A program made the translations under genes and the position numbers. From Patescibacteria group bacterium (lineage in GTDB: Bacteria > Patescibacteriota > JABMPQ01), in assembly GCA_018818965.1 (NCBI GenBank), contig JAHJQX010000020.1, forward strand, positions 1 through 59,266: a stretch of 59,266 nucleotides of DNA, in the 5' to 3' direction. Of the stretch, positions 1 through 59,266 are shown piece by piece; within the stretch, counting starts at the first letter, position 1; each line of letters begins with the position of its first letter. The notes beneath the pieces were generated by a model. That model ran no database searches. It saw only the letters and a list, made by a program, of their open reading frames with translations, and had not been told where the DNA came from.

Positions 1-306
1 GTCACCAGCCCCTGATGTTCCTCTCTGAATACCACCATCAATACGAACATTATCCCCAAAGGTAACTGGATTATCAACTCCACCACTACCAGTAGTACTA
101 TTTACAATACTACCATTAAAGTAGGTTACTCCCCCTGTACCTTGAGAGCCTATTCTGATCGAGGGAACTACTACTGTCTCCGAGTAGGTAATGGTACTGG
201 CCGGTTGGAGGGAGTTGGCAGTACTAGCTGAAGCCACCAGGCTCAGTGAGAGGCAGAAGGCGAGGGTGAGGGTGGTTATTGTTAGGGTTTTAGTTAGAGT
301 AACCAT
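1..306 (-). CDS. N-terminal fragment (102 codons, runs off the window start) of a secreted fibre-like protein; third paralogue of the 9831 and 12632 genes
   Basis: My own reverse-strand translation from the ATG at 306-304 gives MVTLTKTLTITTLTLAFCLSLSLVASASTANSLQPASTITYSETVVVPSIRIGSQGTGGVTYFNGSIVNSTTGSGGVDNPVTFGDNVRIDGGIQRGTSGAGD. It has a signal-peptide-like start. The motifs (I/L)QPA, GTGGV.F.NGSI.N and PVTFGD.VRIDG.I.RG align with residues ~35-115 of both large ORFs. It is missing from the ORF track because it has no stop in the window. Confidence 0.6.
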   Translation of the reverse strand, partial: MVTLTKTLTITTLTLAFCLSLSLVASASTANSLQPASTITYSETVVVPSIRIGSQGTGGVTYFNGSIVNSTTGSGGVDNPVTFGDNVRIDGGIQRGTSGAGD

Positions 307-345
307 AAGTTAATTTTATTTTACGGGCTTATTTTAGCACACTTT

Positions 346-903
346 CTAAACTCTCTCCACATATTTCCCGTCTCTAGTATCAATCCTTATTGTATCGCCC
401 TCTTTGACAAATAGGGGAGTATTCACTTTCAGGCCAGTTTCCAATTCCACTTCCTTAGTACCACCATCAGCCGTATTCCCTTTGACACTGGGAGGGGCTT
501 TCACTACCTTGAAGTCTATTTTGATTGGCAGCGCAATATTTACCGGCTGGTCGTTGTAATAAAGAATATCTACTTTGGTGTCTTCGATAAGATACATGCC
601 TTTGTTGCCAACAACGTTTTTCGCCAGAGAAAACTGATCGTAAGTTTCGTTGTCCATGAAACAGTAATTACTTCCTTCTTGATACAAGTAGAGACATTTT
701 TTACTGTCTAGAGACGGCTCGCCGAATTTATCACCATCTTTGAAATTTTCTTCTAAAACGTTACCGTTCAAAATATTTTTCAGTTTTGTTCGCACTACGG
801 CTCCGCCTCGTCCGATCTTGGAGTGTTGGGATTTAATGACTTCGTAAGGCTCGTCCTTGTATTCAATTTTAGCACCTACTTTGAGGTCAGTGATGTTTAG
901 CAT
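346..903 (-). CDS. efp: translation elongation factor P
   Basis: 185 aa with full-length EF-P architecture. The N-terminal KOW-like domain has the loop SKIGRGGAVVRTKLKN, followed by two OB-fold domains. Confidence 0.95.
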   Translation of the reverse strand: MLNITDLKVGAKIEYKDEPYEVIKSQHSKIGRGGAVVRTKLKNILNGNVLEENFKDGDKFGEPSLDSKKCLYLYQEGSNYCFMDNETYDQFSLAKNVVGNKGMYLIEDTKVDILYYNDQPVNIALPIKIDFKVVKAPPSVKGNTADGGTKEVELETGLKVNTPLFVKEGDTIRIDTRDGKYVERV

Positions 904-906
904 GAT

Positions 907-3294
907 TTAATCTTCTCCCCTCTCAATCTCCAACACTATCGGCTCCATCGTTCGATAAGGAAACTTATCGCCATAGGCGAAAGAATCGGGAAACTTAATC
1001 TTAGCGCTAGCTTCTTTCATGTCATAAATTATTCCATCACCCAAGCCGATATCGTTGTATTCTATTGGATCAGTTTGTTCATTAACAGTCACTCCCATTA
1101 CGGTACAATTTCCTTGCCAAGGGTCGTAGTGGACAGCAGTGTCACTTACTTCAGTAGAAAAAGTATCTCCTTCTTTTACGGAACTCAAATTAAACTTGAA
1201 AGTAGCAGTGTGGGTTGTTTTTCCTGGTTTAGTTGTGCATAAACCTAACTTGGCTTCAGGGTTTATGTAGAAATTAAATGAATCCCATTGTTCTTCGTAG
1301 TCTAACTTTGCTTCCCATTTGGCTTGGTAGCCGTATTCTGCCTCTTTCCCAGCCGGTTCAGTGATATTTCCTTCTGTTTTGACTTTAATATTTGAATCAA
1401 CTGTAGAAGTAGTGGCTACAGCTGGATTCATTTTGGCCACTTCTATTTTGGCTGCAAGCTTATCTTCTTGGTCGATAGTATAACAAGATTCAGATTTCGC
1501 TTCGACGGTAATATTAGTAGCGTCAAGCTTCTTTTTTGTCTCGCCATTGCTAAAGATAATAGTTATGTAATCAATATTTTCCTTAGGATCTTCGAGGCAA
1601 AATCTTCTTTTCTCTTTATCGGTCCATTCTTCGTCAAGATATGGATCCCCGTTTTTAGGATAGACAACAGCTTTGATGGCAGCTGCCTCCGATTTATCAG
1701 TGAAGTCTTTTAAGTCTTTGAAAACTATTTGTCTTACTTCTTCAGACTTTGTTTCATTCTTGACATCAAAAAGCTGGGTGGAAAGGTGTTCGAGACCACT
1801 CTCCAACTTAATCGGGATAGAATCTACTTTTTTAATGTTAACTACACTGGCGGCTGCAGCTGAAGATTTATCTGGGAAACCGCCATCATCTTGGTATAAC
1901 TTAACTGGCTTTTTGTTATAGTTCCAGAGAGTAAATTCTCGCCAGTGATTTTTAAAACCACCTTTTATATTATTATCTATAGAATTAAGACAGGAACCAT
2001 AGCTGCCGCACCCCTCCCATATTTTCCTAATAATATCATCCTGATAGATGCCCGGTTGAGTTAAATAGAAAGGGAAAAGGTAGCCGCCGTAATAAAACAG
2101 GAGATCCGCATCTTGTTTATTTATTGATGTTGTAGGCTTGTATAAATAATATTCTAATCTATTTTGTTCAGTGTTGCGGGTGGGGAAAATATAATCTTCA
2201 GCCCAAGTTGCGGTAGACTCTTCCCACCAGTAATCTGTTGTGGTGTTATGCTTAAAAGCAAATTGAAAAGCGTGAAATATTTCGTGAGCAGTCGCCACAT
2301 CAGAATCTTTTCTGGTGATAGCGTTTATCAATATGAAAGCGGAAGAGGGAACAATGGTTTTTTGATTATCAGTAACCGTAGCTCCAGCTAAGTTACCTAG
2401 GCCACTAATATAGTAAATATCCAAACTATCATCTCCCCCCAATTGACCATCGTTGATGGGCTCTCTCCTTAGTAGATTTTTGATCTTATTGTATACATCT
2501 ACTGGTTGTTCTATTTCTTTTTTCAATGTTGCAACTCTCTTTTTGATTTGATTTTCATCGGCTGTTACCACCCTTTCTCTTTTGCCACCAGATATTAATT
2601 CATACGATAAACCATTTTTAGGGTACCATATCTTAATTTTGCCGTTTGCTGCTTTGATGTAGTCAAGCGGCCCGTATTCTTCTTTTATAGTATCTTCTAC
2701 CTTTCCACGAGTATTGACTGGGTTTTTAGTGGGGCTATTGGTCGTTGAAGCTTGAGCTGTTTTAACGAAGACATTCTCTTCGTTAATAGACAATTGTCCT
2801 GTTCTTTGATCCCACCAACTTCCTTTCTCATCCGGCCGTTTCAAAAAAGGATCGATTATTTTTTTGTTCTCGTCGCTGAAACTGTCATAGTTTTCTTGTA
2901 TTCCGGCAAATACGTGGTTGGCCTCAAAAGCCATCACGTCACTTCTATATTCCTCTGGCAATCTCTCATCTCCAAAGGCAGCATAAGCTCCATATACGAG
3001 AGAGGTTTCTTTATCTACCTTGCCCTCTTCATAGGCCTTATCTATTAGATCAAAGCTAGTATTTCCCTCTTGAGCAAAGAATTCTTCCATTGTCATTTCG
3101 CCTCCCGCTAGTTCATCAGACCCACTGTTAAACACATCAAAATGGGCCAGTAACATTCCGCCACCGACAGCTACCATAGCCAACATAGCTACAATGGTTA
3201 TTTTAAGACCGCGTCGCCGTTTTTTCTTCGGTTTTGTTTTGTCAGCCCCCGGCATTTGATTGCCGTAAGGAGAAATTTCTGAGTGTTTACTCAT
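907..3294 (-). CDS. membrane-anchored putative zinc metallopeptidase (gluzincin-like, HExxH...E)
   Basis: There is an N-terminal basic stretch KPKKKRRRG followed by the TM helix ITIVAMLAMVAVGGGMLLA. The motif is ATAHEIFHAFQF, followed ~19 residues later by WWEESTATWAEDY, resembling HExxH-x18-E of MA-clan gluzincins. The ORF track starts at a TTG at 3312; the first ATG is at 3294, so the start is uncertain. Confidence 0.65.
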   Translation of the reverse strand: MSKHSEISPYGNQMPGADKTKPKKKRRRGLKITIVAMLAMVAVGGGMLLAHFDVFNSGSDELAGGEMTMEEFFAQEGNTSFDLIDKAYEEGKVDKETSLVYGAYAAFGDERLPEEYRSDVMAFEANHVFAGIQENYDSFSDENKKIIDPFLKRPDEKGSWWDQRTGQLSINEENVFVKTAQASTTNSPTKNPVNTRGKVEDTIKEEYGPLDYIKAANGKIKIWYPKNGLSYELISGGKRERVVTADENQIKKRVATLKKEIEQPVDVYNKIKNLLRREPINDGQLGGDDSLDIYYISGLGNLAGATVTDNQKTIVPSSAFILINAITRKDSDVATAHEIFHAFQFAFKHNTTTDYWWEESTATWAEDYIFPTRNTEQNRLEYYLYKPTTSINKQDADLLFYYGGYLFPFYLTQPGIYQDDIIRKIWEGCGSYGSCLNSIDNNIKGGFKNHWREFTLWNYNKKPVKLYQDDGGFPDKSSAAAASVVNIKKVDSIPIKLESGLEHLSTQLFDVKNETKSEEVRQIVFKDLKDFTDKSEAAAIKAVVYPKNGDPYLDEEWTDKEKRRFCLEDPKENIDYITIIFSNGETKKKLDATNITVEAKSESCYTIDQEDKLAAKIEVAKMNPAVATTSTVDSNIKVKTEGNITEPAGKEAEYGYQAKWEAKLDYEEQWDSFNFYINPEAKLGLCTTKPGKTTHTATFKFNLSSVKEGDTFSTEVSDTAVHYDPWQGNCTVMGVTVNEQTDPIEYNDIGLGDGIIYDMKEASAKIKFPDSFAYGDKFPYRTMEPIVLEIERGED

Positions 3295-3343
3295 TAGTTT
3301 ATAGAAAATCAACTAGAAATTAAACATTTATCGTTCACCCCTA

Positions 3344-4396
3344 TTATATCTTAAATTCAATAATATCTCCATCTTGGACAATATAATCTCGTCCGCATAA
3401 TTTAAGTAATCCCTGATCCCGAGCCGCACTTTCCGAGCCGACAGCCACAAAATCTTTATAGGCCATTATCTCTGCCCGTATGAATTTCTCGGTAAAATCA
3501 GTATGGATAGCGCCGCCAGCCTGTGGTGCAGTTGAGCCCTTTACGATAGTCCAAGCTCGTGTCTCGTCGGAACCGGTAGTAAAGAAAGTAATTAGACCTA
3601 GAAGTTCGTAAGACTTTACTACTAGCTGATCAAGTTCGGATTTGACGCCGAGCTCAGTTACTTCCTCTGGCTCCATTTCCAGTAAATCTTCTTCCGTCTT
3701 TATATCTAATTTGACATGATCACGACCAGTCAAATCAGCTGGCAGATCTTCATCTATATCCGCCACATTATAGACATACAGAACTGGTTTCATTGTTAGC
3801 AACGATAGTTCACATACAATTGTACGAGTAGCTTCGTCTTTTTCATCTAATTCTACTTTTTGAGCTAATCCACCCTCTTCTAATTCGCGCTTGATTTTTT
3901 GCACCACCGCCAACTGCGCGGTCGCCTCCTCATTTTGCCCACGGGCATCTTTTTCCAGTCGCTCAATCACTTTTTGGGTGGTCTCTAAATCAGCTAAGAT
4001 TAATTCAGTATTAATTGTCTCAATATCACTAGCCGGATCAACTTTTTCATTAACATGGACAATATTGTCATTAGCAAAAACTCGTACTACCTGCACGATC
4101 GCGTCAACTTCCCTGATATTAGCCAAAAATTTGTTGCCGAGGCCTTCGCCTTCCGCTGCGCCTTTGACTAAGCCAGCGATATCAACAAATTCGATAACAG
4201 TTGGAATAATTTTGGCTGGTTGGGAAATATCAGCAATCTTTTGCAAGCGCTCATCTGGTACTTCCACAATTCCCACATTAGGTTCAATAGTACAAAAAGG
4301 GTAGTTATTGATATCTACCGGATTTTTAGTTAAGGCTTTGAACAAAGTCGATTTGCCGACGTTGGGCAGACCGACTATCCCAATCGAAAGAGACAT
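3344..4396 (-). CDS. ychF: ribosome-binding ATPase YchF
   Basis: 350 aa. The P-loop is GIVGLPNVGKSTLFKALT, with YchF-type G-domain motifs and a C-terminal TGS-like domain (RAWTI.KGSTAPQAAG.IH.DF). Confidence 0.95.
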   Translation of the reverse strand: MSLSIGIVGLPNVGKSTLFKALTKNPVDINNYPFCTIEPNVGIVEVPDERLQKIADISQPAKIIPTVIEFVDIAGLVKGAAEGEGLGNKFLANIREVDAIVQVVRVFANDNIVHVNEKVDPASDIETINTELILADLETTQKVIERLEKDARGQNEEATAQLAVVQKIKRELEEGGLAQKVELDEKDEATRTIVCELSLLTMKPVLYVYNVADIDEDLPADLTGRDHVKLDIKTEEDLLEMEPEEVTELGVKSELDQLVVKSYELLGLITFFTTGSDETRAWTIVKGSTAPQAGGAIHTDFTEKFIRAEIMAYKDFVAVGSESAARDQGLLKLCGRDYIVQDGDIIEFKI

Positions 4397-4460
4397 AAAT
4401 TTAATTATTCACTGCTTATACACCGCCCATCCTCCACGAATCTATTGCTTCCTATAATAC

Positions 4461-4483
4461 CTTGTGCTACAGTATTGCACAAG
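4461..4483 (+). promoter_or_regulatory. hairpin in the rpsF leader (candidate S6:S18 autoregulatory structure)
   Basis: A perfect 7-bp stem CTTGTGC/GCACAAG with a 9-nt loop lies 29 nt upstream of the rpsF ATG. A TATAAT box at 4453-4458 lies just upstream. Confidence 0.3.
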
Positions 4484-4511
4484 AAACTAGTAATTAGTTT
4501 ATTTTTTTCTC

Positions 4512-5000
4512 ATGAATTACGAATTAATTTACATTCTGACACCAAAGTTGTCAGAGGCCGATGCTGCAAAAAAAATAGCTGAGATTTCTAAATCTATCGA
4601 GAAAGAGGCCGGCGAAATTGTTATGGAAGATCTTTGGGGGAAACGCGAGTTAGCCTATCCTATTCAGAAGTTTACCGATGGTTATTATGTAGTGCTCCAA
4701 TTTATTATTGAGCCAGAGGTTATTAGCAAAATAGAGAAAGATCTCAAATTAACAGAAGAGGTGATTCGTTACCTGTTAGTTAAGAAGGAAAAATTGGCTA
4801 AAAGCAAAGACGAGATTAAGGCTCCTACTGTCCCAGCCGAAGAGAAAGCGGCGGGTGAACCAGCCGAAGCGTCGAGAAAGCCGCTAGCCACCAAGAGTTC
4901 TCCGACTGAAGAGAAAAACAAAGACAGGAAAGAAAAGACTAAGATCAGTGATTTGGATAATAAGTTGGACGATATCTTAGAAAAAGGCTTGGATGATTAA
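4512..5000 (+). CDS. rpsF: 30S ribosomal protein S6 with a charged C-terminal extension
   Basis: MNYELIYILTP...WGKRELAYPIQKF..GYYVV is the canonical S6 core. It sits in the rpsF-ssb-rpsR gene order and has a ~65-aa K/E/P-rich tail. Confidence 0.9.
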   Translation: MNYELIYILTPKLSEADAAKKIAEISKSIEKEAGEIVMEDLWGKRELAYPIQKFTDGYYVVLQFIIEPEVISKIEKDLKLTEEVIRYLLVKKEKLAKSKDEIKAPTVPAEEKAAGEPAEASRKPLATKSSPTEEKNKDRKEKTKISDLDNKLDDILEKGLDD

Positions 5001-5036
5001 GTTCATTTAAATATAATTAAAAAAGGAGGAAGAATT

Positions 5037-5555
5037 ATGGATCTAAACAAAGTAATGATTATCGGGCGCCTAACCCAGGACCCGGAAGTGAGGACAACCC
5101 CCAACGGCCAGAGTGTGGCATCTTTTGGGGTTGCTACCAATCTTACTTGGAAGGATCAGCAAGGGCAAAAGCAGGAGAAAGTAGAGTTCCACAACGTTGT
5201 TTGTTGGCGGAAGTTAGCCGAAATTTGCGGACAGTATTTACAAAAGGGCAAGCAAGTTTATATCGAAGGTCGTTTGCAAACCCGACAGTGGGAAGGTCAG
5301 GACGGTGTAAAACGTAGCCGCACGGAAATAGTAGCTGATAATATGATTATGCTAGGTGGTCCGGGTGGACCTGGTAACACTACTGGCGCCACTGGTAGTA
5401 ATAACACTCCAGCTGAGGAAACACCAGTTATTCAAGTAGAAGATGAGGTAGGATCAGCGCCGGCTGGTAAATCCGCTGCTAAAAAAGATGATGCTGCTAC
5501 CATCCAAAAAGGAGATGACAAGGAAAAAGTAAGCATTGAAGATATTCCGTTTTAG
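5037..5555 (+). CDS. ssb: single-stranded DNA-binding protein
   Basis: The OB fold is [28 protein letters not shown]...W.D, followed by a Gly/Pro-rich linker and an acidic C-terminal tip IEDIPF. Confidence 0.95.
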
Positions 5556-5570
5556 TATTTTAGTAAAATT

Positions 5571-5786
5571 ATGGCTTATCGAGAAAAAAAATGTCGTTTG
5601 TGTGAGCAACAAGCTCAAGAGGTGGATTACAAAGATGTCAATCTCTTACGGGGGTTTGTTTCTTTTCAAGGGAAGATAATAAATCGCAAACGAACAGGCA
5701 ACTGTGCCAAGCACCAACGGCTAGCAACTCGGGCGATTAAAAGAGCTCGTTTCTTAGCCTTGTTACCGTATGTTGGAGATCAGTAG
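5571..5786 (+). CDS. rpsR: 30S ribosomal protein S18
   Basis: 71 aa. The motifs are KKCRLCE....[11 protein letters not shown]....[27 protein letters not shown]. Confidence 0.95.
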
Positions 5787-5788
5787 AG

Positions 5789-6166
5789 ATGTCTAGTGGA
5801 GGGAAAAGAATTGGCATTTTAGGTGAGGAGGTGGCCGCCCGGTATCTAGCTAACCATGGCTACCAAATCATCGTGCGAAATTATCGACAGAGAGTAGGGG
5901 AAATTGACATTGTCGTCCTTGATCACCATCGAGCAGAGTTGGTTTTCTGTGAAGTTAAAGCTAGAACTGGTATCAGTTATGGAGTGCCGGCAGAAGCAAT
6001 CAGTGCCTATAAACAATACAAGGTTATCCAGACAATCCAGCATTTTCGTCAGGAATACTCAGCTTTATCCGACCAGCCCTATCGTTTTGATGTCCTGGCT
6101 ATCATGGTTGATTTGTCTAATCGGGAGGCTGAGGTTGAACATCTCAAAAACGTTTTTATTCAGTAA
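5789..6166 (+). CDS. YraN-family (UPF0102) endonuclease-like protein
   Basis: GEEVAARYL...GYQII.RNYR...GEIDIV......LVFCEVKAR matches the YraN/UPF0102 pattern (restriction-endonuclease-like fold). Confidence 0.85.
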   Translation: MSSGGKRIGILGEEVAARYLANHGYQIIVRNYRQRVGEIDIVVLDHHRAELVFCEVKARTGISYGVPAEAISAYKQYKVIQTIQHFRQEYSALSDQPYRFDVLAIMVDLSNREAEVEHLKNVFIQ

Positions 6167-6188
6167 GATTCATATCTAAAGTAAACGC

Positions 6189-7496
6189 ATGCCAACAGAA
6201 TTCGAATTCGCCGTTGATCAAATTTGCGAAGAAAAAGGAATTTCCAAAGAAGCTGTAATCGAAACAATCGAAGCAGCTTTAGCCGCTGCCTATCGTAAAG
6301 ATTATGGTGAGAAGGGACAAAATATTGAGGCAACGTTTGATGTCAAAACTGGTCAAACGCGGGTTTTTGATGTCCAGGAGGTAGTTGAGGAAGTAGAGAA
6401 TCTAAAGAGAGAGCTGACAGAAAAAGAAGCGCAGAAGCTAAAAAAGGGTGCTAAAGTGGGTGATGAAATTAAAACTGAGGTTACCCCCAAAGAAATAAAT
6501 TTTGGTCGGATTGCCGCCCAAACGGCCAAGCAAGTTATCGCCCAGAAAATCAGAGAAGCGGAGAAAGACGCTATCTATGATGCTTTCAAGGATCGGGTGG
6601 GTGAGTTGGTCAACGGCGTGGTACAACGGGTTGAGGGCGGTTTGCTTTTTATTGACCTGGGTCAAGCAGTTGGCGTGTTGTCGCCACCCGAACAAATGCC
6701 TCGCGAACACTATCAAATAGGCGATAGACTTCGAGTCTTAATTGCTGATGTTAATATTACTCCTAAGGGTCCGGAGGTAGTATTGTCTCGTTCTCGTCCC
6801 GAGTTTATCAGCAAATTGTTCGCCATGGAAATACCGGAATTTGGAGCTGGGGCTATCGAAATCAAATCAATCGCGCGTGAGGCTGGTGCACGGTCTAAGG
6901 TGGCGGTCAAAGCTTTGCAAGAGGATGTTGATCCCATTGGTGCTTGTGTTGGTCAACGTGGAGCACGTATCCAAACCATTATTTCAGAACTAGGTGGCGA
7001 GAAGGTCGATATTATTTCCTGGGATGATAATATTGTTAAGTATATTACCAATGCTCTTTCACCAGCCAAGGTGTTAAGTGTTAAGATTGATGAAAAGAAA
7101 ATGCACTCTGTCGTAGAGGTGGCTGATGATCAGTTATCCCTCGCTATTGGCAAAGGTGGACAGAATGTACGACTAGCAGTGAAATTAACTGGTTGGAATA
7201 TTGATGTGGTTGGAGAAAGCCAGGAAGTAAAAACTAGTGGTACAGAAGAGACCGAAAAAAAGAAAGTGGCGTCTGACGATGAGACCAAAAAAGAGAGTAA
7301 AAAACCCACAGCTAAAGATACAAAAAAGTCGAGTCAGAGTAAGACTACAAAGGAAAAAAAGGATGTAGCTAAATCTGCTACCGCGGTCAAGAAAGCTAAG
7401 CAGAAACCAGCGGCTAAGACTAAGAAAAGCAAAAGCGGAGTGAAGCCAACGAAGAAAGCTGGGACAAAAAAGAGTAGCGAGTCAAAGAAAAAGTAA
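6189..7496 (+). CDS. nusA: transcription termination/antitermination factor NusA with a Lys-rich C-terminal tail
   Basis: It has an N-terminal NusA domain, an S1 domain (GELVNGVVQRVE.G.LFIDLG), and two KH domains (GACVG.RG.RIQ.I..EL.GEK.DII.W; IGK.GQNVRLA..LTGW.IDV). The last ~95 aa are K/T/S-rich. Confidence 0.95.
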   Translation: MPTEFEFAVDQICEEKGISKEAVIETIEAALAAAYRKDYGEKGQNIEATFDVKTGQTRVFDVQEVVEEVENLKRELTEKEAQKLKKGAKVGDEIKTEVTPKEINFGRIAAQTAKQVIAQKIREAEKDAIYDAFKDRVGELVNGVVQRVEGGLLFIDLGQAVGVLSPPEQMPREHYQIGDRLRVLIADVNITPKGPEVVLSRSRPEFISKLFAMEIPEFGAGAIEIKSIAREAGARSKVAVKALQEDVDPIGACVGQRGARIQTIISELGGEKVDIISWDDNIVKYITNALSPAKVLSVKIDEKKMHSVVEVADDQLSLAIGKGGQNVRLAVKLTGWNIDVVGESQEVKTSGTEETEKKKVASDDETKKESKKPTAKDTKKSSQSKTTKEKKDVAKSATAVKKAKQKPAAKTKKSKSGVKPTKKAGTKKSSESKKK

Positions 7497-7503
7497 AATT
7501 AAT

Positions 7504-7570
7504 CTAGAGGTGAGACAAAAAGTTTGTGGATTATTTCTGACAGAAATCGTTGTTCATCTCTAGTTTTTTG
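7504..7570 (+). terminator. structured intrinsic terminator after nusA
   Basis: The outer 10-bp stem CTAGAGGTGA/TCATCTCTAG has one G:U pair and encloses an inner ATTTCTG/CAGAAAT hairpin. It is followed by TTTTTTG. Confidence 0.55.
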
Positions 7571-7623
7571 TTAAAATAGGTAGGAATTTCTTATTTAATC
7601 AAAAATTAATTAACCTATCAATT

Positions 7624-9615
7624 ATGCAGTTAGAAATCTATCCAGTTGTTGCCTCGTTGATCGCTCTTGTCTTTGCTGTCATTCTGGCCATGCGAATTAA
7701 AAAGATGAAAGATGGCACTGAGGAGATGAAGAACATTGCCAACTCTATCAAAGAAGGAGCCATGGCCTATTTATCCCGACAGTATAAAGTAATTGCCTTA
7801 TTTGCAATTGTTTTATTTATTGTCCTGTGGTGGGCGATCAATTTTGAAACTGCCATCGGATTTTTGGCTGGAGCGTTCTTGTCAGCTTTGGCGGGCTATA
7901 TTGGCATGAGTATATCGGTGCGGGCTAACGTTAAAACAGCTGAAGCGGCCAAGTCTGGCCTTGATAAAGCTTTATCCGTTGCCTTCAAAGGTGGGACGGT
8001 AACTGGCATGTGCGTAGTTGGTATGGGTCTACTCGGCGTTTCCGTTTTTTACCTTTGGTTTAGGGATCCAATTTTGTTAGTTGGTTTTGGTTTTGGAGCT
8101 TCTCTAGTTTCTCTTTTCGCTCGTGTCGGTGGCGGTATTTACACCAAGGCAGCTGATGTCGGAGCAGATTTAGTAGGTAAAGTAGAAGCTGGAATTCCCG
8201 AAGATGATCCTCGTAATCCAGCCACTATAGCTGATAATGTGGGTGATAATGTAGGTGATTGCGCAGGGATGGCCGCTGATTTATTCGAGACTTACGCGGT
8301 GACAGCTATTGCAGCTATGATTTTAGGTCTTGGTATGGCTAATGGTGCAACCTATCCCTTAGTTTTAGGGGCGGTGGCTATTATCGCTTCGATTGTCGGT
8401 GCTTTCTTTGTCCGACTAAAGGGTGAGAAAATTATGGAAGCCTTATACAAAGGGATGTTTGTGGCGGCTGGACTCTCCATTATTGGTTTTTACTTTGTTA
8501 CGAAATGGATGGTAGGTGATATGAAACTTTTCTGGGCAGCCGTGGTTGGTATCGCTGTGACAGTTATCATCACCGTCGTTACTGAATATTTCACTTCTAC
8601 CAAATACAACCCAGTTAAAGCAATCGCGGAAGCATCCAAGACTGGTCCAGGGACAAATATTATTTCTGGTTTGGCAGTTGGCCTTAAAAGTACCTGGCCG
8701 ATGGTAGTAACCATTTGTGTTGGTATCCTTCTGGCGTATTACTTGGCTGGTGTGTACGGGATTGCTATCGCGGCAGTCGGAATGCTTTCTATTACTGGCA
8801 TTGTGGTTGCTCTCGACTCTTATGGACCAATTACTGATAATGCTGGTGGTATTGCCGAAATGGCTAAATTGCCCGAGAAGGTGCGTCGGAATACTGATGC
8901 TCTCGATGCCGTGGGTAATACTACTAAAGCTGTTACTAAGGGTTATGCGATCGGTTCAGCTGCTTTAGCTGCCTTAGCCCTATTCTCAGCCTATACTGAT
9001 GAGATTGCCAAGGCAGTGGAAGAACTCAAGTTAGACACAGAAATGATACTTAATATCGATAATGTTTTTGTCTTGATTGGTTTACTGCTTGGTGGTTTAC
9101 TGCCCTTTGTTTTCTCAGCTTACGCCATGCAAGCTGTTGGCCGGGCTGCCTTTAAAGTAGTGGAGAATGTGCGCAAGCAGTTCAAAGAAAAAAAGATTAT
9201 GGAAGGAAAAGACAAGCCAGATTATGGTCAATGTGTAGATATTGTGACTAAAGCGGCGCAAAAGGAAATGATCTTACCAGCTATCTTAGCCGTTGGTTCA
9301 CCCTTAGCCGTTGGTTTTCTCTTGGGTCCCAAAGCTTTGGGTGGCTTTCTGATTGGTATTATTATCACTGGTCTTTTAGTAGCTATCCAAATGACTACCG
9401 GGGGAGCGGCTTGGGACAATGCCAAGAAGTATATCGAGGATGGTAATCATGGCGGTAAGGGTTCGGAGGCGCACAAGGCGGCCGTGGTTGGCGATACGGT
9501 CGGTGATCCCTATAAAGACACCGCTGGACCAGCTCTTAATTCCTTAATCAAGGTAATTAATACCATCGCCTTGATATTCGCAGCCTTAATTGTTGGTAAT
9601 CACTGGTTAGGTTAA
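7624..9615 (+). CDS. hppA: membrane-integral proton-translocating pyrophosphatase (K+-independent type)
   Basis: 663 aa and multi-TM. The motifs are [38 protein letters not shown] and [18 protein letters not shown]. The Lys/Thr in GNTTKAxT is the K+-independent signature. Confidence 0.95.
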
Positions 9616-9638
9616 TTGTTTAAGTCATCTTTTACTAA

Positions 9639-9666
9639 AGCGGGTTGTTAATTAGCCCGCTTTTTG
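9639..9666 (+). terminator. intrinsic terminator after hppA
   Basis: The stem AGCGGGTT/AGCCCGCT (with one G:U pair) has a 7-nt loop and is followed by TTTTTG. Confidence 0.65.
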
Positions 9667-9682
9667 TGTGTAGCAAAAGGTA

Positions 9683-9711
9683 TTGATTTATGTTTAAGTT
9701 TATGGTAGTAT
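9683..9711 (+). promoter_or_regulatory. sigma70-like promoter candidate for the fibre operon
   Basis: TTGATT-N17-TAGTAT. It would give a ~110-nt 5' UTR ending in an A-rich tract before the ATG at 9831. Confidence 0.4.
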
Positions 9712-9830
9712 TAAGCAAAGAGATCAAAGCACGAATATCAGCGGATAGTCGCAGTCGGGCGCGGTAGAGGAATTGGCTCAAAGTTGCCAAATACTCCTCA
9801 AAAAAAACAAAAACCAAAATAAAAAACAAG

Positions 9831-12563
9831 ATGACCGAAGTATTTATCGTAAAAAGGATAGCTTTTGTTGGTAGTTTAGCTGTTCTTTTATTTTTGATCG
9901 CATCGGGAAACTCACAGGCTGCTAATGGTTCAGATATTCAACCGGCGGATGATCTTATTTATTACGAAAGACTACGAGTCAACAGCTCTATCCATGTCGC
10001 TGACTCTAGTTATTATCCCCGCGGCGTTCATCTCGGTAGTATCGATGGTACGGGCGGGGTGATATTCACCAACGGTTCAATTATTAATGCTTCCGATGGT
10101 AGTGTACCAGTTACTTTTGGCGATGATGTGCGGATCGATGGTCGCATCTGGCGTGGCCCGAGTGCGGGTCCAGGTGATAGTTTCCCGGTCAAGATTTATG
10201 ATGATTTGCGGGTAGATGGTCAAATTTGGGCCGGACGCAGTAGGGGCAACACTGCCGATGGTCAATCGATAGTGATAGCTGATACAGTGCGCCCCGCTTT
10301 GGATAATATTAATGACTTTGGTTCTCCAGGTTTCCGGATGCGCGATGGCTTTTTTTCCGGCTCAGTTAATATGAGTAATTTAGGGGGAGCAAATGTTGTT
10401 CATGAAGATAATCTTAGTACAACTAATGATCCCCAAGCCGGGTACGTATTAGCTTATGATAGCGATAATAGATTCCAGTGGGTGCGAGCTTCAACCAGCA
10501 GCTCTGGTACATTGTCAGATAATGATTGGACCGGAGCGGGTAGTGGAAAGATGTATGCCACTTCTGAAGATGACTATGTCGGAATCGGACTTACCGATAC
10601 CAATAATATTACTGCTAGATTACATGTAGTTGATAATACTAATACAAATTCCACTGTATATGGAGAAGCGAATGGGATTGGTAGTGCTGCTTTGTACGGT
10701 TTAGCAACCGCACCAGGTAGTACAGCAGTTTATGGTTCTGGGGATGCCTATGGTGGAGATTTTAGTGGTACCGAAGCCAATGGAGTAGGTGTTAGTGGCG
10801 AAGCCAATGGTGTGTCTGGAATTGGTGTAGAGGGTAAAGCTGCTCATATTTCCGGCACTGGCGTTAAGGGCGAGGCGTCTGCTACGGACAGTGGTACTAA
10901 TTATGGTGGTGATTTCTCCGCAGCCGGTACAACTGGAGTAGCTGTTAGAGGACAAGCTACTTCTACTAGCTCAGATACTAGCTATGGCGGGTATTTCTCC
11001 GCTGCTGGTTCTGCTGGGATGGGAGTGCGTGGTGAAGTTAGTGATACGAGTCTGTTAGCAGCCTCATATGGCGGATATTTCTCTTCGGCTACTGGGTTGG
11101 GTAGAGGTGTTTATGGCTATGCAAGCAATACTCTTGGTATAAATTTCGGTGGATATTTTAAATCTGATAGTGTTCTAGGCAGTGGTGTCTATGGTACCAG
11201 TCCATATTTTGGCGTGAACGCTTACGCCACCCCGGCTGCTGGGGCAACAACTAGTGCGGCCGTGGTTGGCCAAAATTATGATAGCACTACGGCCATTAGT
11301 CTACCTATACCAGTCGGTAATTATGGGGCCTTCCTTGAAACTACACATGATACTGGTACTGGAGTTTACGGTCATGCAGCAGATACTGACGGTGTCAATT
11401 ACGGTGGTACTTTTATTAGTGAGAGTAGCAATGGTTATGGCCTTTTCGCTAGCGGCGGTACTAGAGGCGGCTCTTTTATAGCCAGTGCGGGGGTAGGTGT
11501 TAGCTCTCTTGGCACAACTCATGGCGGTTCTTTTATAGGTTCTGCTGGTCCAGGGGTTTATGCTCTGGGTGCTACCAATGGGATTGAAGCAACCGCTGCC
11601 GCTGGTGCCGGGGTATCTGCCACTGGTACTGCTTATGGCGTTGAGGCAACAGCTAGTGCGGGGGCAGGAGTAAAGGGGACTGGTACTACTTATGGCGGCG
11701 ATTTTTTAGCTAGTAGTGGTACAGGCGTAAGGGGTATAGCGACTACCGGGACTGGAGTCAGTGGAACAGGTGATACAGGTGGTGGTAGTTTTACTGCTAG
11801 TAGCGGTACTGGTGTTTATAGTAGAGGCACCACTTATGGAGCATATCTTACTACTATTACAGCGGGAGGAATTGGCGTAGAGGGGTATGCTGGTACTACG
11901 GGGTCATCAGCTAACTATGGAGTGTTAGGTCAGACCATAGATAGTGGCGCCGGTACAACTGTTTGGGGTGATTCACTTTCTGGCGGTAGATTTTATACTA
12001 ATTACGCTTCGGGTATCGGAGTTGAGAGCTATACTGATGGTGATGATAGCTCAGCTGTTTATGGATATACTAGTGGAGGTGGCACAAGCTACAGCGGAGA
12101 GTTTAGTGGAGCTAATTTTAAGGTTTCTTTAGGCCCTTCCTCAAACAATTTTACTGTTGAGAATTTGCCCATTGCTGGCAATACTACTGATGTTCAAACT
12201 GATGGAAATGGCAATTTTATTGAAGTTGGCTCTTCCCGTAGATATAAATATGATATTCAAGATTTGGTCGTTGATAAAGACGCTGTTCTAGATTTGCGGC
12301 CGGTAAATTATAAATATAAAAGAACTGACGAGAGAGATATTGGGCTAATTGCTGAGGAGGTGTATGAAGTTTTGCCAGAGCTTGTTGTGCTGGATAAGGA
12401 AGAAAAACCGAAATCAGTAAAATACGATCGTGTTCCAGTGTATCTTCTCGAACTAGCCAAAGAGCAACAAGCAACAATCGAAAGCCAGGAAACTCGCATC
12501 CAGCAATTGGAAGATACTATTTGTAAATACCTACCACAAGAAGAAATGTGCTCGAGTGACTAA
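9831..12563 (+). CDS. secreted glycine-repeat fibre protein with a C-terminal tail-fibre S74 intramolecular-chaperone domain (paralogue 1)
   Basis: 910 aa. It has a signal peptide (IAFVGSLAVLLFLIASGNSQA), a conserved ~230-aa N-module (GDDVRIDGRIW, YDDLRVDGQIW), a VGIGLTD...ARLHV tail-fibre-like neck, ~490 aa of G/S/T/A/Y repeats (YGG(Y/D)F...G.GV.G), and a C-terminal SSRRYKYDI...DLRPVNYKYK......IGLIAEEV.EVLPELV......V.YDRV.VYLLE.AKEQ. Confidence 0.85.
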   Translation: MTEVFIVKRIAFVGSLAVLLFLIASGNSQAANGSDIQPADDLIYYERLRVNSSIHVADSSYYPRGVHLGSIDGTGGVIFTNGSIINASDGSVPVTFGDDVRIDGRIWRGPSAGPGDSFPVKIYDDLRVDGQIWAGRSRGNTADGQSIVIADTVRPALDNINDFGSPGFRMRDGFFSGSVNMSNLGGANVVHEDNLSTTNDPQAGYVLAYDSDNRFQWVRASTSSSGTLSDNDWTGAGSGKMYATSEDDYVGIGLTDTNNITARLHVVDNTNTNSTVYGEANGIGSAALYGLATAPGSTAVYGSGDAYGGDFSGTEANGVGVSGEANGVSGIGVEGKAAHISGTGVKGEASATDSGTNYGGDFSAAGTTGVAVRGQATSTSSDTSYGGYFSAAGSAGMGVRGEVSDTSLLAASYGGYFSSATGLGRGVYGYASNTLGINFGGYFKSDSVLGSGVYGTSPYFGVNAYATPAAGATTSAAVVGQNYDSTTAISLPIPVGNYGAFLETTHDTGTGVYGHAADTDGVNYGGTFISESSNGYGLFASGGTRGGSFIASAGVGVSSLGTTHGGSFIGSAGPGVYALGATNGIEATAAAGAGVSATGTAYGVEATASAGAGVKGTGTTYGGDFLASSGTGVRGIATTGTGVSGTGDTGGGSFTASSGTGVYSRGTTYGAYLTTITAGGIGVEGYAGTTGSSANYGVLGQTIDSGAGTTVWGDSLSGGRFYTNYASGIGVESYTDGDDSSAVYGYTSGGGTSYSGEFSGANFKVSLGPSSNNFTVENLPIAGNTTDVQTDGNGNFIEVGSSRRYKYDIQDLVVDKDAVLDLRPVNYKYKRTDERDIGLIAEEVYEVLPELVVLDKEEKPKSVKYDRVPVYLLELAKEQQATIESQETRIQQLEDTICKYLPQEEMCSSD
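10641..12111 (+). repeat. in-frame glycine-rich repeat array (~27-aa YGGxF units, then ~19-aa G.GV units); coordinates approximate
   Basis: Reading the protein gives units such as NYGGDFSAAGTTGVAVRGQATSTSSDTS / YGGYFSAAGSAGMGVRGEVSDTS.. / YGGYFSSATGLGRGVYGYASNTLGIN. Later units are TTHGGSFIGSAGPGVYALG / TAYGVEATASAGAGVKGTG / TTYGGDFLASSGTGVRGIA. Confidence 0.5.
12231..12560 (+). other. Peptidase_S74-like intramolecular chaperone (autoprocessing) domain plus a C-terminal coiled coil and Cys loop, paralogue 1
   Basis: SSRRYK (a Ser-x4-Lys dyad pattern) begins at 12231. GLIAEEVYEVLPELV and VYLLELAKEQQATIESQE match the endosialidase-chaperone pattern. The protein ends in CKYLPQEEMC. Confidence 0.7.
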
Positions 12564-12631
12564 TCTTTAATTTTCTCTGGTTTAGTGTTAAAATAGTTAA
12601 CAAGCAACAGTAATATGGGAGTAGTTTACTA

Positions 12632-15385
12632 ATGAAAATGAAAACTACAATGTTGCCGGCGATAATCACAATTAAAAGAATAGCTTTCAGTTTGGGAGTG
12701 GCTGTTTTGACGTGCCTGACTGTTACTAATCTGGCTCAAGCCTCAGACGCCTCTGACATTCAACCCGCCTCCGATGTGGTTTATGGTGAAAGACTGCGAG
12801 TCAACAGCTCCGTTAGTGTGGCTGACTCGAGTTATTATTATCGTGGCATTCATTTAGGTAGTACAGACGGCACTGGTGGCGTGATATTTGCTAATGGTTC
12901 AATTATTAATGTTTCTGGTGGTAGTACTCCAGTTACTTTTGGTGATGATTTGCGGATTGACGGTCGTATTTGGCGCGGACCAACGGCTGGTCCGGGTGAT
13001 AATTTCCCGGTCAAGATTTATGATGATCTACGCGTAGATGGCCAAATATGGGGAGGACGGAGTAAGGGAAATACTGCTGATGGCCAATCTATAGTGCTAG
13101 CTGATACTGTGCGTCCAGCTTTGGATAATATTAATGACTTTGGTGCTCCAACTTTCCGGATGCGAGATGGCTTCTTCTCTGGCACGGTCAATGTGGGAAA
13201 TTTAGGGGGGGCTGGCGTTGTTCACGAAGATAATTTAAGTGCAACCAATGATCCGCAGGCCGGATATGTGTTGGCATACAATAGCAATAACCAATTTCAG
13301 TGGGTTGCTGGTTCGGGCGTTGGTGGTTCAGATACTGACTGGACGGGAGCGGGCACGGGCACAATGTATGCTACTACTACTAGTGATAATGTAGGGATTG
13401 GTTTAAGCACTGGCTTGAATGCCAAGCTTCATGTTTATGATGCCAGCAATACAGTTGTAGAAGGACAAAGTGTTTCAGCAGCCGGAGTAGTAGGGAGAAG
13501 TTCTACTGGCGATGGGGTAAAAGGTCACAGTACTTCTAGTGAAGGTGGTTGGTTTGAGACGGCCAGTGGCACCCGTGCTGTCTATGGCCAAGCGACTGAC
13601 ACTGGTAGTGGTGTTCACTATGGTGGTTATTTTACCGCTGGCAAGAATAGCGGCATTGGGGTTCTCGGATCATCTACTGGTTCTGACGGAGCCGGTGTTT
13701 ATGGTAGTTCCACCGGAACGGGCAGTAGCGCCACCGGTGTTTCGGGAATGGCGGCTTCCTATGGAGGTGATTTTGCAGCTACCGGGACAAGTGGACTTGG
13801 AGTGAGGGGACAGGCAGTTGGTACTAGTGGTGTTGGGATACAGGGCATTGGTGGATATTATGGCGGTCAGTTTTCTAATAGTGGCACTGGTGGTGGAGTG
13901 GGTATGCAAGCGGCTGTAACTAGCGGTTCAACTTTTTCTTCGGCGGTTCTGGGGATTAATAATTCAACTGGTTTGATTTTACATCCTACCGGTCATTATG
14001 GTGGATATTTTAGTAATTCTATTGCTTCTGGCTATGGGGTTTATGCGACTGCTTCAGGTTCTAGTGGCATCGGAGTTTATGGCTCATCTAGCCATACAGG
14101 AGTAACGGGCACCGTTTCATCAACGGGTCAGGCGACTGGCTATGGCGTGTCTGGTACCTTGACTGATACCAGCTTGCCAGCTGTGGTTTATGCTGGGCTA
14201 TATGGGGGATTGTTTACCACCAATTATGCTTCTGCTACAGCATTATCCGGATCTGCTAGTAATTCTACTAGTACTGGTGTCTATGGCTACGGCGGATTAT
14301 ATGGTGGTGATTTTTATGCTGCGAATAATAATGGGGCGGGAGTAAGGAGTAGGGTTATAACTGGTTCGGGCGCTGCTTCAGCAGCGGTGTTTGGGTTAAA
14401 TAATACAACTGGCACAGTTCCGGCATATACTGGGCATTATGGAGGATATTTCCAATTAGAAAGTAGTGCCGGCTTTGGTGTTTATGCTAAGACGGATGCT
14501 GCTAATAGTACAGCTGTCCATGCTTACAATTCTTCCACCGGAGTTAATGCCACTGGCGGATATTTTGAAACGGAAAGCGATACCAGTTACGCTGTTTATG
14601 GTTTAGCTGATGGTGGTGGGACGGGGACAAATTATGGTGGATATTTTAAGGCTGATGCATCTTCCGGTACTGCTGTTTATGGCACTACTTCTGGAACTTC
14701 GGGAACGGGCGTTGATGGTATTGCCTCTGGATCTTCAGGGACAGGTGTTGCTGGAACTGGATATAAATATGGCGGATATTTTATTGCACAAGATACTTCA
14801 AATGGCTACAGCGGGGTTTTTTCAGGTGGTAATTTTTCTGTTGGATTGTCCACCACTTCTAATAAGTTTAGGATTACTGCGGGTCCTACATACACCGGCA
14901 TAGGTCTTGCGTCGGGCTCTTATCATGATGTTCAAATTTTAGCCGATGGTACTTTAGCTGATGGCGGCGCTTCTTCAATCCGCCTTAAAGATAATGTTGA
15001 AAATTTAACTTTTGATACTGCAAGTGTTCTCGATCTGCAACCTGTTAGCTTTACTTACAAAGAGAGTGGTGAGGCTGGTGTTGGTTTAATCGCTGAAGAT
15101 GTTGAGCAAATTATGCCCGAGTTAGTTACTTATGACGAAGAAGGTAGGGTTGATGGAGTAAGATATAGAAACATACCGCTGTATCTATTGCAAATAACCA
15201 AGGATCAGCAAACTAAAATAGAGGTTCAAGAAAGCAAAACAATTACGCAAGAAAACAAAAACACTGCCCAAGACAAAACCATCGAAGAACAAAAAAATAA
15301 AATCACCGAACTAGAAAATGAAGTCAGTAGTCTTAAATCAGCTTTTTGCCGGTATTTACCCCACGAAGATATTTGCCAGGAATAA
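12632..15385 (+). CDS. secreted glycine-repeat fibre protein with a C-terminal tail-fibre S74 intramolecular-chaperone domain (paralogue 2)
   Basis: 917 aa with the same architecture as 9831..12563. The N-module looks roughly 80% identical at DNA level by eye (e.g. 12940-13150 vs 10110-10320). The central repeats are diverged. The C-terminus is SSIRLKDNVENL...LQPVSFTYK...GVGLIAEDVEQIMPELV...VRYRNIPLYLLQITKDQ. Confidence 0.85.
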   Translation: MKMKTTMLPAIITIKRIAFSLGVAVLTCLTVTNLAQASDASDIQPASDVVYGERLRVNSSVSVADSSYYYRGIHLGSTDGTGGVIFANGSIINVSGGSTPVTFGDDLRIDGRIWRGPTAGPGDNFPVKIYDDLRVDGQIWGGRSKGNTADGQSIVLADTVRPALDNINDFGAPTFRMRDGFFSGTVNVGNLGGAGVVHEDNLSATNDPQAGYVLAYNSNNQFQWVAGSGVGGSDTDWTGAGTGTMYATTTSDNVGIGLSTGLNAKLHVYDASNTVVEGQSVSAAGVVGRSSTGDGVKGHSTSSEGGWFETASGTRAVYGQATDTGSGVHYGGYFTAGKNSGIGVLGSSTGSDGAGVYGSSTGTGSSATGVSGMAASYGGDFAATGTSGLGVRGQAVGTSGVGIQGIGGYYGGQFSNSGTGGGVGMQAAVTSGSTFSSAVLGINNSTGLILHPTGHYGGYFSNSIASGYGVYATASGSSGIGVYGSSSHTGVTGTVSSTGQATGYGVSGTLTDTSLPAVVYAGLYGGLFTTNYASATALSGSASNSTSTGVYGYGGLYGGDFYAANNNGAGVRSRVITGSGAASAAVFGLNNTTGTVPAYTGHYGGYFQLESSAGFGVYAKTDAANSTAVHAYNSSTGVNATGGYFETESDTSYAVYGLADGGGTGTNYGGYFKADASSGTAVYGTTSGTSGTGVDGIASGSSGTGVAGTGYKYGGYFIAQDTSNGYSGVFSGGNFSVGLSTTSNKFRITAGPTYTGIGLASGSYHDVQILADGTLADGGASSIRLKDNVENLTFDTASVLDLQPVSFTYKESGEAGVGLIAEDVEQIMPELVTYDEEGRVDGVRYRNIPLYLLQITKDQQTKIEVQESKTITQENKNTAQDKTIEEQKNKITELENEVSSLKSAFCRYLPHEDICQE
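13457..14867 (+). repeat. in-frame glycine-rich repeat array of paralogue 2; coordinates approximate
   Basis: Recurrent units include HYGGYF...G.GV.GSS, SYGGDFAATGTSGLGVRGQA, YYGGQFSNSGTGGGVGMQA, HYGGYFSNSIASGYGVYATA, LYGGDFYAANNNGAGVRSR, NYGGYFKADASSGTAVYGT. Confidence 0.5.
14972..15382 (+). other. Peptidase_S74-like intramolecular chaperone domain plus an extended coiled coil and Cys loop, paralogue 2
   Basis: SSIRLK begins at 14972. A 137-aa C-terminal module ends in a Q/E/K-rich heptad-like stretch and CRYLPHEDIC. Confidence 0.7.
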
Positions 15386-15426
15386 TCTCTTATCAATTCA
15401 TTATTGGAAAATATTAACCTAGCAAA

Positions 15427-16845
15427 ATGCAAAACCAAAACCAAAATCAAAACGTGAATCAACCACTAGCTCCAGGAACTGGTCTCACTAGCGCCGTTAT
15501 GGGACAACCGCCACGACCGCCAGCCTCTAGTCCTCCCCAGCAACCGCCTCAGCCTCAACCGCAGCCACAGGCGGCCAAGCCCAGTCCTCCTCAACCAGCC
15601 AAGGTAAAACCCTCTAAGCGTAAAGAAGGCAAAGGAAGCAAGATAATAATGCTAGCCATGATTGTTTTGCTTGTCGGTGTAGCTGCCGCCAGCGTTTATT
15701 TCTTTCTGGGGCTATCTAACAAAGACAGCAAACTAGAAGGCAAGATCAACGAGAATCAGAGTGCTGTCACTGATCATAAAGACAAGATAGACAAATTACA
15801 GACCACAGCCTCCGAGGTTGATACTCTCAAGCAAAAAGTAAGTACAATCGAAGAGAAATCAGCTGGATACGCGGAGAGTAGTGAATTAGAAGCTATTATT
15901 GATTATTTAAAAACAGAAGACAGTGATAGCGATGGCTTGTCTGATTATGAAGAGGTGACAGTATATAAATCTAGTCGTTACAAAAAGGATACTGATGGTG
16001 ATGGCCATGATGATAAGAGTGAAGTTGACAAAGGCTATAATCCTAACGGTCCCGGTAAATTAAGCGATGCTGACAGTTCGGCAGCTGATTCCACCACTAT
16101 AAATGGTGAGTGGGCAGGATCTTTGTCTTCAACTTCAGCCGAAGCGAAAGATTTTAGTATCGAAGTGGATGAAAATGGCAAGGTCAGTGGTAGTTTCGGC
16201 TTTACCAATAAAGATGACGGGAAAATCCTCAGCAGTCGAGTAACAGGGACATATACCTACAAAGATAACAAACTTGATGCTATCTTAATTAATTATCTGA
16301 CGATCAAGGACGAAGATACCACTGGCAGTGATAGCACCACTGATTCAGCCGATGAAGTGCAATACAAAATGGAGCTAACTGGTTCTCTTTCGAAGGAGAC
16401 CAAGGAAATTGTCGGTAGCTGGAAGATTACAGGCGACGCGCCAGCTAATTGGCCAGCGGGTCCGAGCGGTTCGTTCAAAGTAACCAAAAAAACCACCGAG
16501 AAGAACGAAAAACTGGAAGACAGCACAAGCGACAGCACTTCTACTGATGACTCTACGGCGGTGACTAAAAAAATATCAGTCAAGGCCTTCAGTTATGGCT
16601 TTTTGCCCACCGCAATTACTTTGACTGAGGGTGAGAAGGTGAAATTTGAAGTAACCAGTCTTGATGTTGACCACACTTTCACTGTCGATGAGCTCGGCAT
16701 AAACGTTCAAGTGAAAGGTGGCCAGACTTCCACTTTGGAATTCACCCCGAGTAAGACCGGAACCTATGATTATTATAGTTCGATTTCCGGCCAGAAAGAT
16801 TCGGGGATGAAGGGGACGATAACGGTGGAGGAGAAGAGTAGTTAA
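15427..16845 (+). CDS. single-pass membrane protein with a Q/N/P-rich N-terminus, coiled coil, thrombospondin-type-3-like Ca-binding repeats and a degenerate C-terminal cupredoxin-like domain
   Basis: The N-terminus is MQNQNQNQN..PPQQPPQPQPQPQ. The TM helix is IIMLAMIVLLVGVAAASVYFFLG. The Ca-binding-like repeats are DSDSDGLSDYEE...DTDGDGHDDKSE. The C-terminal FSYGF.P..ITL.EGEKVKFEVTS.DVDHTF.V.ELG......GGQTS.LEFTPSKTGTYDYYSSISGQKDSGMKGTITV resembles a cupredoxin with Cys->Ser and His->Gln at the copper ligands. Confidence 0.8.
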   Translation: MQNQNQNQNVNQPLAPGTGLTSAVMGQPPRPPASSPPQQPPQPQPQPQAAKPSPPQPAKVKPSKRKEGKGSKIIMLAMIVLLVGVAAASVYFFLGLSNKDSKLEGKINENQSAVTDHKDKIDKLQTTASEVDTLKQKVSTIEEKSAGYAESSELEAIIDYLKTEDSDSDGLSDYEEVTVYKSSRYKKDTDGDGHDDKSEVDKGYNPNGPGKLSDADSSAADSTTINGEWAGSLSSTSAEAKDFSIEVDENGKVSGSFGFTNKDDGKILSSRVTGTYTYKDNKLDAILINYLTIKDEDTTGSDSTTDSADEVQYKMELTGSLSKETKEIVGSWKITGDAPANWPAGPSGSFKVTKKTTEKNEKLEDSTSDSTSTDDSTAVTKKISVKAFSYGFLPTAITLTEGEKVKFEVTSLDVDHTFTVDELGINVQVKGGQTSTLEFTPSKTGTYDYYSSISGQKDSGMKGTITVEEKSS

Positions 16846-16871
16846 AGTTTCATTGCCAGTTTTGATAAAAA

Positions 16872-16899
16872 AGAGCTGCCGGATTGGCAGTTCTTTTTT
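16872..16899. terminator. bidirectional intrinsic terminator between the fibre operon and thrS
   Basis: The 9-bp stem AGAGCTGCC/GGCAGTTCT (one G:U pair) has the loop GGATT. It is flanked by AAAAAA upstream and TTTTTT downstream, between convergent genes. Confidence 0.7.
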
Positions 16900-16950
16900 G
16901 ATTTGTGTGGTCGCTTTCGAGGTATATCCTAAAGCGATCATGACAAAAAA

Positions 16951-18705
16951 CTAACTTCTCGTCTTATTTGTTATCTCTTTCCGTAACTTTTCAACGAATC
17001 TTTCCACTTCCATATTCTCAATTTCCTTTTTGCCTCTGGTGCGGACGGCTAGCTGCTGGCTTTCTATTTCCTTTTCGCCCACCACAAGAGCGTAGGGAGT
17101 TTTGTCTTTGATGTTGTCGGAGATTTTTTTACCGACGGACTCGGTACGGTCGTCTATTTCCACGCGGATGTTGTGGGCATCTAATTCTTTTTTAACTTTC
17201 CCGGCATAATCGAGGAATTGATCAGAAACTGGAATGATTTTTACCTGAGTAGGGGAGAGCCAAAGCGGGAAAGCGCCAGCGTAATGTTCGACTAAGATGC
17301 CCAGAAAGCGTTCGATGGAACCGTAAATAGTGCGGTGGATCATCACTGGGCGTTGTTTGGAGCCATCTTCGGCAATGTATTCTAAAGCAAAATTTTCCGG
17401 CTGGGCAAAGTCGAGCTGAATAGTGGCGCATTGCCAGGTGCGACCAATAGTATCCTTGAGATGAAAATCAAACTTTGGCCCATAAAAAGCACCATCGCCT
17501 TCATTAATCTGGTGAGCGATGTTGTTTTCTTTGAGTACTTCACGCATGGTTTGTTCCGCTTGCTCCCAGATTTCGTCCGAGCCAATTGATTTTTCCGGAC
17601 GAGTGGATAATTCCAGATGATCAAGCTCCAAACCAAAAGTGTCATATATTTCAAAACAGAGATCAATTACTTTTTTTAACTCGTCTTTGACTTGCTCTGG
17701 CAAGCAATAAAGGTGAGCGTCGTCCTGAGTGAACTCGCGGGGGCGAATAATACCGTGAAGCTCGCCTGAGCTTTCGTAACGATGGACAACACCAAGCTCT
17801 CCTACCTTGATCGGGAATTCTTTATAGGAGTGAGAACTATTATTGTAAATCAGCATGCCACCATCACAGTTCATTGGTTTGACTAGCATATTCCACTCTT
17901 TGGCGTCGGGGGTGGTGACTTTGTACATTTTGTCGAGGAAATTTTCGGTGTGACCGCTTCGCTGCCATATTTGCTTGGTCATGATTTCGGGAGTGCGGAC
18001 TTCCTGATAGCCTTCACGACGGTGGATTCCTCGCCAGTAATCAATCAACTCCTTGAAAACTGTGTAGCCCTTATCGTGCCAGAAGACATCACCCGGTGCT
18101 TCAGGATGGAAAGAGAATAGATCTAGCTCTTTACCTAGCTTGCGGTGATCGCGCTTTTTGGCTTCTTCCATCATAGCTAAGTATTGGCGAAGTTCTTTGG
18201 GGCTAGCGAAAGCCACGCCGTATATTCTCTGCAACATGGGGCGTTTTTCGTCTCCTCTCCAGTAGGCACCAGCGATATGGGTGAGTTTTAATGCTTTAAC
18301 ATTGATCTCTCCAGTTGAGTCCAGGTGTGGTCCGCGGCAAAGATCAACGAAGTCCCCCGATTTATAGAGGCTGACTTTTTTTTCACCTTCTTTTTTAAGA
18401 TCTTCAATCAATTCGACCTTATAATTCTGCTTAGCTTTCTCAAAAAGCTCGCTCGCTTTATCAATTTCTATCTCCTCCCGTTCAAAAGGATGGTTATCCT
18501 TGATAATCTTAGCTATTTTTTTTTCGATCAGCGGCAAATCTTCCGGAATCAACGTACGAGGTAATTCTAAATCATAGTAAAAGCCGTTTTCGATATCGGG
18601 ACCAATGCCAAACTTAGCCTCCGGAAACATTTCGAGGACGGCCGCGGCCATGACGTGGGCAGTGGAATGCCGGAGGATTTCTATTTGCAGTTTTTTGTCA
18701 GACAT
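16951..18705 (-). CDS. thrS: threonyl-tRNA synthetase (no N-terminal TGS domain)
   Basis: 584 aa. It starts directly in the editing domain (HSTAHVMAAAV; DLCRGPH), followed by class II catalytic motifs and an anticodon-binding domain. About 60 aa of N-terminal TGS domain are absent compared with E. coli-type ThrRS. Confidence 0.95.
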   Translation of the reverse strand: MSDKKLQIEILRHSTAHVMAAAVLEMFPEAKFGIGPDIENGFYYDLELPRTLIPEDLPLIEKKIAKIIKDNHPFEREEIEIDKASELFEKAKQNYKVELIEDLKKEGEKKVSLYKSGDFVDLCRGPHLDSTGEINVKALKLTHIAGAYWRGDEKRPMLQRIYGVAFASPKELRQYLAMMEEAKKRDHRKLGKELDLFSFHPEAPGDVFWHDKGYTVFKELIDYWRGIHRREGYQEVRTPEIMTKQIWQRSGHTENFLDKMYKVTTPDAKEWNMLVKPMNCDGGMLIYNNSSHSYKEFPIKVGELGVVHRYESSGELHGIIRPREFTQDDAHLYCLPEQVKDELKKVIDLCFEIYDTFGLELDHLELSTRPEKSIGSDEIWEQAEQTMREVLKENNIAHQINEGDGAFYGPKFDFHLKDTIGRTWQCATIQLDFAQPENFALEYIAEDGSKQRPVMIHRTIYGSIERFLGILVEHYAGAFPLWLSPTQVKIIPVSDQFLDYAGKVKKELDAHNIRVEIDDRTESVGKKISDNIKDKTPYALVVGEKEIESQQLAVRTRGKKEIENMEVERFVEKLRKEITNKTRS

Positions 18706-18707
18706 AA

Positions 18708-19850
18708 TTATTTCTCCACCGTTATTTCAATGTGATCTTTTAAACTGGGTACGCTTTTGACCCAGAAAGGGGAGAAAGAAACTTCTATTTTTTCGATGTC
18801 ATCCATCACGGCGTAATATTTTTCTACTTCTTCTTTATTCCGGCCAGCTAGTTGTTCTTTATCGAAGACCTGATTGCCTAATTTGGAGATAGCAGAGCCG
18901 ACTAAGTTAACCTTCACTTTTGCCCAACCTTCCTCTGGGTGGTATTCAATTATTTCATAGGTTGTTTGGTCGGCATCGGAGCTGGTAAATTCTTTGCTAG
19001 CGGAAATTTTCTTTTTAATGCGGGCTACCCCCAGGTCGATCAAGGTTTGTTCATCGAATATCACCGCTATTAACTTGAGTTTTACTTTCATTGCAAATTC
19101 TTCGGTCGGTGTATCAGGCTTAACGGAAGCTTCGCTAATGACGATTTCTTTTTTTATTGCTTTCTCGTTTATTTCTTCTTTTGGTTTAAGTTGGGTACGT
19201 AGATTTTCTAACCCTTTTTGGTAGAGACTATCAATCACTTGTTGTTGTGCTTGGTCGATTACTTCTTGGGTAGCTACTTTTACTTCTTGGGTACCGCCAG
19301 TGGTGGCAGCAGATGTTTCTCCGTAGTAGGAACTTTGCCAATTTTGCCAGATCTTAACGATGGTAAAGTGAGTAGGCTCGATATTGCCCTGAGCACCAGC
19401 CTGGTCAGCGGTGATCCCCACTTCAGCTTTGCTGTGGGCAGGGATGACTACGCGAGCATCAGTACGAAACAGAATTCCAGAGTCGGAGAGCATTTGAGAG
19501 TGGGGGAGTAATGATTGGCTTTCGTCGAGTTTGTTGTAAATAGTGATAGTACCCGTAGCTCTGGTGTCGATGGTCTTAAGACCAATATCGGTGATCGTCT
19601 GGGTTTCTTCAGCCTCGGTCTGGATCATCCGTCCCTGGATATTTTGCAGTTGTGTGAGATCAAGATCTTCATTGGGCTTAATACTTACTTCATATTCGGT
19701 ATTAATAATTTCTTTTTTAGGAGTGATCTTGATGTCAGCCTTGGAGAAGGAAGCGTACAAAACAAAACCAATCAATAGTAGACTAATGACTGCGAAAATA
19801 AAAATTATTTTTTTGTATGATTTTCCAGTTTCGATTCGTCCGACGTACAT
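18708..19850 (-). CDS. membrane-anchored hypothetical protein, possibly baseplate-J/gp47-like
   Basis: There is an N-terminal TM helix (IIFIFAVISLLLIGFVLYASF). The segment TGTITIYNKLDESQSLLPHSQMLSDSGILFRTDARVVIPAHSKAEVGITADQAGAQGNIEP resembles, from my memory, a pattern in CPR proteins annotated as baseplate J family. The CDS call is solid; the family call is tentative. Confidence 0.5.
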   Translation of the reverse strand: MYVGRIETGKSYKKIIFIFAVISLLLIGFVLYASFSKADIKITPKKEIINTEYEVSIKPNEDLDLTQLQNIQGRMIQTEAEETQTITDIGLKTIDTRATGTITIYNKLDESQSLLPHSQMLSDSGILFRTDARVVIPAHSKAEVGITADQAGAQGNIEPTHFTIVKIWQNWQSSYYGETSAATTGGTQEVKVATQEVIDQAQQQVIDSLYQKGLENLRTQLKPKEEINEKAIKKEIVISEASVKPDTPTEEFAMKVKLKLIAVIFDEQTLIDLGVARIKKKISASKEFTSSDADQTTYEIIEYHPEEGWAKVKVNLVGSAISKLGNQVFDKEQLAGRNKEEVEKYYAVMDDIEKIEVSFSPFWVKSVPSLKDHIEITVEK

Positions 19851-19980
19851 AAGAATTTAATATAAAAACACGAATTTTCTCAATTCTAGTTATTAGTTTA
19901 ACATTTTTGGTAAAATATTCAACTTAAACTCTAAAAACTATCAATAATCTTGATGGCCTGGGGGCTATAGACATTCCGAA

Positions 19981-21126
19981 CTAGAGTCCTTGTTCACACC
20001 TTGTTAGTCTTTCCTGAAGTTCGTCGTTTTTTTCTTGGAGTGCTTGCATTTCTCCCCTTAGCTCTTCGATTCTAGCTTCTAGGTCATTCTTTTCTTTTTC
20101 TAGCAATTCAGCTCGACCACGGGGAGATATTTCGGCCGTTAATTTAGCATCTGATCCTTCGTTGCTTTCCCAGCGAGCCATTTTACGGACTTCTTTGTTT
20201 TCTAAGGCATGGCCATCGCTAGTTTCGTAGAGCTGAGCCCGAATTTTGCCGATCACAGTTTCGAATGTTTCTCCCGTTTCGTCTATTGTCACTTTCTCAG
20301 CAATATCCTTTATGGAGGCGTAACCAATACTAACTCCAGATTCCATTAAGAAACCTTCTGGTAGGGTCACTCCCGCAGGGGGCTCTTTAAGGCGGGGAAA
20401 TTTCAACTCGCCTCCTTCAGTAGTTTCAGCAATTACTTCCTTGAATTTTGCCGCTACTTCTGCCTGTAGTCGATGGGTAAATTCAGCAAGTATTTCCTGG
20501 CGTTTAGTAGACGAAGTACCTTTTTTAAATACAATTAGTCCGCCAAATTCTTCACCACCCTCAACGGTGAATTCAACGGCGGAGGGTTGGTTTTCATCAC
20601 GAGCTGTTAAGACGTCTTGCTCTCTTAACCAACTGACAGCCTCGCCATTTTTTAATGTTTCAGAAAAGGTGTGTAATATATTGTCACCAGCCTTATGACC
20701 ATAATAATCATTGAATGTTTTAAACTCATCAAGATCTAGATCAAGACGAACAACTCGATCAAGGTCATCAAGAGTTGGCTCTTGCTCACTAGCTAGAATT
20801 ACATCCAATACTTCATCACGGAGGCGACCGTTAGCATATGCCCGATTGCCAAGTTCGATGTAGGGGCGAGGATCTTGAAGAGTGGTTTCTAAATCGCTAG
20901 CGTGCTCGCTCGCTAATTCCATTACAACCTCATCGGGGACTCCAGCCTCCTTCAGTCTATCTTCATAGTTATGAAGTCTTACTCGCAGTGGTTCTATGAG
21001 ACGATATTCGCTGGGTTTTTTCGCTCTTTCTGGATCTGGTCTATTTTCACTAAGAAATCTTAGAATACTGATTGGATTGGATTCCGCTGCCTCCGGGCTA
21101 GCATCTGGTGGATTATCTGTTACCAT
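19981..21126 (-). CDS. GGDEF-domain protein (putative diguanylate cyclase) with an unknown N-domain and a C-terminal coiled coil
   Basis: LDLDLDEFKTFNDYYGHKAGDNILH matches the D.D.FK..ND..GH..GD..L pattern, and VEGGEEFGGLIVF carries an intact GGEEF. The C-terminus LLEKEKNDLEARIEELRGEMQALQEKNDELQERL is heptad-like. Confidence 0.7.
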   Translation of the reverse strand: MVTDNPPDASPEAAESNPISILRFLSENRPDPERAKKPSEYRLIEPLRVRLHNYEDRLKEAGVPDEVVMELASEHASDLETTLQDPRPYIELGNRAYANGRLRDEVLDVILASEQEPTLDDLDRVVRLDLDLDEFKTFNDYYGHKAGDNILHTFSETLKNGEAVSWLREQDVLTARDENQPSAVEFTVEGGEEFGGLIVFKKGTSSTKRQEILAEFTHRLQAEVAAKFKEVIAETTEGGELKFPRLKEPPAGVTLPEGFLMESGVSIGYASIKDIAEKVTIDETGETFETVIGKIRAQLYETSDGHALENKEVRKMARWESNEGSDAKLTAEISPRGRAELLEKEKNDLEARIEELRGEMQALQEKNDELQERLTRCEQGL

Positions 21127-21228
21127 ATGTATTTTTTAGTTAATAAATAGCTCTATTCTTCGCTCGCTTGTTCGGGAAAGTAAATAATTTTACTCTTCAC
21201 CCGTTCACTGCGCAAATAAAAAAGGGAA

Positions 21229-21432
21229 TCAGCTCGGATTGTCGTGGGAGCTGTCCCCAGAAGGTTCATCGTCAGTGTCGAGCTCGTCATCAGGCTCATC
21301 GCTGAGCCCGAGTTCCCTTTCGGCGTCGAGGAAATCCATCTCCTCGTCGGTCAATTCCCCCAAGGTGCTACCTGGATTTTGAGCCAGTCTTCGAAGACCC
21401 CCCTTCTTTACAAGATCAGCTAGCGTAGCCAT
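21229..21432 (-). CDS. small highly acidic protein (67 aa), unknown function
   Basis: There is a strong SD (AAAGGAGAAGCC immediately before the ATG) and a promoter upstream. The C-terminal half is D/E-rich (DEEMDFLDAERELGLSDEPDDELDTDDEPSGD). By eye the locus is GC-richer than its neighbours. Confidence 0.6.
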   Translation of the reverse strand: MATLADLVKKGGLRRLAQNPGSTLGELTDEEMDFLDAERELGLSDEPDDELDTDDEPSGDSSHDNPS

Positions 21433-21461
21433 GGCTTCTCCTTTGTTTTGTCAGACTTACT

Positions 21462-21490
21462 ATTATGATTAGTATCCATTATATTGTCAA
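21462..21490 (-). promoter_or_regulatory. sigma70-like promoter for the small acidic ORF
   Basis: The reverse strand reads TTGACA-N17-CATAAT. The -35 is at 21490-21485 and the -10 at 21467-21462, about 30 nt upstream of the ATG at 21432. Confidence 0.5.
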
Positions 21491-21518
21491 CATTTGTTAA
21501 TAAAAACCAGTGGATAAC

Positions 21519-24500
21519 CTATGATAGTTGCTTTTTCAACTTCTCCGCCATCTCCTCACTGTAATCAACTAAATAATTCGTCTTCACCTCTTTAATGTTA
21601 CCATTTTCTTCTGGTACTCTCAATATCACCCTTTGTTTGCCTTGATGAGCAGTGAAGATTTCTTTTAGTTGGTGGAATAGGGCAGGGGAAGCGTTGGCAG
21701 GAATTTTTATTTTAACAACAGTGCTGGCTGCTGATTCACTATCATCTTGGTTATCTTCTGGTTCAAAGTCTATCTCATTACTCCGATTGCTACTCGCTTG
21801 CCGCATTGATTGTACCGTTTCCCACTTGTCGATTAGCTCTCGATTAATTTCTCTAACCTCATCACCCAGGATTTTCATTTCTCCATCACGGTCGTTTAAC
21901 TTACCTTCTACCAATACAATTTTTCCCTCTTGCCAAATATCGTGGTTTTTTTCTAGTAAAGAGGGGAATACAATTACCTCGATTTTATCCAAACCATTTT
22001 CCAATTCAACAAAAAGCATCGGCTGGTTCTTTTTGGTTATTATCTTCTTAGCTTTGTTAACCACGCCACCTACTTTGACAGTTTGGTCTGATTTCTGCTG
22101 GGGGATATCTTTAAAAGGCACCGTGCTGACGGCCAAAAATTCTTTATATTCTTCTAGCGGGTTTTCGGAAACATATAGACCCAACAGCTCCTTTTCCCAG
22201 GCCAATCTTTCTTTCTTAGTGGCCGGCTCTACTGGTTCCAGCTTGAGACTGGGAGCGGCCTGGCTATTAGATCCCAAGCTACCGAACAAATCAGTCTGCC
22301 CGGCAGCATTAGCCTTGCCGGTAGATTTAATATATTCCAAAATCCTGTCCATGTTGGCCAGCACCTGCTTTCTTTCTTCTAACTGGTCGAGAGCACCGCT
22401 CATAGCCAAGCTTTCCAACGATTTTTTATTTAAACCAGTAGAACTAGTTCGCTTCAGAAAATCATTAAAATTGGCAAATTTCCCGCCCACCTTACGCTCT
22501 TCAATTAGCTGTTCAATAATGTTGTTGCCAAGATTTTTGATGGCACTAAAAGCAAAGCGGATGTTTTTAGTCTCGGGTACCACTGCAAAAGTATCGAAAC
22601 TTTCATTGATATCCGGCGGTAACACTTCTAAACCCATTTGCTCGCACTCGGTAATCTCAATTGCTACACGGTCAGTGTTTTCTTGATCGGCAGTCAGAAG
22701 GGCAGCCATGAATTCGGTCGGGTATTTGGCCTTGAGGTAAGCGGTCTGGTAAGCGATCATGGCGTAGCAAGCAGCGTGCGATCTATTAAAGCCGTAACCG
22801 GCAAAAGGTTCGATAAAAGTGAATATTGCTTGAGCTGTTTTACGGTTGATCTCATTAGCGACACAACCGTCGATAAATTTTTTCTTTTGTTCCAGTAGCA
22901 GTTTTTTAATCTTCTTTCCCACCGCTTTGCGGAGAACATCAGCTTCGGCTAAAGTAAAACCAGCCAAATCCCGACCGATTTGCATTACTTGCTCCTGGTA
23001 GATGGCCACCCCGTATGTGTTCTCCAGAATTGGTTTAAGTTTGGGATGGATATAATGTGCTTTTTTCTTACCGTGTTTACCAGCGATGTAGTCAGGAATC
23101 CAATCCATCGGCCCGGGGCGGAAGAGAGCTACCATCGCGATTAAATCCTCAAATTCGGTTGGTTTAAGTTGTTTAAGATAGCGTTTCATCCCCGCTGATT
23201 CAAATTGGAAGACGCCGGTTGTTTGTCCTTTTTGAAAAAGTTCGTACGCTTTTTTATCATCAAGAGGAATAGTTTGAATATCAATATTAATTTTTTTCAC
23301 CTTATCAATAATACGCAGAGCATTTTGGATAATAGTGAGATTTTTCAAGCCGAGAAAGTCCATTTTTAGTAAACCGAGATCTTCTACCGCGTGCATCTCG
23401 TATTGAGTAATGGTTGATTGATCGTCTTGACTGGCATGTTGGAGAGGAATATAAGTATCGAGTTCTTCGGGAGAGATCACTGTCCCACAAGCGTGAGTGG
23501 AGGCGTGGCGAGCGACACCTTCCAATTTTTTTGAGTAATCGATGAGCTTTTTAGCTTGTGGATCGCTGTTGTATAATTCTCGTAACTCTGGTTCGGCGCG
23601 CAGAGCTTCCTCCAAAGTGTTAAACATGGGGATCAATTTAGCGATCTTGTCACAGTAATCATAAGGGAAGCCCAGAGCTCGGCCACAATCGCGAACAGCA
23701 GCGCGGGCGGCCATAGTCCCAAAAGTAATAATTTGCGCAACTTTATTTTTACCGTATTTATTTTTGGCGTATTCAATTACTTCGTCGCGGCGGACGTCAG
23801 CGAAATCAAGGTCGATATCAGGCATACTGATTCGTTCTGGGTTGAGAAAGCGTTCGAAAAGAAGATTGTATTTAATGGGGTCAACGTCAGTAATATTTAA
23901 TAAGTAGGATACTAAACTACCGCCAGCACTACCTCGACCGGGACCAACAACGATTCCCTCACCTTTAGCCCAATTAACTAAGTCTTGAACTATCAAAAAG
24001 TAGGAAGAGAAATTGGTTTTGGCAATGACTGATAACTCATAATTTAAACGTTCGTTTATCTCCTTTTCCTCCTTCGAGAGGGGGTTAGCTGGGTCTTTAA
24101 TTTTATATCTTCGATCTAGACCTTTAAAACATAGTCCACGCAAATAATCATCAGTCGTTCCCTTTCCCGGAACTGGGAAAAGAGGAAGTTTACTTTCTCC
24201 TAGCTTGATTTCCAGGTTGCATTGCTCAGCGATTTTAAGAGTGTTCTCAGTCGCTTGCGGGAAATCTTGAAAACTAGTAATCATATCTTGGGGGTCGCGC
24301 AGAGAAAAGTCAGTCCCGATCATTGATAGCCTATTCTCGTCAGTAACGGTTCGTTGAGTTTGGATACACATCAAGACGTCATGGACTTTATCGTCATCGG
24401 CATTGAGATAATGAGTATCGTTGGTAGCTACCAGAGGAGTATTGGTTTTTTGAGCTAAATTAGCAATGGCCTCGTTAGCTGTTTTTTGTTTGGAGATGTT

Positions 24501-25064
24501 GGGGTGGTTTTGGATCTCGAGATAAAAATTTTCTCGGCCAAAGATATTCTGGTACCTCTTAATAGCTTCTTGTGCTTTTGAAAGTTGGCCGCTGAGAATA
24601 GCGACTGGTATTTCACCTTGCAGACAAGCGGAGAGAGCAATTAAACCCTCGTTATGTTTTTCGAGCAGTTTAAAATCTACGCGTGGTTTATAATAAAAAC
24701 CTTCGAGGTGGGCCTTGGTAGTTAATTTTAGGAGATTCCGGTAACCAATTTCGTTTTTAGCCAGAAGCACGATGTGATATGGGCTGATATCCAACTTGGG
24801 TCTCTTTTGGGTGTGACCGTGACGGGCGATATAAGCCTCAACTCCAATAATCGGCTTGATGCCCAACTCTTTTGCTTTTTGATAAAATTCGATTGTCCCA
24901 TACATCGTGCCGTGGTCGGTGAGAGCGAGAGATTTCAGACCCTGTTCTTTGGTTTTATTTAAGAGCTCGTCTATTTTGGCGAGTCCGTCAAGGAGAGAAT
25001 AATGACTGTGGACATGTAGATGGACAAACATATTAAAATTTGGTTTTTGATTTAGCGGAAACAT
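21519..25064 (-). CDS. dnaE: DNA polymerase III alpha subunit
   Basis: It has a PHP domain (FVHLHVHSHYSLLDG), polymerase core motifs, an OB fold and a C-terminal tail. A more canonical start (MFVHLHVH) is at 25031; the track start at 25064 adds 11 residues. Confidence 0.95.
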   Translation of the reverse strand: MFPLNQKPNFNMFVHLHVHSHYSLLDGLAKIDELLNKTKEQGLKSLALTDHGTMYGTIEFYQKAKELGIKPIIGVEAYIARHGHTQKRPKLDISPYHIVLLAKNEIGYRNLLKLTTKAHLEGFYYKPRVDFKLLEKHNEGLIALSACLQGEIPVAILSGQLSKAQEAIKRYQNIFGRENFYLEIQNHPNISKQKTANEAIANLAQKTNTPLVATNDTHYLNADDDKVHDVLMCIQTQRTVTDENRLSMIGTDFSLRDPQDMITSFQDFPQATENTLKIAEQCNLEIKLGESKLPLFPVPGKGTTDDYLRGLCFKGLDRRYKIKDPANPLSKEEKEINERLNYELSVIAKTNFSSYFLIVQDLVNWAKGEGIVVGPGRGSAGGSLVSYLLNITDVDPIKYNLLFERFLNPERISMPDIDLDFADVRRDEVIEYAKNKYGKNKVAQIITFGTMAARAAVRDCGRALGFPYDYCDKIAKLIPMFNTLEEALRAEPELRELYNSDPQAKKLIDYSKKLEGVARHASTHACGTVISPEELDTYIPLQHASQDDQSTITQYEMHAVEDLGLLKMDFLGLKNLTIIQNALRIIDKVKKINIDIQTIPLDDKKAYELFQKGQTTGVFQFESAGMKRYLKQLKPTEFEDLIAMVALFRPGPMDWIPDYIAGKHGKKKAHYIHPKLKPILENTYGVAIYQEQVMQIGRDLAGFTLAEADVLRKAVGKKIKKLLLEQKKKFIDGCVANEINRKTAQAIFTFIEPFAGYGFNRSHAACYAMIAYQTAYLKAKYPTEFMAALLTADQENTDRVAIEITECEQMGLEVLPPDINESFDTFAVVPETKNIRFAFSAIKNLGNNIIEQLIEERKVGGKFANFNDFLKRTSSTGLNKKSLESLAMSGALDQLEERKQVLANMDRILEYIKSTGKANAAGQTDLFGSLGSNSQAAPSLKLEPVEPATKKERLAWEKELLGLYVSENPLEEYKEFLAVSTVPFKDIPQQKSDQTVKVGGVVNKAKKIITKKNQPMLFVELENGLDKIEVIVFPSLLEKNHDIWQEGKIVLVEGKLNDRDGEMKILGDEVREINRELIDKWETVQSMRQASSNRSNEIDFEPEDNQDDSESAASTVVKIKIPANASPALFHQLKEIFTAHQGKQRVILRVPEENGNIKEVKTNYLVDYSEEMAEKLKKQLS

Positions 25065-25073
25065 ACCACTACT

Positions 25074-25164
25074 GCGGGATTCGTGAATGTCCCGCTGGAC
25101 TTCGGGACAAGTGTTTGCCCACTAGCATTGGTGGGTTTCGAGAATGGCCGGGAGCGAAGAAACC
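25074..25164 (-). other. GC-rich multi-hairpin element with mutually exclusive stems, immediately upstream of dnaE
   Basis: GCGGGA (25074-79) pairs with TCCCGC (25090-95). The overlapping GTCCCG (25089-94) pairs with CGGGAC (25103-08). There are also CCCAC/GTGGG (25118-22/25131-35) and GGTTTC/GAAACC (25134-39/25159-64). Confidence 0.35.
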
Positions 25165-25169
25165 GATAA

Positions 25170-25820
25170 TTAGTTTTTCTCAATCCTCAATTTACTTCTC
25201 TTTTTTCGGCTTTCGAAGTAGAGCACGCCACCGACAACGATAATAACTACTCCCAAGATAAGCAGAAGGGTAAGTAACACCCAACCGAAGAGAATGTGGG
25301 AGGTTTTGACCAGCGCTGATACCACCCAACGACCTGCGCTGGTGCTATCGAGAATAAAGATAATGAAAAAGAATGAAATGGTGCCTAGGGCAGCCCTTTT
25401 TAATAGTTTACGGGGAGCATTTATATAATGTCGGAAAAATAAAATTATTTTATCAAAGAAACTCAGCTCTTTCTCCTCTATCTTAGTAAGATCTTTGACA
25501 GCCTGATGGTAGGCAGAAAGTATTTCCTTGATATCTGTTATTTTAATATCAGCGGCTACCTCTAGGGATAATTTTTTATAGACATCACGAGCTAGTTGAA
25601 GAGCTTCATAATCAGAAAAGACGCCACGGGCGTTGTGTATGCGCTGGTCAGTGGTTTTCCCCGGGAAGTTTCTTCTTTTTAAAACCTCGTCAAAGATTTT
25701 TTCTGTTTCGATTACTGCCATCGCTGCGCCACCTTTGTCTTTTTCGTTGACGTAAGCCTCAACTTTTTCCCAATTAAGAGTCGGTTGTTTGAGGATTTTT
25801 TCCTCTTTTCTCTTTTCCAT
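25170..25820 (-). CDS. hypothetical membrane protein (soluble N-domain, two C-terminal TM helices)
   Basis: 216 aa. The TM segments are ALGTISFFFIIFILD and ILFGWVLLTLLLILGVVIIVVGGVLYF. I recognise no family. Confidence 0.7.
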   Translation of the reverse strand: MEKRKEEKILKQPTLNWEKVEAYVNEKDKGGAAMAVIETEKIFDEVLKRRNFPGKTTDQRIHNARGVFSDYEALQLARDVYKKLSLEVAADIKITDIKEILSAYHQAVKDLTKIEEKELSFFDKIILFFRHYINAPRKLLKRAALGTISFFFIIFILDSTSAGRWVVSALVKTSHILFGWVLLTLLLILGVVIIVVGGVLYFESRKKRSKLRIEKN

Positions 25821-25904
25821 ATTAAATTTTACCTTACATAGACTATAGTTATTTTATGACATAGAATCAAGGGCTCTTTTGGTATTTTACTTACGACACC
25901 ACAA

Positions 25905-25930
25905 ACAAAAAACTCTGCTGGGTAGCAGAG
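25905..25930 (-). terminator. intrinsic terminator after the YtxH-like gene
   Basis: The reverse strand has CTCTGCT-ACCC-AGCAGAG followed by TTTTTTG. Confidence 0.65.
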
Positions 25931-25946
25931 TTTCATTTTATGAGTT

Positions 25947-26228
25947 CTAGCCTTTCCCGTCTGACTTTAGTTCCTTGGCTGCTCGCTGAGCTTTTTCTTT
26001 TAGCTCATCAACCTTTTCCGCCGCTTCGCCTTTTACTTTCTCCATTTTTTCCAGGGCTTCCTTCTTCATAGCTAAACCTTTTTGCTTGGCTTCTTCAGCT
26101 TTGGCCTTAAGTTGCTTTCTGGTCTCTTCACCAGACTGAGGCGCATAGAGCAGGGCGACCCCGGCGCCAACTAAGGCTCCCAGAATTACGCCAGTCAGAA
26201 AACCTCCGGCACAATTACATCTATTCAT
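25947..26228 (-). CDS. YtxH-domain protein
   Basis: GFLTGVILGALVGAGVALLYAPQSGEETRKQLK followed by a K/E-rich helix is typical of a YtxH domain. Confidence 0.85.
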   Translation of the reverse strand: MNRCNCAGGFLTGVILGALVGAGVALLYAPQSGEETRKQLKAKAEEAKQKGLAMKKEALEKMEKVKGEAAEKVDELKEKAQRAAKELKSDGKG

Positions 26229-26243
26229 ATTTTTATATTTAAT

Positions 26244-26555
26244 TTATTTCTTTTTGTCGGTAAAAATCTTTGCAGCCGAGCGAACATTCTTGATCACCTG
26301 AGAAAAAGAAGCCACCGGCTTGAGAATACCATTATTAATGCTGTCGATAGTTTGCATCAGCGAAGAAACTGTATTGCTGGTGGAATCAACCACCGGATCA
26401 ATTTTTTCCAATTTTTTATTGACATCCTCGACTGTTTTTTTGGACTCTTGCACTACTTTAGCCAGTGCGTAGATTAGGTAGCAGATAAAAGCTGATACCC
26501 CAACTACGGAAATGGCGATTGCTCCGAGGAGGAGGTCAGTACTGTTGTCAATCAT
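26244..26555 (-). CDS. DUF948-like small membrane protein
   Basis: It has a single N-terminal TM helix and then a helical region (VQESKKTVEDVNKKLEKIDPVVDSTSNTVSSL..TIDSIN). It pairs with a YtxH gene, as in the Firmicutes ytx loci. Confidence 0.65.
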   Translation of the reverse strand: MIDNSTDLLLGAIAISVVGVSAFICYLIYALAKVVQESKKTVEDVNKKLEKIDPVVDSTSNTVSSLMQTIDSINNGILKPVASFSQVIKNVRSAAKIFTDKKK

Positions 26556-26668
26556 GATTTTTAGTGATTTATTTTAGTTTTTGTTATTCGAAAACGCACC
26601 ATAAACAATCCTATTTCTTTTTCATTATAGCATATTTCTCTATCTTTGTTAATAGTGTTTTTCCGCTA

Positions 26669-26696
26669 ATTTTGTGTTATATTAGACACAAAATTT
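26669..26696. promoter_or_regulatory. perfect 10-bp inverted repeat centred on a -10-like TATATT (candidate operator)
   Basis: AATTTTGTGT-TATATTAG-ACACAAAATT ends 22 nt upstream of the ATG at 26719, in a divergent intergenic region. Confidence 0.35.
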
Positions 26697-26718
26697 ACCA
26701 TCAGGTAATAATTTAAAG

Positions 26719-27630
26719 ATGAACCAAAATCAAGGAAATCTTACCCCCGAGGAAATCCGTCAACAGAGGGTTGAAGCAGAAAAAGCCAAAATTGCCAAAG
26801 ATTACGAACGTAAGCTTTTTGTGATCAAACACAAGAAAAAAGCAATGGCTTGGTTGAAGATGATTGGCCTAGCTTTATTGGTGGCCGGAATAATAGCTGG
26901 ATTAACTACTATCACGGTTAGGATAGTGCAATTCTTCAGTGATGGTGAGAAACCTGAACCAGAGGTGGTACAAGTAATAGATGAAACAGAAAAACCGCCA
27001 GCTGATTTTGCAGTTAAAATGACAGAAATTAAGCTGCTCCAACCGGTGGAGGGGACGACTACTTATGATGTCATGGCTAGAATTGTCAATGAAAATTCTG
27101 ATTGGGGAGTAAGCGAATTGGATTATACTTTCATTCTCAAAGATCGTTTTGACAAAGTGGTAGCGGAGAAGAAAGGGAGTTCTTACGTTTTGCCGAATCA
27201 GAGTAAACACTTGATCGAAGTAGGAATTAATACGGAGAGAATTGCGCAAAAGGTGGAATTGAAGATAAAAATGGAACAGATCCAAAAATTAAAGCAATTC
27301 ACCCTGCCAAATATGAAAGTAGTTGATAAAAGTTATCAAGTCGTTAACAAAAAAGGTAAAGTCTTGGGCGATGTTCTCAATGATAGCCCTTATTCTTTCA
27401 ATGAAGTTGAAGTGGGAGTTATTTTATTTGATAGCGCTGGGGAAATAATCGGACTGAATTTTACTAATATCAATTCGTTCGGAGCTGGTACTAAACGGTC
27501 ATTTGCTGCTGGTTGGAGTGAAGAAATTACTGGAGAGGTGACTCAGATTTATATTGAACCACAAATCAATATTTATAGTTCGGATGTGTTTATGAGTAGT
27601 TATGGCTTGGGCCAGAGTTTAGATTATTAG
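26719..27630 (+). CDS. hypothetical single-pass membrane protein
   Basis: 303 aa. The N-terminus is charged, the TM helix is MIGLALLVAGIIAGLTTITV, and the extracytoplasmic part looks beta-rich. I recognise no family. Confidence 0.75.
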   Translation: MNQNQGNLTPEEIRQQRVEAEKAKIAKDYERKLFVIKHKKKAMAWLKMIGLALLVAGIIAGLTTITVRIVQFFSDGEKPEPEVVQVIDETEKPPADFAVKMTEIKLLQPVEGTTTYDVMARIVNENSDWGVSELDYTFILKDRFDKVVAEKKGSSYVLPNQSKHLIEVGINTERIAQKVELKIKMEQIQKLKQFTLPNMKVVDKSYQVVNKKGKVLGDVLNDSPYSFNEVEVGVILFDSAGEIIGLNFTNINSFGAGTKRSFAAGWSEEITGEVTQIYIEPQINIYSSDVFMSSYGLGQSLDY

Positions 27631-27677
27631 TATCTCATCTTGCTTAGGGCGAGCGGTTCTCCACTGATAGTAAAATT

Positions 27678-28787
27678 ATGATTCAAATTACTAAACTAAT
27701 AAAAAAGTTGGACTGGTTGCTAGTGGCAGCTGTCGTTTTGTTGATCAGTTTGAGTATGGTGCTGATATATAGCACCTCGGGATCCACCACCGGCGAGTTT
27801 GATTTCTCCAATCTAAAAAAACAAATAATTTTTGCCGTTGTTGGCTTACTGTTTTTTATCCTAGCCTCTGTTTTTGATTACCAATTATTCAAAAATTATG
27901 CCTATCCTCTTTATGTCGCAATGATGTTGGTGTTAGTGGGGGTGTTGTTGTTTGGCACGGAGATCCGTGGCACCAAAGGCTGGTTTACTTTCGGCTCTTT
28001 CCAGATCCAGCCGGCGGAGATAGCCAAGGTAGTTTTGTTAATTATCCTCGCTCGTTACTTTGCTAGCATCACGGGCAAGATGAATACTCTCCGCTACGTT
28101 GTTATTTCTGGACTTATCACACTGATTCCAGCAGGCTTGATTATTTTGCAACCGGATTTTGGCTCGGCTTTAGTGCTAATTTTTTTATGGCTGGCCATGC
28201 TTCTTATTTCTGGCATTAAACGAATTTATGTAGCCGCCTTAAGCGGAGGCGGTTTTGCTATCGGGTGGATTTTGTGGAAATTTATTTTTAAGGATTACCA
28301 AAAAGAAAGAATCCTCACGTTTTTAAACCCAACCCGAGATCCACTTGGTTCTGGTTACAACATCATTCAATCTAAAATAGCTGTCGGCTCAGGGGGATGG
28401 TTAGGCAAAGGCTTAGGTTATGGCTCGCAAAGCCAGCTCAAGTTTCTCCCGGCGCAGCAGACTGATTTTATTTTTGCTGTCTTAGCGGAAGAGCTAGGAC
28501 TTTTGGGAGCATCACTGTTGTTGACTTTATTTTGTTTTCTATTACTGCGAATGATATTAATTGTTCGGCGAGCCCGTGATGACTTTGGTCTAATGTTAGG
28601 GGTGGGAGCCATCTTAATATTTCTCTTCCAAGTTATTGTAAACGTGGGGATGAATGTAGGTCTTTTACCGGTTACTGGTATCCCCTTACCATTGGTAAGC
28701 TATGGCGGTAGTTCACTTATTAGTATGTTAATATTAGTTGGAATATTGCAAAGCGTAGCTATCAGAAGTAAGAAATTGAAGTTTTGA
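27678..28787 (+). CDS. SEDS-family peptidoglycan glycosyltransferase (FtsW/RodA)
   Basis: 369 aa and ~10 TM. The motifs are FQIQPAEIAKVVLLI.LA, LQPDFGSAL, GSGYN..QS.IA.GSGG..GKG.G.G.Q..L.FLP...TDFIFA...EE.G and GLLPVTGIPLPLVSYGGSS. Confidence 0.9.
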   Translation: MIQITKLIKKLDWLLVAAVVLLISLSMVLIYSTSGSTTGEFDFSNLKKQIIFAVVGLLFFILASVFDYQLFKNYAYPLYVAMMLVLVGVLLFGTEIRGTKGWFTFGSFQIQPAEIAKVVLLIILARYFASITGKMNTLRYVVISGLITLIPAGLIILQPDFGSALVLIFLWLAMLLISGIKRIYVAALSGGGFAIGWILWKFIFKDYQKERILTFLNPTRDPLGSGYNIIQSKIAVGSGGWLGKGLGYGSQSQLKFLPAQQTDFIFAVLAEELGLLGASLLLTLFCFLLLRMILIVRRARDDFGLMLGVGAILIFLFQVIVNVGMNVGLLPVTGIPLPLVSYGGSSLISMLILVGILQSVAIRSKKLKF

Positions 28788-28852
28788 GTGATAATAATAG
28801 CCTTAAATATTATTACTTTTACCCATTTGTTGATAACTACGGACAAAATGTC

Positions 28853-28880
28853 TTGAAAAACTCTCCAGCTCTAGTAGAAT
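28853..28880 (+). promoter_or_regulatory. sigma70-like promoter candidate upstream of rplY
   Basis: TTGAAA-N16-TAGAAT, about 70 nt upstream of the ATG at 28953. Confidence 0.45.
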
Positions 28881-28952
28881 TGAGGATTGATATTTCACGA
28901 GCAGTGGAAACCAAACTTTTAGCTTCAATAAAAAGTGAATAATCTAAAATAA

Positions 28953-29687
28953 ATGTCAGATTTACAAATAAAAGCCACGGTTAGAGAAGAGGTTGGTAAA
29001 GGGTTAGTAGGGCTGAGGGCGGCCAACCAAATTCCGGGGATTTTTTATGGTGCCAAAAGCAAACCAGTTTCACTATCAGTTGGGTATTTGCCTTTTAAAG
29101 AAGTTTTTCAGGAAGCAGGGGAAAATACGATAATTGATTTGGATGTCGATGGCCAGAAGAAAAAAGTACTAGTGAAAGAAGTGCAATATCATCCTACTAC
29201 TAGCAATTTTATTCACATCGACTTTTTTGAAGTAGATGTCACCAAGAAAATTACGGCGGCCATTCCGTTGGAATTTACCGGTGAATCCAAGGCGGTTAAA
29301 GATAAGGGCGGTGTGTTGGTGAAAAGTATTGACGAATTAGAAGTAGAATGTCTGCCAGCTGATTTGCCCAAGAATATCACGGTTGATATTAGCTCACTTA
29401 ATACCTTTGATGATGTTATCAAGATAGGTGATTTAGATATATCAGCCGCTGTCAGTGTCTCGCTGGATAAAAAGAATGTTATTGCTACCGTCACCCCACC
29501 GCGGTCGGAGGAAGAATTGGATGAGCTGGATGAGGAAGTCAAGGGAGATGTTGAAGATGTTGAAGGCGTCAAGAAAGAAGAACCAGCCGAGGGCGAAGAA
29601 GGGGCTGAAGAAGGTGTTGCTGACAAACCGACCGAGGAGAAGCCAGTCGAGGAAGCCAAGAGCGCTGATGACAAAAAGAAAAAATAA
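28953..29687 (+). CDS. rplY: 50S ribosomal protein L25/general stress protein Ctc, with an acidic tail
   Basis: The N-terminus is LQIKATVREE.GKG....R.A.QIPGIFYG, followed by a two-domain Ctc form and a C-terminal E/K/D-rich extension. Confidence 0.9.
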   Translation: MSDLQIKATVREEVGKGLVGLRAANQIPGIFYGAKSKPVSLSVGYLPFKEVFQEAGENTIIDLDVDGQKKKVLVKEVQYHPTTSNFIHIDFFEVDVTKKITAAIPLEFTGESKAVKDKGGVLVKSIDELEVECLPADLPKNITVDISSLNTFDDVIKIGDLDISAAVSVSLDKKNVIATVTPPRSEEELDELDEEVKGDVEDVEGVKKEEPAEGEEGAEEGVADKPTEEKPVEEAKSADDKKKK

Positions 29688-29705
29688 TTTATATTTTTTA
29701 CAATT

Positions 29706-30020
29706 ATGGTTAAAAAGTCTATTACTAAGATAAAGGAAGCAGAAAACAAAGCCGAGAAGACTGTGGCCGAAGCCGAGAAGGCAGTGACCAACGATGTTGT
29801 GGCCGAAAAAAGGAAGTGGGAGAAAGAATTAGAAAGAATAAAAGAAGCCGAAGAAGTTAATTTGGTCAAAAAACTAGAAGTTGCCAAGAGGGAAGCCACC
29901 AGCCTAAAAAAGGAACGAGAATCAGAAATTAGCGGTAAAATATCAGCCGTAGAAGATAAGGCCAAAACCAACGTGGACAAAGCTGTTCAACTCTTGGTTG
30001 ACAAGATGCTGGCAGTTTAA
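29706..30020 (+). CDS. V/A-type ATPase peripheral-stalk subunit (G/H-like)
   Basis: This 104-aa all-helical K/E/A-rich protein (IKEAENKAEKTVAEAEKA...) lies directly upstream of subunit I. That is the position of the small stalk subunit in G-I-K/L-E-C-F-A-B-D operons. The assignment rests on position and composition. Confidence 0.55.
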   Translation: MVKKSITKIKEAENKAEKTVAEAEKAVTNDVVAEKRKWEKELERIKEAEEVNLVKKLEVAKREATSLKKERESEISGKISAVEDKAKTNVDKAVQLLVDKMLAV

Positions 30021-30023
30021 GAT

Positions 30024-30051
30024 CGCGGTTTGTAAGTAGCCGTGTTTTTTT
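30024..30051 (+). terminator. weak hairpin plus T7 tract between the stalk-subunit gene and ntpI (attenuator or terminator candidate)
   Basis: CGCGGTT/AGCCGTG forms 7 bp including two G:U pairs, with a 7-nt loop, followed by TTTTTTT. Confidence 0.35.
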
Positions 30052-30077
30052 GTAAGTAAGATCGTAAAAATATTACC

Positions 30078-32065
30078 ATGGCAGTCGCCGAAGTAAAAAA
30101 AATAGGCATCGTTGCCCATAAGAAAGACAAAGAAAAAGTCGTCGACTTTTTGTATGGCACGGGTCTCTTAGAGGTGACTAATTGGCAGGGTAAGGCAGTT
30201 AAGGTAGAAGCAGCTGAGTCTGAAGAAGATGCCAGCCAACTGGAATATAAGTTATCAAAGTCTCAGTTCGCGATTGGCTTTCTAGAAGAATATAAAGATG
30301 AGGAGAAGGTAAAATTAGTTGATAAACTAATTAGTGCTAAGCTACCAATGTCAGCTAGTAAAGTAGAAAGAATCGCTAAAGAATTTCCGATTGATAAAGT
30401 AGTGGATCGTTGTAACGAGTTGGAAGAAGAGATCAACCAGAAGCAGTCGGGAATCGATAGCTCAACCGAAGAAAAGGAACTCCTAGAGAAGTGGGTGAGT
30501 TTGGATGTGAAAGTTGCTGAAGCTCGCGAGACCAAGACTACCAAGGCTATTTTTGGGATGGTAGATAGTGAGCAATATTTAGCTTTCATTCGTGAGCTGG
30601 AAAAGAAGGTAACCCAAGTTGATATCCGAAAAGTGACTAATGATGAACAGCAGAATTATGTTTTGGTGATTTTTAATAAGAATTTTGAGCGGGAAGTTAG
30701 CAAAATTTTGTTCAAATATGGGCTGGAGAAAGTGAGTTTACCTTCCGCCGATAAGACTCCCCGTGAACTGTTGGAAGATTTGTCAGAACGCAACCGAGCT
30801 CACCGCAAAGACATTAAGAAGCTAAAGTCTGAAGCGAAGAAACTGGCTAAAAAATACTTAGCGGAGCTCAAAGTATTATTCGATCATATCACTTGGCAGG
30901 TTGATAAGACCGCCGTTCAGAAAGATTTTAAAGAGACTAATAGCACATTCATAGTAACTGGTTGGATGAGGAAAGATGATATTAAGCGGGTGAAGATAGG
31001 ATTAGAGAAGATCACAACTAACTTTGTTATCGAAGAGATGGAGCTAGAAAAAGGCGAGGAGGCTCCCGTGATTATCCGGAATTCTTCCTTTATGCGACCG
31101 TTTGAAGCGGTGACTAGTATTTATGGCTTACCTAAGTCTTCAGAAGTGGATCCAACCCCTTTCTTATCAATATTTTTTATAATCTTTTTTGGTTTGTGCC
31201 TGACTGATGCTGGCTATGGTTTAGTTTTGATGGTTCTGACCTATTTAGCAATTAAAGTTCTCAAGATCCCCAAGGAAAATCAGCGACTACTGCGACTTTT
31301 GATGTATGGCGGGTTTGTTACTTTCATTATTGGTGCTTTGACTGGTGGCTGGTTTGGTCTAGTTTTAGATGAGCTGCCAGCCAGTTTGGGTTGGTTGAGT
31401 AAAGGTCTGATAGCGATTAGACTGATTAATCCGATCGAAAATCCAATCGTGATGCTGGGACTGTCGTTCGCCTTAGGTTATATCCACATTATCTATGGCA
31501 TTGCGATTGATATGTGGTGGAAGATCAAAAATGGCGATGTTAAGGATGGTATTTTAGATAGTGGCACCTGGATTTATTTTTTGTTGGCTATGGGTTTCTA
31601 TGGCGCAACGGCAGCTGGCGTCCTACCCGAGAGTCTGAAGTCGGTTTCATTGTATCTATTGTTAGCCGGTGTAGTGGTATTAATATTGACTCAAGGACGT
31701 AAGCAGAAGAATCCGATTATGAAGTTGCTGGCGGGTGTTGGTAGTTTGTATGGCTTAGTGGGATATATGAGTGATATTCTGTCCTACTCGCGCTTGCTGG
31801 CCTTGGGATTAGCAACGGGTGTAATCGCCATGGTGATAAACTTGATCGCCGTGATGTTCAAAGATATGGTGCCAGTATTTGGCTGGGTACTGATGGTGCT
31901 GATTATTATTGGTGGTCACATTTTCAATATTGTGATTAATGTGTTGGGTGCTTATATTCACTCCGGACGATTGCAGTTTGTGGAATTTTTCCCCAAGTTT
32001 TTCCAAGGGGGCGGTAAGATTTTCCGACCATTCAAGCGGGTGAGTAAGTATGTGGATTTGAAGTC

Positions 32066-32069
<4 letters not shown>
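30078..32069 (+). CDS. ntpI: V/A-type ATPase subunit I (membrane a-subunit)
   Basis: 663 aa. The N-terminal half is a cytoplasmic coiled coil and the C-terminal half is multi-TM, with LSYSRLLALGLATGVIA (the essential Arg helix) and HIFNIVINVLGAYIHSGRLQFVEFF. Confidence 0.9.
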
Positions 32070-33009
<940 letters not shown>

Positions 33010-33022
33010 TTCTAGTCAGTTC

Positions 33023-33193
33023 GGCTAGTCGTCTTAGTATATCTAGAAAACATGTCAGATTTCCCCAGCCTGCCTGCCGGCAAGCAGGCTGGGGAAATCC
33101 AACTCGGCTTCCGGCCTTGCTCTCCCGCCGAAGGCGGGAACCGTGCCTGCAAGGTCTCCAGACAGTTTTCTAAATACACCAAGGCGACTAGCC
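33023..33193 (+). repeat. GC-rich palindromic/structured insert A (CCTGCCTGCCGG family) between ntpK and ntpE
   Basis: The outer arms are GGCTAGTCG (33023-31) and CGACTAGCC (33185-93). A 42-nt near-perfect palindrome GATTTCCCCAGCCTGC-CTGCCGGCAA-GCAGGCTGGGGAAATC spans 33058-33099. A second hairpin is TCCCGCC-GAA-GGCGGGA (33123-39), nested in GGCCTTGC/GCAAGGTC. Confidence 0.55.
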
Positions 33194-33227
33194 ATCCAAT
33201 TTTGGAAAAGTTGTAATTATATAAAGA

Positions 33228-33794
33228 ATGGCATTAGAAGATATTACAAAAACAATTACAGAGGAAGCTCAGGCAGAAGCGAAAAAGATCAAATCGGCTG
33301 GCGATAAACAGGTGGCTGAGATTGTGACTGAGGGTAAAGAGAAAGTAAAAGCTGAGGAAGTCAAGATCAATCAACGGATTGAGAAAGAAGTGCAGAAGGT
33401 CATGGAACGGGTTAAGTTTCAAACCAACATTGCGGAGAGAAATCAATTAGTGGCAGCCAAGCAGAAAATCGTTGGCGAAGTTTTTGCTAAAGTTCTTGAG
33501 CAAATGAGTGGTCTCGATGAAAATAAGTACGTTGAGTTTGTTACTGGCCTAGTCAACGGACTACCTGACGTGGCTGAGGGTGAGATTGTACCGGTCGCCG
33601 GCAAAGAAGAGTTGACTAAGCGGATTATTGATGGCAGTCAGAAGAGTTTTGCCGTGTCAGCTGATTCTATTCCGGGTGTAGGCGGATTTATTTTTCGCTC
33701 GGAGAACATCGAGATCAATAACACCTTTGCTGCCCTGCTAGATGAGAAAAAAGGTGATTGGGAGATCGAAGTCTCCAAGATTTTGTTTGCTTAG
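33228..33794 (+). CDS. ntpE: V/A-type ATPase subunit E
   Basis: 188 aa. It has a long N-terminal K/E/A helix (ITEEAQAEAKKIKSAGDKQVAEI...) and a globular C-domain, in the operon position after K. Confidence 0.85.
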   Translation: MALEDITKTITEEAQAEAKKIKSAGDKQVAEIVTEGKEKVKAEEVKINQRIEKEVQKVMERVKFQTNIAERNQLVAAKQKIVGEVFAKVLEQMSGLDENKYVEFVTGLVNGLPDVAEGEIVPVAGKEELTKRIIDGSQKSFAVSADSIPGVGGFIFRSENIEINNTFAALLDEKKGDWEIEVSKILFA

Positions 33795-33804
33795 TATTCT
33801 TTAG

Positions 33805-34809
33805 ATGATGACTAAATCCCAATATTTATACGCTACCGGTCGAATACGTAGCCTAGAAACTAAGCTACTATCCACCAGTGATATGGAGCGCATGATTGAT
33901 GCCAAGGACGCCACCATGGCTTTTAAGGTCTTTAATGATCTTAGCTATGCGGACGAGCTAGCTGACATCGAGAAGCCAGAGGAATACCAAGCGGTTCTCA
34001 ATCATGACCTGCAGCAGGTAAAGGATGTCTTAAAGCAAATAACGCCAGATTCTAGGGTGATGGATCTACTCTTTTCTCGCTATGACTATCATAACATCAA
34101 GCTTTTTCTCAAGGCTAGGATTTTAGAAAAAGATCTAAGCAAATATGAGTCTAATCTTGGCAATATTGATCCGGAGCGTTTACGAGACTATATTATTAAA
34201 GACACCAAAACAGCTATTCCAGCCGAGATTGAGGAGGTGATTCGGGAAGCCAAGAAGGAATTTGATAAGAAGGACGTTGGTGGCTACATAATTGATTCAT
34301 ATATTGACGGAAAGTATTTTGCCAGGTTAAAAGAATTAGCCGAAAAGTTAAATAATAGCTTTACTACCAGTCTAGTCAGGAACTGGATCGATATCGCCAA
34401 CGTGAAGTTATTTCTGCGTGCCAAGAGATTAGAGTTAGAATTAGAAAAATTCCAGAGCTATTTTATTGCGGGCGGTAATATTTTAGCTTCTAGCTTGGTG
34501 AATTATTATGGCAAAGATCTGAAAGAGGCAGTGACGATTTGTTCACGCGGTTTTGAAGACGCGGCAGTAAAAGAGGCGATCAAAGATTATGCCGAAGGTG
34601 GCGAGCTGTGGAAAATGGAAAAAGCTTTCGAGAACTATGAGATTAAGTTTATTCAGCAGGCCAAATACATTGCCTACGGACCAGAGATTGTATTGGCCTA
34701 TTATTTGGCGAAGAAAAACGCCGTGCGCAACGTACGTTTGATTTTTACGGGCAAGTTAAATGATTTGCCTAGCGGTGAGATTAAAGAACGTGTCAGAGAA
34801 ATATACTAA
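33805..34809 (+). CDS. ntpC: V/A-type ATPase subunit C (eukaryotic d homologue)
   Basis: 334 aa. YLYATGRIRSLETKLLS, DYHNIK.FLKA and N.VRLIF.GK are typical AtpC/NtpC features. Confidence 0.85.
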   Translation: MMTKSQYLYATGRIRSLETKLLSTSDMERMIDAKDATMAFKVFNDLSYADELADIEKPEEYQAVLNHDLQQVKDVLKQITPDSRVMDLLFSRYDYHNIKLFLKARILEKDLSKYESNLGNIDPERLRDYIIKDTKTAIPAEIEEVIREAKKEFDKKDVGGYIIDSYIDGKYFARLKELAEKLNNSFTTSLVRNWIDIANVKLFLRAKRLELELEKFQSYFIAGGNILASSLVNYYGKDLKEAVTICSRGFEDAAVKEAIKDYAEGGELWKMEKAFENYEIKFIQQAKYIAYGPEIVLAYYLAKKNAVRNVRLIFTGKLNDLPSGEIKERVREIY

Positions 34810-34810
34810 A

Positions 34811-35134
34811 ATGGAACACAAAATTGGTATAATCGGCAGTCACGAAGAAATACTCGGATTTAAAACCTTGGGTCTGGTGCCTTTGGCCGTGCGCAAGAAA
34901 GAAGAAGTTATTACCAAGCTTGATGAGTGCATTGAGAAGAAAGAATACGCGGTGATTTTTGTTGTCGAAAACTGGGCCGAGCAGGTAGAAGAAGAATTAC
35001 TCGAACGCTCACGGGGTGCTTTGCCAGCCGTGGTGACAATCCCGGGTTATGCTGGCAGCAAAGGCATGGGCGAGAAGAAACTACGCAAGATTGTGGAACA
35101 AGCGGTAGGTAGTGATATATTATTTAAAGACTAG
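34811..35134 (+). CDS. ntpF: V/A-type ATPase subunit F
   Basis: MEHKIGIIGSHEEILGFKTLGL....V......KL.E......YAVIFV.E matches subunit F. I take the start at the ATG at 34811; the track's 34760 start would overlap ntpC by 50 nt. Confidence 0.85.
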   Translation: MEHKIGIIGSHEEILGFKTLGLVPLAVRKKEEVITKLDECIEKKEYAVIFVVENWAEQVEEELLERSRGALPAVVTIPGYAGSKGMGEKKLRKIVEQAVGSDILFKD

Positions 35135-35138
35135 CCAT

Positions 35139-35249
35139 TTATTACTTTATCATAACCACTTTGCTGGCAGTAAGCTTTTTTAGAAGGAAACTTGCGATGT
35201 CCGCCTGCCTGCCGGTAGGCAAGGCTCAGCGATTATGACAAAGTAATAA
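35139..35249 (+). repeat. GC-rich structured insert B (CCTGCCTGCCGG family) between ntpF and ntpA
   Basis: The outer 17-bp arms are TTATTACTTTATCATAA (35139-55) and TTATGACAAAGTAATAA (35233-49), with one mismatch. The core contains CCTGCCTGCCGGTAGGCAAGG (12-mer at 35204-35215). Confidence 0.55.
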
Positions 35250-35281
35250 AAATATATAAACAACTAATTCATTATTAAGAA

Positions 35282-37072
35282 ATGAACGAAGATACAAAAC
35301 AAGCAGAGACAAATCCTGACCAAGGAATTATTACTAAAGTTTCTGGTCCATTAGTCGTTGCCAAAGGCATGAGTGAGGCCAAGATGTATGAGGTGGTCAA
35401 GGTGAGTGAAGAAAAGCTCATTGGTGAGATCATTGAGCTGGAAGGTGACCGCGCTTCTATCCAGGTATATGAAGAGACGGGCGGTCTTGGACCGGGTGAC
35501 CCAGTTTATCGAACTGGCAGTCCACTATCAGTAGAATTGGCTCCAGGATTGATGGAATCTCTTTATGATGGTATCCAGCGACCACTGAACTTAATTCAAG
35601 AAAAAGCGGGCGACTTTATCACGCGTGGTATTGAAGTGCCAGCGATTGATCGCGATAAGAAATGGGGATTCAAACCGGTGGTGAAGGTTGGCGATGAGGT
35701 AGTTCAAGGCGACACTCTAGGGACAGTTGATGAGACCACTCTAGTTGAACACCGGATCATGGTGCCTAAGGGGGCAGTGGGCAAGATCAAGGAAATAAAG
35801 AGTGGCGAATTTACAGTCGAGGAGACAGTAGCCGTAATTGCGGGCGAAGATGGTCAGGATGTTGAGGTTATGATGCTGCAAAAATGGCCGATTCGTGAAC
35901 CGCGACCGGTAGCTTCTAAGTTAGTTCCGACCGAGCCCCTGATTACTGGTCAACGCGTAGTAGATACTTTCTTCCCAATCGTAAAGGGTGGTGTGGGTTG
36001 TGTGCCGGGACCGTTTGGCGCGGGCAAAACAGTAATTCAGCATCAATTTGCCAAGTGGGCCGATGCGGACATTGTGATCTTTATTGGTTGCGGCGAGCGT
36101 GGTAACGAAATGACAGATGTGTTGATGGAATTCCCGGAACTTAAAGATCCTCGCTCCGGTGAACCACTAATGAAACGAACAGTTCTAATTGCTAATACTT
36201 CTAATATGCCAGTGGCGGCGCGTGAAGCTTCGGTTTACACTGGTATTACTTTGGCCGAATATTATCGGGACATGGGTTACAAAGTAGAGCTGACAGCTGA
36301 TTCGACTTCTCGTTGGGCGGAAGCGCTACGAGAAATCTCGGGACGACTAGAAGAAATGCCCGGCGAAGAAGGTTATCCAGCCTACTTAGGTTCGCGGACG
36401 GCAAGTTTTTACGAACGAGCGGGCAAAGTACGGTGCCTGGGTGGTGAGAAGCGGGAAGGATCACTCAGTGTCATCGGTGCTGTTTCTCCTCCAGGTGGTG
36501 ACTTGTCCGAACCGGTGACACAGAATACTCTACGCGTGACCAAAGTATTTTGGGGGTTAGATGATGATCTAGCTAACCGACGACATTTCCCGGCTATTAA
36601 TTGGTTGAATAGTTATTCACTATATTTGGAAGATGTTAATGACTACATGAAAAAAGAAGCGGGCAAAGATTGGCCCGAGATGCGTGGACAGGCGATGCAA
36701 ATTCTTCAGGAAGAAGCCAGTCTGGAAGAAATCGTTCGCTTGGTGGGTATCGAAGCCTTGTCTCCGAAAGAACAGTTGTTACTTGATACCGCCAAGGCTA
36801 TTCGCGAAGATTATCTGCAGCAGGACGCTTTTGATGACGTTGATTCCTACGCTTCGCTGAAAAAGCAATACTGGTTGCTTAAAGCGATCATGACTTTTCA
36901 CAACAAAGGTACGGAAGCAATTGAGAAGGGCGCTGAGCTTAAGAGTCTACAAGAATTACCGATCAAAGAAAAAATTGCTCGGGCGCGATTTATTCCTGAG
37001 GAAAAATTGGCCGAAATAGAAAAATTGGTTGATGAGGTAATGAAGGGGATTGAGGGTGTAGCGAAAAACTAG
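35282..37072 (+). CDS. ntpA: V/A-type ATPase catalytic subunit A
   Basis: 596 aa. The Walker A is GPFGAGKTV. It also has the A-subunit non-homologous insert, GERGNEM and [10 protein letters not shown]. Confidence 0.97.
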
Positions 37073-37123
37073 GTTATAGGTGTTAGGCATTAGGTTTTAG
37101 GTTAAATAAATTTTGAAAAATAT

Positions 37124-38521
37124 ATGTTAAAAGAGTACAAGACTATTAAAGAAATTGCTGGCCCGTTGATGATTGTAGAGAAAATTGCCGACGTTAAGTA
37201 CGACGAGCTAGTAGAAATCGAAATGTCTACGGGCGAAAAGCGTCGTGGTCGGGTTCTAGAGGTCACCGACGAGTTTGCCGCTATTCAAGTTTTTGAGGGC
37301 ACTCGAGGGCTGGGTACCAAAGGCGTAAAGGCCAAATTCCTCGGACGGGGGATTGAGCTGCCGGTTTCTAAAGAAATGCTGGGTCGAGTTTTTGATGGTT
37401 CTGGCCGACCAAAGGATGATGGCCCGGAGATTGTCCCGGATCAGAAGAAGGACATTGCGGGCGCGCCGATCAATCCTTACGCCCGTGATTTTCCTAACGA
37501 TTTTATTCAGACGGGCATTTCCACTATTGATGGTATGAATACTCTCGTGCGTGGTCAGAAACTGCCGATTTTCTCGGGCGCTGGCTTGCCTCACTCGGAA
37601 GTAGCGGCGCAGATTGCCCGTCAAGCTAAGGTGGTCGGTGAAGGGGGTCAAGAAGACGATGCACCGTTTGCCGTGGTTTTCGCGGCGATGGGCATTACCT
37701 TTGAAGAGTCTGAGTATTTTATTAATCAGTTCAAAGAAACGGGCGCGATTGAGCGAGCGGTAATGTATATGAACTTGGCTGATGACCCAGTGGTCGAGCG
37801 TATTATTTTGCCACGCTTGGCTTTAACTTGCGCAGAATATCTAGCCTTCGAGCTTAATATGCACGTTTTGGTAATTCTCACTGATCTCACTAATTATTGC
37901 GAAGCGCTGCGAGAAATCTCTGCTTCTCGTAAAGAGGTTCCTGGCCGTCGTGGTTATCCGGGATATCTTTATACCGATCTCTCAACTCTCTACGAACGAG
38001 CTGGCCGAATAAAAGGGAAAACTGGTTCAATTACACAGATTCCAATTTTGACTATGCCCGAAGACGACAAGACTCATCCAATCCCCGATCTTACTGGCTA
38101 TATCACTGAGGGACAGATTATCTTGTCTCGGGAACTACATCGTAAAGGTATCTATCCTAGCATCGATGTATTACCTTCATTGTCGCGATTGTCACAAAAG
38201 GTGATGAGTAAAAGAACGCGTGAAGATCATTCTGGTGTGGCTAATCAGCTGTTCTCTTCTTATGCTCGTGGTAAAGAAGCTAAGGAGCTAGCGGTGATTT
38301 TAGGTGAAGCGGCTCTCTCCGAGGCTGATAAGAAATTTGCCCAACTAGCCGATGAATTTGAAGATAAATTTGTCCGGCAGGCGCATGATGAAAATCGCAG
38401 TCTGGAAGAGACATTGAACCTGGGTTGGGAATTGATTAATATTTTGCCTAAGTCTGAAATGAAGAAAGTGAAACCAGAGCAGATCGAGAAGTATTTGCCG
38501 AGGAAGGAAGAGCCAAAATAA
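37124..38521 (+). CDS. ntpB: V/A-type ATPase subunit B
   Basis: 465 aa. The motifs are [23 protein letters not shown] and [21 protein letters not shown]. Confidence 0.97.
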
Positions 38522-38543
38522 TCAGCGCGATTAGAATATATAA

Positions 38544-39170
38544 ATGGCCAAAAAATTAAACGTCAATCCAACTCGCATGGAGCTCTTGCGACTCAAGAAA
38601 CGAGTCAAGACGGCCAAGCGGGGATATAAATTACTCAAAGAAAAGCGTGATGGGCTGATGAAACAGTTCATGGCGATTATTCGTGAGGCCAAGGGAATGC
38701 GTGAGCAAGTAGAAGGCAAGATGCCGGAAGCGCTCAAGAGCTTTCTTTTTGCCTCGGCTGATATGCGACCAGAAGCACTCGAGGAATCGCTAGCTATGCC
38801 TTCACAAAAGGTGTCACTGGAGTCTGAGATCAAAAACGTCATGAGTGTCAACGTGCCGCAGTTTACTTTCAAACAAGAAGGCAAGTTTCTTTGCTATAGT
38901 TTATCTTCAACTAGCTCGCAGCTAGATGATTCGCTACGAACTTTTTCTGATTCATTGCAGGATATGATCAAGCTAGCGGAGATCGAGCATTCAGCTGCTT
39001 TGTTGGCGGAAGAAATTGAAAAAACCCGCCGCCGCGTAAACGCTCTCGAATACGTAATGATCCCAGACCTGGAAACAACGGTGCGATTTATTACTCTCAA
39101 GCTGGGTGAGCAGGAAAGAGCCGGTATTGCGATGGTGATGAGAGTTAAGGAGATGATTAAGGATCAGTAA
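38544..39170 (+). CDS. ntpD: V/A-type ATPase subunit D (central stalk)
   Basis: 208 aa. The motifs are NPTRMELLRLKKR.K.A.RGYKLLKEKRD.L and RRVNALEYV.IP.L. Confidence 0.93.
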   Translation: MAKKLNVNPTRMELLRLKKRVKTAKRGYKLLKEKRDGLMKQFMAIIREAKGMREQVEGKMPEALKSFLFASADMRPEALEESLAMPSQKVSLESEIKNVMSVNVPQFTFKQEGKFLCYSLSSTSSQLDDSLRTFSDSLQDMIKLAEIEHSAALLAEEIEKTRRRVNALEYVMIPDLETTVRFITLKLGEQERAGIAMVMRVKEMIKDQ

Positions 39171-39309
39171 CAGTAAATCCCAATTAACAATTTTCAAATT
39201 CCAAACAATATACAAATTCCAATAACCAAACTATAATAGAAAAGTGTTTGGTTTTTTGTTTATTGTAGTTTGTTTGTTATTTGTGATTCGTAATTTGGAA
39301 TTTATAAAA

Positions 39310-39987
39310 ATGCCCATCCCGCAAATATTCTACAATATCGGTTACGCTGTTTGCCACCAACTTCCGCACCGAACTTTCCATGTCCACGATCAAGCGTTGC
39401 CTTTATGTTCACGCTGCACTGGGATTTATCTCGGCATGTTTTTGACGTTTGCGTTTTATTTTGTCTGGTATTGGTTGCGTGGCCGGCGACCTACTATTCC
39501 GCCCGCCTTACCAATCATTGTCATGTCGGCTTTATTTTTTCTGGCTATGCCCTTCAATGCTATCTCACCCCACTTTGGTGTACCAACGCACAACATCGCC
39601 CGACTCATCACTGGAATATTATTTGGTTTTTCCGTCCCTTTGTTTTTGCTGCCAGTCTTCAACGATAGTCCACGCGGGAAAAATAGCGAGGAAAGGATCA
39701 TCAAAACGGGTGAGTATTTATTTTTATTTTCCGTAGTGATTTTAGTCACGGCACTAATAATTATCGAGAACGTTCTCACTCTCTATTTCGCCGCCTACGC
39801 CTCAACAACTGGCTTAATTATTTTTGCCAGTTTTCTTAACGCCACAGTCGTGAAAGAGATTTTTGAGCATTACCAGAAATTTCTCCGTAATTACTGGTAT
39901 GTAGCAATGGGAGTTATGCTAGCGGCGGGAGAGTTTACTATTCTCTTTCTCAGCCGCACTTATATCGAGCAGCAACTATTACCGTAA
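39310..39987 (+). CDS. DUF2085-family membrane protein
   Basis: GYAVCHQLPHRTFHV.DQALPLCSRCTGIYLG is the DUF2085 signature, and the protein has 5-6 TM. I prefer the ATG at 39310 over the track's GTG at 39244, whose extra 22 codons lie in AT-rich sequence that looks non-coding. Confidence 0.75.
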   Translation: MPIPQIFYNIGYAVCHQLPHRTFHVHDQALPLCSRCTGIYLGMFLTFAFYFVWYWLRGRRPTIPPALPIIVMSALFFLAMPFNAISPHFGVPTHNIARLITGILFGFSVPLFLLPVFNDSPRGKNSEERIIKTGEYLFLFSVVILVTALIIIENVLTLYFAAYASTTGLIIFASFLNATVVKEIFEHYQKFLRNYWYVAMGVMLAAGEFTILFLSRTYIEQQLLP

Positions 39988-39993
39988 ATATAT

Positions 39994-40497
39994 ATGCCAG
40001 ACAAATACGTATTCCGAAAATATACTCCGCTGTACCAGAAATATTTTGCGCAGGAGCGGAAGTTACTAAAAGATGTTCTTGGCGAGAGCGCCAATATCGA
40101 ACACGTTGGTTCTACCGCTGTGCCTGGCTTAGGTGGCAAAGAAATTGTTGATATTTTGCTTGGTGTCTCCCGCAGCGGGATAGAGACAGCTAAAACAAAA
40201 CTTGAAAAGGCTGACTATGAATTTCGCCCGCAGGCTAGCACGCCGGAGAGATTATTTTTCCGCCGAGATTATGTTGCTGGCCAACAAAAAAGGCGAGTTC
40301 ATCTTCATCTAGTAGAGCGGGTTGGGTCAGAATGGCAACAGTTTATATTTTTCCGTGATTATTTGCGGGAAAATCCCATCGCGGTCGAGGAATATATCAA
40401 AATCAAAAAAGAAGCGGTGAAAATGGCCGGCGGGGATGGGAAGAAATATCGGGAGCATAAAGAAGAATTTATCGTCAATGTGTTGCAGAAAATTTAG
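39994..40497 (+). CDS. GrpB-family protein (nucleotidyltransferase-fold, UPF0157)
   Basis: IEHVGSTAVPGLGGKEIVDILLGV, R.VHLHLVE.GS..W....FRDYLR and EY..IK match the GrpB pattern. Confidence 0.85.
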   Translation: MPDKYVFRKYTPLYQKYFAQERKLLKDVLGESANIEHVGSTAVPGLGGKEIVDILLGVSRSGIETAKTKLEKADYEFRPQASTPERLFFRRDYVAGQQKRRVHLHLVERVGSEWQQFIFFRDYLRENPIAVEEYIKIKKEAVKMAGGDGKKYREHKEEFIVNVLQKI

Positions 40498-40513
40498 TCA
40501 GACGTTCGCCAAA

Positions 40514-40547
40514 CAAAAAAAGCCCACTTTCCCAGTGGACTTTTTTG
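40514..40547. terminator. bidirectional terminator-like hairpin between convergent genes
   Basis: AAAAAAA-GCCCACT-TTCCC-AGTGGAC-TTTTTT; the 7-bp stem has one mismatch. Confidence 0.5.
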
Positions 40548-40561
40548 TTAACTAAGCGTTC

Positions 40562-40894
40562 TTAGTAAGAACTTATATCACCCAAGCCACCAGCGATTGA
40601 TCCAGTTAGAATCAAGATATAATAAACACCGCAGCAAAGGCAATAGCAGAGCATGGGGATTAGTCCCAGTAGTAAACAGACTTTACCGAATTTTTTCACT
40701 TCTTCGTTGTTTTTGCCTTTGGACATGTAGATGGCTCCAAAGATGATGCCGAAGATGCCGACCACAAAAGACAAAATGTAGAACAATACCTTCGGTTCTG
40801 GTATTGTCTCTGCTTGTGGTGCCGGCGGAGTGGCCGGAGCCTCTGGGGCGGGGTTGACTGGAGCGGGTGCGCCAGCGTTGGTTGTTTCTGCCAT
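40562..40894 (-). CDS. small two-TM membrane protein with a Pro/Ala-rich N-terminus and a Cys-rich TM2
   Basis: 110 aa. The N-terminus is APAPVNPAPEAPATPPAPQ, TM1 is FYILSFVVGIFGIIFGAIY, and TM2 is CLLLGLIPMLCYCLCCGVYYILIL. Confidence 0.65.
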   Translation of the reverse strand: MAETTNAGAPAPVNPAPEAPATPPAPQAETIPEPKVLFYILSFVVGIFGIIFGAIYMSKGKNNEEVKKFGKVCLLLGLIPMLCYCLCCGVYYILILTGSIAGGLGDISSY

Positions 40895-40903
40895 TTTTAT
40901 GTG

Positions 40904-41716
40904 TTATTTTTTATACTCTGGTTTTAGATTTTCCTCGTGAAAGCGACGTTGTTGATCTGGAACCGCGGCAATTTCTCGAGCTGCCTGGTCAAGTAGGTAA
41001 GTACCAACAGTTTCTTTTTCGGTACCGTCAAATCCCTCATCAACAGCCGCCGTCATTTCCATTAAGCTTTCCGCTGCTTCTATAATTCTACTCCGGCTTA
41101 ATCTAATTTGTCCCAGCAAAAAAGCACCATGTTTTTTCATACGTCCTCGAGCTTTATCTTCCTTTTCTCTAAGAACAGCCAAGGCTTTTAACATTTGCTC
41201 CCCTGTTTCACCCAAAGAACCTTGTTTTTGTAAGGTTTCCAGTCTTTCTTCCATCCCGTGAGCGTAGTTATTTATCGCTATCCTGAGAGCATTATCTAGT
41301 CTTTCGTAGGAACCAATTTTTCCCGGCTGAAAGCTCTTTTCTAATTCATGTTGCACCTCAACGATGGGCTTAGGAACCTCAGCTAATTTTTGTCCCAACT
41401 CAGCCGCCCCTTTTCTTCTTTCCACCCTTTCTGGATCTTGATTTTTTTCTGCTAGAATATCTAGATATAATTCCTGAGCCTGCGCTGCTAGCTCAGGATG
41501 TGTTTTTAAATTCTTTCCCGCTGGACTATTAATACTCTCTTCTACCTTCTCAGGTTTAAATATCCTACCTTCATCCAAAAACTCTCTTTGCGAAGGACAA
41601 ACAAACGGCATCCAGCCTTTTACTGTATCTCGCTCTAAGCTGACTTCAATACTTTCACCTTCTGGTTCAGCGCTTTCAGTTTCTCTCGAAGGATTCATGG
41701 GGGGATTTTCGGACAT
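40904..41716 (-). CDS. hypothetical soluble helical protein
   Basis: 270 aa with no TM and no motif I recognise. It lies 9 nt upstream of the 40894 gene, so the two probably form an operon. Confidence 0.7.
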   Translation of the reverse strand: MSENPPMNPSRETESAEPEGESIEVSLERDTVKGWMPFVCPSQREFLDEGRIFKPEKVEESINSPAGKNLKTHPELAAQAQELYLDILAEKNQDPERVERRKGAAELGQKLAEVPKPIVEVQHELEKSFQPGKIGSYERLDNALRIAINNYAHGMEERLETLQKQGSLGETGEQMLKALAVLREKEDKARGRMKKHGAFLLGQIRLSRSRIIEAAESLMEMTAAVDEGFDGTEKETVGTYLLDQAAREIAAVPDQQRRFHEENLKPEYKK

Positions 41717-41838
41717 TCTATACTAATTATGCTAATAAAAACACTGAACTTCCTTGCTCTTTTGACATTATACACTAGAATGGTGGAAAAATTAATTAAT
41801 CCTTATCCACATAAGTTATTTATTAATTAAACTGGCTG

Positions 41839-41847
41839 TGGTATAAT
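41839..41847 (+). promoter_or_regulatory. extended -10 promoter element (TGgTATAAT)
   Basis: TGGTATAAT lies 45 nt upstream of the ATG at 41892. Confidence 0.4.
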
Positions 41848-41891
41848 CTTATGGAATTTGTGACTAGATAGTAATAAGTAAATAAAAAAAT

Positions 41892-43025
41892 ATGGTTAGT
41901 GACATTAAAAAGGTTGAACCCAAGATAGAAAAAGCAGTCAAAGATAATTGGCTCAAGAAGCTTGGCCGTAAACTAAAAACAGACCGTAAGACCCAGATTA
42001 TTTTTATCGTGGTAGTTGCCGTATTAGCAGCTGGATCAGTTTTAGGTTACTATGCTGTCTCTGATGGAAATCTTAAATTCACCGATTTACAAAAAAGGGA
42101 AAAAACGGAAGATGACAGTGGCATGAAAGCTCGTCGGCTCGATGGCGTGATGGTAGAAAGTGCCGAGGCAGATAACTGGCCGGTGGCTGTAATGATTGAA
42201 AATATTACTACTGTCCGACCACAGTCAGGTTTATCAGATGCCAACGTAGTATACGAGGCTTTAGCGGAAGGTGGTATTGCTCGTTTTATGGCAATATTTG
42301 ACAAAGGTGGCACTGCAGCCAAAATTGGCCCGGTGCGTTCCGCTCGCTCATATTATCTGGAATGGTTGTCAGAGTATGATGCTCTCTATGTTTTTAGCGG
42401 TGCTTATCCACCAGTTCTGTCAGCTGTTGAGGGCTTAGAGATTAAGAATATTAATGCGATGTATTCTGGCTCCCAGTATTACTGGCGTGATAATGAAGCT
42501 TCGGCTCCACACAATATGTTTACCAATGCGGAAAAGTTGAGCTTTGCTTTGCGTGATCAGGAGCTAGATCAGAAAAAAGCGAGCTTCAAATCCTGGAAAT
42601 TCGAAGATGAAGTTGAGAAAGCCGATCGATTTGCCGGTGAGCAGGAAATCAAAATTGATTTTTCCAGTGATGGCTACAAAGTTGTCTATAAATACGATCG
42701 TGAATCTAACACTTATTTACGGTATAATCCTGAGGGAGCGGAACACACCGATCGCAATACTGGCAAGCAAATAGCTCCGAAAAATATAGTGGTAATACGC
42801 GTACCTAATAAAGTTATTGATGATCAAGGTCGTCTGGAAATGGACGTTCACGGCGAAGGAGAAGCAGTTATGTTTGCCAACGGTGAAGCTACCAAGGGCA
42901 CTTGGAAAAAGAAAGATCGCACTGATCGAACAGTTTTCTATGATGAAGGTGGTAAAGAATATAGCTTAGTACGAGGGCAGACTTGGGTAGAAGTAGTGCC
43001 ACCGGAGCGGAGCGTAACGTATTAG
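41892..43025 (+). CDS. DUF3048-domain protein (YerB-like), membrane-anchored
   Basis: The TM anchor is IIFIVVVAVLAAGSVLGYY. WPVAVMIENITTVRPQSGLSDANVVYEALAEGGIARFMAIF...IGPVRSARSYYLEW matches the DUF3048 core. Confidence 0.8.
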   Translation: MVSDIKKVEPKIEKAVKDNWLKKLGRKLKTDRKTQIIFIVVVAVLAAGSVLGYYAVSDGNLKFTDLQKREKTEDDSGMKARRLDGVMVESAEADNWPVAVMIENITTVRPQSGLSDANVVYEALAEGGIARFMAIFDKGGTAAKIGPVRSARSYYLEWLSEYDALYVFSGAYPPVLSAVEGLEIKNINAMYSGSQYYWRDNEASAPHNMFTNAEKLSFALRDQELDQKKASFKSWKFEDEVEKADRFAGEQEIKIDFSSDGYKVVYKYDRESNTYLRYNPEGAEHTDRNTGKQIAPKNIVVIRVPNKVIDDQGRLEMDVHGEGEAVMFANGEATKGTWKKKDRTDRTVFYDEGGKEYSLVRGQTWVEVVPPERSVTY

Positions 43026-43116
43026 TTGGTAAGTTGTAGTGAGTAGATCGTAGTCAATTAAAAGACATTCTTTGGTGCTCGCCCTGCTTGGTGGGCACTA
43101 TTTGTCAGCGAAATAT

Positions 43117-44391
43117 ATGCACGAATTAAAAAAACAAGACCCGGAGATCTATAATCTTATCCAGCAAGAAACAGCCCGGCAAAATGATGGTTTAGAGATG
43201 ATTCCGTCAGAAAACCATACTTCGCCCGCGGTACTGGAAGCCTTAGGTTCACGTCTTACCGATAAATACTCAGAAGGATATCCAGGGATACGTTATTATG
43301 GTGGATGTGATATTGTTGACCAGGTAGAAAATCTAGCTCGCCAGCGCGCTTGTGAACTTTTTGGCTGCGATCATGCTAATGTACAGCCTTATTCTGGCTC
43401 ACCCGCCAACATGGCAGTATATTTTGCTTTGGCTGATCCAGGCGATACGATCATGGGATTGAAATTGTTTCATGGTGGGCACATGACCCACGGTCTGAAA
43501 GTCAATTTTTCAGCTAAATATTACAATAGTGTACAATATAGCGCACGCCAAGATGGCTATCTGGATATAGATAATATGCGAGAGTTGGCCCGTAAGCATA
43601 AGCCCAAAGTTATCATTGTTGGGGGGACAGCTTATCCACGGATATATGAGTGGGATAAATACAAAGTGATTGCCGATGAGGTGGGGGCATATCTTCTCGC
43701 TGATATTAGTCATATAGCTGCTTTGGTGATTGGCAATGTACATCCCAATCCTATCGGAGTAGCTGATGTGGTGACTTCTACGACGCACAAGACTTTACGT
43801 GGTCCGCGGGGAGCGATGATCCTCTGCAACGGCCAGCCAGCAAAACCTTTGCGACCAGCCGAGCGAACCAAAGAAAATATTCCCACTTTAATTGATCGAG
43901 CAATTATTCCCGGACTGCAAGGTGGACCGCATAATCATCAAACAGGTGCGATCGCGGTGGCACTCAAAGAAGCGATGCAGCCGGAATTTAAAGAATATGC
44001 CCAGCAGGTAGTAAAAAATGCAGCGGTGTTAGCGGGGGAGTTGTTGAAAAAAGATTTTGACTTGATAACCGGCGGCACCGACAATCACCTAATTTTAATT
44101 GATATGAGTAATAAGAAAATTAGTGGCCAGCAAGCGGAGAAAGCTTTGGGTGAAGCGGGGATTACGGTTAATAAAAATACGATTCCTTTTGATAAACGTA
44201 AGCCGTTTGATCCTTCGGGAATTCGTCTAGGTACGCCAGCCTTGACAACGCGGGGAATGAAAGAGGGGGAAATGAAAACTATAGCCGGTTGGATTGATGG
44301 AGTTATCAGAAATATTAGTGATGGTAAAAAGATTGCCGCGATCAGGCAAGAGGTTTTAGAATTGACTAAAGAATTTCCTATCAGTATGTAG
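43117..44391 (+). CDS. glyA: serine hydroxymethyltransferase
   Basis: The motifs are LEMIPSENHTSPAVLEALGS.LT.KYSEGYPG.RYYGG, TSTTHKTLRGPRG (the PLP lysine) and GLQGGPHNH. I take the start at the ATG at 43117 (MHELKKQDPEIY); the track start at 43072 is a non-ATG extension. Confidence 0.95.
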   Translation: MHELKKQDPEIYNLIQQETARQNDGLEMIPSENHTSPAVLEALGSRLTDKYSEGYPGIRYYGGCDIVDQVENLARQRACELFGCDHANVQPYSGSPANMAVYFALADPGDTIMGLKLFHGGHMTHGLKVNFSAKYYNSVQYSARQDGYLDIDNMRELARKHKPKVIIVGGTAYPRIYEWDKYKVIADEVGAYLLADISHIAALVIGNVHPNPIGVADVVTSTTHKTLRGPRGAMILCNGQPAKPLRPAERTKENIPTLIDRAIIPGLQGGPHNHQTGAIAVALKEAMQPEFKEYAQQVVKNAAVLAGELLKKDFDLITGGTDNHLILIDMSNKKISGQQAEKALGEAGITVNKNTIPFDKRKPFDPSGIRLGTPALTTRGMKEGEMKTIAGWIDGVIRNISDGKKIAAIRQEVLELTKEFPISM

Positions 44392-44417
44392 CGGAATAGA
44401 TTGAAAAAGTTATTCTA

Positions 44418-44447
44418 AACGGCTAAGATTAAGTGTAGCCGTTTTTA
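44418..44447 (+). terminator. intrinsic terminator-like hairpin after glyA
   Basis: AACGGCTA-N10-TAGCCGTT followed by TTTTAA. Confidence 0.55.
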
Positions 44448-44456
44448 ATTATCCGC

Positions 44457-45764
44457 ATGAACTACCGACAAACAACTGAATATCTTTTTGGCCTGCAGCG
44501 CTTTGGCAGTAAGCTGGATTTAATCAATATCACTAAGTTGTTGGAGCTGGTAGGCAATCCGCAGCGCCAGTTCAAGTCTGTCCATGTTGGCGGCACCAGT
44601 GGGAAATTTTCGGTGGTGCAAATGACGGCCGCTATTTTGCAGGCGAGTGGTTATAAAGTCGGGACATTTATTTCACCTCATTTGTCGCGATATACGGAAA
44701 GATTTTGTATTAACGGGAAAGAAATTGACGAGACTGCGGTCATCAAATTAACAAGTCAGCTAAAAGTAGCCGCTGACAAAATGGTCGCGCTACCAGATTT
44801 TCGTCACCCGACGTTTTTTGAGATGTCGACCGCGCTGGCGTTTTTATATTTTGCCCAGCAGGAGATTGATGTGGCGGTGGTAGAAGTGGGGATGGGGGGA
44901 CGATTGGATGCGACTAATGTCTTAGAGCCACTGGTGTCGGTGATCACACACGTGGACTTGGAACACACGCATGTATTGGGGGAGACAATCGAGGCGATAG
45001 CAGGCGAGAAGGCAGGGATTGTAAAAAAGGGAGGAATATTGGTGACGGGGGAGCGAAATGAGCAAACCCTAAATGTTTTTCGCAAAGCTTGTTGGCAGCG
45101 AGAGGCCGATTTTTTGGCTTTAGATAACGATTTTACGGTTAAGATTGGGAGGCAAGATCTGGCCGGGCAGGAATTTTCGTTAAAATTTAATGAGCAACGG
45201 TATAATTTGTCTACGCCGCTATTGGGTAATGTACAAATAAAAAATGCTGCACTGGCAGTGGTGACCGCTTTGGTTTTACGTGATAAGAATTATAAAATTT
45301 CTGAGGTAGCAATCAAAGCTGGTCTCAAAGCAGTAAAATGTCCCGGCCGATTAGAAATAGCCCAAAAAAATCCTTACGTTGTTTTTGATTGTGCCAAAGA
45401 TCCGGGGGCGATATTAGAATTAAGTAAAACAATCGAGCATTTTTTTTATTTTAGTAGGTTGATTTTAGTAATGGCGGTATCTGATGATAAGAATATCAAA
45501 CAAATGGCAAAAAATATTGCGCCGCTGGCAGATTTGGTAATAGCAACCAGACATGGAGTCAAAGAGCGGGCGCTTGATCCCAGAATCATCCAAAAAGAGT
45601 TTATTGTCTGCGGTGTTGACTCAATTGTTGCCGATGATGTCAAAATGGCAGTTGCCGAATCGTTAGATCAAGCTAACGTGGATGATCTTATCCTTGTGAC
45701 TGGTTCTGTATTTACCGTTGGAGAGGCGCGGGATGTTTGGTATGATGAGGTAAGGTCGAAATAA
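44457..45764 (+). CDS. folC: bifunctional folylpolyglutamate synthase/dihydrofolate synthase (Mur-ligase family)
   Basis: 435 aa. It has the P-loop-like VHVGGTSGKFS, VVEVGMGGRLDATNV and H.DLEHT..LG.T...IA.EKAGI.K. Confidence 0.9.
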   Translation: MNYRQTTEYLFGLQRFGSKLDLINITKLLELVGNPQRQFKSVHVGGTSGKFSVVQMTAAILQASGYKVGTFISPHLSRYTERFCINGKEIDETAVIKLTSQLKVAADKMVALPDFRHPTFFEMSTALAFLYFAQQEIDVAVVEVGMGGRLDATNVLEPLVSVITHVDLEHTHVLGETIEAIAGEKAGIVKKGGILVTGERNEQTLNVFRKACWQREADFLALDNDFTVKIGRQDLAGQEFSLKFNEQRYNLSTPLLGNVQIKNAALAVVTALVLRDKNYKISEVAIKAGLKAVKCPGRLEIAQKNPYVVFDCAKDPGAILELSKTIEHFFYFSRLILVMAVSDDKNIKQMAKNIAPLADLVIATRHGVKERALDPRIIQKEFIVCGVDSIVADDVKMAVAESLDQANVDDLILVTGSVFTVGEARDVWYDEVRSK

Positions 45765-45772
45765 TAATTTTC

Positions 45773-46645
45773 ATGCAAAGATATCTCGACATAGTCGCCA
45801 ATATCCTTAAAAATGGCCATAAAAAAGAGGATCGTACCGGTACGGGCACGATTGCGATTGCCGGAGCAATGTTCCAGCACGAGATGGCCGACGGGTTTCC
45901 ATTATTGACGACCAAAAAAGTACCTTACCGCTTGGTAGCCAGCGAACTCGAGTTTTTCATCAGGGGAATCAGCGACAAAAAATGGCTCCAGGAGCGAGAT
46001 AATCACATCTGGGATGAATGGTGTACGCCGGAGAAGGTGCCTTACGCCCACGACGAAGAAACAAAGCAGAAAATGCTTAAGGAAAGAGATCTCGGCCCTA
46101 TCTACGGTTGGCAGTGGCGACATTTTGGCGCGGAGTATAAAGGCCATGATAAAGATTATACCGGCCAGGGAGTAGACCAGTTAGCTCGAATAATCCGGGA
46201 GCTCAAAGAGAAACCACACAGTCGTCAGATGCTAGTGCTAGCTTGGAATCCAATGGATGTAGAGAAGGTTGTACCACCATTTTGCCACTATGGCTGGCAA
46301 GTAACGGTAATGGATGGCAAACTTAACCTTTTCTGGAATCAACGGTCAGTGGACGTGGCGCTTGGCTTACCGTTTAATATTGCTAGTTATGCGACACTTT
46401 TACATTTATTATGCTTAGAGACAGGCTACGAAGAAGGAAGGCTAACTGGATTTTTAGCAGATACCCATATTTATCTAAATCAGATTGAAGGACTAAAAAA
46501 GCAGCTCCAACGGGATCCGAATAAATATGCTCTGTCGCAGCTCAAGACTGAAAACTTCAAATCCATATTTGACTGGGAGTACACTGATTCAAGGGTTGAG
46601 GGCTATGAGAGTTATCCAGGCATTAAATTTCCTATCGCAGTTTAG
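45773..46645 (+). CDS. thyA: thymidylate synthase (ThyA type)
   Basis: The motifs are EDRTGTGT, IWDEW, DLGPIYG.QWR, VDQL, SR.M.V.AWNP, FCHYGWQ (catalytic Cys), NQRS.DV.LGLPFNIASYA and DTHIY. There is a ~15-aa insert after WDEW. Confidence 0.95.
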   Translation: MQRYLDIVANILKNGHKKEDRTGTGTIAIAGAMFQHEMADGFPLLTTKKVPYRLVASELEFFIRGISDKKWLQERDNHIWDEWCTPEKVPYAHDEETKQKMLKERDLGPIYGWQWRHFGAEYKGHDKDYTGQGVDQLARIIRELKEKPHSRQMLVLAWNPMDVEKVVPPFCHYGWQVTVMDGKLNLFWNQRSVDVALGLPFNIASYATLLHLLCLETGYEEGRLTGFLADTHIYLNQIEGLKKQLQRDPNKYALSQLKTENFKSIFDWEYTDSRVEGYESYPGIKFPIAV

Positions 46646-46676
46646 AGATTTGGAGTTTAGTATTATTATTTTTGCA

Positions 46677-46734
46677 GCTGTGAGTGTTTGAGGAGTCATC
46701 CCGGTTCTACCGGGAGGGCGACGAGTTTCACAGC
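46677..46734 (+). other. GC-rich nested hairpin in the thyA-folA spacer
   Basis: The outer stem is GCTGTGA (46677-83) / TCACAGC (46728-34). The inner stem is CCCGGT-TCT-ACCGGG (46700-14). It sits in a 155-nt gap that is otherwise AT-rich. Confidence 0.35.
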
Positions 46735-46800
46735 CAGAAAAAGAATAACGCCAACCCTCCACCAAACCTGTAAAAGTTTATCACAAATTAACTATTCACC

Positions 46801-47280
46801 ATGATCGCTTTAATCTGTGCCGTTGCTGAAAATAATTGTATCGGCCTTAAAGGCAAACTTCCCTGGAATATCCCCGCTGATCTTAAACACTTTCAGGATA
46901 TTACTGATGGCCAGGTAGTGATTATGGGCGACGTGACCTATGAATCTATTATTGGCTATATTGGCAAGCCGCTACCGAATCGGCGCAACGTTGTTTTGTC
47001 TTTTGATAAAAACTATCAGGATAAAGTTCCAGCCGAAGTTGAGGTTTATCATAGTATTGAAGATGCGCTTAAGGCTCATGAGAGCGACGATGTCTTTTTT
47101 TGCGGTGGCGCTAGTATTTATAAACAAAGCATTGAACTGGCCGACACACTTTATATTACTCACGTTCACCAAACAGTAGACGGGGACACTTTTTTCCCCG
47201 AAATCGATCCCAAAAAATGGCAGGAAATTGAACGGGAAGATCACGAGAAATTCTCCTTTGTGGTTTATAAGCGTAAATAA
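46801..47280 (+). CDS. folA: dihydrofolate reductase
   Basis: 159 aa. The motifs are MIALICAVA.NN.IG..G.LPW.IP.DLKHF...T, MG..TYESI..PLP.R.N.VL and GGASIY. Confidence 0.93.
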   Translation: MIALICAVAENNCIGLKGKLPWNIPADLKHFQDITDGQVVIMGDVTYESIIGYIGKPLPNRRNVVLSFDKNYQDKVPAEVEVYHSIEDALKAHESDDVFFCGGASIYKQSIELADTLYITHVHQTVDGDTFFPEIDPKKWQEIEREDHEKFSFVVYKRK

Positions 47281-47282
47281 CT

Positions 47283-49997
47283 ATGGGCACAACCAAAACA
47301 CAATACTATCACCTTTCCGCGGAGGATGTATTCAAACAACTACAGAGTAGTCGAGAGGGACTATCTGCTAGTGAAGTAGCTAAGAGAGCAGTTGAGTATG
47401 GCTCTAATACTTTACCGAAAGAGAAGCCACCCACTTGGCTGGCTTTATTACTGTCGCAGTTTAAAGGGATTTTGATATATATATTGCTGGTAGCGGCGGG
47501 AATAAATTTTGGTTTAGTTTGTCGCGAGCACAATGGCTTGACATTTGGCCTGTCTGAGCAAGCTGATACTTATATTATTTTGTTAGCAGTTTTAGTTAAC
47601 GTTATAATCGGTTTTGTTCAGGAAGGACGAGCCCAGAAATCACTACAGGCGTTGGAGAAAATCATTACCTTAAAAGCGCGAGTTGTCAGAGACGGCCGAG
47701 AACAGATGATTGACGCTAAGGAATTAGTACCTGGCGATATCATTATCATAGCAGCCGGCGATAAAGTGCCAGCCGACGCCCGACTATTTGAAGTAGAAAA
47801 ACTGGCGATAAACGAAGCGCCTCTGACCGGAGAAAGTGCACCGGAGGATAAGGTGACAGATGAACTGAAAAAAGATTTAAGTTTGGGCGATCAGGCGAAT
47901 ATGATATTTACCGGGACGACTATTACTAAGGGTCAAGGAGTGGCTGTGGTTGTAGAAATTGGAGAAAAAACGGAAATTGGGCACATCGCTAAGCTTCTCA
48001 AAGAAACGAAAGACGAAGAAACGCCGCTACAACAAAAGCTGAATGTTTTTTCCAAGAATATCGGATTAGTCATTTTAGGGGTTACGATTTTACTGGTGAT
48101 AATCGGGTATTTGCAGGGAGATCCTTTTATTGAGATATTCACTGTCTCGGTGGCGGTGGCCGTCTCAGCTTTACCAGAGGGGCTAGCAGTGGCCGTGACC
48201 GTTATTTTGGCAGTGGGGATGAGGCGTATTTTGGGACAAAAGGCTCTGGTTAGAAAGTTAGCCGCCGCGGAAACTTTAGGCTCGACGACAGTTATTTGTA
48301 CTGATAAAACTGGGACATTAACTGAAGGCAATATGCGAGTAACTAATTTAATAACTTGGAGTAAAGATTTTGACATTGGCCATACCGAAAAAGAACATCG
48401 TGATGAGAAAAATGAGGAGCTAATTTTTGCCCTGCATGCGGGTATGCTAAATAATGATGCCCGCATAGATAATCCAGATGATAATTTGGAAAAATGGGTT
48501 ATCTCTGGCAACTTAACGGAACGAGCGTTGCTCTCAGCAGCTATTCAAGCTGGCATAGATTACAAGCAGGAAAGAGCCAAATATCCCCGTTTAGATTCAG
48601 TCCCTTTCGACTCCTCAATTAAGTATATGGCGACCTTGCATAAGCTCAGTGAGGAGCAAAATATTGTTTATTTCAAAGGTGCCTCGGAAAAGGTTCTGGC
48701 TCGTTGTCAAAAGATTAGAGTAGGTAACCAAACAGAAATATTTGACGAGGAAAAAAAGAAAAAATTCCAAGAAAAATTTATTGCTTTAAGCGGCAAAGGT
48801 CTCAGAGTAATAGCAATCGCTTATCAGAAGGTGGATCGAGAGCAGCAGAAATTAACGGACGTTGATTTGAATGAGCTGGTTTTTATCGGCTTCTTTGGCA
48901 TCAAAGATCCCCTGCGTTCTACCTCCAAAGAGACCGTTCATCTTTGTCAAAAAGCAGGCATTAAGATCGTGATGATTACGGGAGATCATAAGCTGACTGC
49001 TCAGGCGATTGCCCAGGATTTAAAGTTGCCAGCTCAGGAGGAAAATATTTTAGAGGGAGAGGATCTTGATAAAATGAGCGATGATCAGCTGAAAGAAATT
49101 GTGGACAAAATTTCTGTCTACGCGCGGGTAAGTCCAGAGCATAAGTTGCGTATTGTCCAAGCCTGGTTCAAAAGGGGTGAAGTAGTGGCGATGACCGGCG
49201 ACGGAATTAATGATTCGCCAGCTTTGAAGGCGGCTGATATTGGGGTGGCTTTAGGGTCGGGGACACAAGTGGCCAAAGAAACAGCTGAGATGGTTATCCT
49301 CGATGATCATTTTAAAAGTATTGTCGGCGCTGTTAAAGAGGGTCGGGGAATATTCGATAACATCAAAAAAACCGTCCTGTATTTAATTTCGGACTCTTTT
49401 TCTGAGGTGATATTGGTTATTGGCACCATGATCTTGGGACTGCCTTTGCCACTTACGGCCGCTCAGATTTTGTGGATTAATTTGGTGAATGATACCCTGC
49501 CCAGTTTATCTTTGACTCAAGAGCCCCGAGAGAAGGAAATTATGGATGAACCACCCCGCGGTCGGAAGGCAAAAATATTAGACAAGGAGATGAAAATATT
49601 AGTGGCTATTGCTAGTGGCGTTAATGGTTTAATGAATATTGTCCTCTTTGTCTGTTTTTATAAATTTACCGGAGATATTGTTTTAGCTCGGACAGTTGTT
49701 TTTGCGGCTTTAGGCGTTGATTCTTTAGTCTATATCTTTAGTGTCCGCTCACTACGGCATTCAGTTTTAAAGTTTAATCCGTTTTCTAATAAATATTTAA
49801 TTGGTGCATTGATTATAAGCTTTGGGTTTTTATTGGCTGCTATCTATTGGCCCTTCATGCAGCAGATTATGAAGACTAAATCTCTCGGTCTATTCGAGTG
49901 GGTGATAGTAGCGAGTATGAGTATCGTGGTTGTATCTTTGATCGAGCTAGTTAAGTATGTTTTCTTGCGTCGGGGGAACAGAGCGGTTAAAAATTAA
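47283..49997 (+). CDS. cation-transporting P-type ATPase (type IIA/Ca2+-ATPase-like)
   Basis: 904 aa. The motifs are TGES (LTGESAPE), PEGL in TM4, the phosphorylation site ICTDKTGTLT, KGA.E, MITGDH and TGDGINDSPALKAADIGVA. It has 10 TM. Confidence 0.93.
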   Translation: MGTTKTQYYHLSAEDVFKQLQSSREGLSASEVAKRAVEYGSNTLPKEKPPTWLALLLSQFKGILIYILLVAAGINFGLVCREHNGLTFGLSEQADTYIILLAVLVNVIIGFVQEGRAQKSLQALEKIITLKARVVRDGREQMIDAKELVPGDIIIIAAGDKVPADARLFEVEKLAINEAPLTGESAPEDKVTDELKKDLSLGDQANMIFTGTTITKGQGVAVVVEIGEKTEIGHIAKLLKETKDEETPLQQKLNVFSKNIGLVILGVTILLVIIGYLQGDPFIEIFTVSVAVAVSALPEGLAVAVTVILAVGMRRILGQKALVRKLAAAETLGSTTVICTDKTGTLTEGNMRVTNLITWSKDFDIGHTEKEHRDEKNEELIFALHAGMLNNDARIDNPDDNLEKWVISGNLTERALLSAAIQAGIDYKQERAKYPRLDSVPFDSSIKYMATLHKLSEEQNIVYFKGASEKVLARCQKIRVGNQTEIFDEEKKKKFQEKFIALSGKGLRVIAIAYQKVDREQQKLTDVDLNELVFIGFFGIKDPLRSTSKETVHLCQKAGIKIVMITGDHKLTAQAIAQDLKLPAQEENILEGEDLDKMSDDQLKEIVDKISVYARVSPEHKLRIVQAWFKRGEVVAMTGDGINDSPALKAADIGVALGSGTQVAKETAEMVILDDHFKSIVGAVKEGRGIFDNIKKTVLYLISDSFSEVILVIGTMILGLPLPLTAAQILWINLVNDTLPSLSLTQEPREKEIMDEPPRGRKAKILDKEMKILVAIASGVNGLMNIVLFVCFYKFTGDIVLARTVVFAALGVDSLVYIFSVRSLRHSVLKFNPFSNKYLIGALIISFGFLLAAIYWPFMQQIMKTKSLGLFEWVIVASMSIVVVSLIELVKYVFLRRGNRAVKN

Positions 49998-50708
49998 ATG
50001 TCCAGCGCTCATCAGAAAATTATCGTATTTGATGTTACAACGCAGTGTAATTTAGATTGCGCTTTCTGTTTTGGACCGGAGAGTGGTGAGGATGAACCCA
50101 CCAATCAAGAGGCGAAAGAAATTATTAAGCAAGTTGCTGCTAGCGGAGCTGATAAAATTGTTTTCACGGGCGGAGAGCCACTACTGCGGAAAGATATTTT
50201 TGAACTGGTAGAATATGCTAGTCAACAAGGTCTGTATACTATATTACATACCAATGGGTTGCTATTTGATGAGGTTGTTCTAGAAAGGTTACGGGGTCGG
50301 CTTGATCAGATAAATTTACCCCTAGATGGAGCGGATGTGAGAGCCAACGATAGCCAACGAGGCGCTGGTCATTTTAAAAAAGTGTTATCGTCCTTGAAGT
50401 TGTTAAAGGACGAGAATATTTTGGTGGTAATCTCTAGTGTGGCTACAGCTAGGAATCAATCATTTCTACCAGCTGTTGGAAGAGTCTTGCAAAATCTAGC
50501 TGGTCAAGATAAAGCGCGAATAGATAAATGGCGGGTTTTCCAGTTCAGATCTGAGGGAAAAGCAGTCGAGGCAGAAAAGCAGTTGCAAATATCTAAAGCA
50601 GATTTTGCTGGTCTGATTGCAAAAATTACTAGTCAGAAGTATCCATTTTCGGTACAGTTCATTACCAGTAATGATGAAGAATTTTATAGTTCGTATAAAT
50701 TAATATAA
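49998..50708 (+). CDS. radical SAM protein, compact and viperin-like
   Basis: The CX3CX2C motif is TTQCNLDCAFCF, followed by KIVFTGGEPLL, ILHTNG, LDQINLPLDG...ND.QRG.G, VVISSV.T..N and KWRVFQF. From memory, this series aligns along the length of viperin (TRQCNYKCGFCF, INFSGGEPFL, IVSNG, LDILAISCDS..EE.N...GRG, FKINSVIN..N, RWKVFQC). Its ATG abuts the P-type ATPase stop. Confidence 0.8.
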   Translation: MSSAHQKIIVFDVTTQCNLDCAFCFGPESGEDEPTNQEAKEIIKQVAASGADKIVFTGGEPLLRKDIFELVEYASQQGLYTILHTNGLLFDEVVLERLRGRLDQINLPLDGADVRANDSQRGAGHFKKVLSSLKLLKDENILVVISSVATARNQSFLPAVGRVLQNLAGQDKARIDKWRVFQFRSEGKAVEAEKQLQISKADFAGLIAKITSQKYPFSVQFITSNDEEFYSSYKLI

Positions 50709-50718
50709 GGACAATATT

Positions 50719-51393
50719 ATGAAATTTTCTGGGCGAAAAGTTTTATTTCTTGTTTTGTTTATTGTGCTCGGGTCGGTTGCTTTGCAGATCCCGCTGGTAA
50801 ATATTGTGGGATCAGCGAGAAAGTTTACGGTGCTAGAATTATTCGGGCCATCAGCCGGCATGTTAGCTGGGCCGGTAGTCGGCACTATTTCTGTACTAGC
50901 CGTGAAGATTATTAGTGCTTTGATAACTGGAGCTTCATTTGATGTGGCCAGTATGTTACTACTTCTGACCATGCCGTTAGCTGCTCTCTATTTTGGTTCT
51001 AAATCTAAGTTGGTCGCGGTTATCCCTGTTGTTTGTATGACTTTATTTATTATGCATCCAATTGGACGCGAAGTTTGGTATTTCTCACTTTATTGGTTGA
51101 TCCCTATTTTGGGAGTATTCAAGAAAAAATTTCTCATTCTTAATAGTTTGGGATCCACCTTCACTGCTCACGCAGTTGGCTCGACCGTCTTTCTTTATGC
51201 CTTTGGCCTGCCAGCTGCCGCCTGGGTTGGTTTGATTCCGCAAGTGGCCCTCGAGCGAGGTTTTTTCGCCGTCGGTATTTGGTTTAGTTACCTAGTAATG
51301 AATAATGTATTTAATTTACTAGCTAGCAGTTGGTGTTTCCGGTTTATGGGGAAATTGGTTAACGATAAATACGTTTATTTTTTAAAAAGCTAA
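50719..51393 (+). CDS. polytopic membrane protein (about 6 TM), possibly transporter or S-component-like
   Basis: 224 aa and hydrophobic throughout (e.g. VLFLVLFIVLGSVALQIP, GPSAGMLAGPVVGTISVLAV, LLLLTMPLAALYF). There is no family motif I can name, so the transporter idea is only a guess from topology. Confidence 0.65.
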   Translation: MKFSGRKVLFLVLFIVLGSVALQIPLVNIVGSARKFTVLELFGPSAGMLAGPVVGTISVLAVKIISALITGASFDVASMLLLLTMPLAALYFGSKSKLVAVIPVVCMTLFIMHPIGREVWYFSLYWLIPILGVFKKKFLILNSLGSTFTAHAVGSTVFLYAFGLPAAAWVGLIPQVALERGFFAVGIWFSYLVMNNVFNLLASSWCFRFMGKLVNDKYVYFLKS

Positions 51394-51396
51394 GTA

Positions 51397-52473
51397 ATGG
51401 CTAGCCAAGAGAGACCAGTTGGGGATGTAGCGAAAGACACTCAGGGATCATATGAGAAATATGGCCTAGGAGACGATGAGGATTCATCAGGTATTATTAA
51501 GAGATTAGAGCAGGGTGAGCTATCTCCCGAGTTGTTTATTAAGGAACAGGATGAGCTAAAAGGTGTTGCTGGTTTTTCGCAGGTGCTAGAGGTAGCTGGG
51601 GCAAAATTATTAGAGAGAGTGCAAGGTGATTATACCCAAGCGAGAAAATTTTTTAGTCTTCGTGGATATAATGCTGAGCAGGTAGATAAATTTCGTCGCC
51701 TGAAAAATTACGAAGACTTGTTGGCAGCTGGAGCAAAATTACTCACCGATGAGGGAGAAGCAAAATTAGCTCGTTTGTATGAAAATGATGACGCGCCAGT
51801 GCCAGTCGGCACATATTTTTTGCGGGCGACCTTTTTTGATCGAGATGGAAATAAAAAGGAGCAAAGAGGGATGGTTGGGCATATATATGAACCTACTACC
51901 CAAGCGGTATTAGAAAAAAAAGCTCGAGCAGAAATATCGGCGATGGGTCTGCATAATTTTGGTATGGCGGTGGGTGGTGAAAAGTATCCTCTGGGACAAA
52001 AAGTTGACTTTATTATCACTGACGAGCGGGGAACACCAGTGGGAGAACCTTCATATGTAACTGTCGATGGCGCCGGATATCCAGTAAAGCGAAACAAGCA
52101 AGAATTTCACCCGGTGTGGTTAGCGGAAATTGCCGAACATGAGAGGGAAAAAAGTCTTACACCCGATGAAAGGTTTAAAGAAGCGATATATAAGTTAGTT
52201 TCTGATTTGCCAGCGGAAGCAGTCAAGTACGATAACAAATTATCAGATTTGCTTGGTAATGGTGCCGGTAATCTAAGTATTTATGGTTGGCTGTCACTGT
52301 TACGTGGTCTGGCAGATAACAAGGTAATGTCGTATTTGCCAAGTGATGAGGTAGCGATCAAAAAGGCGGAAAAACTAGAAGATGCTTGGAAAATGATGCG
52401 TGGCGGAGTTGGTGAATCAGCTGAGGAGGCAGAAGAATTAGTTTATAGAGTTATTGAAAAAATAGTCGGTTAA
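51397..52473 (+). CDS. hypothetical soluble protein
   Basis: 358 aa with no recognisable motif. It is spaced 3 nt from the upstream gene and 2 nt from the downstream gene. Confidence 0.7.
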   Translation: MASQERPVGDVAKDTQGSYEKYGLGDDEDSSGIIKRLEQGELSPELFIKEQDELKGVAGFSQVLEVAGAKLLERVQGDYTQARKFFSLRGYNAEQVDKFRRLKNYEDLLAAGAKLLTDEGEAKLARLYENDDAPVPVGTYFLRATFFDRDGNKKEQRGMVGHIYEPTTQAVLEKKARAEISAMGLHNFGMAVGGEKYPLGQKVDFIITDERGTPVGEPSYVTVDGAGYPVKRNKQEFHPVWLAEIAEHEREKSLTPDERFKEAIYKLVSDLPAEAVKYDNKLSDLLGNGAGNLSIYGWLSLLRGLADNKVMSYLPSDEVAIKKAEKLEDAWKMMRGGVGESAEEAEELVYRVIEKIVG

Positions 52474-52475
52474 AT

Positions 52476-53213
52476 ATGCAGAATCCCATTTGCCTCTCTA
52501 CCGGGTCAGTTCACGAATTTGTTCCTGATTTCAACGAACGCATTACTAAAGTTCGGGAATTTAAGCCTGATGGAGTAGAGATATGTTTAGCTCGTCCGAC
52601 TGAGTTGTTGGGTTTTGAAATTACCAGCGAGAACTTAAAATATTTACTAGGACTGGAATTTGTTTCAATTCATGCCCCAGTTATCGATATCACGTATCGT
52701 AATGATGAATTGAGCAGGAAAGTATTGGCCAAAGTCGAGAAGCTATCCCAGCAAATTGGAGCCAGAAATGTTGTTTTCCACCGCAAAGAGATGGAAGATC
52801 CTCAAATATTAAATGATTATAATTTTATTGCTTCTCTAGAGAATTTAGATTTTCGTAGTCCGGGTTGTATGCAAAATGTGGCCGAAGTGGAAAAAGAATT
52901 GGCTAAAGATAATAATTTAAAGCTCACTTTTGATTTTGCTCATGCCTTTAGCATTGATCCTAATTCAATCTCTAGTTTTGTTAAAGAATTTCGAGACAAA
53001 ATAGTAGAATTTCACGTTGCCTTTCTCGATCAAGACACCAGCGGACGTCCATCTTACCACTGGTTTCTGTATAAAAACGACAGCGAACAAATTAGGTCAT
53101 TTTTAAAGTTCTTAGATAACCCTAACATACCGATTGTTATCGAAAGCACGGCTGCTGAGCCAGAAGAGATGAGTTGGCTGGGGGAGGAAATAGAGTATTT
53201 AAGAGAGATTTAA
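52476..53213 (+). CDS. xylose-isomerase-like TIM-barrel (AP endonuclease 2 family) protein
   Basis: The beta-strand-end motif series is GVEICL, VSIHAP, NVVFH, SLENLD, LTFDFAHAF, VEFHV and VIES, typical of sugar-phosphate isomerase/epimerase-type TIM barrels. Confidence 0.6.
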   Translation: MQNPICLSTGSVHEFVPDFNERITKVREFKPDGVEICLARPTELLGFEITSENLKYLLGLEFVSIHAPVIDITYRNDELSRKVLAKVEKLSQQIGARNVVFHRKEMEDPQILNDYNFIASLENLDFRSPGCMQNVAEVEKELAKDNNLKLTFDFAHAFSIDPNSISSFVKEFRDKIVEFHVAFLDQDTSGRPSYHWFLYKNDSEQIRSFLKFLDNPNIPIVIESTAAEPEEMSWLGEEIEYLREI

Positions 53214-54067
53214 TCAGCTTCGATAACCAAGACCCGCTCTTTTCCCGCGAAGTCTTTTTTTATTTGCGGATAGCTGGGTGGGAAATATTTTTGGGCTAAC
53301 TGGACTAGCTTCTTGGTAAATGTCGGGTCGATTTCTAGAAAAATCAGTGCTCCCGGTTTGAGATGTGGTTGTGTCTGGCTTAGTAATTTCTTATATATCT
53401 CTACTCCTCCTTCTCTAGCCAGTAGGGCGATCTTAGGCTCAAATAGTCTGATGTCCTTACTGACTCCCCTGGCTGTGTTTTTTAATCTCTCCGGAGTAAC
53501 ATAAGGGAGGTTGGCCACTATAATATCAACTTTTTCTGGCAGGGGTTCAAGCAGGTTACCTTGTAAAAGTGTGACTTGTTTTGGCATTTTGTACTTAGCA
53601 ACATTAATCTCAGCCACTGCCAAAGCTTCTGCAGAAATATCAACCGCATAGATTTTAGCGACCGGTAGATTCTTTGCCAAGGCCACCGCAATGCATCCCG
53701 AACCCGTGCCAATATCGGCAATAATTTTTTGCTGGGTGGTGTCACCATATTTTTCGATAACTGTCTCAACTGACACTTCCGTATCTGGTCGGGGGATTAG
53801 CACTCTTTCGTCAACGTGGAAATCCAACCCGTAAAATTCTTTGTGCTTGGTAATATAAGCTATTGGTTCGTGCTTTTGCCGGCGGGTGACTAATTGCCAA
53901 TATTTTTTCTGTTGTTCAGCCGGCAGTTCTTGATCCAACTGTTCGTACAATTTTTCCTTAGTAACACCAAGCACAAAACACAAAAGCACCTCCGCGTCGA
54001 GGGCAGAGGAATCAGAAATTGCCTGAAGAGATTTTAATGCCTTTTGAAGTACCTTTTTAATAGTCAT
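53210..54067 (-). CDS. prmC: release-factor glutamine N5-methyltransferase (PrmC/HemK)
   Basis: The motifs are EPIAYI......F.GL.F.V...VLIPRPDTE, the SAM motif I DIGTGSGCIA, and motif IV IVANLPYV (NLPY instead of the canonical NPPY). It is in the same transcription direction as prfA. Confidence 0.9.
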   Translation of the reverse strand: MTIKKVLQKALKSLQAISDSSALDAEVLLCFVLGVTKEKLYEQLDQELPAEQQKKYWQLVTRRQKHEPIAYITKHKEFYGLDFHVDERVLIPRPDTEVSVETVIEKYGDTTQQKIIADIGTGSGCIAVALAKNLPVAKIYAVDISAEALAVAEINVAKYKMPKQVTLLQGNLLEPLPEKVDIIVANLPYVTPERLKNTARGVSKDIRLFEPKIALLAREGGVEIYKKLLSQTQPHLKPGALIFLEIDPTFTKKLVQLAQKYFPPSYPQIKKDFAGKERVLVIEAD

Positions 54068-54083
54068 CGTCGTTAATCAAAAT

Positions 54084-54163
54084 AAGGTTAATCATGGTTG
54101 GTGAGTGAACCCGGCCCCGATCTGATCGGGGCTAAGGTGAACGAACTAACCATGATTAACCTT
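54084..54163 (-). other. structured element D: a perfect 16-bp helix enclosing a 48-nt core (candidate cis-regulatory RNA) upstream of prmC
   Basis: The arms are AAGGTTAATCATGGTT (54084-99) and AACCATGATTAACCTT (54148-63). The inner stem is 9 bp, GCCCCGATC/GATCGGGGC (54114-32). The reverse complement of the core is 29/48 identical, ungapped, to the core of element E. Confidence 0.55.
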
Positions 54164-54167
54164 GTAC

Positions 54168-55397
54168 CTACCCTACCCAATAAGTATTAACAAACATGGT
54201 AATAAAAAGTGCGGAGAGCATGGAGCAGAGAATGATGGTAGCATAATTAAGAGTCTGATTGCGTCCCCACTTGGCCAACAGAATAAAGGCGGGGAAGAGA
54301 GCCAACGTAAATCTGCTCATGCTCATAAAAGTGCCGGTGATGGCAGGGATAAGCAAGTAAAGCAGCATATACAATCCGTAAGAACGACGCATGGAAATCA
54401 AGACGATGATAGATAAAGCAGCAAAAATTACAAAAAAGAGAAAGTCGAGGGAGTTAGTAAGGTAGAGGGCAAAATTTTCGTGCTGGGGATTGATAAGTAT
54501 GTTGGAATAGTGCGAGAGGGTGTTCCAAAAATGAGAGAAAGAAATCGAAGTTTGGCGACCCCAGGCGTCTTGAGCAAAGGCAAAAAGATAAGGGTTGTCG
54601 AATTTTTGGTAAAGATAATACATGTAAATACCCAATCCACCTGGGATGAGAAGGAGGTTAAGTGAATTAGCTTTGATTTTGAGGGGATTAAATTTGCGTT
54701 GTTCTAAATATTCCACCAGTAGAATGCCAAGCATAATGATACCAGCGGGGCGGGTGAGACTGGCTAGCATACCCCAAATAGAGGCAGCATACCATTGTCC
54801 CCGCCGGGCGTGGTAAAAACTTGCTACTACCGTGAGTAAGAAAAGTGATTCAGAATAGATGGAAGCCAAAAAAATAGAAGTAGGGAAAATTAACATATAC
54901 AAAACCGAACGCAAGGCGGTGCGCTGGCTGATTTCTATTTTAACTAAATAATAAAGATAAAAGCAGGTGGCCAGAGTACAAAGGCTGGAAACAATTACTC
55001 CAGCCAAGGCGTATTGGTTGTTGGTAATAAAAGAAAAGAGTCGAATTAGTTGGGGGTAAAGGGGGAAAAACACGACACTCGACCATTCTCCAGGAGCGGT
55101 CCAATAGTAACCTTTTTCGGCGATGCTAAGGTACCAACCAGAATCCCAACGAGCCCAGTATTGTAAATATGAGGGAATTTTTTCTAGCCAGGTCTGGCCG
55201 GCGTCAGTGGACCAACTATAAGCTGGATCATTAGTTAAGCCGAGTCGTCCTTTGGCCAGGAAAGCCATCAGCCAAATAATCAACCGCCAAGCAGTGAATA
55301 GACCCAAAATAGATAAAACCTCCCGCCAGTTTATTCGTTGTTTTTTTACCCGCACCTTCACCGGGTGGTGGTCTTTGTGTCGCCTGATCAAATCCAT
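54168..55397 (-). CDS. GT-C-type integral membrane glycosyltransferase, PIG-V-like mannosyltransferase family
   Basis: 409 aa and ~10 TM. The WARWDSGWYLSIAEKGY motif is characteristic of the PIG-V family. It lies between prfA and prmC. Confidence 0.7.
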   Translation of the reverse strand: MDLIRRHKDHHPVKVRVKKQRINWREVLSILGLFTAWRLIIWLMAFLAKGRLGLTNDPAYSWSTDAGQTWLEKIPSYLQYWARWDSGWYLSIAEKGYYWTAPGEWSSVVFFPLYPQLIRLFSFITNNQYALAGVIVSSLCTLATCFYLYYLVKIEISQRTALRSVLYMLIFPTSIFLASIYSESLFLLTVVASFYHARRGQWYAASIWGMLASLTRPAGIIMLGILLVEYLEQRKFNPLKIKANSLNLLLIPGGLGIYMYYLYQKFDNPYLFAFAQDAWGRQTSISFSHFWNTLSHYSNILINPQHENFALYLTNSLDFLFFVIFAALSIIVLISMRRSYGLYMLLYLLIPAITGTFMSMSRFTLALFPAFILLAKWGRNQTLNYATIILCSMLSALFITMFVNTYWVG

Positions 55398-55398
55398 T

Positions 55399-56463
55399 TT
55401 AGTTTTGCGATAGTTTACGTTGTTGATCTTCGGCAGTCAACTTGCCTATCAGTATAGCAAGATTTCCGTCTAACACCTCGGAGATATTTTTGACACTAAA
55501 CTTGATACGGTGGTCAGTAATACGATCCTGGGGGAAATTATAGGTACGGATTTTTTCACTGCGGTCGCCGGTACCAACTTGAGTATTACGGGCGTCTCCA
55601 CGTTCCTTTCTTTGTCGTTCCTGTTCTTCAAATAGTAGACGAGAACGTAACACCTTCATCGCTTTATCACGATTTTTATGCTGTGATTTCTCATCCTGGC
55701 AGGAGACAACTACGCCGGATGGCTTATGAGTGATTCGGATAGCAGAATCTGTTGTATTGACACTTTGTCCGCCAGGGCCAGAAGAGCGGAATGTATCGAT
55801 TTCTAGATCTTTGGGATCAATCTCAATATCTACATCCTTGGCTTCCGGTAGCACTGCTACCGTAGCGGCTGAAGTATGGATGCGACCACTTTTTTCTGTT
55901 TCTGGTACGCGTTGAACACGATGGACGCCACTTTCATATTTGAGTTGTTTATATGCGTTCTCACCCTTGACGGCAAAAATTATTTCTTTGAACCCACCGA
56001 TGCCAGTGCGGCTAGAGTTTATCAATTCCAGGTGTAATCTATTTTGTTCAGCGTAACGAGAATACATTCGGTAAAGATTGGCGGCAAAGAGAGCAGCTTC
56101 TTCGCCACCCACCCCCGCTCGGATTTCCATAATAACGTTTTTATCATCATTGGGGTCTTGGGGAAGCAGAGTGACTTGTAATTTATCTTCTAATTCTCTT
56201 TTTTGTGCCTGTAATCCAGTCAACTCTTCTTCAGCCATAGCTATCAGGTCGTTGTCATTTTCCGAGGAGATGATTTTTTTGTCTTCTTGGATACCCTGGA
56301 TAATTTCGTGGTACTTTTTGCCCAGATTGTTAATATCTTCTAAAGCAGCCTGGCGCTGAGAGAGTTCTTTTAATTTCTGCGGATCAGAAGAAATCTCAGG
56401 TCGATTGAGCTGGTCAGCAATATCTTGGTATTCTTTTTCTAATTTAGCTAATTTCTCTAGCAT
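55399..56463 (-). CDS. prfA: peptide chain release factor 1
   Basis: 354 aa. The RF1-type tripeptide region is [17 protein letters not shown] (P-x-T), the GGQ motif is [14 protein letters not shown], and there is also DHR. Confidence 0.97.
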
Positions 56464-56500
56464 ATATACTATTAAACCACGAAACTATGGTACACAGCAA

Positions 56501-56529
56501 ACAAAAATCAGAGCCGAAAAGCTCCGATT
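56501..56529 (-). terminator. intrinsic terminator after rpmE
   Basis: The reverse strand reads AATCGGAGC-TTTTCG-GCTCTGATT (9 bp, one mismatch) followed by TTTTGTTTG. Confidence 0.5.
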
Positions 56530-56548
56530 TTATTAAACGCCATTTTAG

Positions 56549-56899
56549 CTACTTGCCTTTTTTGGTGGCTTTGGCTTTCTTTTTATCCTGCTTTTTGGGT
56601 TTAACTAGTTTATCTTTTTCCTTATCAGCCTTTTTCGTTTCCCCTTGGCTCTTTTCGGTGGCTGGTTTTTTCTTAGGCTTCTTAGCAGCACTCATCTTAG
56701 CTGCTTTTTCCTGCATTGCTTTGAAGCGGTCTACCCGGCCGGCGGTATCAACATATTTTTGCTTACCAGTATAGAAAGGATGACACAACGAGCAAACTTC
56801 CACGTTTATTTTATCAACGGTGGAGCCAGTTTCAAAAGTGTTGCCGCAGGCGCAAGTAACGGTTGTTTTGCCGTATTTGGGGTGAATCTTTGGTTTCAT
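56549..56899 (-). CDS. rpmE: 50S ribosomal protein L31 (Zn-ribbon type) with a Lys-rich C-terminal extension
   Basis: MKPKIHPKY....V.CACGN.FET.ST......[22 protein letters not shown] is followed by a ~50-aa K-rich tail. I take the start at the ATG at 56899; the track's 56926 start adds 9 codons that look non-native. Confidence 0.9.
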
Positions 56900-56975
56900 G
56901 ACATTTTTACATTTATAAAAATACACGTAAAGAAATTGTAATGCTTTTTTAGCGGAGAGGCAAGGGGATTTGCCG

Positions 56976-58679
56976 CTACTTCACCATCTTCACCATATAT
57001 TCTCCCCTTAGCCGATACCCAAATTTGCGATAATAATCTCGCACGCCCACACCAGAAATAACAGCGATTTTATCCAGTTTAAATTTTCGCCGGGCGATTT
57101 TTTCTGCTTCCTGCACTAGTTTTTTCCCCAATCCAGCGTGTTGCACAGCTCCCTTTTTTTTGGTGGCGACGGGGATCAATTGACCATATGAGTGAACTTC
57201 GCGAATCAGAGCCGAACCTTCGAGCACAGGCAAAAAGTGTTTTTGGCCGGAAAAATGTTGCGAAGGAATCCGCAAGCGTAAAAAGGCTAATATTTTGTCA
57301 TTTTTCACGTCCTCGAAAGATAGAAATATCTCTTTGCCGCCCGAGGCATCATAGTCACGCCGCGTTAGCTTCATATTGCCTGGCTGGTAATCTTGCCCCT
57401 TTATTTCTCGACACCGTATGCATCGACACTCCACTTTTACCGTTGCCATCCTTGCTTGTACATCCTGTCGGATATTCGAGATTTTATTGCCGGCGATGAT
57501 ATCAGTGGCCGGGATATCACGTCCTAGTCGCATAATACGAACGTAAGGCGGTATAATCGCTTTGATTTTTACTAGTAAACTGATGAGTTGGTTATTTGCA
57601 TACGGCTTATATTTACCTTGCTGGTACATTTGAGCCAGCTTAGAGTCCCGCGTAAGTACACAGGGATAAATTTTTAGCATGTCGGGTTGGAAGTCAGAGC
57701 TAGAAAATATTTGCTTAAATGTTTTTAAATCTCGCGCTGGTGTGCTGCCGGGCAAATTAGGCATTAAGTGGTAGTTGATTTTGCAGCCAGCGTCTTTGAG
57801 GAGTTGGGTAGCTCTAATAGTTTCCGCTATCCCATGTCCGCGTTTGGTTTGACGTAAAATATTATCATCGGTACTTTGTACACCAAGCTCAACCCGCGTC
57901 ACTCCTAATCGGCGCAGGCGAACAATTTCTGACTCGTCAATCAAGTCCGGTCGAGTTTCGATGGTGATACCAATAATGCGCTGCCGCGCTTTTTCGTTGC
58001 GCCTTTTTTCTGCCGCCAAGCAAATATATGTTTTTGGTAGCTCAAAACTTTTAATTTTCCGTAAGGCTGCCTCCGTTTTTGCTTTGGAATTTTTAATTTT
58101 CTCCCTTGGTTTACCACCTGCCTGCCGGCCGGCAAGGCTTGTAACTTCAAACTTAAAATCATTACAGGCTTTAAAACACCGCGCCACAAATTGACTTTGA
58201 TATTTCCCTGGAAGGGAAGAAAAAGATCCACCCAAGATAATAAGTTCAATTTTATTTGTTGAATGACCGGTAATATTCAGCGAATTTAGTCGCGCTGTTA
58301 CTTGTTTATAGGGCTCAAAGCCAGTCAAAATTGCGCGCATCACGGCTGGCTCATCGGAGAAGTAGCTTTTGGGCATTTTTTTCTCTGTCGGGCAATAAAT
58401 ACACTGACCAGGACAAGGATGGGGTCTGGTTAAGACAGAAATTGACGCAATTCCTGATAAGGTACGTGTTTTTTGTTTTTTCAGTAAGTGTTCTAATTCT
58501 GAGCTTGGCGCCACTTTTTTCGCTTTGACTAACTGTCGATAACACTCTAAGATTTCTATATTAGAAGGACAGGCGCCGCCATACTGGGCTGCCCAAGCGT
58601 GCTTGATGGACTCAAACGATTTGGTATTGAGTCTAGGGAGCTTAAGGGCTTGTTTTACGATTATTTCTACTGGATTCAT
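56976..58679 (-). CDS. elp3: Elp3-like radical SAM/GNAT tRNA-modification enzyme
   Basis: 567 aa. The radical-SAM cluster region is [13 protein letters not shown], followed by [19 protein letters not shown] and C-terminal GNAT motifs (REVHSYG......QH.GLGKKL..EAE.IA). Confidence 0.85.
58117..58140. repeat. third copy of the CCTGCCTGCCGG palindromic repeat core, in frame inside elp3
   Basis: CCTGCCTGCCGGCCGGCAAGGCTT. The central TGCCGGCCGGCA is a perfect 12-nt palindrome. On the coding (minus) strand it reads SLAGRQAGG (Elp3 residues 181-189). Confidence 0.55.
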
Positions 58680-58715
58680 GTGGCATTAATATTGTAACTG
58701 TTTGTGTTATATATC

Positions 58716-58799
58716 TTGCGACTAGCTATAGTTACCTCTCTCACCACAGCTCAGCCAGAAGCGGAGCCGGGTTCGATCGGCAACTATAGCTAGTCGCAA
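58716..58799 (+). other. structured element E: a perfect 18-bp helix enclosing a 48-nt core (candidate cis-regulatory RNA) upstream of the PP-loop gene
   Basis: The arms are TTGCGACTAGCTATAGTT (58716-33) and AACTATAGCTAGTCGCAA (58782-99). The inner stem spans 58749-58767 (GCTCAGC..GCGGAGC). The core is homologous to element D in the opposite genomic orientation. Confidence 0.55.
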
Positions 58800-58832
58800 C
58801 CAAACGATAAACTTTCGCCATAATATATCAAG

Positions 58833-59266
58833 ATGCTCAATAAATCTAAGTATAAAAGGCAATTGGAACAAAGTATAGTCCAAACCGTCGAAAAGTCTCT
58901 AGTGGGTAGAGATAAAATCGCTATCGCCTTTTCTGGTGGATTAGACAGTTCCTTGTTGGCCAAAGTTTGTCAGAATTTAGGCAAAGATATAACTCTGCTT
59001 ACTATCGGTTTTCCGGGTGCGAGTGACATTGAGTGGGCCGAGCGGATAGCGGCTGAGCTGGATCTTCCCCTGATAATGAAAGAGCTGGATAAAGAAGATC
59101 TGGAAAACGGTATTAAAGAGCTAGCGGATATAATAGATTTTCCCGGTGTGCGGGATTTTGAAATTGCTCTTTCGCTATATATAGTATTTGAATTTACCGC
59201 TGAGCAAGGTTTCAAAGTAGTCTTAACAGCTACTGGGCTTGATGCTTTGTTTTGTGGTTTTGATAA
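58833..59266 (+). CDS. PP-loop ATP-pyrophosphatase superfamily protein (asparagine-synthase-C / LarE-like), partial; runs off the window end
   Basis: My own translation is MLNKSKYKRQLEQSIVQTVEKSLVGRDKIAIAFSGGLDSSLLAKVCQNLGKDITLLTIGFPGASDIEWAERIAAELDLPLIMKEL.... SGGLDS is the PP-loop motif. It is not in the ORF track; the track's minus-strand ORF at 58970..59215 is antisense to it. Confidence 0.7.
   Translation, partial: MLNKSKYKRQLEQSIVQTVEKSLVGRDKIAIAFSGGLDSSLLAKVCQNLGKDITLLTIGFPGASDIEWAERIAAELDLPLIMKELDKEDLENGIKELADIIDFPGVRDFEIALSLYIVFEFTAEQGFKVVLTATGLDALFCGFD

What the first reader, a model, noticed from the sequence alone, without database searches (positions are those of the whole stretch)
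9831..15385. Tandem ~910-aa glycine-repeat surface fibres end in a phage tail-fibre (S74) self-cleaving chaperone domain, in a non-prophage context
The two adjacent genes share one architecture:
- a signal peptide;
- a conserved ~230-aa N-module with an internal duplicated motif (GDDvRIDGRIW / YDDLRVDGQIW);
- a neck resembling tail-fibre proteins (VGIGL....L.A.LHV);
- ~470-490 aa of YGGxF / G.GV.G repeats;
- a C-terminal domain matching the endosialidase-type intramolecular chaperone pattern (S-x4-K, L.L.PV.(Y/F).YK, (I/V)GLIAE(E/D)V..(V/I).PELV, (V/I)P(V/L)YLL...K(E/D)QQ).

This chaperone domain normally drives trimerisation of phage tail fibres and spikes and is then cleaved off. Here the flanking genes are hppA and thrS, and there are no capsid, terminase, tail-tube or integrase genes. 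The fibres therefore look host-owned. For an organism with a probable episymbiotic lifestyle (inference), such trimeric fibres are plausible attachment or host-recognition organelles.
Basis: partly seen in the sequence, partly recalled or inferred. Interest (0 to 1): 0.78.

Follow-up and report, generated by a model that had tools for sequence, protein, structure and literature searches.

The report
Cell-owned phage-like fibres in a CPR bacterium
Two neighbouring chromosomal genes of an ultra-small (CPR/Parcubacteria) bacterium encode secreted, glycine-rich fibre proteins that end in the self-cleaving folding domain known from phage tail fibres. They closely parallel the "MAT" prey-recognition fibres described in 2024 in the predator Bdellovibrio, so they are a new variant of a known kind of cell-surface adhesin rather than a prophage remnant.

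Summary
ORFs 9831-12563 (910 aa) and 12632-15385 (917 aa) share one architecture:
- signal peptide;
- ~235-aa N-module;
- ~490 aa of YGGxF/GxGVxG repeats;
- Pfam Peptidase_S74 (E 2.7e-12 and 2.6e-10) with invariant Ser-x4-Lys;
- a long helix and a terminal Cys-x8-Cys loop.

The genes are host-owned. All 59 kb is housekeeping genes of a Parcubacteria-type genome (DnaE 86% identical to a Parcubacteria MAG). The cassette fibre-a, fibre-b, cupredoxin-like membrane protein lies beside thrS in three genomes. Codon usage matches the host.

Phage contigs share only the last ~110 residues. None of 95 viral S74 ORFs has the N-module, the repeat shaft or the Cys loop.

The N-terminal ~100 aa belongs to an unannotated family (554 clusters) that heads many small secreted proteins. 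All three named members are from Parcubacteria, and a third member lies at window 1-309.

The family profile matches the Bdellovibrio MAT fibre Bd2133 (E 1e-7) through the "VGIG...KLHV" motif. MAT fibres have the same layout, so the concept is already published.

Most likely mechanism (inferred):
- Sec export;
- S74-driven trimerisation;
- self-cleavage at S801 (F1) and S781 (F2);
- N-terminal anchoring;
- binding through the variable distal tip.

Adhesion to a host cell is plausible but untested.

The parts
9637..9663 (+). Terminator-like hairpin ending the upstream hppA gene. It separates the fibre cassette from hppA.
   Evidence: 11-bp stem, 5 GC pairs, T-run. A weak promoter-like TTGATT-17 nt-TAGTAT at 9683-9711 was seen by eye. 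It falls below the scan's threshold and was not reported.
9831..12563 (+). Fibre gene F1 (910 aa, subtype 'a' with a short C-terminal helix).
9831..9920 (+). F1 signal peptide (aa 1-30). The hydrophobic core is IAFVGSLAVLLFLIA, and the predicted cleavage is SQA|ANGS.
   Evidence: 15-aa hydropathy 2.83, and the only TM-like segment in the protein. The AxA-type site is conserved across the family. No dedicated signal-peptide predictor was available.
9921..10631 (+). F1 N-module (aa 31-267). It comprises sub-domain A (aa ~31-135, with the duplicated DDxRxDGxIW rungs) and a neck (aa ~136-267: PALDNINDFGSxGFR, GYVLxY..F.W, VGIG...LHV).
   Evidence: 554 related clusters; most conserved segment; AF2 pLDDT 75, extended chain; neck motif matches Bd2133.
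10632..12095 (+). F1 shaft (aa 268-755): YGGxF...GxGVxG repeats with variable spacing of 26-57 aa; 23% Gly, no Cys.
   Evidence: 31-44% identity among family members; absent from viral S74 proteins.
12096..12230 (+). F1 distal tip just before the cleavage site (aa 756-800). This is the most variable segment.
   Evidence: 28-52% identity.
12231..12563 (+). F1 S74 intramolecular chaperone/protease (aa 801-910). It contains catalytic S801 and K806, helix 865-900 and the Cys loop C898-x8-C907. The predicted released fragment is 110 aa.
   Evidence: (S801, R804, K806 invariant in 30 sequences).
12632..15385 (+). Fibre gene F2 (917 aa, subtype 'b' with a longer C-terminal helix). Signal peptide aa 1-37, N-module aa 38-269 (nt 12743-13438), then the repeat shaft and tip up to aa 780.
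14972..15385 (+). F2 S74 chaperone/protease (aa 781-917). It contains S781 and K786, an extended coiled-coil helix and the Cys loop C906-x8-C915. The predicted released fragment is 137 aa.
15427..16845 (+). Third gene of the cassette, a single-pass membrane protein. It has a Pro/Gln-rich N-terminus, a TM segment at aa 73-91, a coiled-coil-like stretch, a TSP3-like motif and a C-terminal cupredoxin-like domain with the Cu ligands replaced (YYSSISGQ).
   Evidence: The gene is conserved directly after the fibre pair in L001 and L166. No terminator-like site lies between the three genes in an intergenic position.
16866..16900 (+). Strong terminator-like hairpin that closes the cassette, in the convergent gap before thrS.
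   Evidence: 16-bp stem and T-run.
1..309 (-). 5' part of a third N-module (sub-domain A) family gene, cut off by the window edge. It encodes a signal peptide followed by LQPAS...GGVTYFNGSIVN...PVTFGDNVRIDG.
   Evidence: E 8e-14 to the N-module HMM.

Best explanation
F1 and F2 are chromosomally encoded, Sec-exported fibre proteins of a CPR (Parcubacteria-type) bacterium. They work like Bdellovibrio MAT fibres and phage tail fibres.

Proposed mechanism:
1. After export, the C-terminal S74 domains of three chains associate through a three-helix bundle, which is capped here by a Cys-x8-Cys loop.
2. This nucleates folding of the preceding glycine-rich shaft into an intertwined beta-helical trimer.
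3. The Ser-Lys dyad (S801/K806 in F1, S781/K786 in F2) then cuts the chain and releases a 110- or 137-aa chaperone fragment. This exposes the variable distal tip.
4. The strongly conserved N-terminal module, which many other secreted Parcubacteria proteins share, holds the fibre at the cell surface.
5. The variable shaft and tip bind a ligand, most plausibly on the surface of the bacterium's host cell.

Shown here: the architecture, S74 homology with an intact catalytic dyad, a host-owned syntenic locus, the conservation gradient, and the modular N-domain family.

Inferred: export, trimerisation, cleavage, anchoring and adhesion.
For: S74 domain:
- Pfam hits are above the gathering cutoff in both proteins.
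- S801, R804 and K806 are invariant in 30 relatives.
- The motif aligns to SSDRRIK of a phage long tail fibre (6f45, E 2e-14) and to the MyRF ICA domain (E 9e-8).
- The only confident part of the AF2 model is this domain plus a 36-residue helix. Foldseek returns MyRF, EndoNF and GA-1 chaperones.

Host ownership:
- All 46 large ORFs of the window are housekeeping or conserved CPR genes.
- DnaE is 86% identical to a Parcubacteria MAG.
- The arrangement fibre-a, fibre-b, cupredoxin-like gene, thrS is conserved in L001 and L166. hppA is also present upstream in L001, whereas the L166 contig starts at the fibre gene.
- Another lineage keeps a tandem S74 pair, or non-S74 family members, in a fixed slot next to the rpsL operon.
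- Codon usage is within the host range.

Secretion:
- N-terminal hydrophobic segment plus an AxA site.
- The Cys-x8-Cys loop is found in 13/14 proteins with both N-module and S74, but in 0/48 other cellular and 0/95 viral S74 proteins.

Fibre logic:
- Identity falls from 63-94% (sub-A) to 28-52% (pre-cleavage tip), then rises again in S74.

Oligomeric shaft:
- The monomer AF2 model gives an extended N-module of fairly high confidence without intrachain secondary structure. It gives no confident solenoid for the repeats.

Link to MAT fibres:
- The family profile hits Bd2133 (8ond) at E 1e-7 over three copies of the VGIG...P..KLHV motif.
- MAT fibres have the same domain order, S74 and non-S74 subgroups, demonstrated self-cleavage and surface display (PMC10769870).
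Against: - No experiment or multimer model supports trimerisation, cleavage, surface location or binding.
- The signal peptide was judged from sequence features only. Its 17-residue hydrophobic core could instead act as an uncleaved membrane anchor.
- The N-module has no significant structural match in the PDB or BFVD, so its anchoring role rests only on conservation and analogy.
- Homology of the N-module to the MAT N-terminal domain could not be tested.
- The Pro of the MAT capping-loop consensus is not kept in F1 or F2.
- No GTDB representative genome was found with the N-module, so the taxonomic breadth rests on metagenomic proteins, most of them unnamed.
- An episymbiotic lifestyle for this particular organism is assumed from its phylum, not shown.
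Confidence: 0.65

Rival explanations
1. The two genes are the tail-fibre module of a prophage or a decaying phage remnant, and play no role for the cell.
For: The C-terminal ~110 aa match phage tail-fibre PHROGs and 476 viral-contig relatives. A Baseplate_J-like gene lies 3.3 kb away.
Against: - There is no capsid, terminase, portal, tail tube, lysis or integrase gene in 59 kb.
- The cassette is syntenic between housekeeping genes in three genomes, with both genes intact.
- Both proteins carry signal peptides. By established knowledge, phage fibres assemble in the cytoplasm and do not.
- None of 95 viral S74 ORFs has the N-module, the repeat shaft or the Cys loop.
- The Baseplate_J-like gene is a full-length ~380-aa family spread across CPR on contigs over 500 kb, and is co-transcribed with thrS.
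Confidence: 0.03
2. They are genuine cell-surface fibres, but their job is not host attachment. They could form a protective or spacing coat, a decoy that soaks up phages, a biofilm or matrix scaffold, or a nutrient- or particle-capturing fuzz.
For: The genes sit among housekeeping genes and are kept as a fixed a/b pair, which would suit a constitutive structural role. No recognisable lectin or receptor-binding tip domain was found. Relatives with the same repeats and S74 occur in free-living phyla such as Planctomycetota.
Against: The N-to-C conservation gradient, with the most variable segment right at the exposed tip, is the signature of a specificity-determining binder rather than a bulk coat. 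The closest characterised relatives (MAT fibres, phage fibres) are adhesins.
Confidence: 0.2
3. The fibres are released into the medium rather than anchored, for example as soluble trimeric lectin-like or bacteriocin-like agents.
For: There is no sortase motif, lipobox, SLH domain or C-terminal anchor in the mature part. The anchoring partner is unknown.
Against: No toxin or enzymatic domain was detected. The sub-A head is strictly N-terminal and highly conserved across hundreds of different secreted proteins. That fits a shared docking function better than a free soluble protein.
Confidence: 0.1
4. The S74 domain here folds the fibre but no longer cleaves, and stays attached as a distal cap.
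For: Cleavage was not tested. The family-specific Cys loop and the long coiled coil of subtype b suggest the C-terminal piece may have acquired a function of its own.
Against: The catalytic Ser and Lys, and the neighbouring Arg, are invariant across 30 diverse relatives. This would not be expected if catalysis were dispensable.
Confidence: 0.07

Closest known systems
Bdellovibrio bacteriovorus MAT (mosaic adhesive trimeric) fibres, e.g. Bd3182 (S74 type) and Bd2133 (Caulton et al. 2024, PMC10769870)
   Same: - Chromosomal, cell-owned and multi-copy per genome.
- Same order of parts: signal peptide, conserved N-terminal domain directly after it, long beta-rich fibre of ~700-1000 aa, then a C-terminal S74 chaperone/protease with Ser-x4-Lys.
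- S74 is optional within the family; non-S74 members have other tips.
- The variable part is distal and the constant part is N-terminal.
- Shared VGIG...(P)..KLHV 'capping-loop' motif (profile hit to Bd2133, E 1e-7).
- The owner lives on other bacteria.
   Different: - Different phylum (CPR/Parcubacteria versus Bdellovibrionota) and presumably a different cell envelope.
- The N-module is ~235 aa, with its own sub-domain A family that also heads many small proteins. Homology to the ~130-aa MAT N-domain was not demonstrated.
- The shaft is built of YGGxF/GxGVxG glycine repeats.
- A terminal Cys-x8-Cys loop follows the coiled coil.
- There is a fixed a/b tandem pair with a cupredoxin-like membrane protein.
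- There is no experimental evidence of any kind.
Phage tail fibres and spikes with a C-terminal intramolecular chaperone (K1F endosialidase EndoNF, T5 pb1, S16-type long tail fibre 6f45, GA-1 neck appendage)
   Same: - S74 domain above the Pfam cutoff.
- The catalytic Ser/Lys align.
- The fold is supported by Foldseek.
- The domain follows a beta-helical fibre and ends in a helix that forms a trimeric bundle in the solved examples.
   Different: - Only the last ~110 aa are shared.
- The present proteins have signal peptides, a non-viral N-module, a repeat shaft not seen in 95 viral S74 ORFs, and a Cys loop.
- They are not next to any virion gene.
MyRF (eukaryotic myelin regulatory factor) ICA domain
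   Same: It is another cellular co-option of the S74 chaperone/protease. It is the best structural hit (7dc3) and a profile hit at E 9e-8.
   Different: MyRF is a membrane-bound transcription factor, and cleavage releases its DNA-binding part. It has no fibre, no signal peptide and no adhesion role.
Trimeric autotransporter adhesins (YadA/Hia type)
   Same: They are long, repetitive, trimeric surface fibres. Some database entries for relatives are named this way, and a few relatives carry YadA_head repeats.
   Different: F1 and F2 have no YadA-like C-terminal beta-barrel anchor and no YadA head or stalk Pfam hit. Polarity is opposite: here the constant, presumably cell-proximal end is N-terminal, and the C-terminus is cleaved off.

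Membership tests
Peptidase S74 / C-terminal intramolecular chaperone domain (PF13884) | Match to the family HMM above the curated cutoff | tested here: met
   47.2 and 40.9 bits against a cutoff of 22; E 2.7e-12 and 2.6e-10.
Peptidase S74 / C-terminal intramolecular chaperone domain (PF13884) | Catalytic Ser-x4-Lys dyad at the start of the domain | tested here: met
   S801/K806 (F1) and S781/K786 (F2). They are invariant in 30 relatives and align to SSDRRIK of 6f45.
Peptidase S74 / C-terminal intramolecular chaperone domain (PF13884) | Fold: small beta domain plus a long C-terminal helix, placed at the C-terminus of a fibre | tested here: met
   AF2 pLDDT 82-93 for aa 800-900, with helix 865-900. 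Foldseek top hits are 7dc3 (prob 1.0), 3gw6 and 3gud. E-values are modest because the rest of the query model is poor.
Peptidase S74 / C-terminal intramolecular chaperone domain (PF13884) | Trimerisation-dependent autoproteolytic release of the domain | not testable with these tools
   This needs expression of wild type versus S801A, or proteomics. No multimer predictor was available.
Bdellovibrio-type MAT fibres | Signal peptide followed directly by a conserved N-terminal domain shared by all family members | tested here: met
   There is a signal-peptide-like N-terminus. Sub-domain A starts at median residue 29 in 84 relatives and is the most conserved segment.
Bdellovibrio-type MAT fibres | Homology of that N-terminal domain to the ~130-aa MAT N-domain | not testable with these tools
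   No MAT N-domain sequence or structure was on hand, since the PDB holds only MAT tips. The N-module has no significant PDB or BFVD match. The unnamed hits could not be checked for Bdellovibrio origin.
Bdellovibrio-type MAT fibres | Capping-loop motif V-G-G/N-pi-x-x-P-x-x-x-L in the beta-helical shaft | tested here: inconclusive
   The family profile aligns three times to this motif in Bd2133 (E 1e-7) and weakly to Bd3182 (E 0.22). F1 and F2 have VGIGL...(A)(R/K)LHV but lack the Pro.
Bdellovibrio-type MAT fibres | Mosaic family: common base, interchangeable tips, with S74 and non-S74 members | tested here: met
   Only 4 of 140 N-module relatives on disk have S74. The others carry diverse C-termini. 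L165 has three non-S74 members in the slot where L002 has an S74 pair.
Bdellovibrio-type MAT fibres | Intertwined trimer along the whole length; surface display; role in recognising another cell | not testable with these tools
   Only indirect hints exist: an extended AF2 monomer and no confident solenoid.
Prophage / phage tail-fibre module | Embedded among virion structural, packaging, lysis or integration genes | tested here: not met
   None in 59 kb. The flanks are hppA and thrS in the window and L001 (L166 shows thrS; its contig starts at the fibre gene).
Prophage / phage tail-fibre module | N-terminal tail- or baseplate-attachment region shared with phage fibres; no signal peptide | tested here: not met
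   0 of 95 viral S74 ORFs match the N-module. Viral matches cover only query aa ~780-905. Both proteins have signal-peptide-like N-termini.
Trimeric autotransporter adhesins | C-terminal YadA-like membrane-anchor beta-barrel | tested here: not met
   No such Pfam or NCBIfam hit. The C-terminus is an S74 domain.

The most novel reading that the evidence does not exclude
The ~100-aa sub-domain A is a Parcubacteria/CPR-specific surface-display head. It docks a whole repertoire of passengers (S74-matured fibres, mini-fibres with small Cys-rich tips, YadA-like proteins) onto one conserved envelope receptor.

The fibre cassette would work together with a dedicated membrane dock. Candidates are the co-transcribed cupredoxin-like single-pass protein and the neighbouring, CPR-wide, membrane-anchored Baseplate_J-like protein. 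In phages, the baseplate wedge is what tail fibres attach to.

That would make this a minimal, cell-anchored 'baseplate plus fibre' host-recognition organelle assembled from phage tail parts, and a molecular basis for host specificity in non-Saccharibacteria CPR.
Probability: 0.15. Interest if true: 0.85.

Novelty: new variant of a known kind. Interest (0 to 1): 0.55.

Why it matters
How CPR/Patescibacteria recognise and hold on to their hosts is largely unknown outside Saccharibacteria, where type IV pili are implicated (PMC12206443 abstract). The library searches found no paper connecting Patescibacteria with S74 or tail-fibre-like proteins.

If these fibres are host-binding organelles, they offer several things:
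- a sequence-readable specificity determinant, namely the variable tip;
- a handle for predicting host ranges from metagenomes;
- bait for fishing out hosts of uncultivated Parcubacteria.

They would also show that the MAT-type solution found in Bdellovibrio is a more general strategy of bacteria that live on other cells. The unannotated N-terminal head domain (554 clusters, no Pfam family) would be a useful marker for the CPR surface proteome.

Tried and rejected
- Single-sequence PDB search with full-length F1: no hit. With the C-terminal 140 aa: only a marginal 6f45 hit. The profile search was needed.
- Full-length AF2 monomer: uninformative outside S74 (mean pLDDT 51).
- N-module AF2 model searched against PDB and BFVD: nothing significant.
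- GTDB genome scan with N-module patterns: no locus. The first attempt failed because the alignment was too diverse.
- Word-indexed search with the N-module profile: only 15 hits. The exhaustive search was the informative one.
- NCBIfam and PADLOC: nothing for the fibres, so a defence-system reading has no support.
- Bactofilin-like reading of the DDxRxDGxIW rungs: only a sub-threshold Bactofilin hit in one short relative (P0143, 26.2 bits against a cutoff of 27.9) and none in F1 or F2. Not adopted.
- Lipoprotein anchoring: F1 has no Cys in its signal peptide. The Cys in F2 is not in a lipobox context and is not conserved. Rejected.
- Recent gene conversion or an assembly artefact between paralogues: rejected (79% nt identity over 300 nt).
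- Slippage-prone DNA repeats in the shaft: none. The only tandem repeats are two short 21-nt arrays in the F2 coiled-coil region.
- Foreign origin judged from composition: the raised GC of the region (0.48 versus ~0.42) reflects Gly/Ala codons. GC3 is in fact slightly low, and codon-usage distance is within the host range.
- The 'Rz-like spanin' PHROG hit of the cupredoxin-like protein (E 1e-4) covers its TM and coiled-coil stretch. I regard it as compositional.

Full report
OBSERVATION

They are 41% identical overall, with a near-colinear N-terminal 260 residues and C-terminal 130 residues.

All listed motifs are present:
- a hydrophobic N-terminus ending in SQA|A or AQA|S;
- the duplicated DDVRIDGRIW / DDLRVDGQIW rungs, 26 residues apart;
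- the VGIGL...LHV neck;
- eight or nine YGGxF...GxGVxG units in a ~490-aa segment that is 23% Gly and free of Cys;
- the S74 motifs.

Pfam Peptidase_S74 scores 47.2 and 40.9 bits against a cutoff of 22. PHROG tail-fibre families match only the last ~100-130 residues. A monomer AF2 model is confident only for residues 800-900, which form a small beta domain plus a helix at 865-900. Its best structural matches are the MyRF ICA domain and the EndoNF and GA-1 intramolecular chaperones. In a 30-sequence alignment S801, R804 and K806 are invariant. A family profile aligns SSxRxK to SSDRRIK of a phage long tail fibre (6f45, E 2e-14) and matches MyRF (E 9e-8).

CONTEXT AND OWNERSHIP

The window is chromosomal DNA of a CPR bacterium. 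Its DnaE is 86% identical to that of a 'Parcubacteria group' MAG. It is 67% identical to another Patescibacteria MAG and ~54% to Moraniibacteriota.

Every large ORF is housekeeping or a conserved hypothetical. The list includes EF-P, YchF, S6, SSB, NusA, H+-PPase, ThrRS, DnaE, FtsW, L25, a V/A-type ATPase operon, SHMT, a Mur-ligase-family protein, ThyA, DHFR, a P-type ATPase, PrmC and RF1. Permissive Pfam and PHROG scans of the unannotated ORFs found no capsid, terminase, portal, tube, lysis or integrase gene.

The one phage-flavoured hit is the 380-aa ORF at 18708-19850 (minus strand). It matches Baseplate_J at 24.6 bits against a cutoff of 21.1, and PHROG_6 'baseplate wedge' at E 8e-8. This protein has an N-terminal TM helix and abuts thrS, so it is probably co-transcribed with it. 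It belongs to a full-length ~380-aa family found across Parcubacteria, Yanofskybacteria and other Patescibacteria on contigs over 500 kb. It is a conserved CPR gene, not a prophage marker.

Synteny settles ownership:
- L001 has EF-P, YchF, S6, SSB, NusA, H+-PPase, a 644-aa fibre, a 755-aa fibre, the cupredoxin-like gene, (M15), ThrRS and the 380-aa gene.
- L166 has a 760-aa fibre, an 857-aa fibre, the cupredoxin-like gene, ThrRS, LysE and the 380-aa gene.
- L167 has H+-PPase followed by a fibre.
- A more distant lineage keeps a tandem S74 pair (699 + 687 aa) between nucleotide-sugar genes and the rpsL-rpsG-fusA-tuf operon.
- In a 1.05-Mb contig the same slot holds three family members without S74.

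Codon usage of F1 and F2 lies within the spread of the other window genes. The raised GC of the region comes from Gly/Ala codons.

WHAT IS AND IS NOT SHARED WITH PHAGES

A scan of 2.9 million viral contigs found 476 relatives. The best 80 match only query residues ~780-905, and at most 603-890. Among 95 S74-bearing ORFs in those loci, none matches the N-module and none has more than two YGGxF units. None ends in the Cys-x8-Cys loop, which 13 of 14 proteins with both N-module and S74 possess. None of 48 other cellular S74 proteins has the loop either. Only the chaperone is of the phage type. The rest is a coherent cellular lineage whose N- and C-terminal signatures co-vary.

THE N-MODULE

An exhaustive profile search of 1.84 billion representatives with the 235-aa N-module found 554 clusters at E <= 1e-3 and 323 at E <= 1e-10.
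- Only the eight core proteins carry the whole module.
- Most hits are short (median 319 aa) secreted proteins. They share sub-domain A (LQPA...GGVTFFNGTIxN...PVTFGDDVRIDGxIWRG), which starts at median residue 29, directly after a signal peptide. Their C-termini are diverse.
- Long fibre proteins share the repeated 'P..DN.YDLGSSS.RWK.GYFAG' neck motif. In one of them this motif hits Pfam End_tail_spike.

Sub-domain A has no Pfam, NCBIfam or structural match. The three relatives that carry a source name are all from Parcubacteria MAGs.

The window itself encodes a third member at its left edge (1-309, minus strand; E 8e-14). The 1.05-Mb contig carries at least four.

The AF2 model of the N-module has pLDDT 75 but almost no intrachain secondary structure over its first 170 residues. 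That is the picture expected for one chain lifted out of an intertwined oligomer.

CONSERVATION PATTERN

Among the eight core proteins, identity varies by segment:
- sub-domain A: 63-94%
- neck: 52-80%
- repeats: 31-44%
- the 45 residues before the cleavage site: 28-52%
- S74: 45-86%

Two subtypes exist: 'a' with a short terminal helix (F1, P0002, P0003, P0005) and 'b' with ~28 extra helical residues (F2, P0004, P0006, P0008). The order a then b is the same in the window, L001 and L166, so the duplication predates these genomes. DNA identity between the paralogous N-modules is 79%, without long identical tracts.

MECHANISM

The cassette starts after the hppA terminator (9637-9663). It ends at a strong hairpin (16866-16900) after the third gene, with no intergenic terminator in between. 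No good sigma-70 consensus lies upstream. Only a weak TTGATT-17-TAGTAT was seen by eye.

My best account, by homology with EndoNF, T5 pb1 and Bd3182 (established knowledge and PMC10769870), is as follows:
1. Sec export.
2. Association of three S74 domains through their helices, stabilised outside the cell by the Cys loop.
3. Zipper-like folding of the glycine-rich shaft into a trimeric beta-helix.
4. Self-cleavage before S801 (F1) or S781 (F2), releasing 110- and 137-aa fragments.
5. Retention at the cell through the constant N-module.
6. Binding through the variable shaft and tip.

Scaling from the ~550 Å Bd3182 model, the mature fibre would be on the order of 50 nm. This is a rough inference. 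Steps 1 to 6 are inferred. What is shown is the architecture, the intact catalytic dyad, the ownership and the gradient.

The co-transcribed 472-aa protein is conserved after the fibre pair in three genomes. It has a TM segment at aa 73-91, a coiled-coil-like stretch, a TSP3-like motif, and a cupredoxin fold with Cys/His replaced by Ser/Gln in all three orthologues. It is a candidate partner, but nothing tests that.

COMPARISON WITH WHAT IS KNOWN

Caulton et al. 2024 (PMC10769870) described 21 'mosaic adhesive trimeric' fibres in Bdellovibrio. Their features are:
- a signal peptide;
- a conserved ~130-aa beta-rich N-domain without PDB homologues, thought to bind the predator surface;
- ~1000-aa meandering trimers;
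- 13 members ending in S74 (SDxxxK, with cleavage shown at S782 of Bd3182) and 8 ending in other tips;
- surface display and a role in prey handling.

The present family has the same layout and the same split into S74 and non-S74 members. Its profile hits Bd2133 (8ond) at E 1e-7 through three copies of the VGIG...P..KLHV capping-loop motif. The idea of cell-owned S74 fibres on a bacterium that lives on other bacteria is therefore published. NCBI already labels many cellular relatives 'tail fiber domain-containing protein' (Planctomycetota, Margulisiibacteriota, Micavibrio).

What is new here:
- the phylum;
- the distinct and much more widely used N-terminal head domain;
- the YGGxF shaft;
- the Cys loop;
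- the fixed three-gene cassette.

Full-text searches found no paper linking Patescibacteria with S74 or tail-fibre-like proteins. Whether the N-module is homologous to the MAT N-domain could not be tested. I therefore file this as working like a MAT fibre and as a new variant of that kind, not as a proven MAT family member.

VERDICT

The prophage alternative is essentially excluded. The adhesion role is plausible but untested. Interest is moderate (0.55). It is a solid, well-delimited lead into CPR host recognition, but the concept has a clear precedent.

Noticed in passing
window 18708-19850 (-): A 380-aa protein with an N-terminal TM helix and a partial Baseplate_J / baseplate-wedge domain (Pfam 24.6 bits against a cutoff of 21.1; PHROG_6 E 8e-8). 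It abuts thrS and is conserved in L001 and L166. Full-length homologues are spread across CPR and are named 'baseplate J/gp47 family protein' by NCBI. Its function is unknown. Why a membrane-anchored baseplate-wedge domain is conserved in CPR is unexplained.
   Followed up: partly
window 15427-16845 (+): The cupredoxin-like membrane protein that follows the fibre pair has Ser and Gln in place of the Cys and His copper ligands (YYSSISGQKDSGMKG). The same holds in all three orthologues (window, L001, L166). It is probably a non-copper beta-sandwich surface protein. Its N-terminus is an extreme Pro/Gln-rich low-complexity tract of variable length.
   Followed up: partly
window 1-309 (-): Start of a third gene of the N-module (sub-domain A) family, cut by the window edge. 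It resembles the short ~350-aa class (P0126, P0129).
   Followed up: partly
window 30078-39170 (+) and 7624-9615 (+): A complete V/A-type ATPase operon (I, an RDD-family protein, c/K, E, C, A, B, D) together with an H+-pyrophosphatase in a Parcubacteria-type genome. This is an energy-coupling set worth a look in a lineage usually described as metabolically minimal.
   Followed up: no
window 907-3312 (-): An 801-aa protein with no Pfam family. It has a sub-threshold NCBIfam match to the MXAN_6640-family HExxH putative metalloprotease (E 2.4e-27, 96 bits against a cutoff of 140). It lies between EF-P and YchF.
   Followed up: no
P0005, P0006, P0008 (neck region; L001 and L166): Three family members carry a ~25-aa insertion in the neck, L(S/H)C(T/A)(N/S)GQ(I/V)xKYNGTAWxC. 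This is a Cys-bracketed hairpin-like motif that is absent from F1 and F2.
   Followed up: no
L165 14019-14963 (+): An rve-type integrase/transposase gene sits beside the 'fibre slot' of the 1.05-Mb contig, between the N-module genes and the rpsL operon. It may be relevant to turnover of the slot's content.
   Followed up: no
window 19981-21126 (-) and 25170-25820 (-): A 381-aa protein has only a fragment of a GGDEF domain (aa 123-160) plus a C-terminal coiled coil. A 216-aa protein has a very weak LPXTG-anchor-like C-terminus (E 0.039, not significant). L166 has genes of similar size or type beside the 380-aa gene (a 216-aa ORF and a GGDEF-domain gene).
   Followed up: no

Follow-up and report, generated by a model that had tools for sequence, protein, structure and literature searches.

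Two unusually long spacers interrupt the V-ATPase operon of a Parcubacteria-like groundwater bacterium, and the question they raise is whether the GC-rich hairpins within them, together with the short repeat that both contain, belong to the regulation of the operon or represent DNA that arrived from elsewhere. The DNA examined here, called the window, is the whole stretch of 59 kb (59,266 nt), taken from a contig with a GC content of 0.43. The first spacer, 218 nt in length, runs from the stop of the gene for subunit K (the proteolipid; 32536-33009, + strand, Pfam ATP-synt_C) at 33009 to the start of that for subunit E (33228-33794, + strand, Pfam vATP-synt_E) at 33228. The second, of 147 nt, runs from the stop of the subunit F gene (34760-35134, + strand, Pfam ATP-synt_F) at 35134 to the start of the subunit A gene (35282-37072, + strand, Pfam ATP-synt_ab and related domains) at 35282. 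Both lengths are as given in an earlier, sequence-only reading of this DNA, which proposed a dispersed family of REP- or MITE-like type.

The palindromic unit in the window

The repeat unit is a GC-rich palindrome of 20-21 nt with the consensus CCTGCCTGCCGG(C/T)AGGCAGG, of which the 12-mer first noticed, CCTGCCTGCCGG, is the left half. The 12-mer does occur exactly three times, as had been stated, at 33069-33080, 35204-35215 and 58117-58128, each time on the + strand. When a single mismatch was tolerated, the window contained five matches compared to an expectation of 0.14 +/- 0.35, and five was reached by 0 of 100 dinucleotide shuffles; the 20-mer consensus CCTGCCTGCCGGCAGGCAGG matched the three sites with 1, 2 and 2 mismatches, and yielded zero matches in any shuffle. 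The palindrome has perfect dyad symmetry, lacks a stop codon in all six reading frames, and has a folding energy of -11 to -25 kcal/mol when folded with its immediate flanks. Copy A (AGCCTGCCTGCCGGCAAGCAGGCT, 33067-33090, unstranded), with its core at 33069-33088 and one mismatch to the perfect 20-mer, forms the tip of a hairpin in the K-E spacer. Copy B (CCTGCCTGCCGGTAGGCAAGG+CT, 35204-35226, unstranded) lies in the F-A spacer and is a 21-nt variant with a central T and an extra A. The likeness between copies goes past the 12-mer, with B and C the same at 23 of 26 positions. Copy C (CCTGCCTGCCGGCCGGCAAGG+CT, 58117-58139, unstranded) requires a correction to the earlier note, in that it lies in frame within the coding sequence of elp3 (56976-58679, - strand), where the minus-strand reading encodes SLAGRQAGG. 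This gene, identified through Pfam, PDB comparison and an alignment of 18 homologues, encodes a radical SAM/GNAT tRNA-modification enzyme, and the same structural comparison and alignment place copy C in a clade-specific variable insertion of about 41 aa (aa 177-223).

An assembly artefact was considered as the origin of the palindrome and rejected. The window sequence is identical in a Logan assembly contig from run SRR6514730; this run and the window's ENA assembly may share their underlying data. Sampled words of the window were recovered at 100% in X1, the source run, and at 70%, 60% and 55% in the groundwater runs X2, X3 and X4 from separate studies, and parts of the window were covered by 99+%-identical contig pieces from the latter three. 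The K-E copy of the palindrome was reproduced with 0 differences in contigs from X2 and X3; an 89% relative, known from another study, has inherited the insertion in elp3; and copies of the palindrome are present in isolate genomes and also in assemblies that are complete or very large. Scans of the window revealed no tRNA or tmRNA and no transposase or nuclease gene. The whole window had no Rfam match at the gathering score, with only noise (E above 0.4) at 33 kb to 35 kb (32950-35350) and no match for the large hairpin of the K-E spacer.

Filled sites, empty sites and distribution

Comparison with relatives revealed filled and empty versions of the same sites. Relative L004 has the same large hairpin in its K-E spacer, shorter by 21 nt exactly at the tip where copy A resides in the window. 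In elp3, copy C is present and identical in L136 (89% relative), a gap of 21 nt or 7 codons takes its place in L135 (84% relative) and L137 (79%), and the window gene is also 21 nt (7 aa) longer than P0008-P0010. The thyA-folA spacer of the window (46651-46761, + strand) contains a hairpin without the palindrome and represents a reciprocal empty site, because in L135 the loop of the homologous hairpin contains a perfect palindrome; L135 has three copies in 21.7 kb, none of them at the window's sites. Judged from these alignments, the palindrome of copy A is a secondary insertion into a pre-existing hairpin, and so is that in the L135 thyA-folA spacer. Single loci also yielded paralogous pairs, one site filled and the other empty, with exact 20-nt insertions in L036, L047, L098, L175, L149 and L172 and a 21-nt insertion in L012, and the clean sites among them showed no target duplication. 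RecG of a Yanofskybacteria MAG is 7 aa longer, exactly at the palindrome, than two solved RecG structures. Direct-repeat flanks of 8 nt or more were found at 12% of copies, compared to 1.9% of controls, a result that does not fit a single mechanism lacking target duplication.

Further copies were sought outside the window and found in large numbers in GTDB species genomes and viral contigs. The same palindrome occurs in unrelated flanks in at least 120 GTDB species genomes; among the matches listed, counting from record titles, there were about 28 Patescibacteria, 38 Bacteroidota, 11 Omnitrophota and 8 Planctomycetota; Firmicutes, Actinobacteria and Archaea were absent from these matches. Since the 8-kb stretches around the GTDB copies among the matches listed were mostly 31-50% GC, these copies are not chance matches in GC-rich DNA. 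Viral contigs contained 42 perfect 20-mers, with up to 6 or more on a single contig, and one tandem array of 11 copies was found. Base counts by position over 114 GTDB and 42 viral copies indicated a weak AG...CT extension and variable left flanks, and stems were not enriched for extension immediately beyond the core. The identity of the 20-mer across phyla would imply that it has been transferred horizontally, or else synthesized repeatedly from one shared template.

The surroundings of the copies were diverse. About one in eight (14 of 120) lay deep inside ORFs, including those for ValRS, RecG and DnaG, and a looser, uncorrected sorting placed 50 copies between tandem genes, 7 between convergent genes, 7 between divergent genes and 29 in ORFs. 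The 21-nt cores were not significantly enriched inside ORFs (5/14 vs 31/106). Asymmetric variants showed no strand bias relative to genes (7 vs 6 for the T variant), which speaks against an orientation constraint at the RNA level. Predicted hairpin loops held 24% of 168 insertion sites compared to 16% of controls, a modest enrichment (p = 0.007), and in a phage tRNA-Met one copy of the palindrome forms the long variable arm. No neighbor gene of 100 aa or more recurred around 120 copies, and no family was present at more than 9 loci. A link to GIY-YIG genes emerged only on examination of small ORFs: at five loci the palindrome lies 66-199 nt upstream of an ORF consisting of a GIY-YIG domain alone, and in 4 of the 5 this ORF is inserted in a tRNA gene with a duplicated tRNA 5' part. 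Most copies have no GIY-YIG gene nearby, and 17 other viral GIY-YIG relatives have no palindrome.

Near-identical copies over many phyla and phage contigs suggest selfish DNA rather than a regulator specific to this operon. Our preferred explanation, to which we would assign a probability of roughly two in three, is that the repeat is a very small GC-rich palindrome (20-21 bp) that inserts as a unit and has spread horizontally as selfish DNA. Three landings in 59 kb would then account for the copies in the window: one in the apical loop of the pre-existing K-E hairpin, one in the F-A hairpin element, and one in frame in a variable loop of Elp3, adding 7 aa. Such a unit may survive because it has no stop codon in six frames, because its 21-nt length preserves the reading frame, and because landing in a hairpin loop merely lengthens the stem. 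We infer that it is moved in trans by a putative enzyme acting on single-stranded or stem-loop DNA, for which candidates are a stand-alone GIY-YIG nuclease, physically linked to a subset of the copies, and an HUH/Y1-type transposase. The effect on the V-ATPase operon would be neutral, or at most an incidental stabilization of existing RNA hairpins. The absence of a transposase or nuclease gene from the window is a point against this explanation.

A bolder version, which we consider unlikely, is that no smaller mobile unit shared across phyla is known than this 20-bp palindrome, which would be copied by a widespread trans-acting enzyme into single-stranded or stem-loop DNA, with stand-alone GIY-YIG nucleases as the best candidate and phages as carriers between phyla. 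Its targets would be hairpin loops, loops of tRNA genes and replication intermediates; GIY-YIG nucleases would insert into tRNA genes, always with the palindrome in the disrupted upstream tRNA copy, and the stop-free 21-nt form would colonize essential genes as insertions of 7 residues.

The large hairpins of the operon and the contig

In the K-E spacer, copy A is part of a much larger structure, insert A (33023-33193, + strand), in which an outer stem of about 28 pairs is predicted to close a three-way junction made up of hairpin 1 (33058-33099), hairpin 2 (33123-33139) and a helix at 33113-33156. Its minimum free energy is -98.9 kcal/mol (z = -8.9), and GC inside it reaches 0.65. The near-perfect 42-nt palindrome described for this insert holds up, its arms (33058-33078 and 33079-33099) being 95% complementary. 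Insert B in the F-A spacer (35138-35250, + strand) has an AT-rich outer stem and a GC-richer interior holding copy B, and folds at -39.2 kcal/mol (z = -3.9). An inverted repeat does bracket it, although the arms are longer and less perfect than the 17 bp with one mismatch that had been reported, measuring 23 nt each (35138-35160 and 35228-35250) and 87% complementary. Removal of the unit in silico left the fold architectures of both inserts intact.

The distribution of these structures among relatives is patchy. The outer stem of insert A is kept in L003 and L004, with about 9 pairs changed on both sides and still paired, and the insert is absent in L005 and L007, in which the spacers are 56-57 nt. 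L005 retains a sequence like the 5' arm, GAAAACACGT, and it is possible that the 3' arm of A, and of A only, arose by inverted duplication of the ancestral spacer. L003, a 90% relative, has different hairpins at both junctions, including an unrelated one of 57 nt at the position of insert B, and the F-A spacer of L005 is 28 nt and free of hairpins. The arms and interiors of A and B matched no other contig of X1 or of two related runs at 80% likeness or above; elsewhere in the run contigs only about 22 nt recur at copy A and only 35202-35223 at copy B, and one run contig carries an inner hairpin resembling that of A at another locus. The two inserts are thus not whole copies of one element, as had been supposed, since their outer arms and interiors are unrelated and only the palindrome recurs. 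They appear from these comparisons to be separate, lineage-specific, single-copy long hairpins, and under our preferred explanation they would have gathered in the small number of spacers that a compact genome leaves free.

The window contains at least three other long hairpins. In addition to that between thyA and folA, a lineage-specific one with 28-nt arms and a GC-rich tip (54084-54163, - strand, z -10.8) lies between a mannosyltransferase gene and prmC; it is shared with L136, with one compensatory stem change from A-T to G-C, whereas L135 and L137 lack it and have the two genes directly adjoining. Its arms do not derive from local flanks, and its tip palindrome had three matches in viral contigs, about the chance level, and is therefore no evidence for a second widespread family. 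The other (58716-58799, unstranded, 30-nt arms, z -7.4) is lineage-specific and occupies the divergent spacer between elp3 and an asparagine-synthase-like gene, a site with another insert in L136 and spacers of 41-44 nt in L135 and L137.

The sequence-only reading proposed roles for the inserts in mRNA processing, segmental stability or attenuation, for which our comparisons gave no positive support. It is conceivable that A and B are RNA structures kept between the cistrons by selection, the palindrome being their strongest helix, and that they act as barriers to 3' exonucleases or as RNase III sites. The A-B-D segment would then be uncoupled in its mRNA stability from the membrane-sector part (I, K) and the E-C-F segment, and subunit stoichiometry would be tuned in the way known for the REP elements in malEFG. 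The high stability of both folds, and their location directly after K, of which many copies are needed, and directly before the catalytic subunits, are in keeping with this idea. The compensated stem of A over three lineages (the window, L003 and L004) and the L003 hairpins at both junctions, despite their differing sequences, would be expected if the hairpins were selected for RNA function; they count against our preferred explanation, and a role of the large hairpins in RNA structure remains as a minority reading. However, compensatory changes in long DNA palindromes can also come from intrastrand templated repair, and more distant relatives with the same gene order (55% and 35% identity in subunit E) have spacers of 28-82 nt without comparable structures. 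Similar hairpins occur at unrelated sites of the contig, including a divergent promoter region, and the palindrome itself shows no strand bias, with one copy in elp3 and others elsewhere in ORFs and tRNAs. On balance we regard selection for RNA structure as improbable.

The possibility that A and B are complete MITEs, non-autonomous derivatives of DDE transposons with terminal inverted repeats in which the 12-mer is a conserved internal module, would explain their long inverted arms, their presence or absence among relatives, and the several further arm-bounded insertions of 80-115 nt in the contig that are cleanly absent in relatives. It is nevertheless a distinctly weak candidate. The arms of A, B, 54084-54163 and 58716-58799 share no sequence with each other; no direct repeat flanks A, B or 54084-54163, also on comparison with the empty sites of L135 and L137, and no target-site duplication is visible; and none of the arms had a second copy among the source-run contigs at 80% likeness or above. 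A scan of JGI metagenomes for the interior of A (TTTCCCCN{4,30}GGAAATCCRACTCGG) returned three GC-rich, unrelated matches at chance level. L004 has insert A without the 12-mer, indicating that the 12-mer is not an original internal module. Of the proposed REP- or MITE-like family, a dispersed, GC-rich palindrome comparable to REP and present in many copies is borne out; strictly speaking, the inserts as wholes are not MITE-like, given that they lack target-site duplication and are not multi-copy.

Intrinsic terminators or attenuators causing a partial stop of transcription inside the operon are very improbable: there are GC-rich stems between the genes, and the minus-strand scan flagged the A hairpin with a weak T-rich tail after it, but the sense strands of A and B have no hairpin followed by a T-tract, the + strand scan found no terminator-like site or promoter in 33010-33227 or 35135-35281, and copies are equally frequent between divergent and convergent genes and also occur in ORFs. 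A DNA operator for a dimeric regulator (half-sites TGCC/GGCA), with the three sites forming a regulon, deserves hardly any credence, for in spite of the perfect dyad and two of three copies in one operon, one copy is deep in a coding region and the others are 3' of genes and not at promoters, the identical sequence occurs in many phyla, phage contigs, tRNA genes and an 11-copy tandem array, and close relatives vary in its presence.

Comparison with known palindromic elements

Families of short palindromic repeats (REP, RPE and the GC clusters of organelles) are normally restricted to one lineage, and REP/REPIN families, which are mobilized by RAYT transposases, are specific to a species or genus. 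Like REP/REPIN, the window unit is a short, GC-rich, stem-loop-forming palindrome that is dispersed and lacks target duplication. REP sequences have been described as short (20-40 bp) GC-rich imperfect palindromes with a conserved terminal tetranucleotide, GTAG or CGTC, on one side; they are scattered, commonly between the genes of an operon and sometimes in ORFs, and stabilization of mRNA has been proposed as a side effect (PMC3733652). The present unit differs in having neither tag at either end in the 114 GTDB and 42 viral copies, in the occurrence of the same 20-mer in many phyla, in the location of about 12% of copies in ORFs and some in tRNA genes, and in having no RAYT gene near any copy examined or in the window. 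For comparison, its density is 3 copies in 59 kb in the window and 3 in 21.7 kb in L135.

RPEs are about 100-150 bp long (30-50 aa) and confined to Rickettsia. They have been described as selfish palindromic DNA that is found in frame and translated in essential genes, and also in RNA genes and spacers (summarized in PMC3733652). Our unit resembles them in its in-frame insertion in functional genes (7 aa each in Elp3 and RecG, and copies in ValRS and DnaG), and differs in its size of 20-21 bp (7 aa) and in its hosts, which span phyla (Patescibacteria, Bacteroidota and others). GC clusters and repetitive hairpin-forming elements occur in mitochondria of yeast, fungi, sponges and green algae (PMC2800124, PMC2670323). 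The resemblance lies in GC-rich hairpins that invade AT-richer, compact genomes, nest in each other, occupy spacers and occasionally genes, and vary in presence among close strains; those elements differ in being organellar and of lineage-specific sequence. In the literature searched, no bacterial counterpart with a sequence common to several phyla is described, and full-text searches for the motif strings and peptide translations, like keyword searches, yielded no relevant paper.

The non-coding insertions of 80-170 nt at A, B, 54084-54163 and 58716-58799 are like MITEs in their long inverted arms and variability among relatives, and unlike them in the features discussed above, including the lack of a further copy in the source-run assembly; A and B also differ from Rho-independent terminators, as their hairpins have no U-tract on the transcribed strand. 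IS200/IS605-type (PATE-like) elements are hairpin elements without target duplication that lie 3' of a fixed tetra- or pentanucleotide and depend on a Y1 transposase in the genome. At clean sites the palindrome shows no duplication, and its variable left flanks contain no fixed target motif. The subset of copies upstream of GIY-YIG-only ORFs, which mostly lie inside tRNA genes, recalls free-standing GIY-YIG homing-endonuclease genes; known GIY-YIG homing enzymes carry DNA-binding domains and are not known to spread a 20-bp palindrome.

A near-invariant 20-mer in unrelated flanks over phyla and phage contigs, clean gain and loss between close relatives, and in-frame copies in essential genes point to an unrecognized, very compact form of mobile DNA, and also to a putative enzyme that moves it. 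The V-ATPase operon offers a cautionary lesson, in that conspicuous GC-rich structures lying between the cistrons of a streamlined genome may be inserted parasites and not regulators. The palindrome could mark recent insertion activity in uncultivated lineages; its hairpins break short-read assemblies, and in annotated proteins it gives rise to peptides that are spurious or altered (LPAGRQ, PACRQAG, CLPAGR).

A short palindrome inside two operon hairpins

The 12-mer CCTGCCTGCCGG, left half of a GC-rich palindrome of 20–21 nt (CCTGCCTGCCGGNNGGCAGG type), occurs at exactly three sites in the window (33069, 35204 and 58117, all on the plus strand), as the sequence-only reading had reported. Allowing one mismatch raises the number in the window to 5, against 0.14 expected. 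Each of the three sites differs from the perfect palindrome CCTGCCTGCCGGCAGGCAGG at 1–2 positions, no match was found in any shuffle, and the likeness extends beyond 12 nt, the second and third copies (B and C) agreeing at 23 of 26 positions. The first two copies lie in the V-ATPase operon, in insert A between the genes for subunits K and E and in insert B between those for F and A, and the third lies in elp3. The two operon spacers are 218 and 147 nt long, again as first described.

Folding predicted a long outer stem for insert A (33023–33193) that closes a three-way junction (-98.9 kcal/mol, z = -8.9), and for insert B an outer stem with 23-nt arms (35138–35250) around a structured interior (-39.2 kcal/mol, z = -3.9). 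Both folds stayed intact when the palindrome was deleted in silico (A, -78.6; B, -27.7). Neither insert contained a sense-strand terminator or promoter signal, and neither had a match in Rfam. For comparison among relatives, orthologous loci were located with the E subunit and Elp3 as anchors. The outer stem of A is conserved in the V-ATPase loci L003 (E subunit 90% identical) and L004, with about 9 of 28 pairs altered on both sides and still paired; L004 shares its interior, which in L003 has been replaced, and at the place of B, L003 has an unrelated 57-nt hairpin. Relatives at 55% and 35% have K–E spacers of 56–57 nt and F–A spacers of 28–82 nt, with no such structures. The 55% relative L005 has no insert A, but its 56-nt K–E spacer (L005:3944–3999) includes a stretch (TATATCTTTGAAAACACGT) similar to the 5' arm of A (window 33023–33056), which suggests that this arm may descend from the ancestral spacer and that the 3' arm may have arisen later as an inverted copy of it.

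The main alternative to the layered reading set out below takes A and B for mRNA structures under selection, which would stabilise or process the transcript and so set subunit stoichiometry. The compensated outer stem of A favours this explanation, as does L003, which again has hairpins at both junctions, and on these two grounds we retain it as an unlikely reading; it would account for the large hairpins only, and not for the palindrome family.

Among the contigs of seven groundwater runs, all foreign ones that touch A or B match over only about 22 nt (33067–33090 or 35202–35223) before continuing into unrelated sequence, and some of them have two palindrome copies 100–150 nt apart. No second copy of the outer arms of A or B was present at 80% likeness or more among the contigs of the groundwater runs, so that A and B are taken not as two members of one MITE but as different hairpin elements, each with one copy of a much smaller unit. 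In run X1, the source run, record 4 (8637 nt), matched to window 33095–33123 in Logan, has a hairpin 1 like that of A but lacking the palindrome (GGATTTTCCCCAGCGTGGAAATCCAACTCGG), with a palindrome copy 1.1 kb off; part of the interior of A may thus be present elsewhere in the genome or in another organism.

The window has other long hairpins as well, AT-rich in the arms and GC-rich at the tip, at 54084–54163, at 58716–58799 and between thyA and folA. The first two have arms of 28–30 nt. That at 54084–54163 is shared with the elp3 locus L136, from which it differs by one compensatory change of an A-T pair to G-C, and is absent from L135 and L137, where the two flanking genes abut. At the site of 58716–58799, L136 (89%) has a different insert, and L135 and L137 (79–84% relatives) have none.

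Filled and empty sites, and the distribution of the palindrome

In L004 (E subunit 84% identical), insert A is present with the outer stem and junction seen in the window. Its hairpin 1 reads GGATTTCCCCGGCGTGGAAATCC, compared with AGATTTCCCCAGCCTGCCTGCCGGCAAGCAGGCTGGGGAAATC in the window, a net 21 nt more in the window, exactly at the loop. The 17-residue peptide at the palindrome site of elp3 is the same in the window and in the 89% relative L136, while the 84%, 79% and 74% relatives show a gap of 7 residues, or 21 nt in the DNA alignment. This site falls within a clade-specific variable region of about 41 residues that is absent from solved Elp3 structures. The loop of the thyA–folA hairpin measures 5 nt in the window (CCCGG-TTCTA-CCGGG), and in L135 a perfect palindrome occupies it; L135 carries three palindrome copies in 21.7 kb, none of them at the window's sites. 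These differences among relatives indicate that the unit was gained, or lost, independently in sister lineages. Judged from the aligned loci, the palindrome is a discrete insertion, with the probable direction of change at each empty site read by parsimony among few relatives. In the Elp3 of the 74% relative (P0010), alignment columns 449–472, in the conserved C-terminal half of the protein, show a 24-residue insertion rich in Arg, Pro, Gly and Ala (APRPPRRPPATLRLRSGRGAKHRG) that looks like another GC-rich element translated in frame.

A pattern covering all three window copies found at least 120 matching stretches in the GTDB species set, with unrelated flanks and mostly 31–50% GC. Chance matches would favour GC-rich genomes, a pattern that was not observed, so that chance does not explain the family. 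Among the matches listed, a count of record titles gave about 28 Patescibacteria, 38 Bacteroidota (cultured Flavobacteriaceae and Cyclobacteriaceae included), 11 Omnitrophota, 8 Planctomycetota and 9 uncultured Gammaproteobacteria, together with Verrucomicrobia, Nitrospirota, Elusimicrobia, Ignavibacteria, Acidobacteria and Chloroflexota; Firmicutes, Actinobacteria and Archaea did not appear among the matches listed. Viral contigs have 42 sites with the perfect 20-mer, against about 0.1 expected by our own rough estimate, and a single contig can have six or more. Full-text literature searches with the motif and with its translations brought up no relevant work.

The commonest forms (n = 114) were the perfect 20-mer (64), a variant with T at the centre (21) and a 21-mer with an extra G (16). 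No neighbouring gene of at least 100 aa recurred around the copies, asymmetric variants had no strand preference relative to genes, and copies were equally common between divergent and convergent genes. The palindrome is open in all three frames (PACRQAG, LPAGRQ, CLPAGR), reads alike on both strands and contains no stop codons. Only 14 of 120 copies lie deep inside long ORFs, among them those for valyl-tRNA synthetase, RecG, DnaG primase and a TonB-dependent receptor; compared with two solved structures of the protein, RecG is longer by exactly 7 residues at the palindrome. The genomes are mostly coding, and so low a share of copies in ORFs is consistent with purifying selection removing most insertions into genes.

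Where a filled and an empty paralogous copy occur at a single locus, the inserted unit is exactly 20 nt long in tRNA-Gly (L036), tRNA-Leu (L047 and L098), a tRNA D-loop (L175) and repeats (L149 and L172), and 21 nt long in L012, and no target duplication was found at any of these pairs. Direct repeats of at least 8 nt were present in the flanks of 12% of copies, compared with 1.9% of controls, so that more than one insertion route, or local duplication, has to be allowed for. Predicted hairpin loops accounted for 24% of 168 insertion sites and 16% of control positions (p = 0.007), and every site whose prior structure could be established was a loop: hairpin 1 of A, the thyA–folA hairpin, the anticodon, D and variable loops of tRNAs, and the L172 repeat. 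Flanks of the GTCATT...AATGAC type recur around palindromes in many loci.

Two further arrangements were observed. In viral contig IMGVR_UViG_3300025106_000007 (L014:3915–4142 and L010:630–680), the 21-nt unit CCTGCCTGCCGGTAGGCATGG is repeated in tandem at least 11 times up to the contig end, and more palindrome copies lie near the other end; the C-terminus of the adjacent ORF presumably resembles a plasmid or phage replication initiator, and the array may be iteron-like or have arisen by in-frame expansion. In MAG CAYJWM01, an ORF of at least 1876 residues (L044:2371–7998; also L041 and L128) includes the palindrome peptide PACRQAG and many scattered RSEAR/RAEAR and CHSE/CHAE motifs, which suggests that several kinds of mini-repeats are translated in frame.

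tRNA genes, GIY-YIG reading frames and a possible mode of movement

The palindrome-bearing loci, 1.2 Mb in all, contain six small ORFs with a GIY-YIG signature, of which five lie 66–199 nt downstream of a palindrome. The linked ORFs encode 78–95 aa, and the four submitted to Pfam matched PF01541, as the domain only; one, of 85 aa, is located beside tRNA-Gly in CAYQCH010000003.1. Four of the five share one architecture, in which the 5' part of a tRNA gene (Gly-TCC, Leu-CAA or a phage tRNA) has a loop interrupted by the palindrome and is followed by the ORF (L036:3600–4070; L047:3300–3700, minus strand; L098:5740–6210; L175:400–900). An intact copy of the same tRNA follows the ORF in L036, L047 and L098; in L175 the 5' part alone recurs, and ARAGORN calls no tRNA. 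The palindrome was absent at 17 other viral GIY-YIG relatives, and the window contains no GIY-YIG ORF of this kind; the link is therefore statistically striking but involves a minority of copies, and we treat it as a lead towards the mobilising enzyme.

In the sequence of the 84% relative L135 (8700–8830), a putative tRNA-Ala(TGC) gene has its first 21 nt at the 5' end duplicated, and a palindrome lies in the duplicated fragment, with the full-length copy 14 nt away; this looks like a miniature of the tRNA/GIY-YIG architecture without the ORF. In a phage contig (L168:2239–2330), a 92-nt tRNA-Met(CAT) called by ARAGORN has the 20-nt palindrome as a long variable arm, and L147 has a truncated version of this gene.

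The best-supported reading is a layered one, of lineage-specific hairpins and a cross-phylum palindrome inserted into them. In this lineage, non-coding long hairpins would have built up, with fast turnover, in the few spacers that its compact genome has, and the 20–21-bp palindrome would then have been inserted into them repeatedly, with a preference for loops, and once into elp3. The same reading takes the palindrome for selfish DNA that loops and variable regions of proteins can accommodate. Phages, whose contigs carry the palindrome, could move it between phyla. Movement may depend on an enzyme acting on single-stranded or stem-loop DNA; both the preference for loops and the missing target duplication would fit such an activity. 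The enzyme may be a GIY-YIG nuclease working together with repair-mediated copying, or else an HUH/Y1 transposase.

The earlier assignment to a REP- or MITE-like repeat family stands in part. The unit works in the manner of REP elements, but it lacks a GTAG/CGTC tag and is not lineage-specific, so that membership in that class does not hold; A and B differ from MITEs in target duplication and in multiplicity. Rickettsia palindromic elements also work likewise, but are 100–150 bp long and, unlike the present unit, lineage-specific. Small selfish palindromic repeats are a known kind of element; new here are an identity that spans phyla, a unit of exactly 20/21 nt and the association with tRNA genes and GIY-YIG ORFs.

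Genomic setting

The window is a complete groundwater metagenome contig (ENA ERZ27247117, k141_353167; 59,266 bp, 43% GC) with housekeeping genes of Patescibacteria/Parcubacteria-like character, including those for DNA polymerase III alpha, FtsW, NusA, ThrRS, RF-1, PrmC, ThyA, DHFR, SHMT, H+-pyrophosphatase and Elp3; the named proteins nearest to Elp3 are from Parcubacteria/Patescibacteria MAGs. A Logan assembly contig of run SRR6514730, possibly the same data as the ENA assembly, agrees with the K–E/F–A region without a difference, and most sampled words of the region also occur in runs from several separate groundwater studies.

The V-ATPase operon runs in the order I (30078), an RDD-family gene, K (32536–33009), E, C, F (to 35134), A (35282), B and D (to 39170). 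The RDD-family membrane protein gene (32066–32524) is missing from L003, where subunit I is 93% identical and K follows directly after a gap of 59 nt, and from L005 and L007, indicating a recent gene insertion into the operon. The presence of a membrane H+-pyrophosphatase (7624–9615) and a complete V-type ATPase (30078–39170) on one Patescibacteria-like contig bears on membrane energisation in such reduced organisms. Two tandem paralogous proteins of about 910 aa (9831–15385 and 18708–19850), about 79% identical across a 300-nt stretch, contain numerous YGG-type repeats, with a Peptidase_S74 (endosialidase chaperone) domain at the C-terminus; with a Baseplate_J-like protein close by, they are phage-tail-fibre-like surface proteins amid housekeeping genes.

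What the first reader, a model, noticed from the sequence alone, without database searches (positions are those of the whole stretch)
49998..53213. A tight four-gene cluster: viperin-like radical SAM, 6-TM protein, 358-aa orphan and TIM-barrel enzyme
The four same-strand genes are separated by 10, 3 and 2 nt. They start on the base after the P-type ATPase stop and end in a 4-nt convergent overlap with prmC. The combination is a radical-SAM enzyme resembling the nucleotide-modifying antiviral viperins, a polytopic membrane protein, a protein with no recognisable family, and an AP-endonuclease-2/xylose-isomerase-like TIM barrel (a fold used for sugar or sugar-phosphate isomerisation and phosphodiester chemistry). 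I know of no described operon with this composition. It could encode synthesis plus export or import of a modified nucleotide or sugar, either as a defence or as a cofactor-salvage pathway.
Basis: partly seen in the sequence, partly recalled or inferred. Interest (0 to 1): 0.7.

Follow-up and report, generated by a model that had tools for sequence, protein, structure and literature searches.

The report
Folate-salvage operon tail, not viperin defence
The four tightly packed genes are real, but they form the variable tail of a folate/thymidylate operon whose only constant member is an unannotated membrane protein, a good candidate for the folate importer not yet identified in ultra-small (CPR) bacteria and DPANN archaea; they are not an antiviral viperin system.

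Summary
Observation confirmed. Four same-strand ORFs lie at 49998-53213 with gaps of 10, 3 and 2 nt, abutting the ATPase stop and overlapping prmC by 4 nt. The tight run starts earlier, though: folA-ATPase-rSAM have gaps of 2 and 0 nt.

The four genes are not an obligate module. At the same folA...prmC slot, related genomes carry rSAM-6TM-orphan-TIM, 6TM-TIM, or ATPase-6TM-orphan. Only the 6TM gene is constant.

- **6TM:** the family spans 42 lineages in CPR bacteria and archaea (DPANN and others). In 20-21 of them it lies within three genes of FolC, DHFR, ThyA/ThyX, SHMT, or the alternative enzymes FolC2-like and TmpR-like. One homologue passes the Pfam ECF S-component threshold. It is most likely a folate importer.
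- **rSAM:** a distinct short clade, closest to viperins among solved structures. It fails the viperin threshold, lacks the C-terminal extension, and is normally paired with a GT4 glycosyltransferase.
- **TIM barrel:** keeps 8 of the 9 endonuclease IV metal ligands.
- **Orphan:** models confidently with no structural match.

No evidence for defence or phage association was found.

The parts
43072..44391 (+). glyA, serine hydroxymethyltransferase. The true start is probably the ATG at about 43117. It is the first gene of the folate/one-carbon block.
   Evidence: NCBIfam NF000586 at 578 bits. Syntenic in L001 and L010.
44457..45764 (+). folC, folylpolyglutamate/dihydrofolate synthase.
   Evidence: NCBIfam TIGR01499 folC at 355 bits, cut-off 163. 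FolC is the commonest neighbour of 6TM homologues elsewhere.
45773..46645 (+). thyA, thymidylate synthase.
   Evidence: ORF. Pfam Thymidylat_synt on the orthologues in L001, L010 and L033, which are 86-88% identical.
46801..47280 (+). folA, dihydrofolate reductase. It starts the tightly spaced run and is preceded by a 155-nt spacer.
   Evidence: Pfam DHFR_1 on orthologues, 85-91% identical. The gap to the next gene is 2 nt.
47283..49997 (+). P-type (type IIA, Ca2+-like) cation ATPase. It is a variable insert, present here and in L033/34 but absent from L001 and L010.
   Evidence: NCBIfam TIGR01522 at 663 bits. Presence and absence.
49998..50708 (+). Short (236 aa) radical SAM enzyme with C17-x3-C21-x2-C24. 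It has no SPASM domain and no viperin C-terminal extension. It belongs to a CPR-centred clade of 220-237 aa proteins.
50719..51393 (+). Polytopic (6-7 TM) membrane protein. It is a candidate folate-family vitamin transporter distantly related to ECF S-components, and the only constant gene in this slot.
51397..52473 (+). 358-aa soluble protein of unknown function. It has an N-terminal helical region, a ~90-aa beta domain (residues ~138-223, motif GLHNFGMD) and a C-terminal helical domain that is absent from the L001 orthologue.
52476..53213 (+). 245-aa xylose-isomerase-like TIM barrel with an endonuclease IV-type metal-ligand set (H66, H102, E122, D153, H156, H180, H195, E223).
53210..54067 (-). 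prmC (release-factor methyltransferase). It is the convergent boundary gene, overlapping the TIM gene by 4 nt, and is not part of the unit.
   Evidence: Pfam PrmC_N/MTS on orthologues.

Best explanation
The four genes are the distal part of a folate-salvage/thymidylate-cycle operon: glyA-folC-thyA-folA-[Ca-type ATPase]-rSAM-6TM-orphan-TIM.

**The 6TM protein.** This is the functional anchor. It belongs to a highly conserved, publicly unannotated family that is distantly related to ECF-transporter S-components. It most likely imports folate or a close precursor such as dihydrofolate or dihydropteroate. The imported compound would then be reduced by DHFR and trapped by FolC polyglutamylation, feeding ThyA and SHMT.

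**The other three genes.** These are lineage-specific accessory genes riding in the same transcription unit.
- The rSAM is a short enzyme of a distinct clade whose core resembles viperin and MoaA. It probably acts on a phosphorylated (nucleotide or nucleotide-sugar) substrate, and its usual partner elsewhere is a GT4 glycosyltransferase.
- The orphan is a fast-evolving soluble protein with no structural match to any solved or viral structure.
- The TIM barrel is an endonuclease IV-like, probably trinuclear-metal phosphodiesterase.

**Shown versus inferred.** Shown: the gene content, the variable composition of the slot, the folate-gene neighbourhood of the 6TM family, and the family placements. 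Inferred: the transported substrate, co-transcription, and all enzymatic activities.
For: **1. The slot varies.**
- W = ATPase-rSAM-6TM-orphan-TIM.
- L001 = rSAM-6TM-orphan-TIM.
- L010-12 = 6TM-TIM (6TM 70% identical).
- L033-35 = ATPase-6TM-orphan.
- L010 and L033 are each other's closest relatives (6TM 83%, DHFR 93%) yet kept different accessory genes.

**2. The 6TM family neighbours folate genes.**
- Seventy-two homologues fall into 42 lineages at 80% identity.
- A folate-type gene is directly adjacent in 14-16 lineages and within three genes in 20-21. At 60% identity clustering the figures are 8 and 9 of 17 informative clusters.
- Control: 0 of 129 genes in the 13 loci fetched through rSAM or TIM homologues that lack the 6TM gene.
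- The commonest Pfam families among +-2 neighbours are FolC-type Mur ligase (6), SDR (4), F420_ligase (4), SHMT, DHFR, ThyX and dCMP deaminase.

**3. Non-orthologous replacements occupy the same positions.**
- The F420_ligase neighbours score best on TIGR04132, 'putative folate metabolism gamma-glutamate ligase' (236 and 215 bits, against 153 and 116 for CofE).
- The SDR neighbours score best on NF012208, the TmpR dihydropteridine/dihydrofolate reductase (214 and 201 bits, against about 155 for FabG).
- A CofE homologue replacing FolC has experimental precedent (PMC1971073).

**4. The 6TM has a weak S-component link.**
- The L024 homologue matches PF12822 ECF_trnsprt at 32.7 bits (GA 30.7) over its full length.
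- UniRef names the Curtissbacteria homologue 'ECF transporter S component'.
- In L053 the gene is directly followed by BioY.
- The family has 22 invariant residues, including H, W, Y and E-R within membrane helices.

**5. The literature gap.** CPR genomes widely carry folA, glyA and folD, but no folate transporter was detected in the CPR genomes that study examined (PMC11974145).

**6. The rSAM.** Six loci from at least four distinct genomes show argS-rSAM-GT4 with 0-14 nt spacing. The viperin model fails its cut-off. Family members score 266-347 bits on the family profile, while viperins score about 84.

**7. The TIM barrel.** Eight of nine E. coli Nfo metal ligands have counterparts with matching local motifs (FH, EN, DxxHAF, IPxxxE[ST]) and parallel spacing.

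**8. No compositional anomaly.** GC is about 0.42 across the region.
Against: **On the 6TM protein**
- The window's own 6TM protein has no Pfam or NCBIfam hit.
- The family profile finds no solved S-component by sequence.
- hhalign against a BioY sequence is insignificant.
- I could not obtain a usable structure model (single-sequence pLDDT 49.8).
- No ECF module (EcfT/EcfA) and no THF riboswitch were seen in the window or the loci.
- About half of the 6TM lineages have no recognisable folate gene nearby.
- The substrate could be a pterin, pABA-glutamate or a nucleoside instead of folate.

**On the accessory genes**
- The junctions between the accessory genes (0-10 nt) look translationally coupled, which would fit a functional link I cannot see.
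- rSAM genes lie next to 6TM homologues in two further lineages (L051 rSAM-Nudix fusion; L061 short rSAM, convergent).
- The endonuclease IV assignment rests on motif and spacing comparison. hhalign against Nfo aligned only the C-terminal ~33 columns, at 3% probability.
Confidence: 0.6

Rival explanations
1. The four genes are one functional pathway. The rSAM and the TIM enzyme would make or modify a nucleotide or sugar, with the orphan as a helper. The 6TM protein would export or import the product.
For: Gaps are 0-10 nt with TAA-ATG style junctions. All four genes are retained in two lineages (W and L001) that are no closer to each other than to the L010/L033 pair, so the four-gene state may be ancestral. 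The rSAM keeps the basic K-W-R motif at the position of viperin's R-W-K, which fits a phosphorylated substrate.
Against: Close relatives carry 6TM+TIM or 6TM+orphan without the rSAM. No other 6TM locus among 42 lineages has the TIM or orphan. rSAM homologues elsewhere pair with GT4, not with these genes. TIM homologues elsewhere have unrelated neighbours.
Confidence: 0.13
2. The rSAM, TIM and orphan act on the imported cofactor itself. They would form a new radical-SAM-dependent step in folate or pterin salvage or repair, attached to the transporter.
For: The genes are embedded in the folate operon. Two further rSAM genes lie next to 6TM homologues: L051 has 6TM-FolC2-like-rSAM/NUDIX fusion, and L061 has a convergent short rSAM of the same type. 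Nudix enzymes take part in pterin synthesis (FolQ; PMC1971073).
Against: Three of 42 lineages with an rSAM within two genes is close to my rough estimate of about one expected by chance. The main rSAM clade sits beside argS and GT4 with no folate genes (control). The rSAM is lost in L010 and L033, where the folate genes are intact.
Confidence: 0.1
3. The cluster is a prokaryotic viperin (pVip)-type antiviral defence system that produces a chain-terminating ddh-nucleotide.
For: PADLOC pVip models match at 99 and 91 bits over the full length. Viperins are the top solved relatives of the family profile. The TIM matches the PADLOC candidate PDC-M70B at 62 bits.
Against: NCBIfam viperin scores 81.5 bits against a cut-off of 180, and AhbD and StsB models score higher. 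GDGT-MAS scores 78 bits, nearly equal to viperin. The protein ends about 45 model positions (some 60-80 residues) before viperins do. The synteny is conserved and housekeeping (argS/ileS or folA/prmC), not a defence island. No family members occur in IMG/VR. No nucleotide kinase is present, and no PADLOC hit other than PDC-M70B appeared among the neighbours scanned. No publication mentions PDC-M70.
Confidence: 0.03
4. The 6TM protein is not a folate importer. It would carry another substrate tied to thymidylate or one-carbon metabolism (nucleoside, pterin, pABA-glutamate), or it is a membrane enzyme.
For: Its neighbours also include ThyA/ThyX and dCMP deaminase. There is no sequence match to characterised FolT structures. 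The invariant H, E and R residues could be catalytic.
Against: The strongest and most repeated associations are with glutamylating enzymes (FolC or FolC2-like, at least 10 lineages) and dihydrofolate reductases of two unrelated folds. These are the two steps specific to using imported folate. S-component affinities are shown.
Confidence: 0.2

Closest known systems
FolT / ECF-transporter S-components (Pfam PF12822 ECF_trnsprt; for example the FolT structures described in PMC4525288)
   Same: It is a small (~225 aa) polytopic membrane protein with about six helices. One family member passes the PF12822 gathering score over its full length. The gene sits beside folate-using genes, and in one locus beside another S-component, BioY. 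Its inferred role is vitamin capture in organisms that cannot make the cofactor.
   Different: Most members, including the window's, are invisible to PF12822 and to NCBIfam's FolT-type models. No sequence match to any solved S-component was found. No EcfT/EcfA module is seen nearby, and the study in PMC11974145 found none in the CPR genomes it examined. No THF riboswitch was found. The family has its own invariant motif, HPxGRxVWYFSLYWxIP.
Viperin / prokaryotic viperins (RSAD2, pVips; NCBIfam NF038283; PDB 6Q2P, 6B4C, 7N7H)
   Same: It is a radical SAM core with CNxxCxFCF, GGEP and TNG motifs and a basic-W-basic-x-F-Q strand motif (KWRIFQF against RWKVFQV). Viperins are the best-scoring solved relatives of the family profile.
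   Different: It scores 81.5 bits against the 180-bit family cut-off. It is 236 aa, compared with about 290-320, and lacks viperin's C-terminal extension. It forms its own clade, with self-scores of 266-347 bits against about 84 for viperins. Its conserved partner is a GT4 glycosyltransferase, not a nucleotide kinase. Its genomic context is housekeeping.
Endonuclease IV (Nfo) within the xylose-isomerase-like TIM-barrel superfamily (Pfam PF01261 AP_endonuc_2)
   Same: There are counterparts for Nfo H69, H109, E145, D179, H182, H216, H231 and E261, with similar local motifs and near-identical spacing (D-x-x-H; H-15-H; 28-30 residues to the last E). These residues are invariant or nearly so across the 14-member family.
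   Different: It is 40 residues shorter, and D229 has no clear counterpart. It fails NCBIfam's endonuclease IV models (E = 0.17). hhalign against Nfo is not significant. Whether the DNA-binding loops are present is unknown, so the substrate could be a small phosphodiester rather than DNA.
Folate salvage gene sets with alternative enzymes (FolC2 = CofE homologue CT611; SDR-type DHFR such as FolM/TmpR), as in de Crecy-Lagard et al. 2007 (PMC1971073)
   Same: The same logic of transporter + reductase + glutamate ligase applies, and the same non-orthologous replacements appear beside the 6TM gene in different lineages.
   Different: Here the transporter partner is an undescribed family. The organisms are CPR bacteria and DPANN or other archaea. 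The SDRs carry TGxxxGxG, not the PTR1/FolM TGxxxRxG motif.

Membership tests
Viperin / pVip (antiviral radical SAM nucleotide dehydratase) | Radical SAM core with a CxxxCxxC cluster motif | tested here: met
   C17, C21 and C24 are invariant in 30 family members. Pfam Radical_SAM scores 83 bits.
Viperin / pVip (antiviral radical SAM nucleotide dehydratase) | Scores above the curated family threshold of a viperin-specific model | tested here: not met
   NF038283 viperin_w_prok scores 81.5 bits against a cut-off of 180. AhbD (104.7) and StsB (104) models score higher.
Viperin / pVip (antiviral radical SAM nucleotide dehydratase) | C-terminal extension beyond the partial barrel that closes the nucleotide pocket | tested here: not met
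   The match ends at model position 236 of 281 (NCBIfam) and 219 of 262 (PADLOC) at the protein's last residue. Alignments to viperin chains leave about 60-84 target residues unmatched.
Viperin / pVip (antiviral radical SAM nucleotide dehydratase) | Defence-type genomic context (nucleotide kinase partner, defence island, variable neighbourhood) or presence in viruses | tested here: not met
   The contexts are folA...prmC or argS-rSAM-GT4-ileS. No kinase is present. No family members occur in IMG/VR.
Viperin / pVip (antiviral radical SAM nucleotide dehydratase) | Converts CTP, UTP or GTP to a 3'-deoxy-3',4'-didehydro nucleotide | not testable with these tools
   This needs anaerobic enzyme reconstitution and LC-MS.
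ECF transporter S-component (FolT-like) | Small integral membrane protein with about six transmembrane helices | tested here: met
   The protein is 224 aa. Hydropathy and the helices of the (low-confidence) model indicate 6-7 membrane segments.
ECF transporter S-component (FolT-like) | Recognised by an S-component profile (Pfam PF12822 or NCBIfam FolT models) | tested here: inconclusive
   The window protein has no hit. Of 18 family members, one passes PF12822 (32.7 bits, GA 30.7, full length) and one is weak at 16 bits.
ECF transporter S-component (FolT-like) | S-component fold | tested here: inconclusive
   The single-sequence AlphaFold model has pLDDT 49.8. No PDB sequence hit was found.
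ECF transporter S-component (FolT-like) | An ECF module (EcfT + EcfA/A') in the genome to energise transport | tested here: inconclusive
   None is present in the 59-kb window (no LSGGQ ATPase) or among the common neighbours. The rest of the genome is unavailable. PMC11974145 found no folate-transporter homologues (it cites ecfA as an example) in the CPR genomes it examined.
ECF transporter S-component (FolT-like) | Folate specificity | not testable with these tools
   This is inferred only from gene neighbourhood.
Endonuclease IV (Nfo) family | Nine metal ligands (H69, H109, E145, D179, H182, H216, D229, H231, E261 in E. coli Nfo; positions recalled from the literature and checked against the E. 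coli sequence) | tested here: inconclusive
   Eight of nine have counterparts with matching motifs and spacing (H66, H102, E122, D153, H156, H180, H195, E223). D229 is unclear. This is a motif comparison, not a significant alignment.
Endonuclease IV (Nfo) family | Passes a curated endonuclease IV model | tested here: not met
   NF002198 gives E = 0.17 and 11.5 bits against a cut-off of 244.
Xylose-isomerase-like TIM barrel (Pfam PF01261) | Pfam gathering score | tested here: met
   It scores 32.9 bits against a cut-off of 31.1, a marginal pass. Several family members also carry PF01261 in the precomputed annotations.
PADLOC candidate system PDC-M70 | All components (A and B) present together | tested here: not met
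   Only PDC-M70B matches (59-63 bits) in the window, L013 and L016. None of the neighbours I scanned matches any PDC-M70 model. The system is undescribed in the searchable literature.

The most novel reading that the evidence does not exclude
The 6TM family is the unidentified folate importer of CPR bacteria and DPANN archaea, working without a recognisable ECF module. On its own I put this part at about 0.55.

In addition, in this clade the co-transcribed short viperin-like radical SAM enzyme, the endonuclease IV-like TIM enzyme and the novel-fold protein would form a previously unknown radical-SAM-dependent processing branch. That branch would act on the imported pterin or folate, or on a nucleotide feeding thymidylate metabolism.

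The probability given here is for the whole combined reading.
Probability: 0.12. Interest if true: 0.75.

Novelty: new variant of a known kind. Interest (0 to 1): 0.45.

Why it matters
CPR bacteria and DPANN archaea make up a large share of microbial diversity and depend on other cells for cofactors. Most CPR genomes carry folA, glyA or folD, yet a 2025 survey found no folate transporter in the CPR genomes it examined (PMC11974145). The 2007 comparative-genomics study of folate salvage likewise noted that carriers are missing in many folate-requiring taxa (PMC1971073).

A conserved membrane-protein family that public databases label 'hypothetical', sitting next to FolC, DHFR and thymidylate synthase and their non-orthologous substitutes, gives a concrete and cheaply testable candidate.

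The negative result also matters. A protein that looks 'viperin-like' to PADLOC is here a member of a separate housekeeping-context clade, which warns against calling defence systems from single HMM hits.

The short rSAM-GT4 pair, the 'GLHNFGMD' domain and the compact endonuclease IV-like family are each small uncharacterised families worth a follow-up.

Tried and rejected
**The 6TM protein**
- A THF riboswitch would have been decisive for folate. Rfam found nothing in the window at gathering threshold, nothing in the thyA-folA spacer at E <= 1, and no riboswitch in 18 6TM loci.
The single-sequence model was too poor to search with (pLDDT 49.8).
- Sequence searches of the 6TM profile and of the PF12822-positive homologue against the PDB found nothing relevant.
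- hhalign of the 6TM family against a BioY sequence gave 3% probability.

**The orphan**
- The word-index homologue search found only the protein itself. The exhaustive search found 16 relatives.
- Foldseek against the PDB and BFVD gave no match (best E 0.014 and 0.08, TM < 0.2).
- The context look-up of a stand-alone 'GLHNFGMD' protein landed on a 1-kb contig.
- The viral scan needed a narrower alignment and then found nothing.

**The TIM barrel**
- The PDB profile search gave only noise.
- hhalign against E. coli Nfo and UlaE was not significant.
- tblastn against plasmids found no match.

**Defence reading**
- Viral-contig scans for the rSAM gave only generic radical SAM hits at <=35% identity (one 61-residue fragment reached 45%), all partial-length or below the family's >=36% identity. 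The TIM scan gave none.
- The PADLOC scan of neighbours found no PDC-M70A, and no paper mentions PDC-M70.

**Other rejected ideas**
- The SDR neighbours are not PTR1/FolM-type. They carry TGxxxGxG, and their best model is TmpR.
- The promoter/terminator scan gave nothing that delimits the operon.
- No GT4 glycosyltransferase is present in the window.

Full report
**1. Observation**

The ORF list shows four + strand ORFs exactly as described:
- 49998-50708 (236 aa)
- 50719-51393 (224 aa)
- 51397-52473 (358 aa)
- 52476-53213 (245 aa)

The gaps are 10, 3 and 2 nt. The upstream 904-aa P-type ATPase ends at 49997. prmC, on the opposite strand at 53210-54067, overlaps the last gene by 4 nt. The junctions read TAA-ATG or similar.

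In this window, same-strand gaps have a median of 33.5 nt and 15 of 42 are <=10 nt. A run of such gaps is therefore unusual. However, the run begins at folA, with a 2-nt gap from folA to the ATPase and a 0-nt gap from the ATPase to the rSAM. Spacing does not single out four genes. It singles out six, preceded by a 155-nt spacer and, further upstream, thyA, folC and glyA. GC content is flat at about 0.42.

**2. What each protein is**

*Radical SAM.* Pfam Radical_SAM scores 83 bits.
- NCBIfam gives only sub-threshold hits: AhbD 104.7, StsB 104, and viperin 81.5 against a cut-off of 180.
- PADLOC pVip models match at 99 and 91 bits.
- The homologue search found about 30 proteins of 209-247 aa at 36-58% identity, from Patescibacteria where a source names them. 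After these, scores drop abruptly to generic SPASM enzymes.
- A profile of this clade scores its own members at 266-347 bits.
- Against the PDB it scores viperins 77-84, GDGT-MAS 78, SkfB 70, BlsE 68 and MoaA 66.
- The alignments share CNxxCxFCF, GGEP, TNG and a K-W-R-I-F-Q strand matching viperin's R-W-K-V-F-Q. The clade ends about 20-30 residues after that strand, whereas viperins continue for 60-84 more.
- It is therefore a separate short clade with a viperin/MoaA-like core, and not a viperin.

*6TM protein.* The window protein has no Pfam or NCBIfam hit.
- Genome and metagenome scans gave 72 homologues.
- The family is strongly conserved, with 50% mean column identity from CPR bacteria to Micrarchaeota, Woesearchaeota and Njordarchaeota. 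It has 22 invariant residues, including the motif HPxGRxVWYFSLYWxIP.
- One member (L024) passes Pfam PF12822, the ECF transporter S-component model, at 32.7 bits (GA 30.7) over its full length. Another scores 16 bits.
- NCBI names the members 'hypothetical protein'. UniRef names one of them 'ECF transporter S component'.

*Orphan.* The word-index search found only the protein itself.
- The exhaustive search found 16 relatives: one full-length protein (P0136, 41%), the 257-aa L001 orthologue, and a set of 113-133 aa stand-alone proteins.
- The stand-alone proteins match residues ~130-233, with invariant G-x-Y and G-[LF]-H-N-x-G-M-D. None has a Pfam hit.
- AlphaFold with this alignment gave pLDDT 88.7 and pTM 0.79. 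The model has a helical N-terminal region, a small beta domain and a helical C-terminal domain.
- Foldseek found no match in the PDB or BFVD.

*TIM barrel.* Pfam AP_endonuc_2 scores 32.9 bits (cut-off 31.1) and PADLOC PDC-M70B scores 62 bits.
- The family has only 14 members in 5.8 billion clustered proteins.
- Its invariant residues are H66, E122, D153, H156, H180, H195 and E223, with H102 nearly invariant.
- Set beside E. coli endonuclease IV, these reproduce eight of the nine metal ligands. The local motifs match: NxxFH, [IL]EN, DxxHAF, IPxxxE[ST]. The spacing runs in parallel.
- hhalign against Nfo was not significant. I therefore call the protein endonuclease IV-like, not a member of that family.

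**3. Is the four-gene set a unit?**

No. Four related lineages share the flanks thyA-folA ... prmC-GT-C-prfA but differ in the slot between them:

| Lineage | Slot content |
|---|---|
| Window | ATPase-rSAM-6TM-orphan-TIM |
| L001 | rSAM-6TM-orphan(257 aa)-TIM |
| L010/11/12 | 6TM-TIM |
| L033/34/35 | ATPase(split)-6TM-orphan |

L010 and L033 are the closest pair (6TM 83%, DHFR 93%). The window and L001 are about equidistant from them and from each other. The four-gene state may therefore be ancestral, with rapid and differential loss of the rSAM, orphan and TIM. Only the 6TM gene is always kept.

Evolutionary rates differ widely between the genes:
- DHFR and ThyA are 85-93% identical.
- The 6TM is 65-83% identical.
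- The TIM is 59-66% identical.
- The rSAM is 58% identical.
- The orphan is 39-56% identical.

Outside this clade:
- The rSAM clade sits in argS-rSAM-GT4(-ileS) with 0-14 nt between the rSAM and GT4. This holds in six loci from at least four distinct genomes, and the rSAM sits alone in an archaeal-looking contig.
- TIM homologues sit beside unrelated genes such as GH130 or glycolytic genes.
- Profile searches of all held loci found no further co-occurrence of the orphan or TIM with the 6TM.

**4. What the 6TM gene travels with**

Clustering the neighbours and annotating them showed a consistent theme.

In 42 lineages (80% identity), a folate-type gene is directly adjacent in 14-16 and within three genes in 20-21. 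At 60% identity clustering, the figures are 8 and 9 of 17 informative clusters. In the 13 control loci fetched through rSAM or TIM homologues that lack the 6TM, 0 of 129 genes are of these types.

The partners are:
- FolC, seen in many lineages. Examples are FolC-DHFR-6TM with overlapping stop and start in Magasanikbacteria L019, and SDR-6TM-FolC in L025, L044 and L047.
- DHFR.
- ThyA, or SHMT-ThyX-6TM in Njordarchaeota L032.
- SHMT.
- dCMP deaminase.
- Two replacement enzymes. The first is a set of CofE-like ligases whose best model is TIGR04132, 'putative folate metabolism gamma-glutamate ligase'. The second is a set of SDRs whose best model is the TmpR dihydropteridine/dihydrofolate reductase.

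A chlamydial CofE homologue is known to complement folC (PMC1971073).

Finding both the reductase and the glutamate ligase replaced by unrelated folds at the same position is the strongest argument that the 6TM protein supplies their substrate. In L053 the gene is followed directly by BioY, another S-component.

No ECF module, ABC ATPase or THF riboswitch was seen.

**5. Mechanism proposed**

*Shown:* a conserved operon-like block glyA-folC-thyA-folA-...-6TM, and the 6TM family's repeated linkage to folate reduction, glutamylation and thymidylate synthesis.

*Inferred:* the 6TM protein binds and imports a folate. DHFR (or the SDR) reduces it. FolC (or the CofE-like ligase) polyglutamylates it for retention. 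ThyA and SHMT then cycle it. Transport may run without a dedicated ECF module, as reported for solitary BioY proteins (from my own knowledge, not checked here). Alternatively it may use a module encoded elsewhere.

The rSAM, orphan and TIM are accessory passengers. From its viperin/MoaA-like core, retained basic motif and GT4 partnership, the rSAM most likely performs radical chemistry on a nucleotide or nucleotide-sugar. From its ligand set, the TIM is most likely a metal-dependent phosphodiesterase, possibly an AP endonuclease. The orphan's role is unknown.

**6. Defence hypothesis**

This is not supported, for the following reasons:
- The rSAM fails the viperin threshold and lacks the C-terminal extension.
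- Its context is stable and housekeeping, with no kinase partner.
- No members of the rSAM, TIM or orphan families occur in IMG/VR.
- The PDC-M70B hit is one component of an unpublished candidate system, and no other PDC-M70 component turned up among the neighbours scanned.

**7. Novelty and value**

The finding as framed, a new four-gene pathway that might be antiviral, does not hold. What remains is useful: an unannotated and widespread membrane-protein family that is a strong candidate for a folate importer in CPR and DPANN organisms. A 2025 survey explicitly failed to find such a transporter in the CPR genomes it examined (PMC11974145).

Three small uncharacterised families also emerge: the short viperin-like rSAM paired with GT4, the 'GLHNFGMD' domain, and a compact endonuclease IV-like TIM barrel.

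The main weakness is that the 6TM assignment rests on gene context plus one marginal Pfam match. I could not obtain a usable structure model.

Noticed in passing
L002, L004-L006, L008, L009 (for example L004:6001-7833): The short rSAM clade is almost always followed, at 0-14 nt, by a GT4 glycosyltransferase. The pair lies between argS and ileS in several Patescibacteria genomes. It is a conserved two-gene unit of unknown function. The GT4 weakly resembles MshA, BshA, GlgA and an rSAM-associated GT family, TIGR04157.
   Followed up: partly
L051:5983-8871: The order is 6TM homologue, then a FolC2-like (TIGR04132-type) ligase, then a 488-aa radical SAM enzyme fused to a NUDIX domain with an intact Nudix box. 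This is a different rSAM placed next to the same transporter and folate genes.
   Followed up: partly
L061:814-1146 (- strand): This is the C-terminal 111 aa of a short rSAM carrying the clade's motifs (LPIDG, ATIAT, LWRIFKY). It is convergent with, and abuts, a 6TM homologue that is only 44% identical to the window's. It is a second, independent adjacency of rSAM and 6TM.
   Followed up: partly
window 47283-49997; L033:2481-5193; L023:2356-5034; L044; L063: A Ca-type P-type ATPase lies within a few genes of the 6TM gene in five lineages (four if the window and L033 are counted once). That is more than the roughly one I would expect by chance. In L033/34 the ATPase is split into 732-aa and 150-165-aa ORFs.
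   Followed up: no
window 46646-46800 and L033:1783-1977: The thyA-folA spacer holds a hairpin-forming element (CCCGG-loop-CCGGG core). It is present in the window and in L033 but in opposite orientations: 34 of 37 nt match only after reverse-complementing. It is absent from L001 and L010, where thyA and folA are 4-9 nt apart. It has no Rfam match, is not repeated elsewhere in the window, and its fold is not unusually stable (z = -0.6).
   Followed up: partly
P0142-P0151 (stand-alone proteins); window 51790-52095 region of the orphan: The ~100-aa 'GLHNFGMD' domain exists as free-standing 113-133 aa proteins in metagenomes. It has no Pfam family and no signal peptide. The one context I could fetch was a 1-kb contig.
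   Followed up: partly
window 30078-39170: This is a same-strand block of nine or ten ORFs. One 596-aa product has a Walker A motif. By eye it looks like a V/A-type ATPase operon, which is unusual for bacteria though reported in some CPR lineages. I did not annotate it.
   Followed up: no
window 9831-12563 and 12632-15385: These are two tandem, paralogous ~910-aa proteins with similar hydrophobic N-termini (IKRIAF...DIQPADD), probably secreted or surface proteins. They are followed by a Q/P-rich 472-aa protein.
   Followed up: no
window 56976-58679 (- strand): This is a 567-aa ELP3-like radical SAM protein. Its orthologues in L011, L033 and L034 carry Radical_SAM + Radical_SAM_C. It is conserved downstream of rpmE and prfA in all relatives and is a second rSAM in the window, unrelated to the finding.
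   Followed up: no
L053:90-1347: A 6TM homologue is immediately followed by a BioY biotin S-component (Pfam BioY 145 bits). These are two vitamin-transporter-type genes in tandem.
   Followed up: partly
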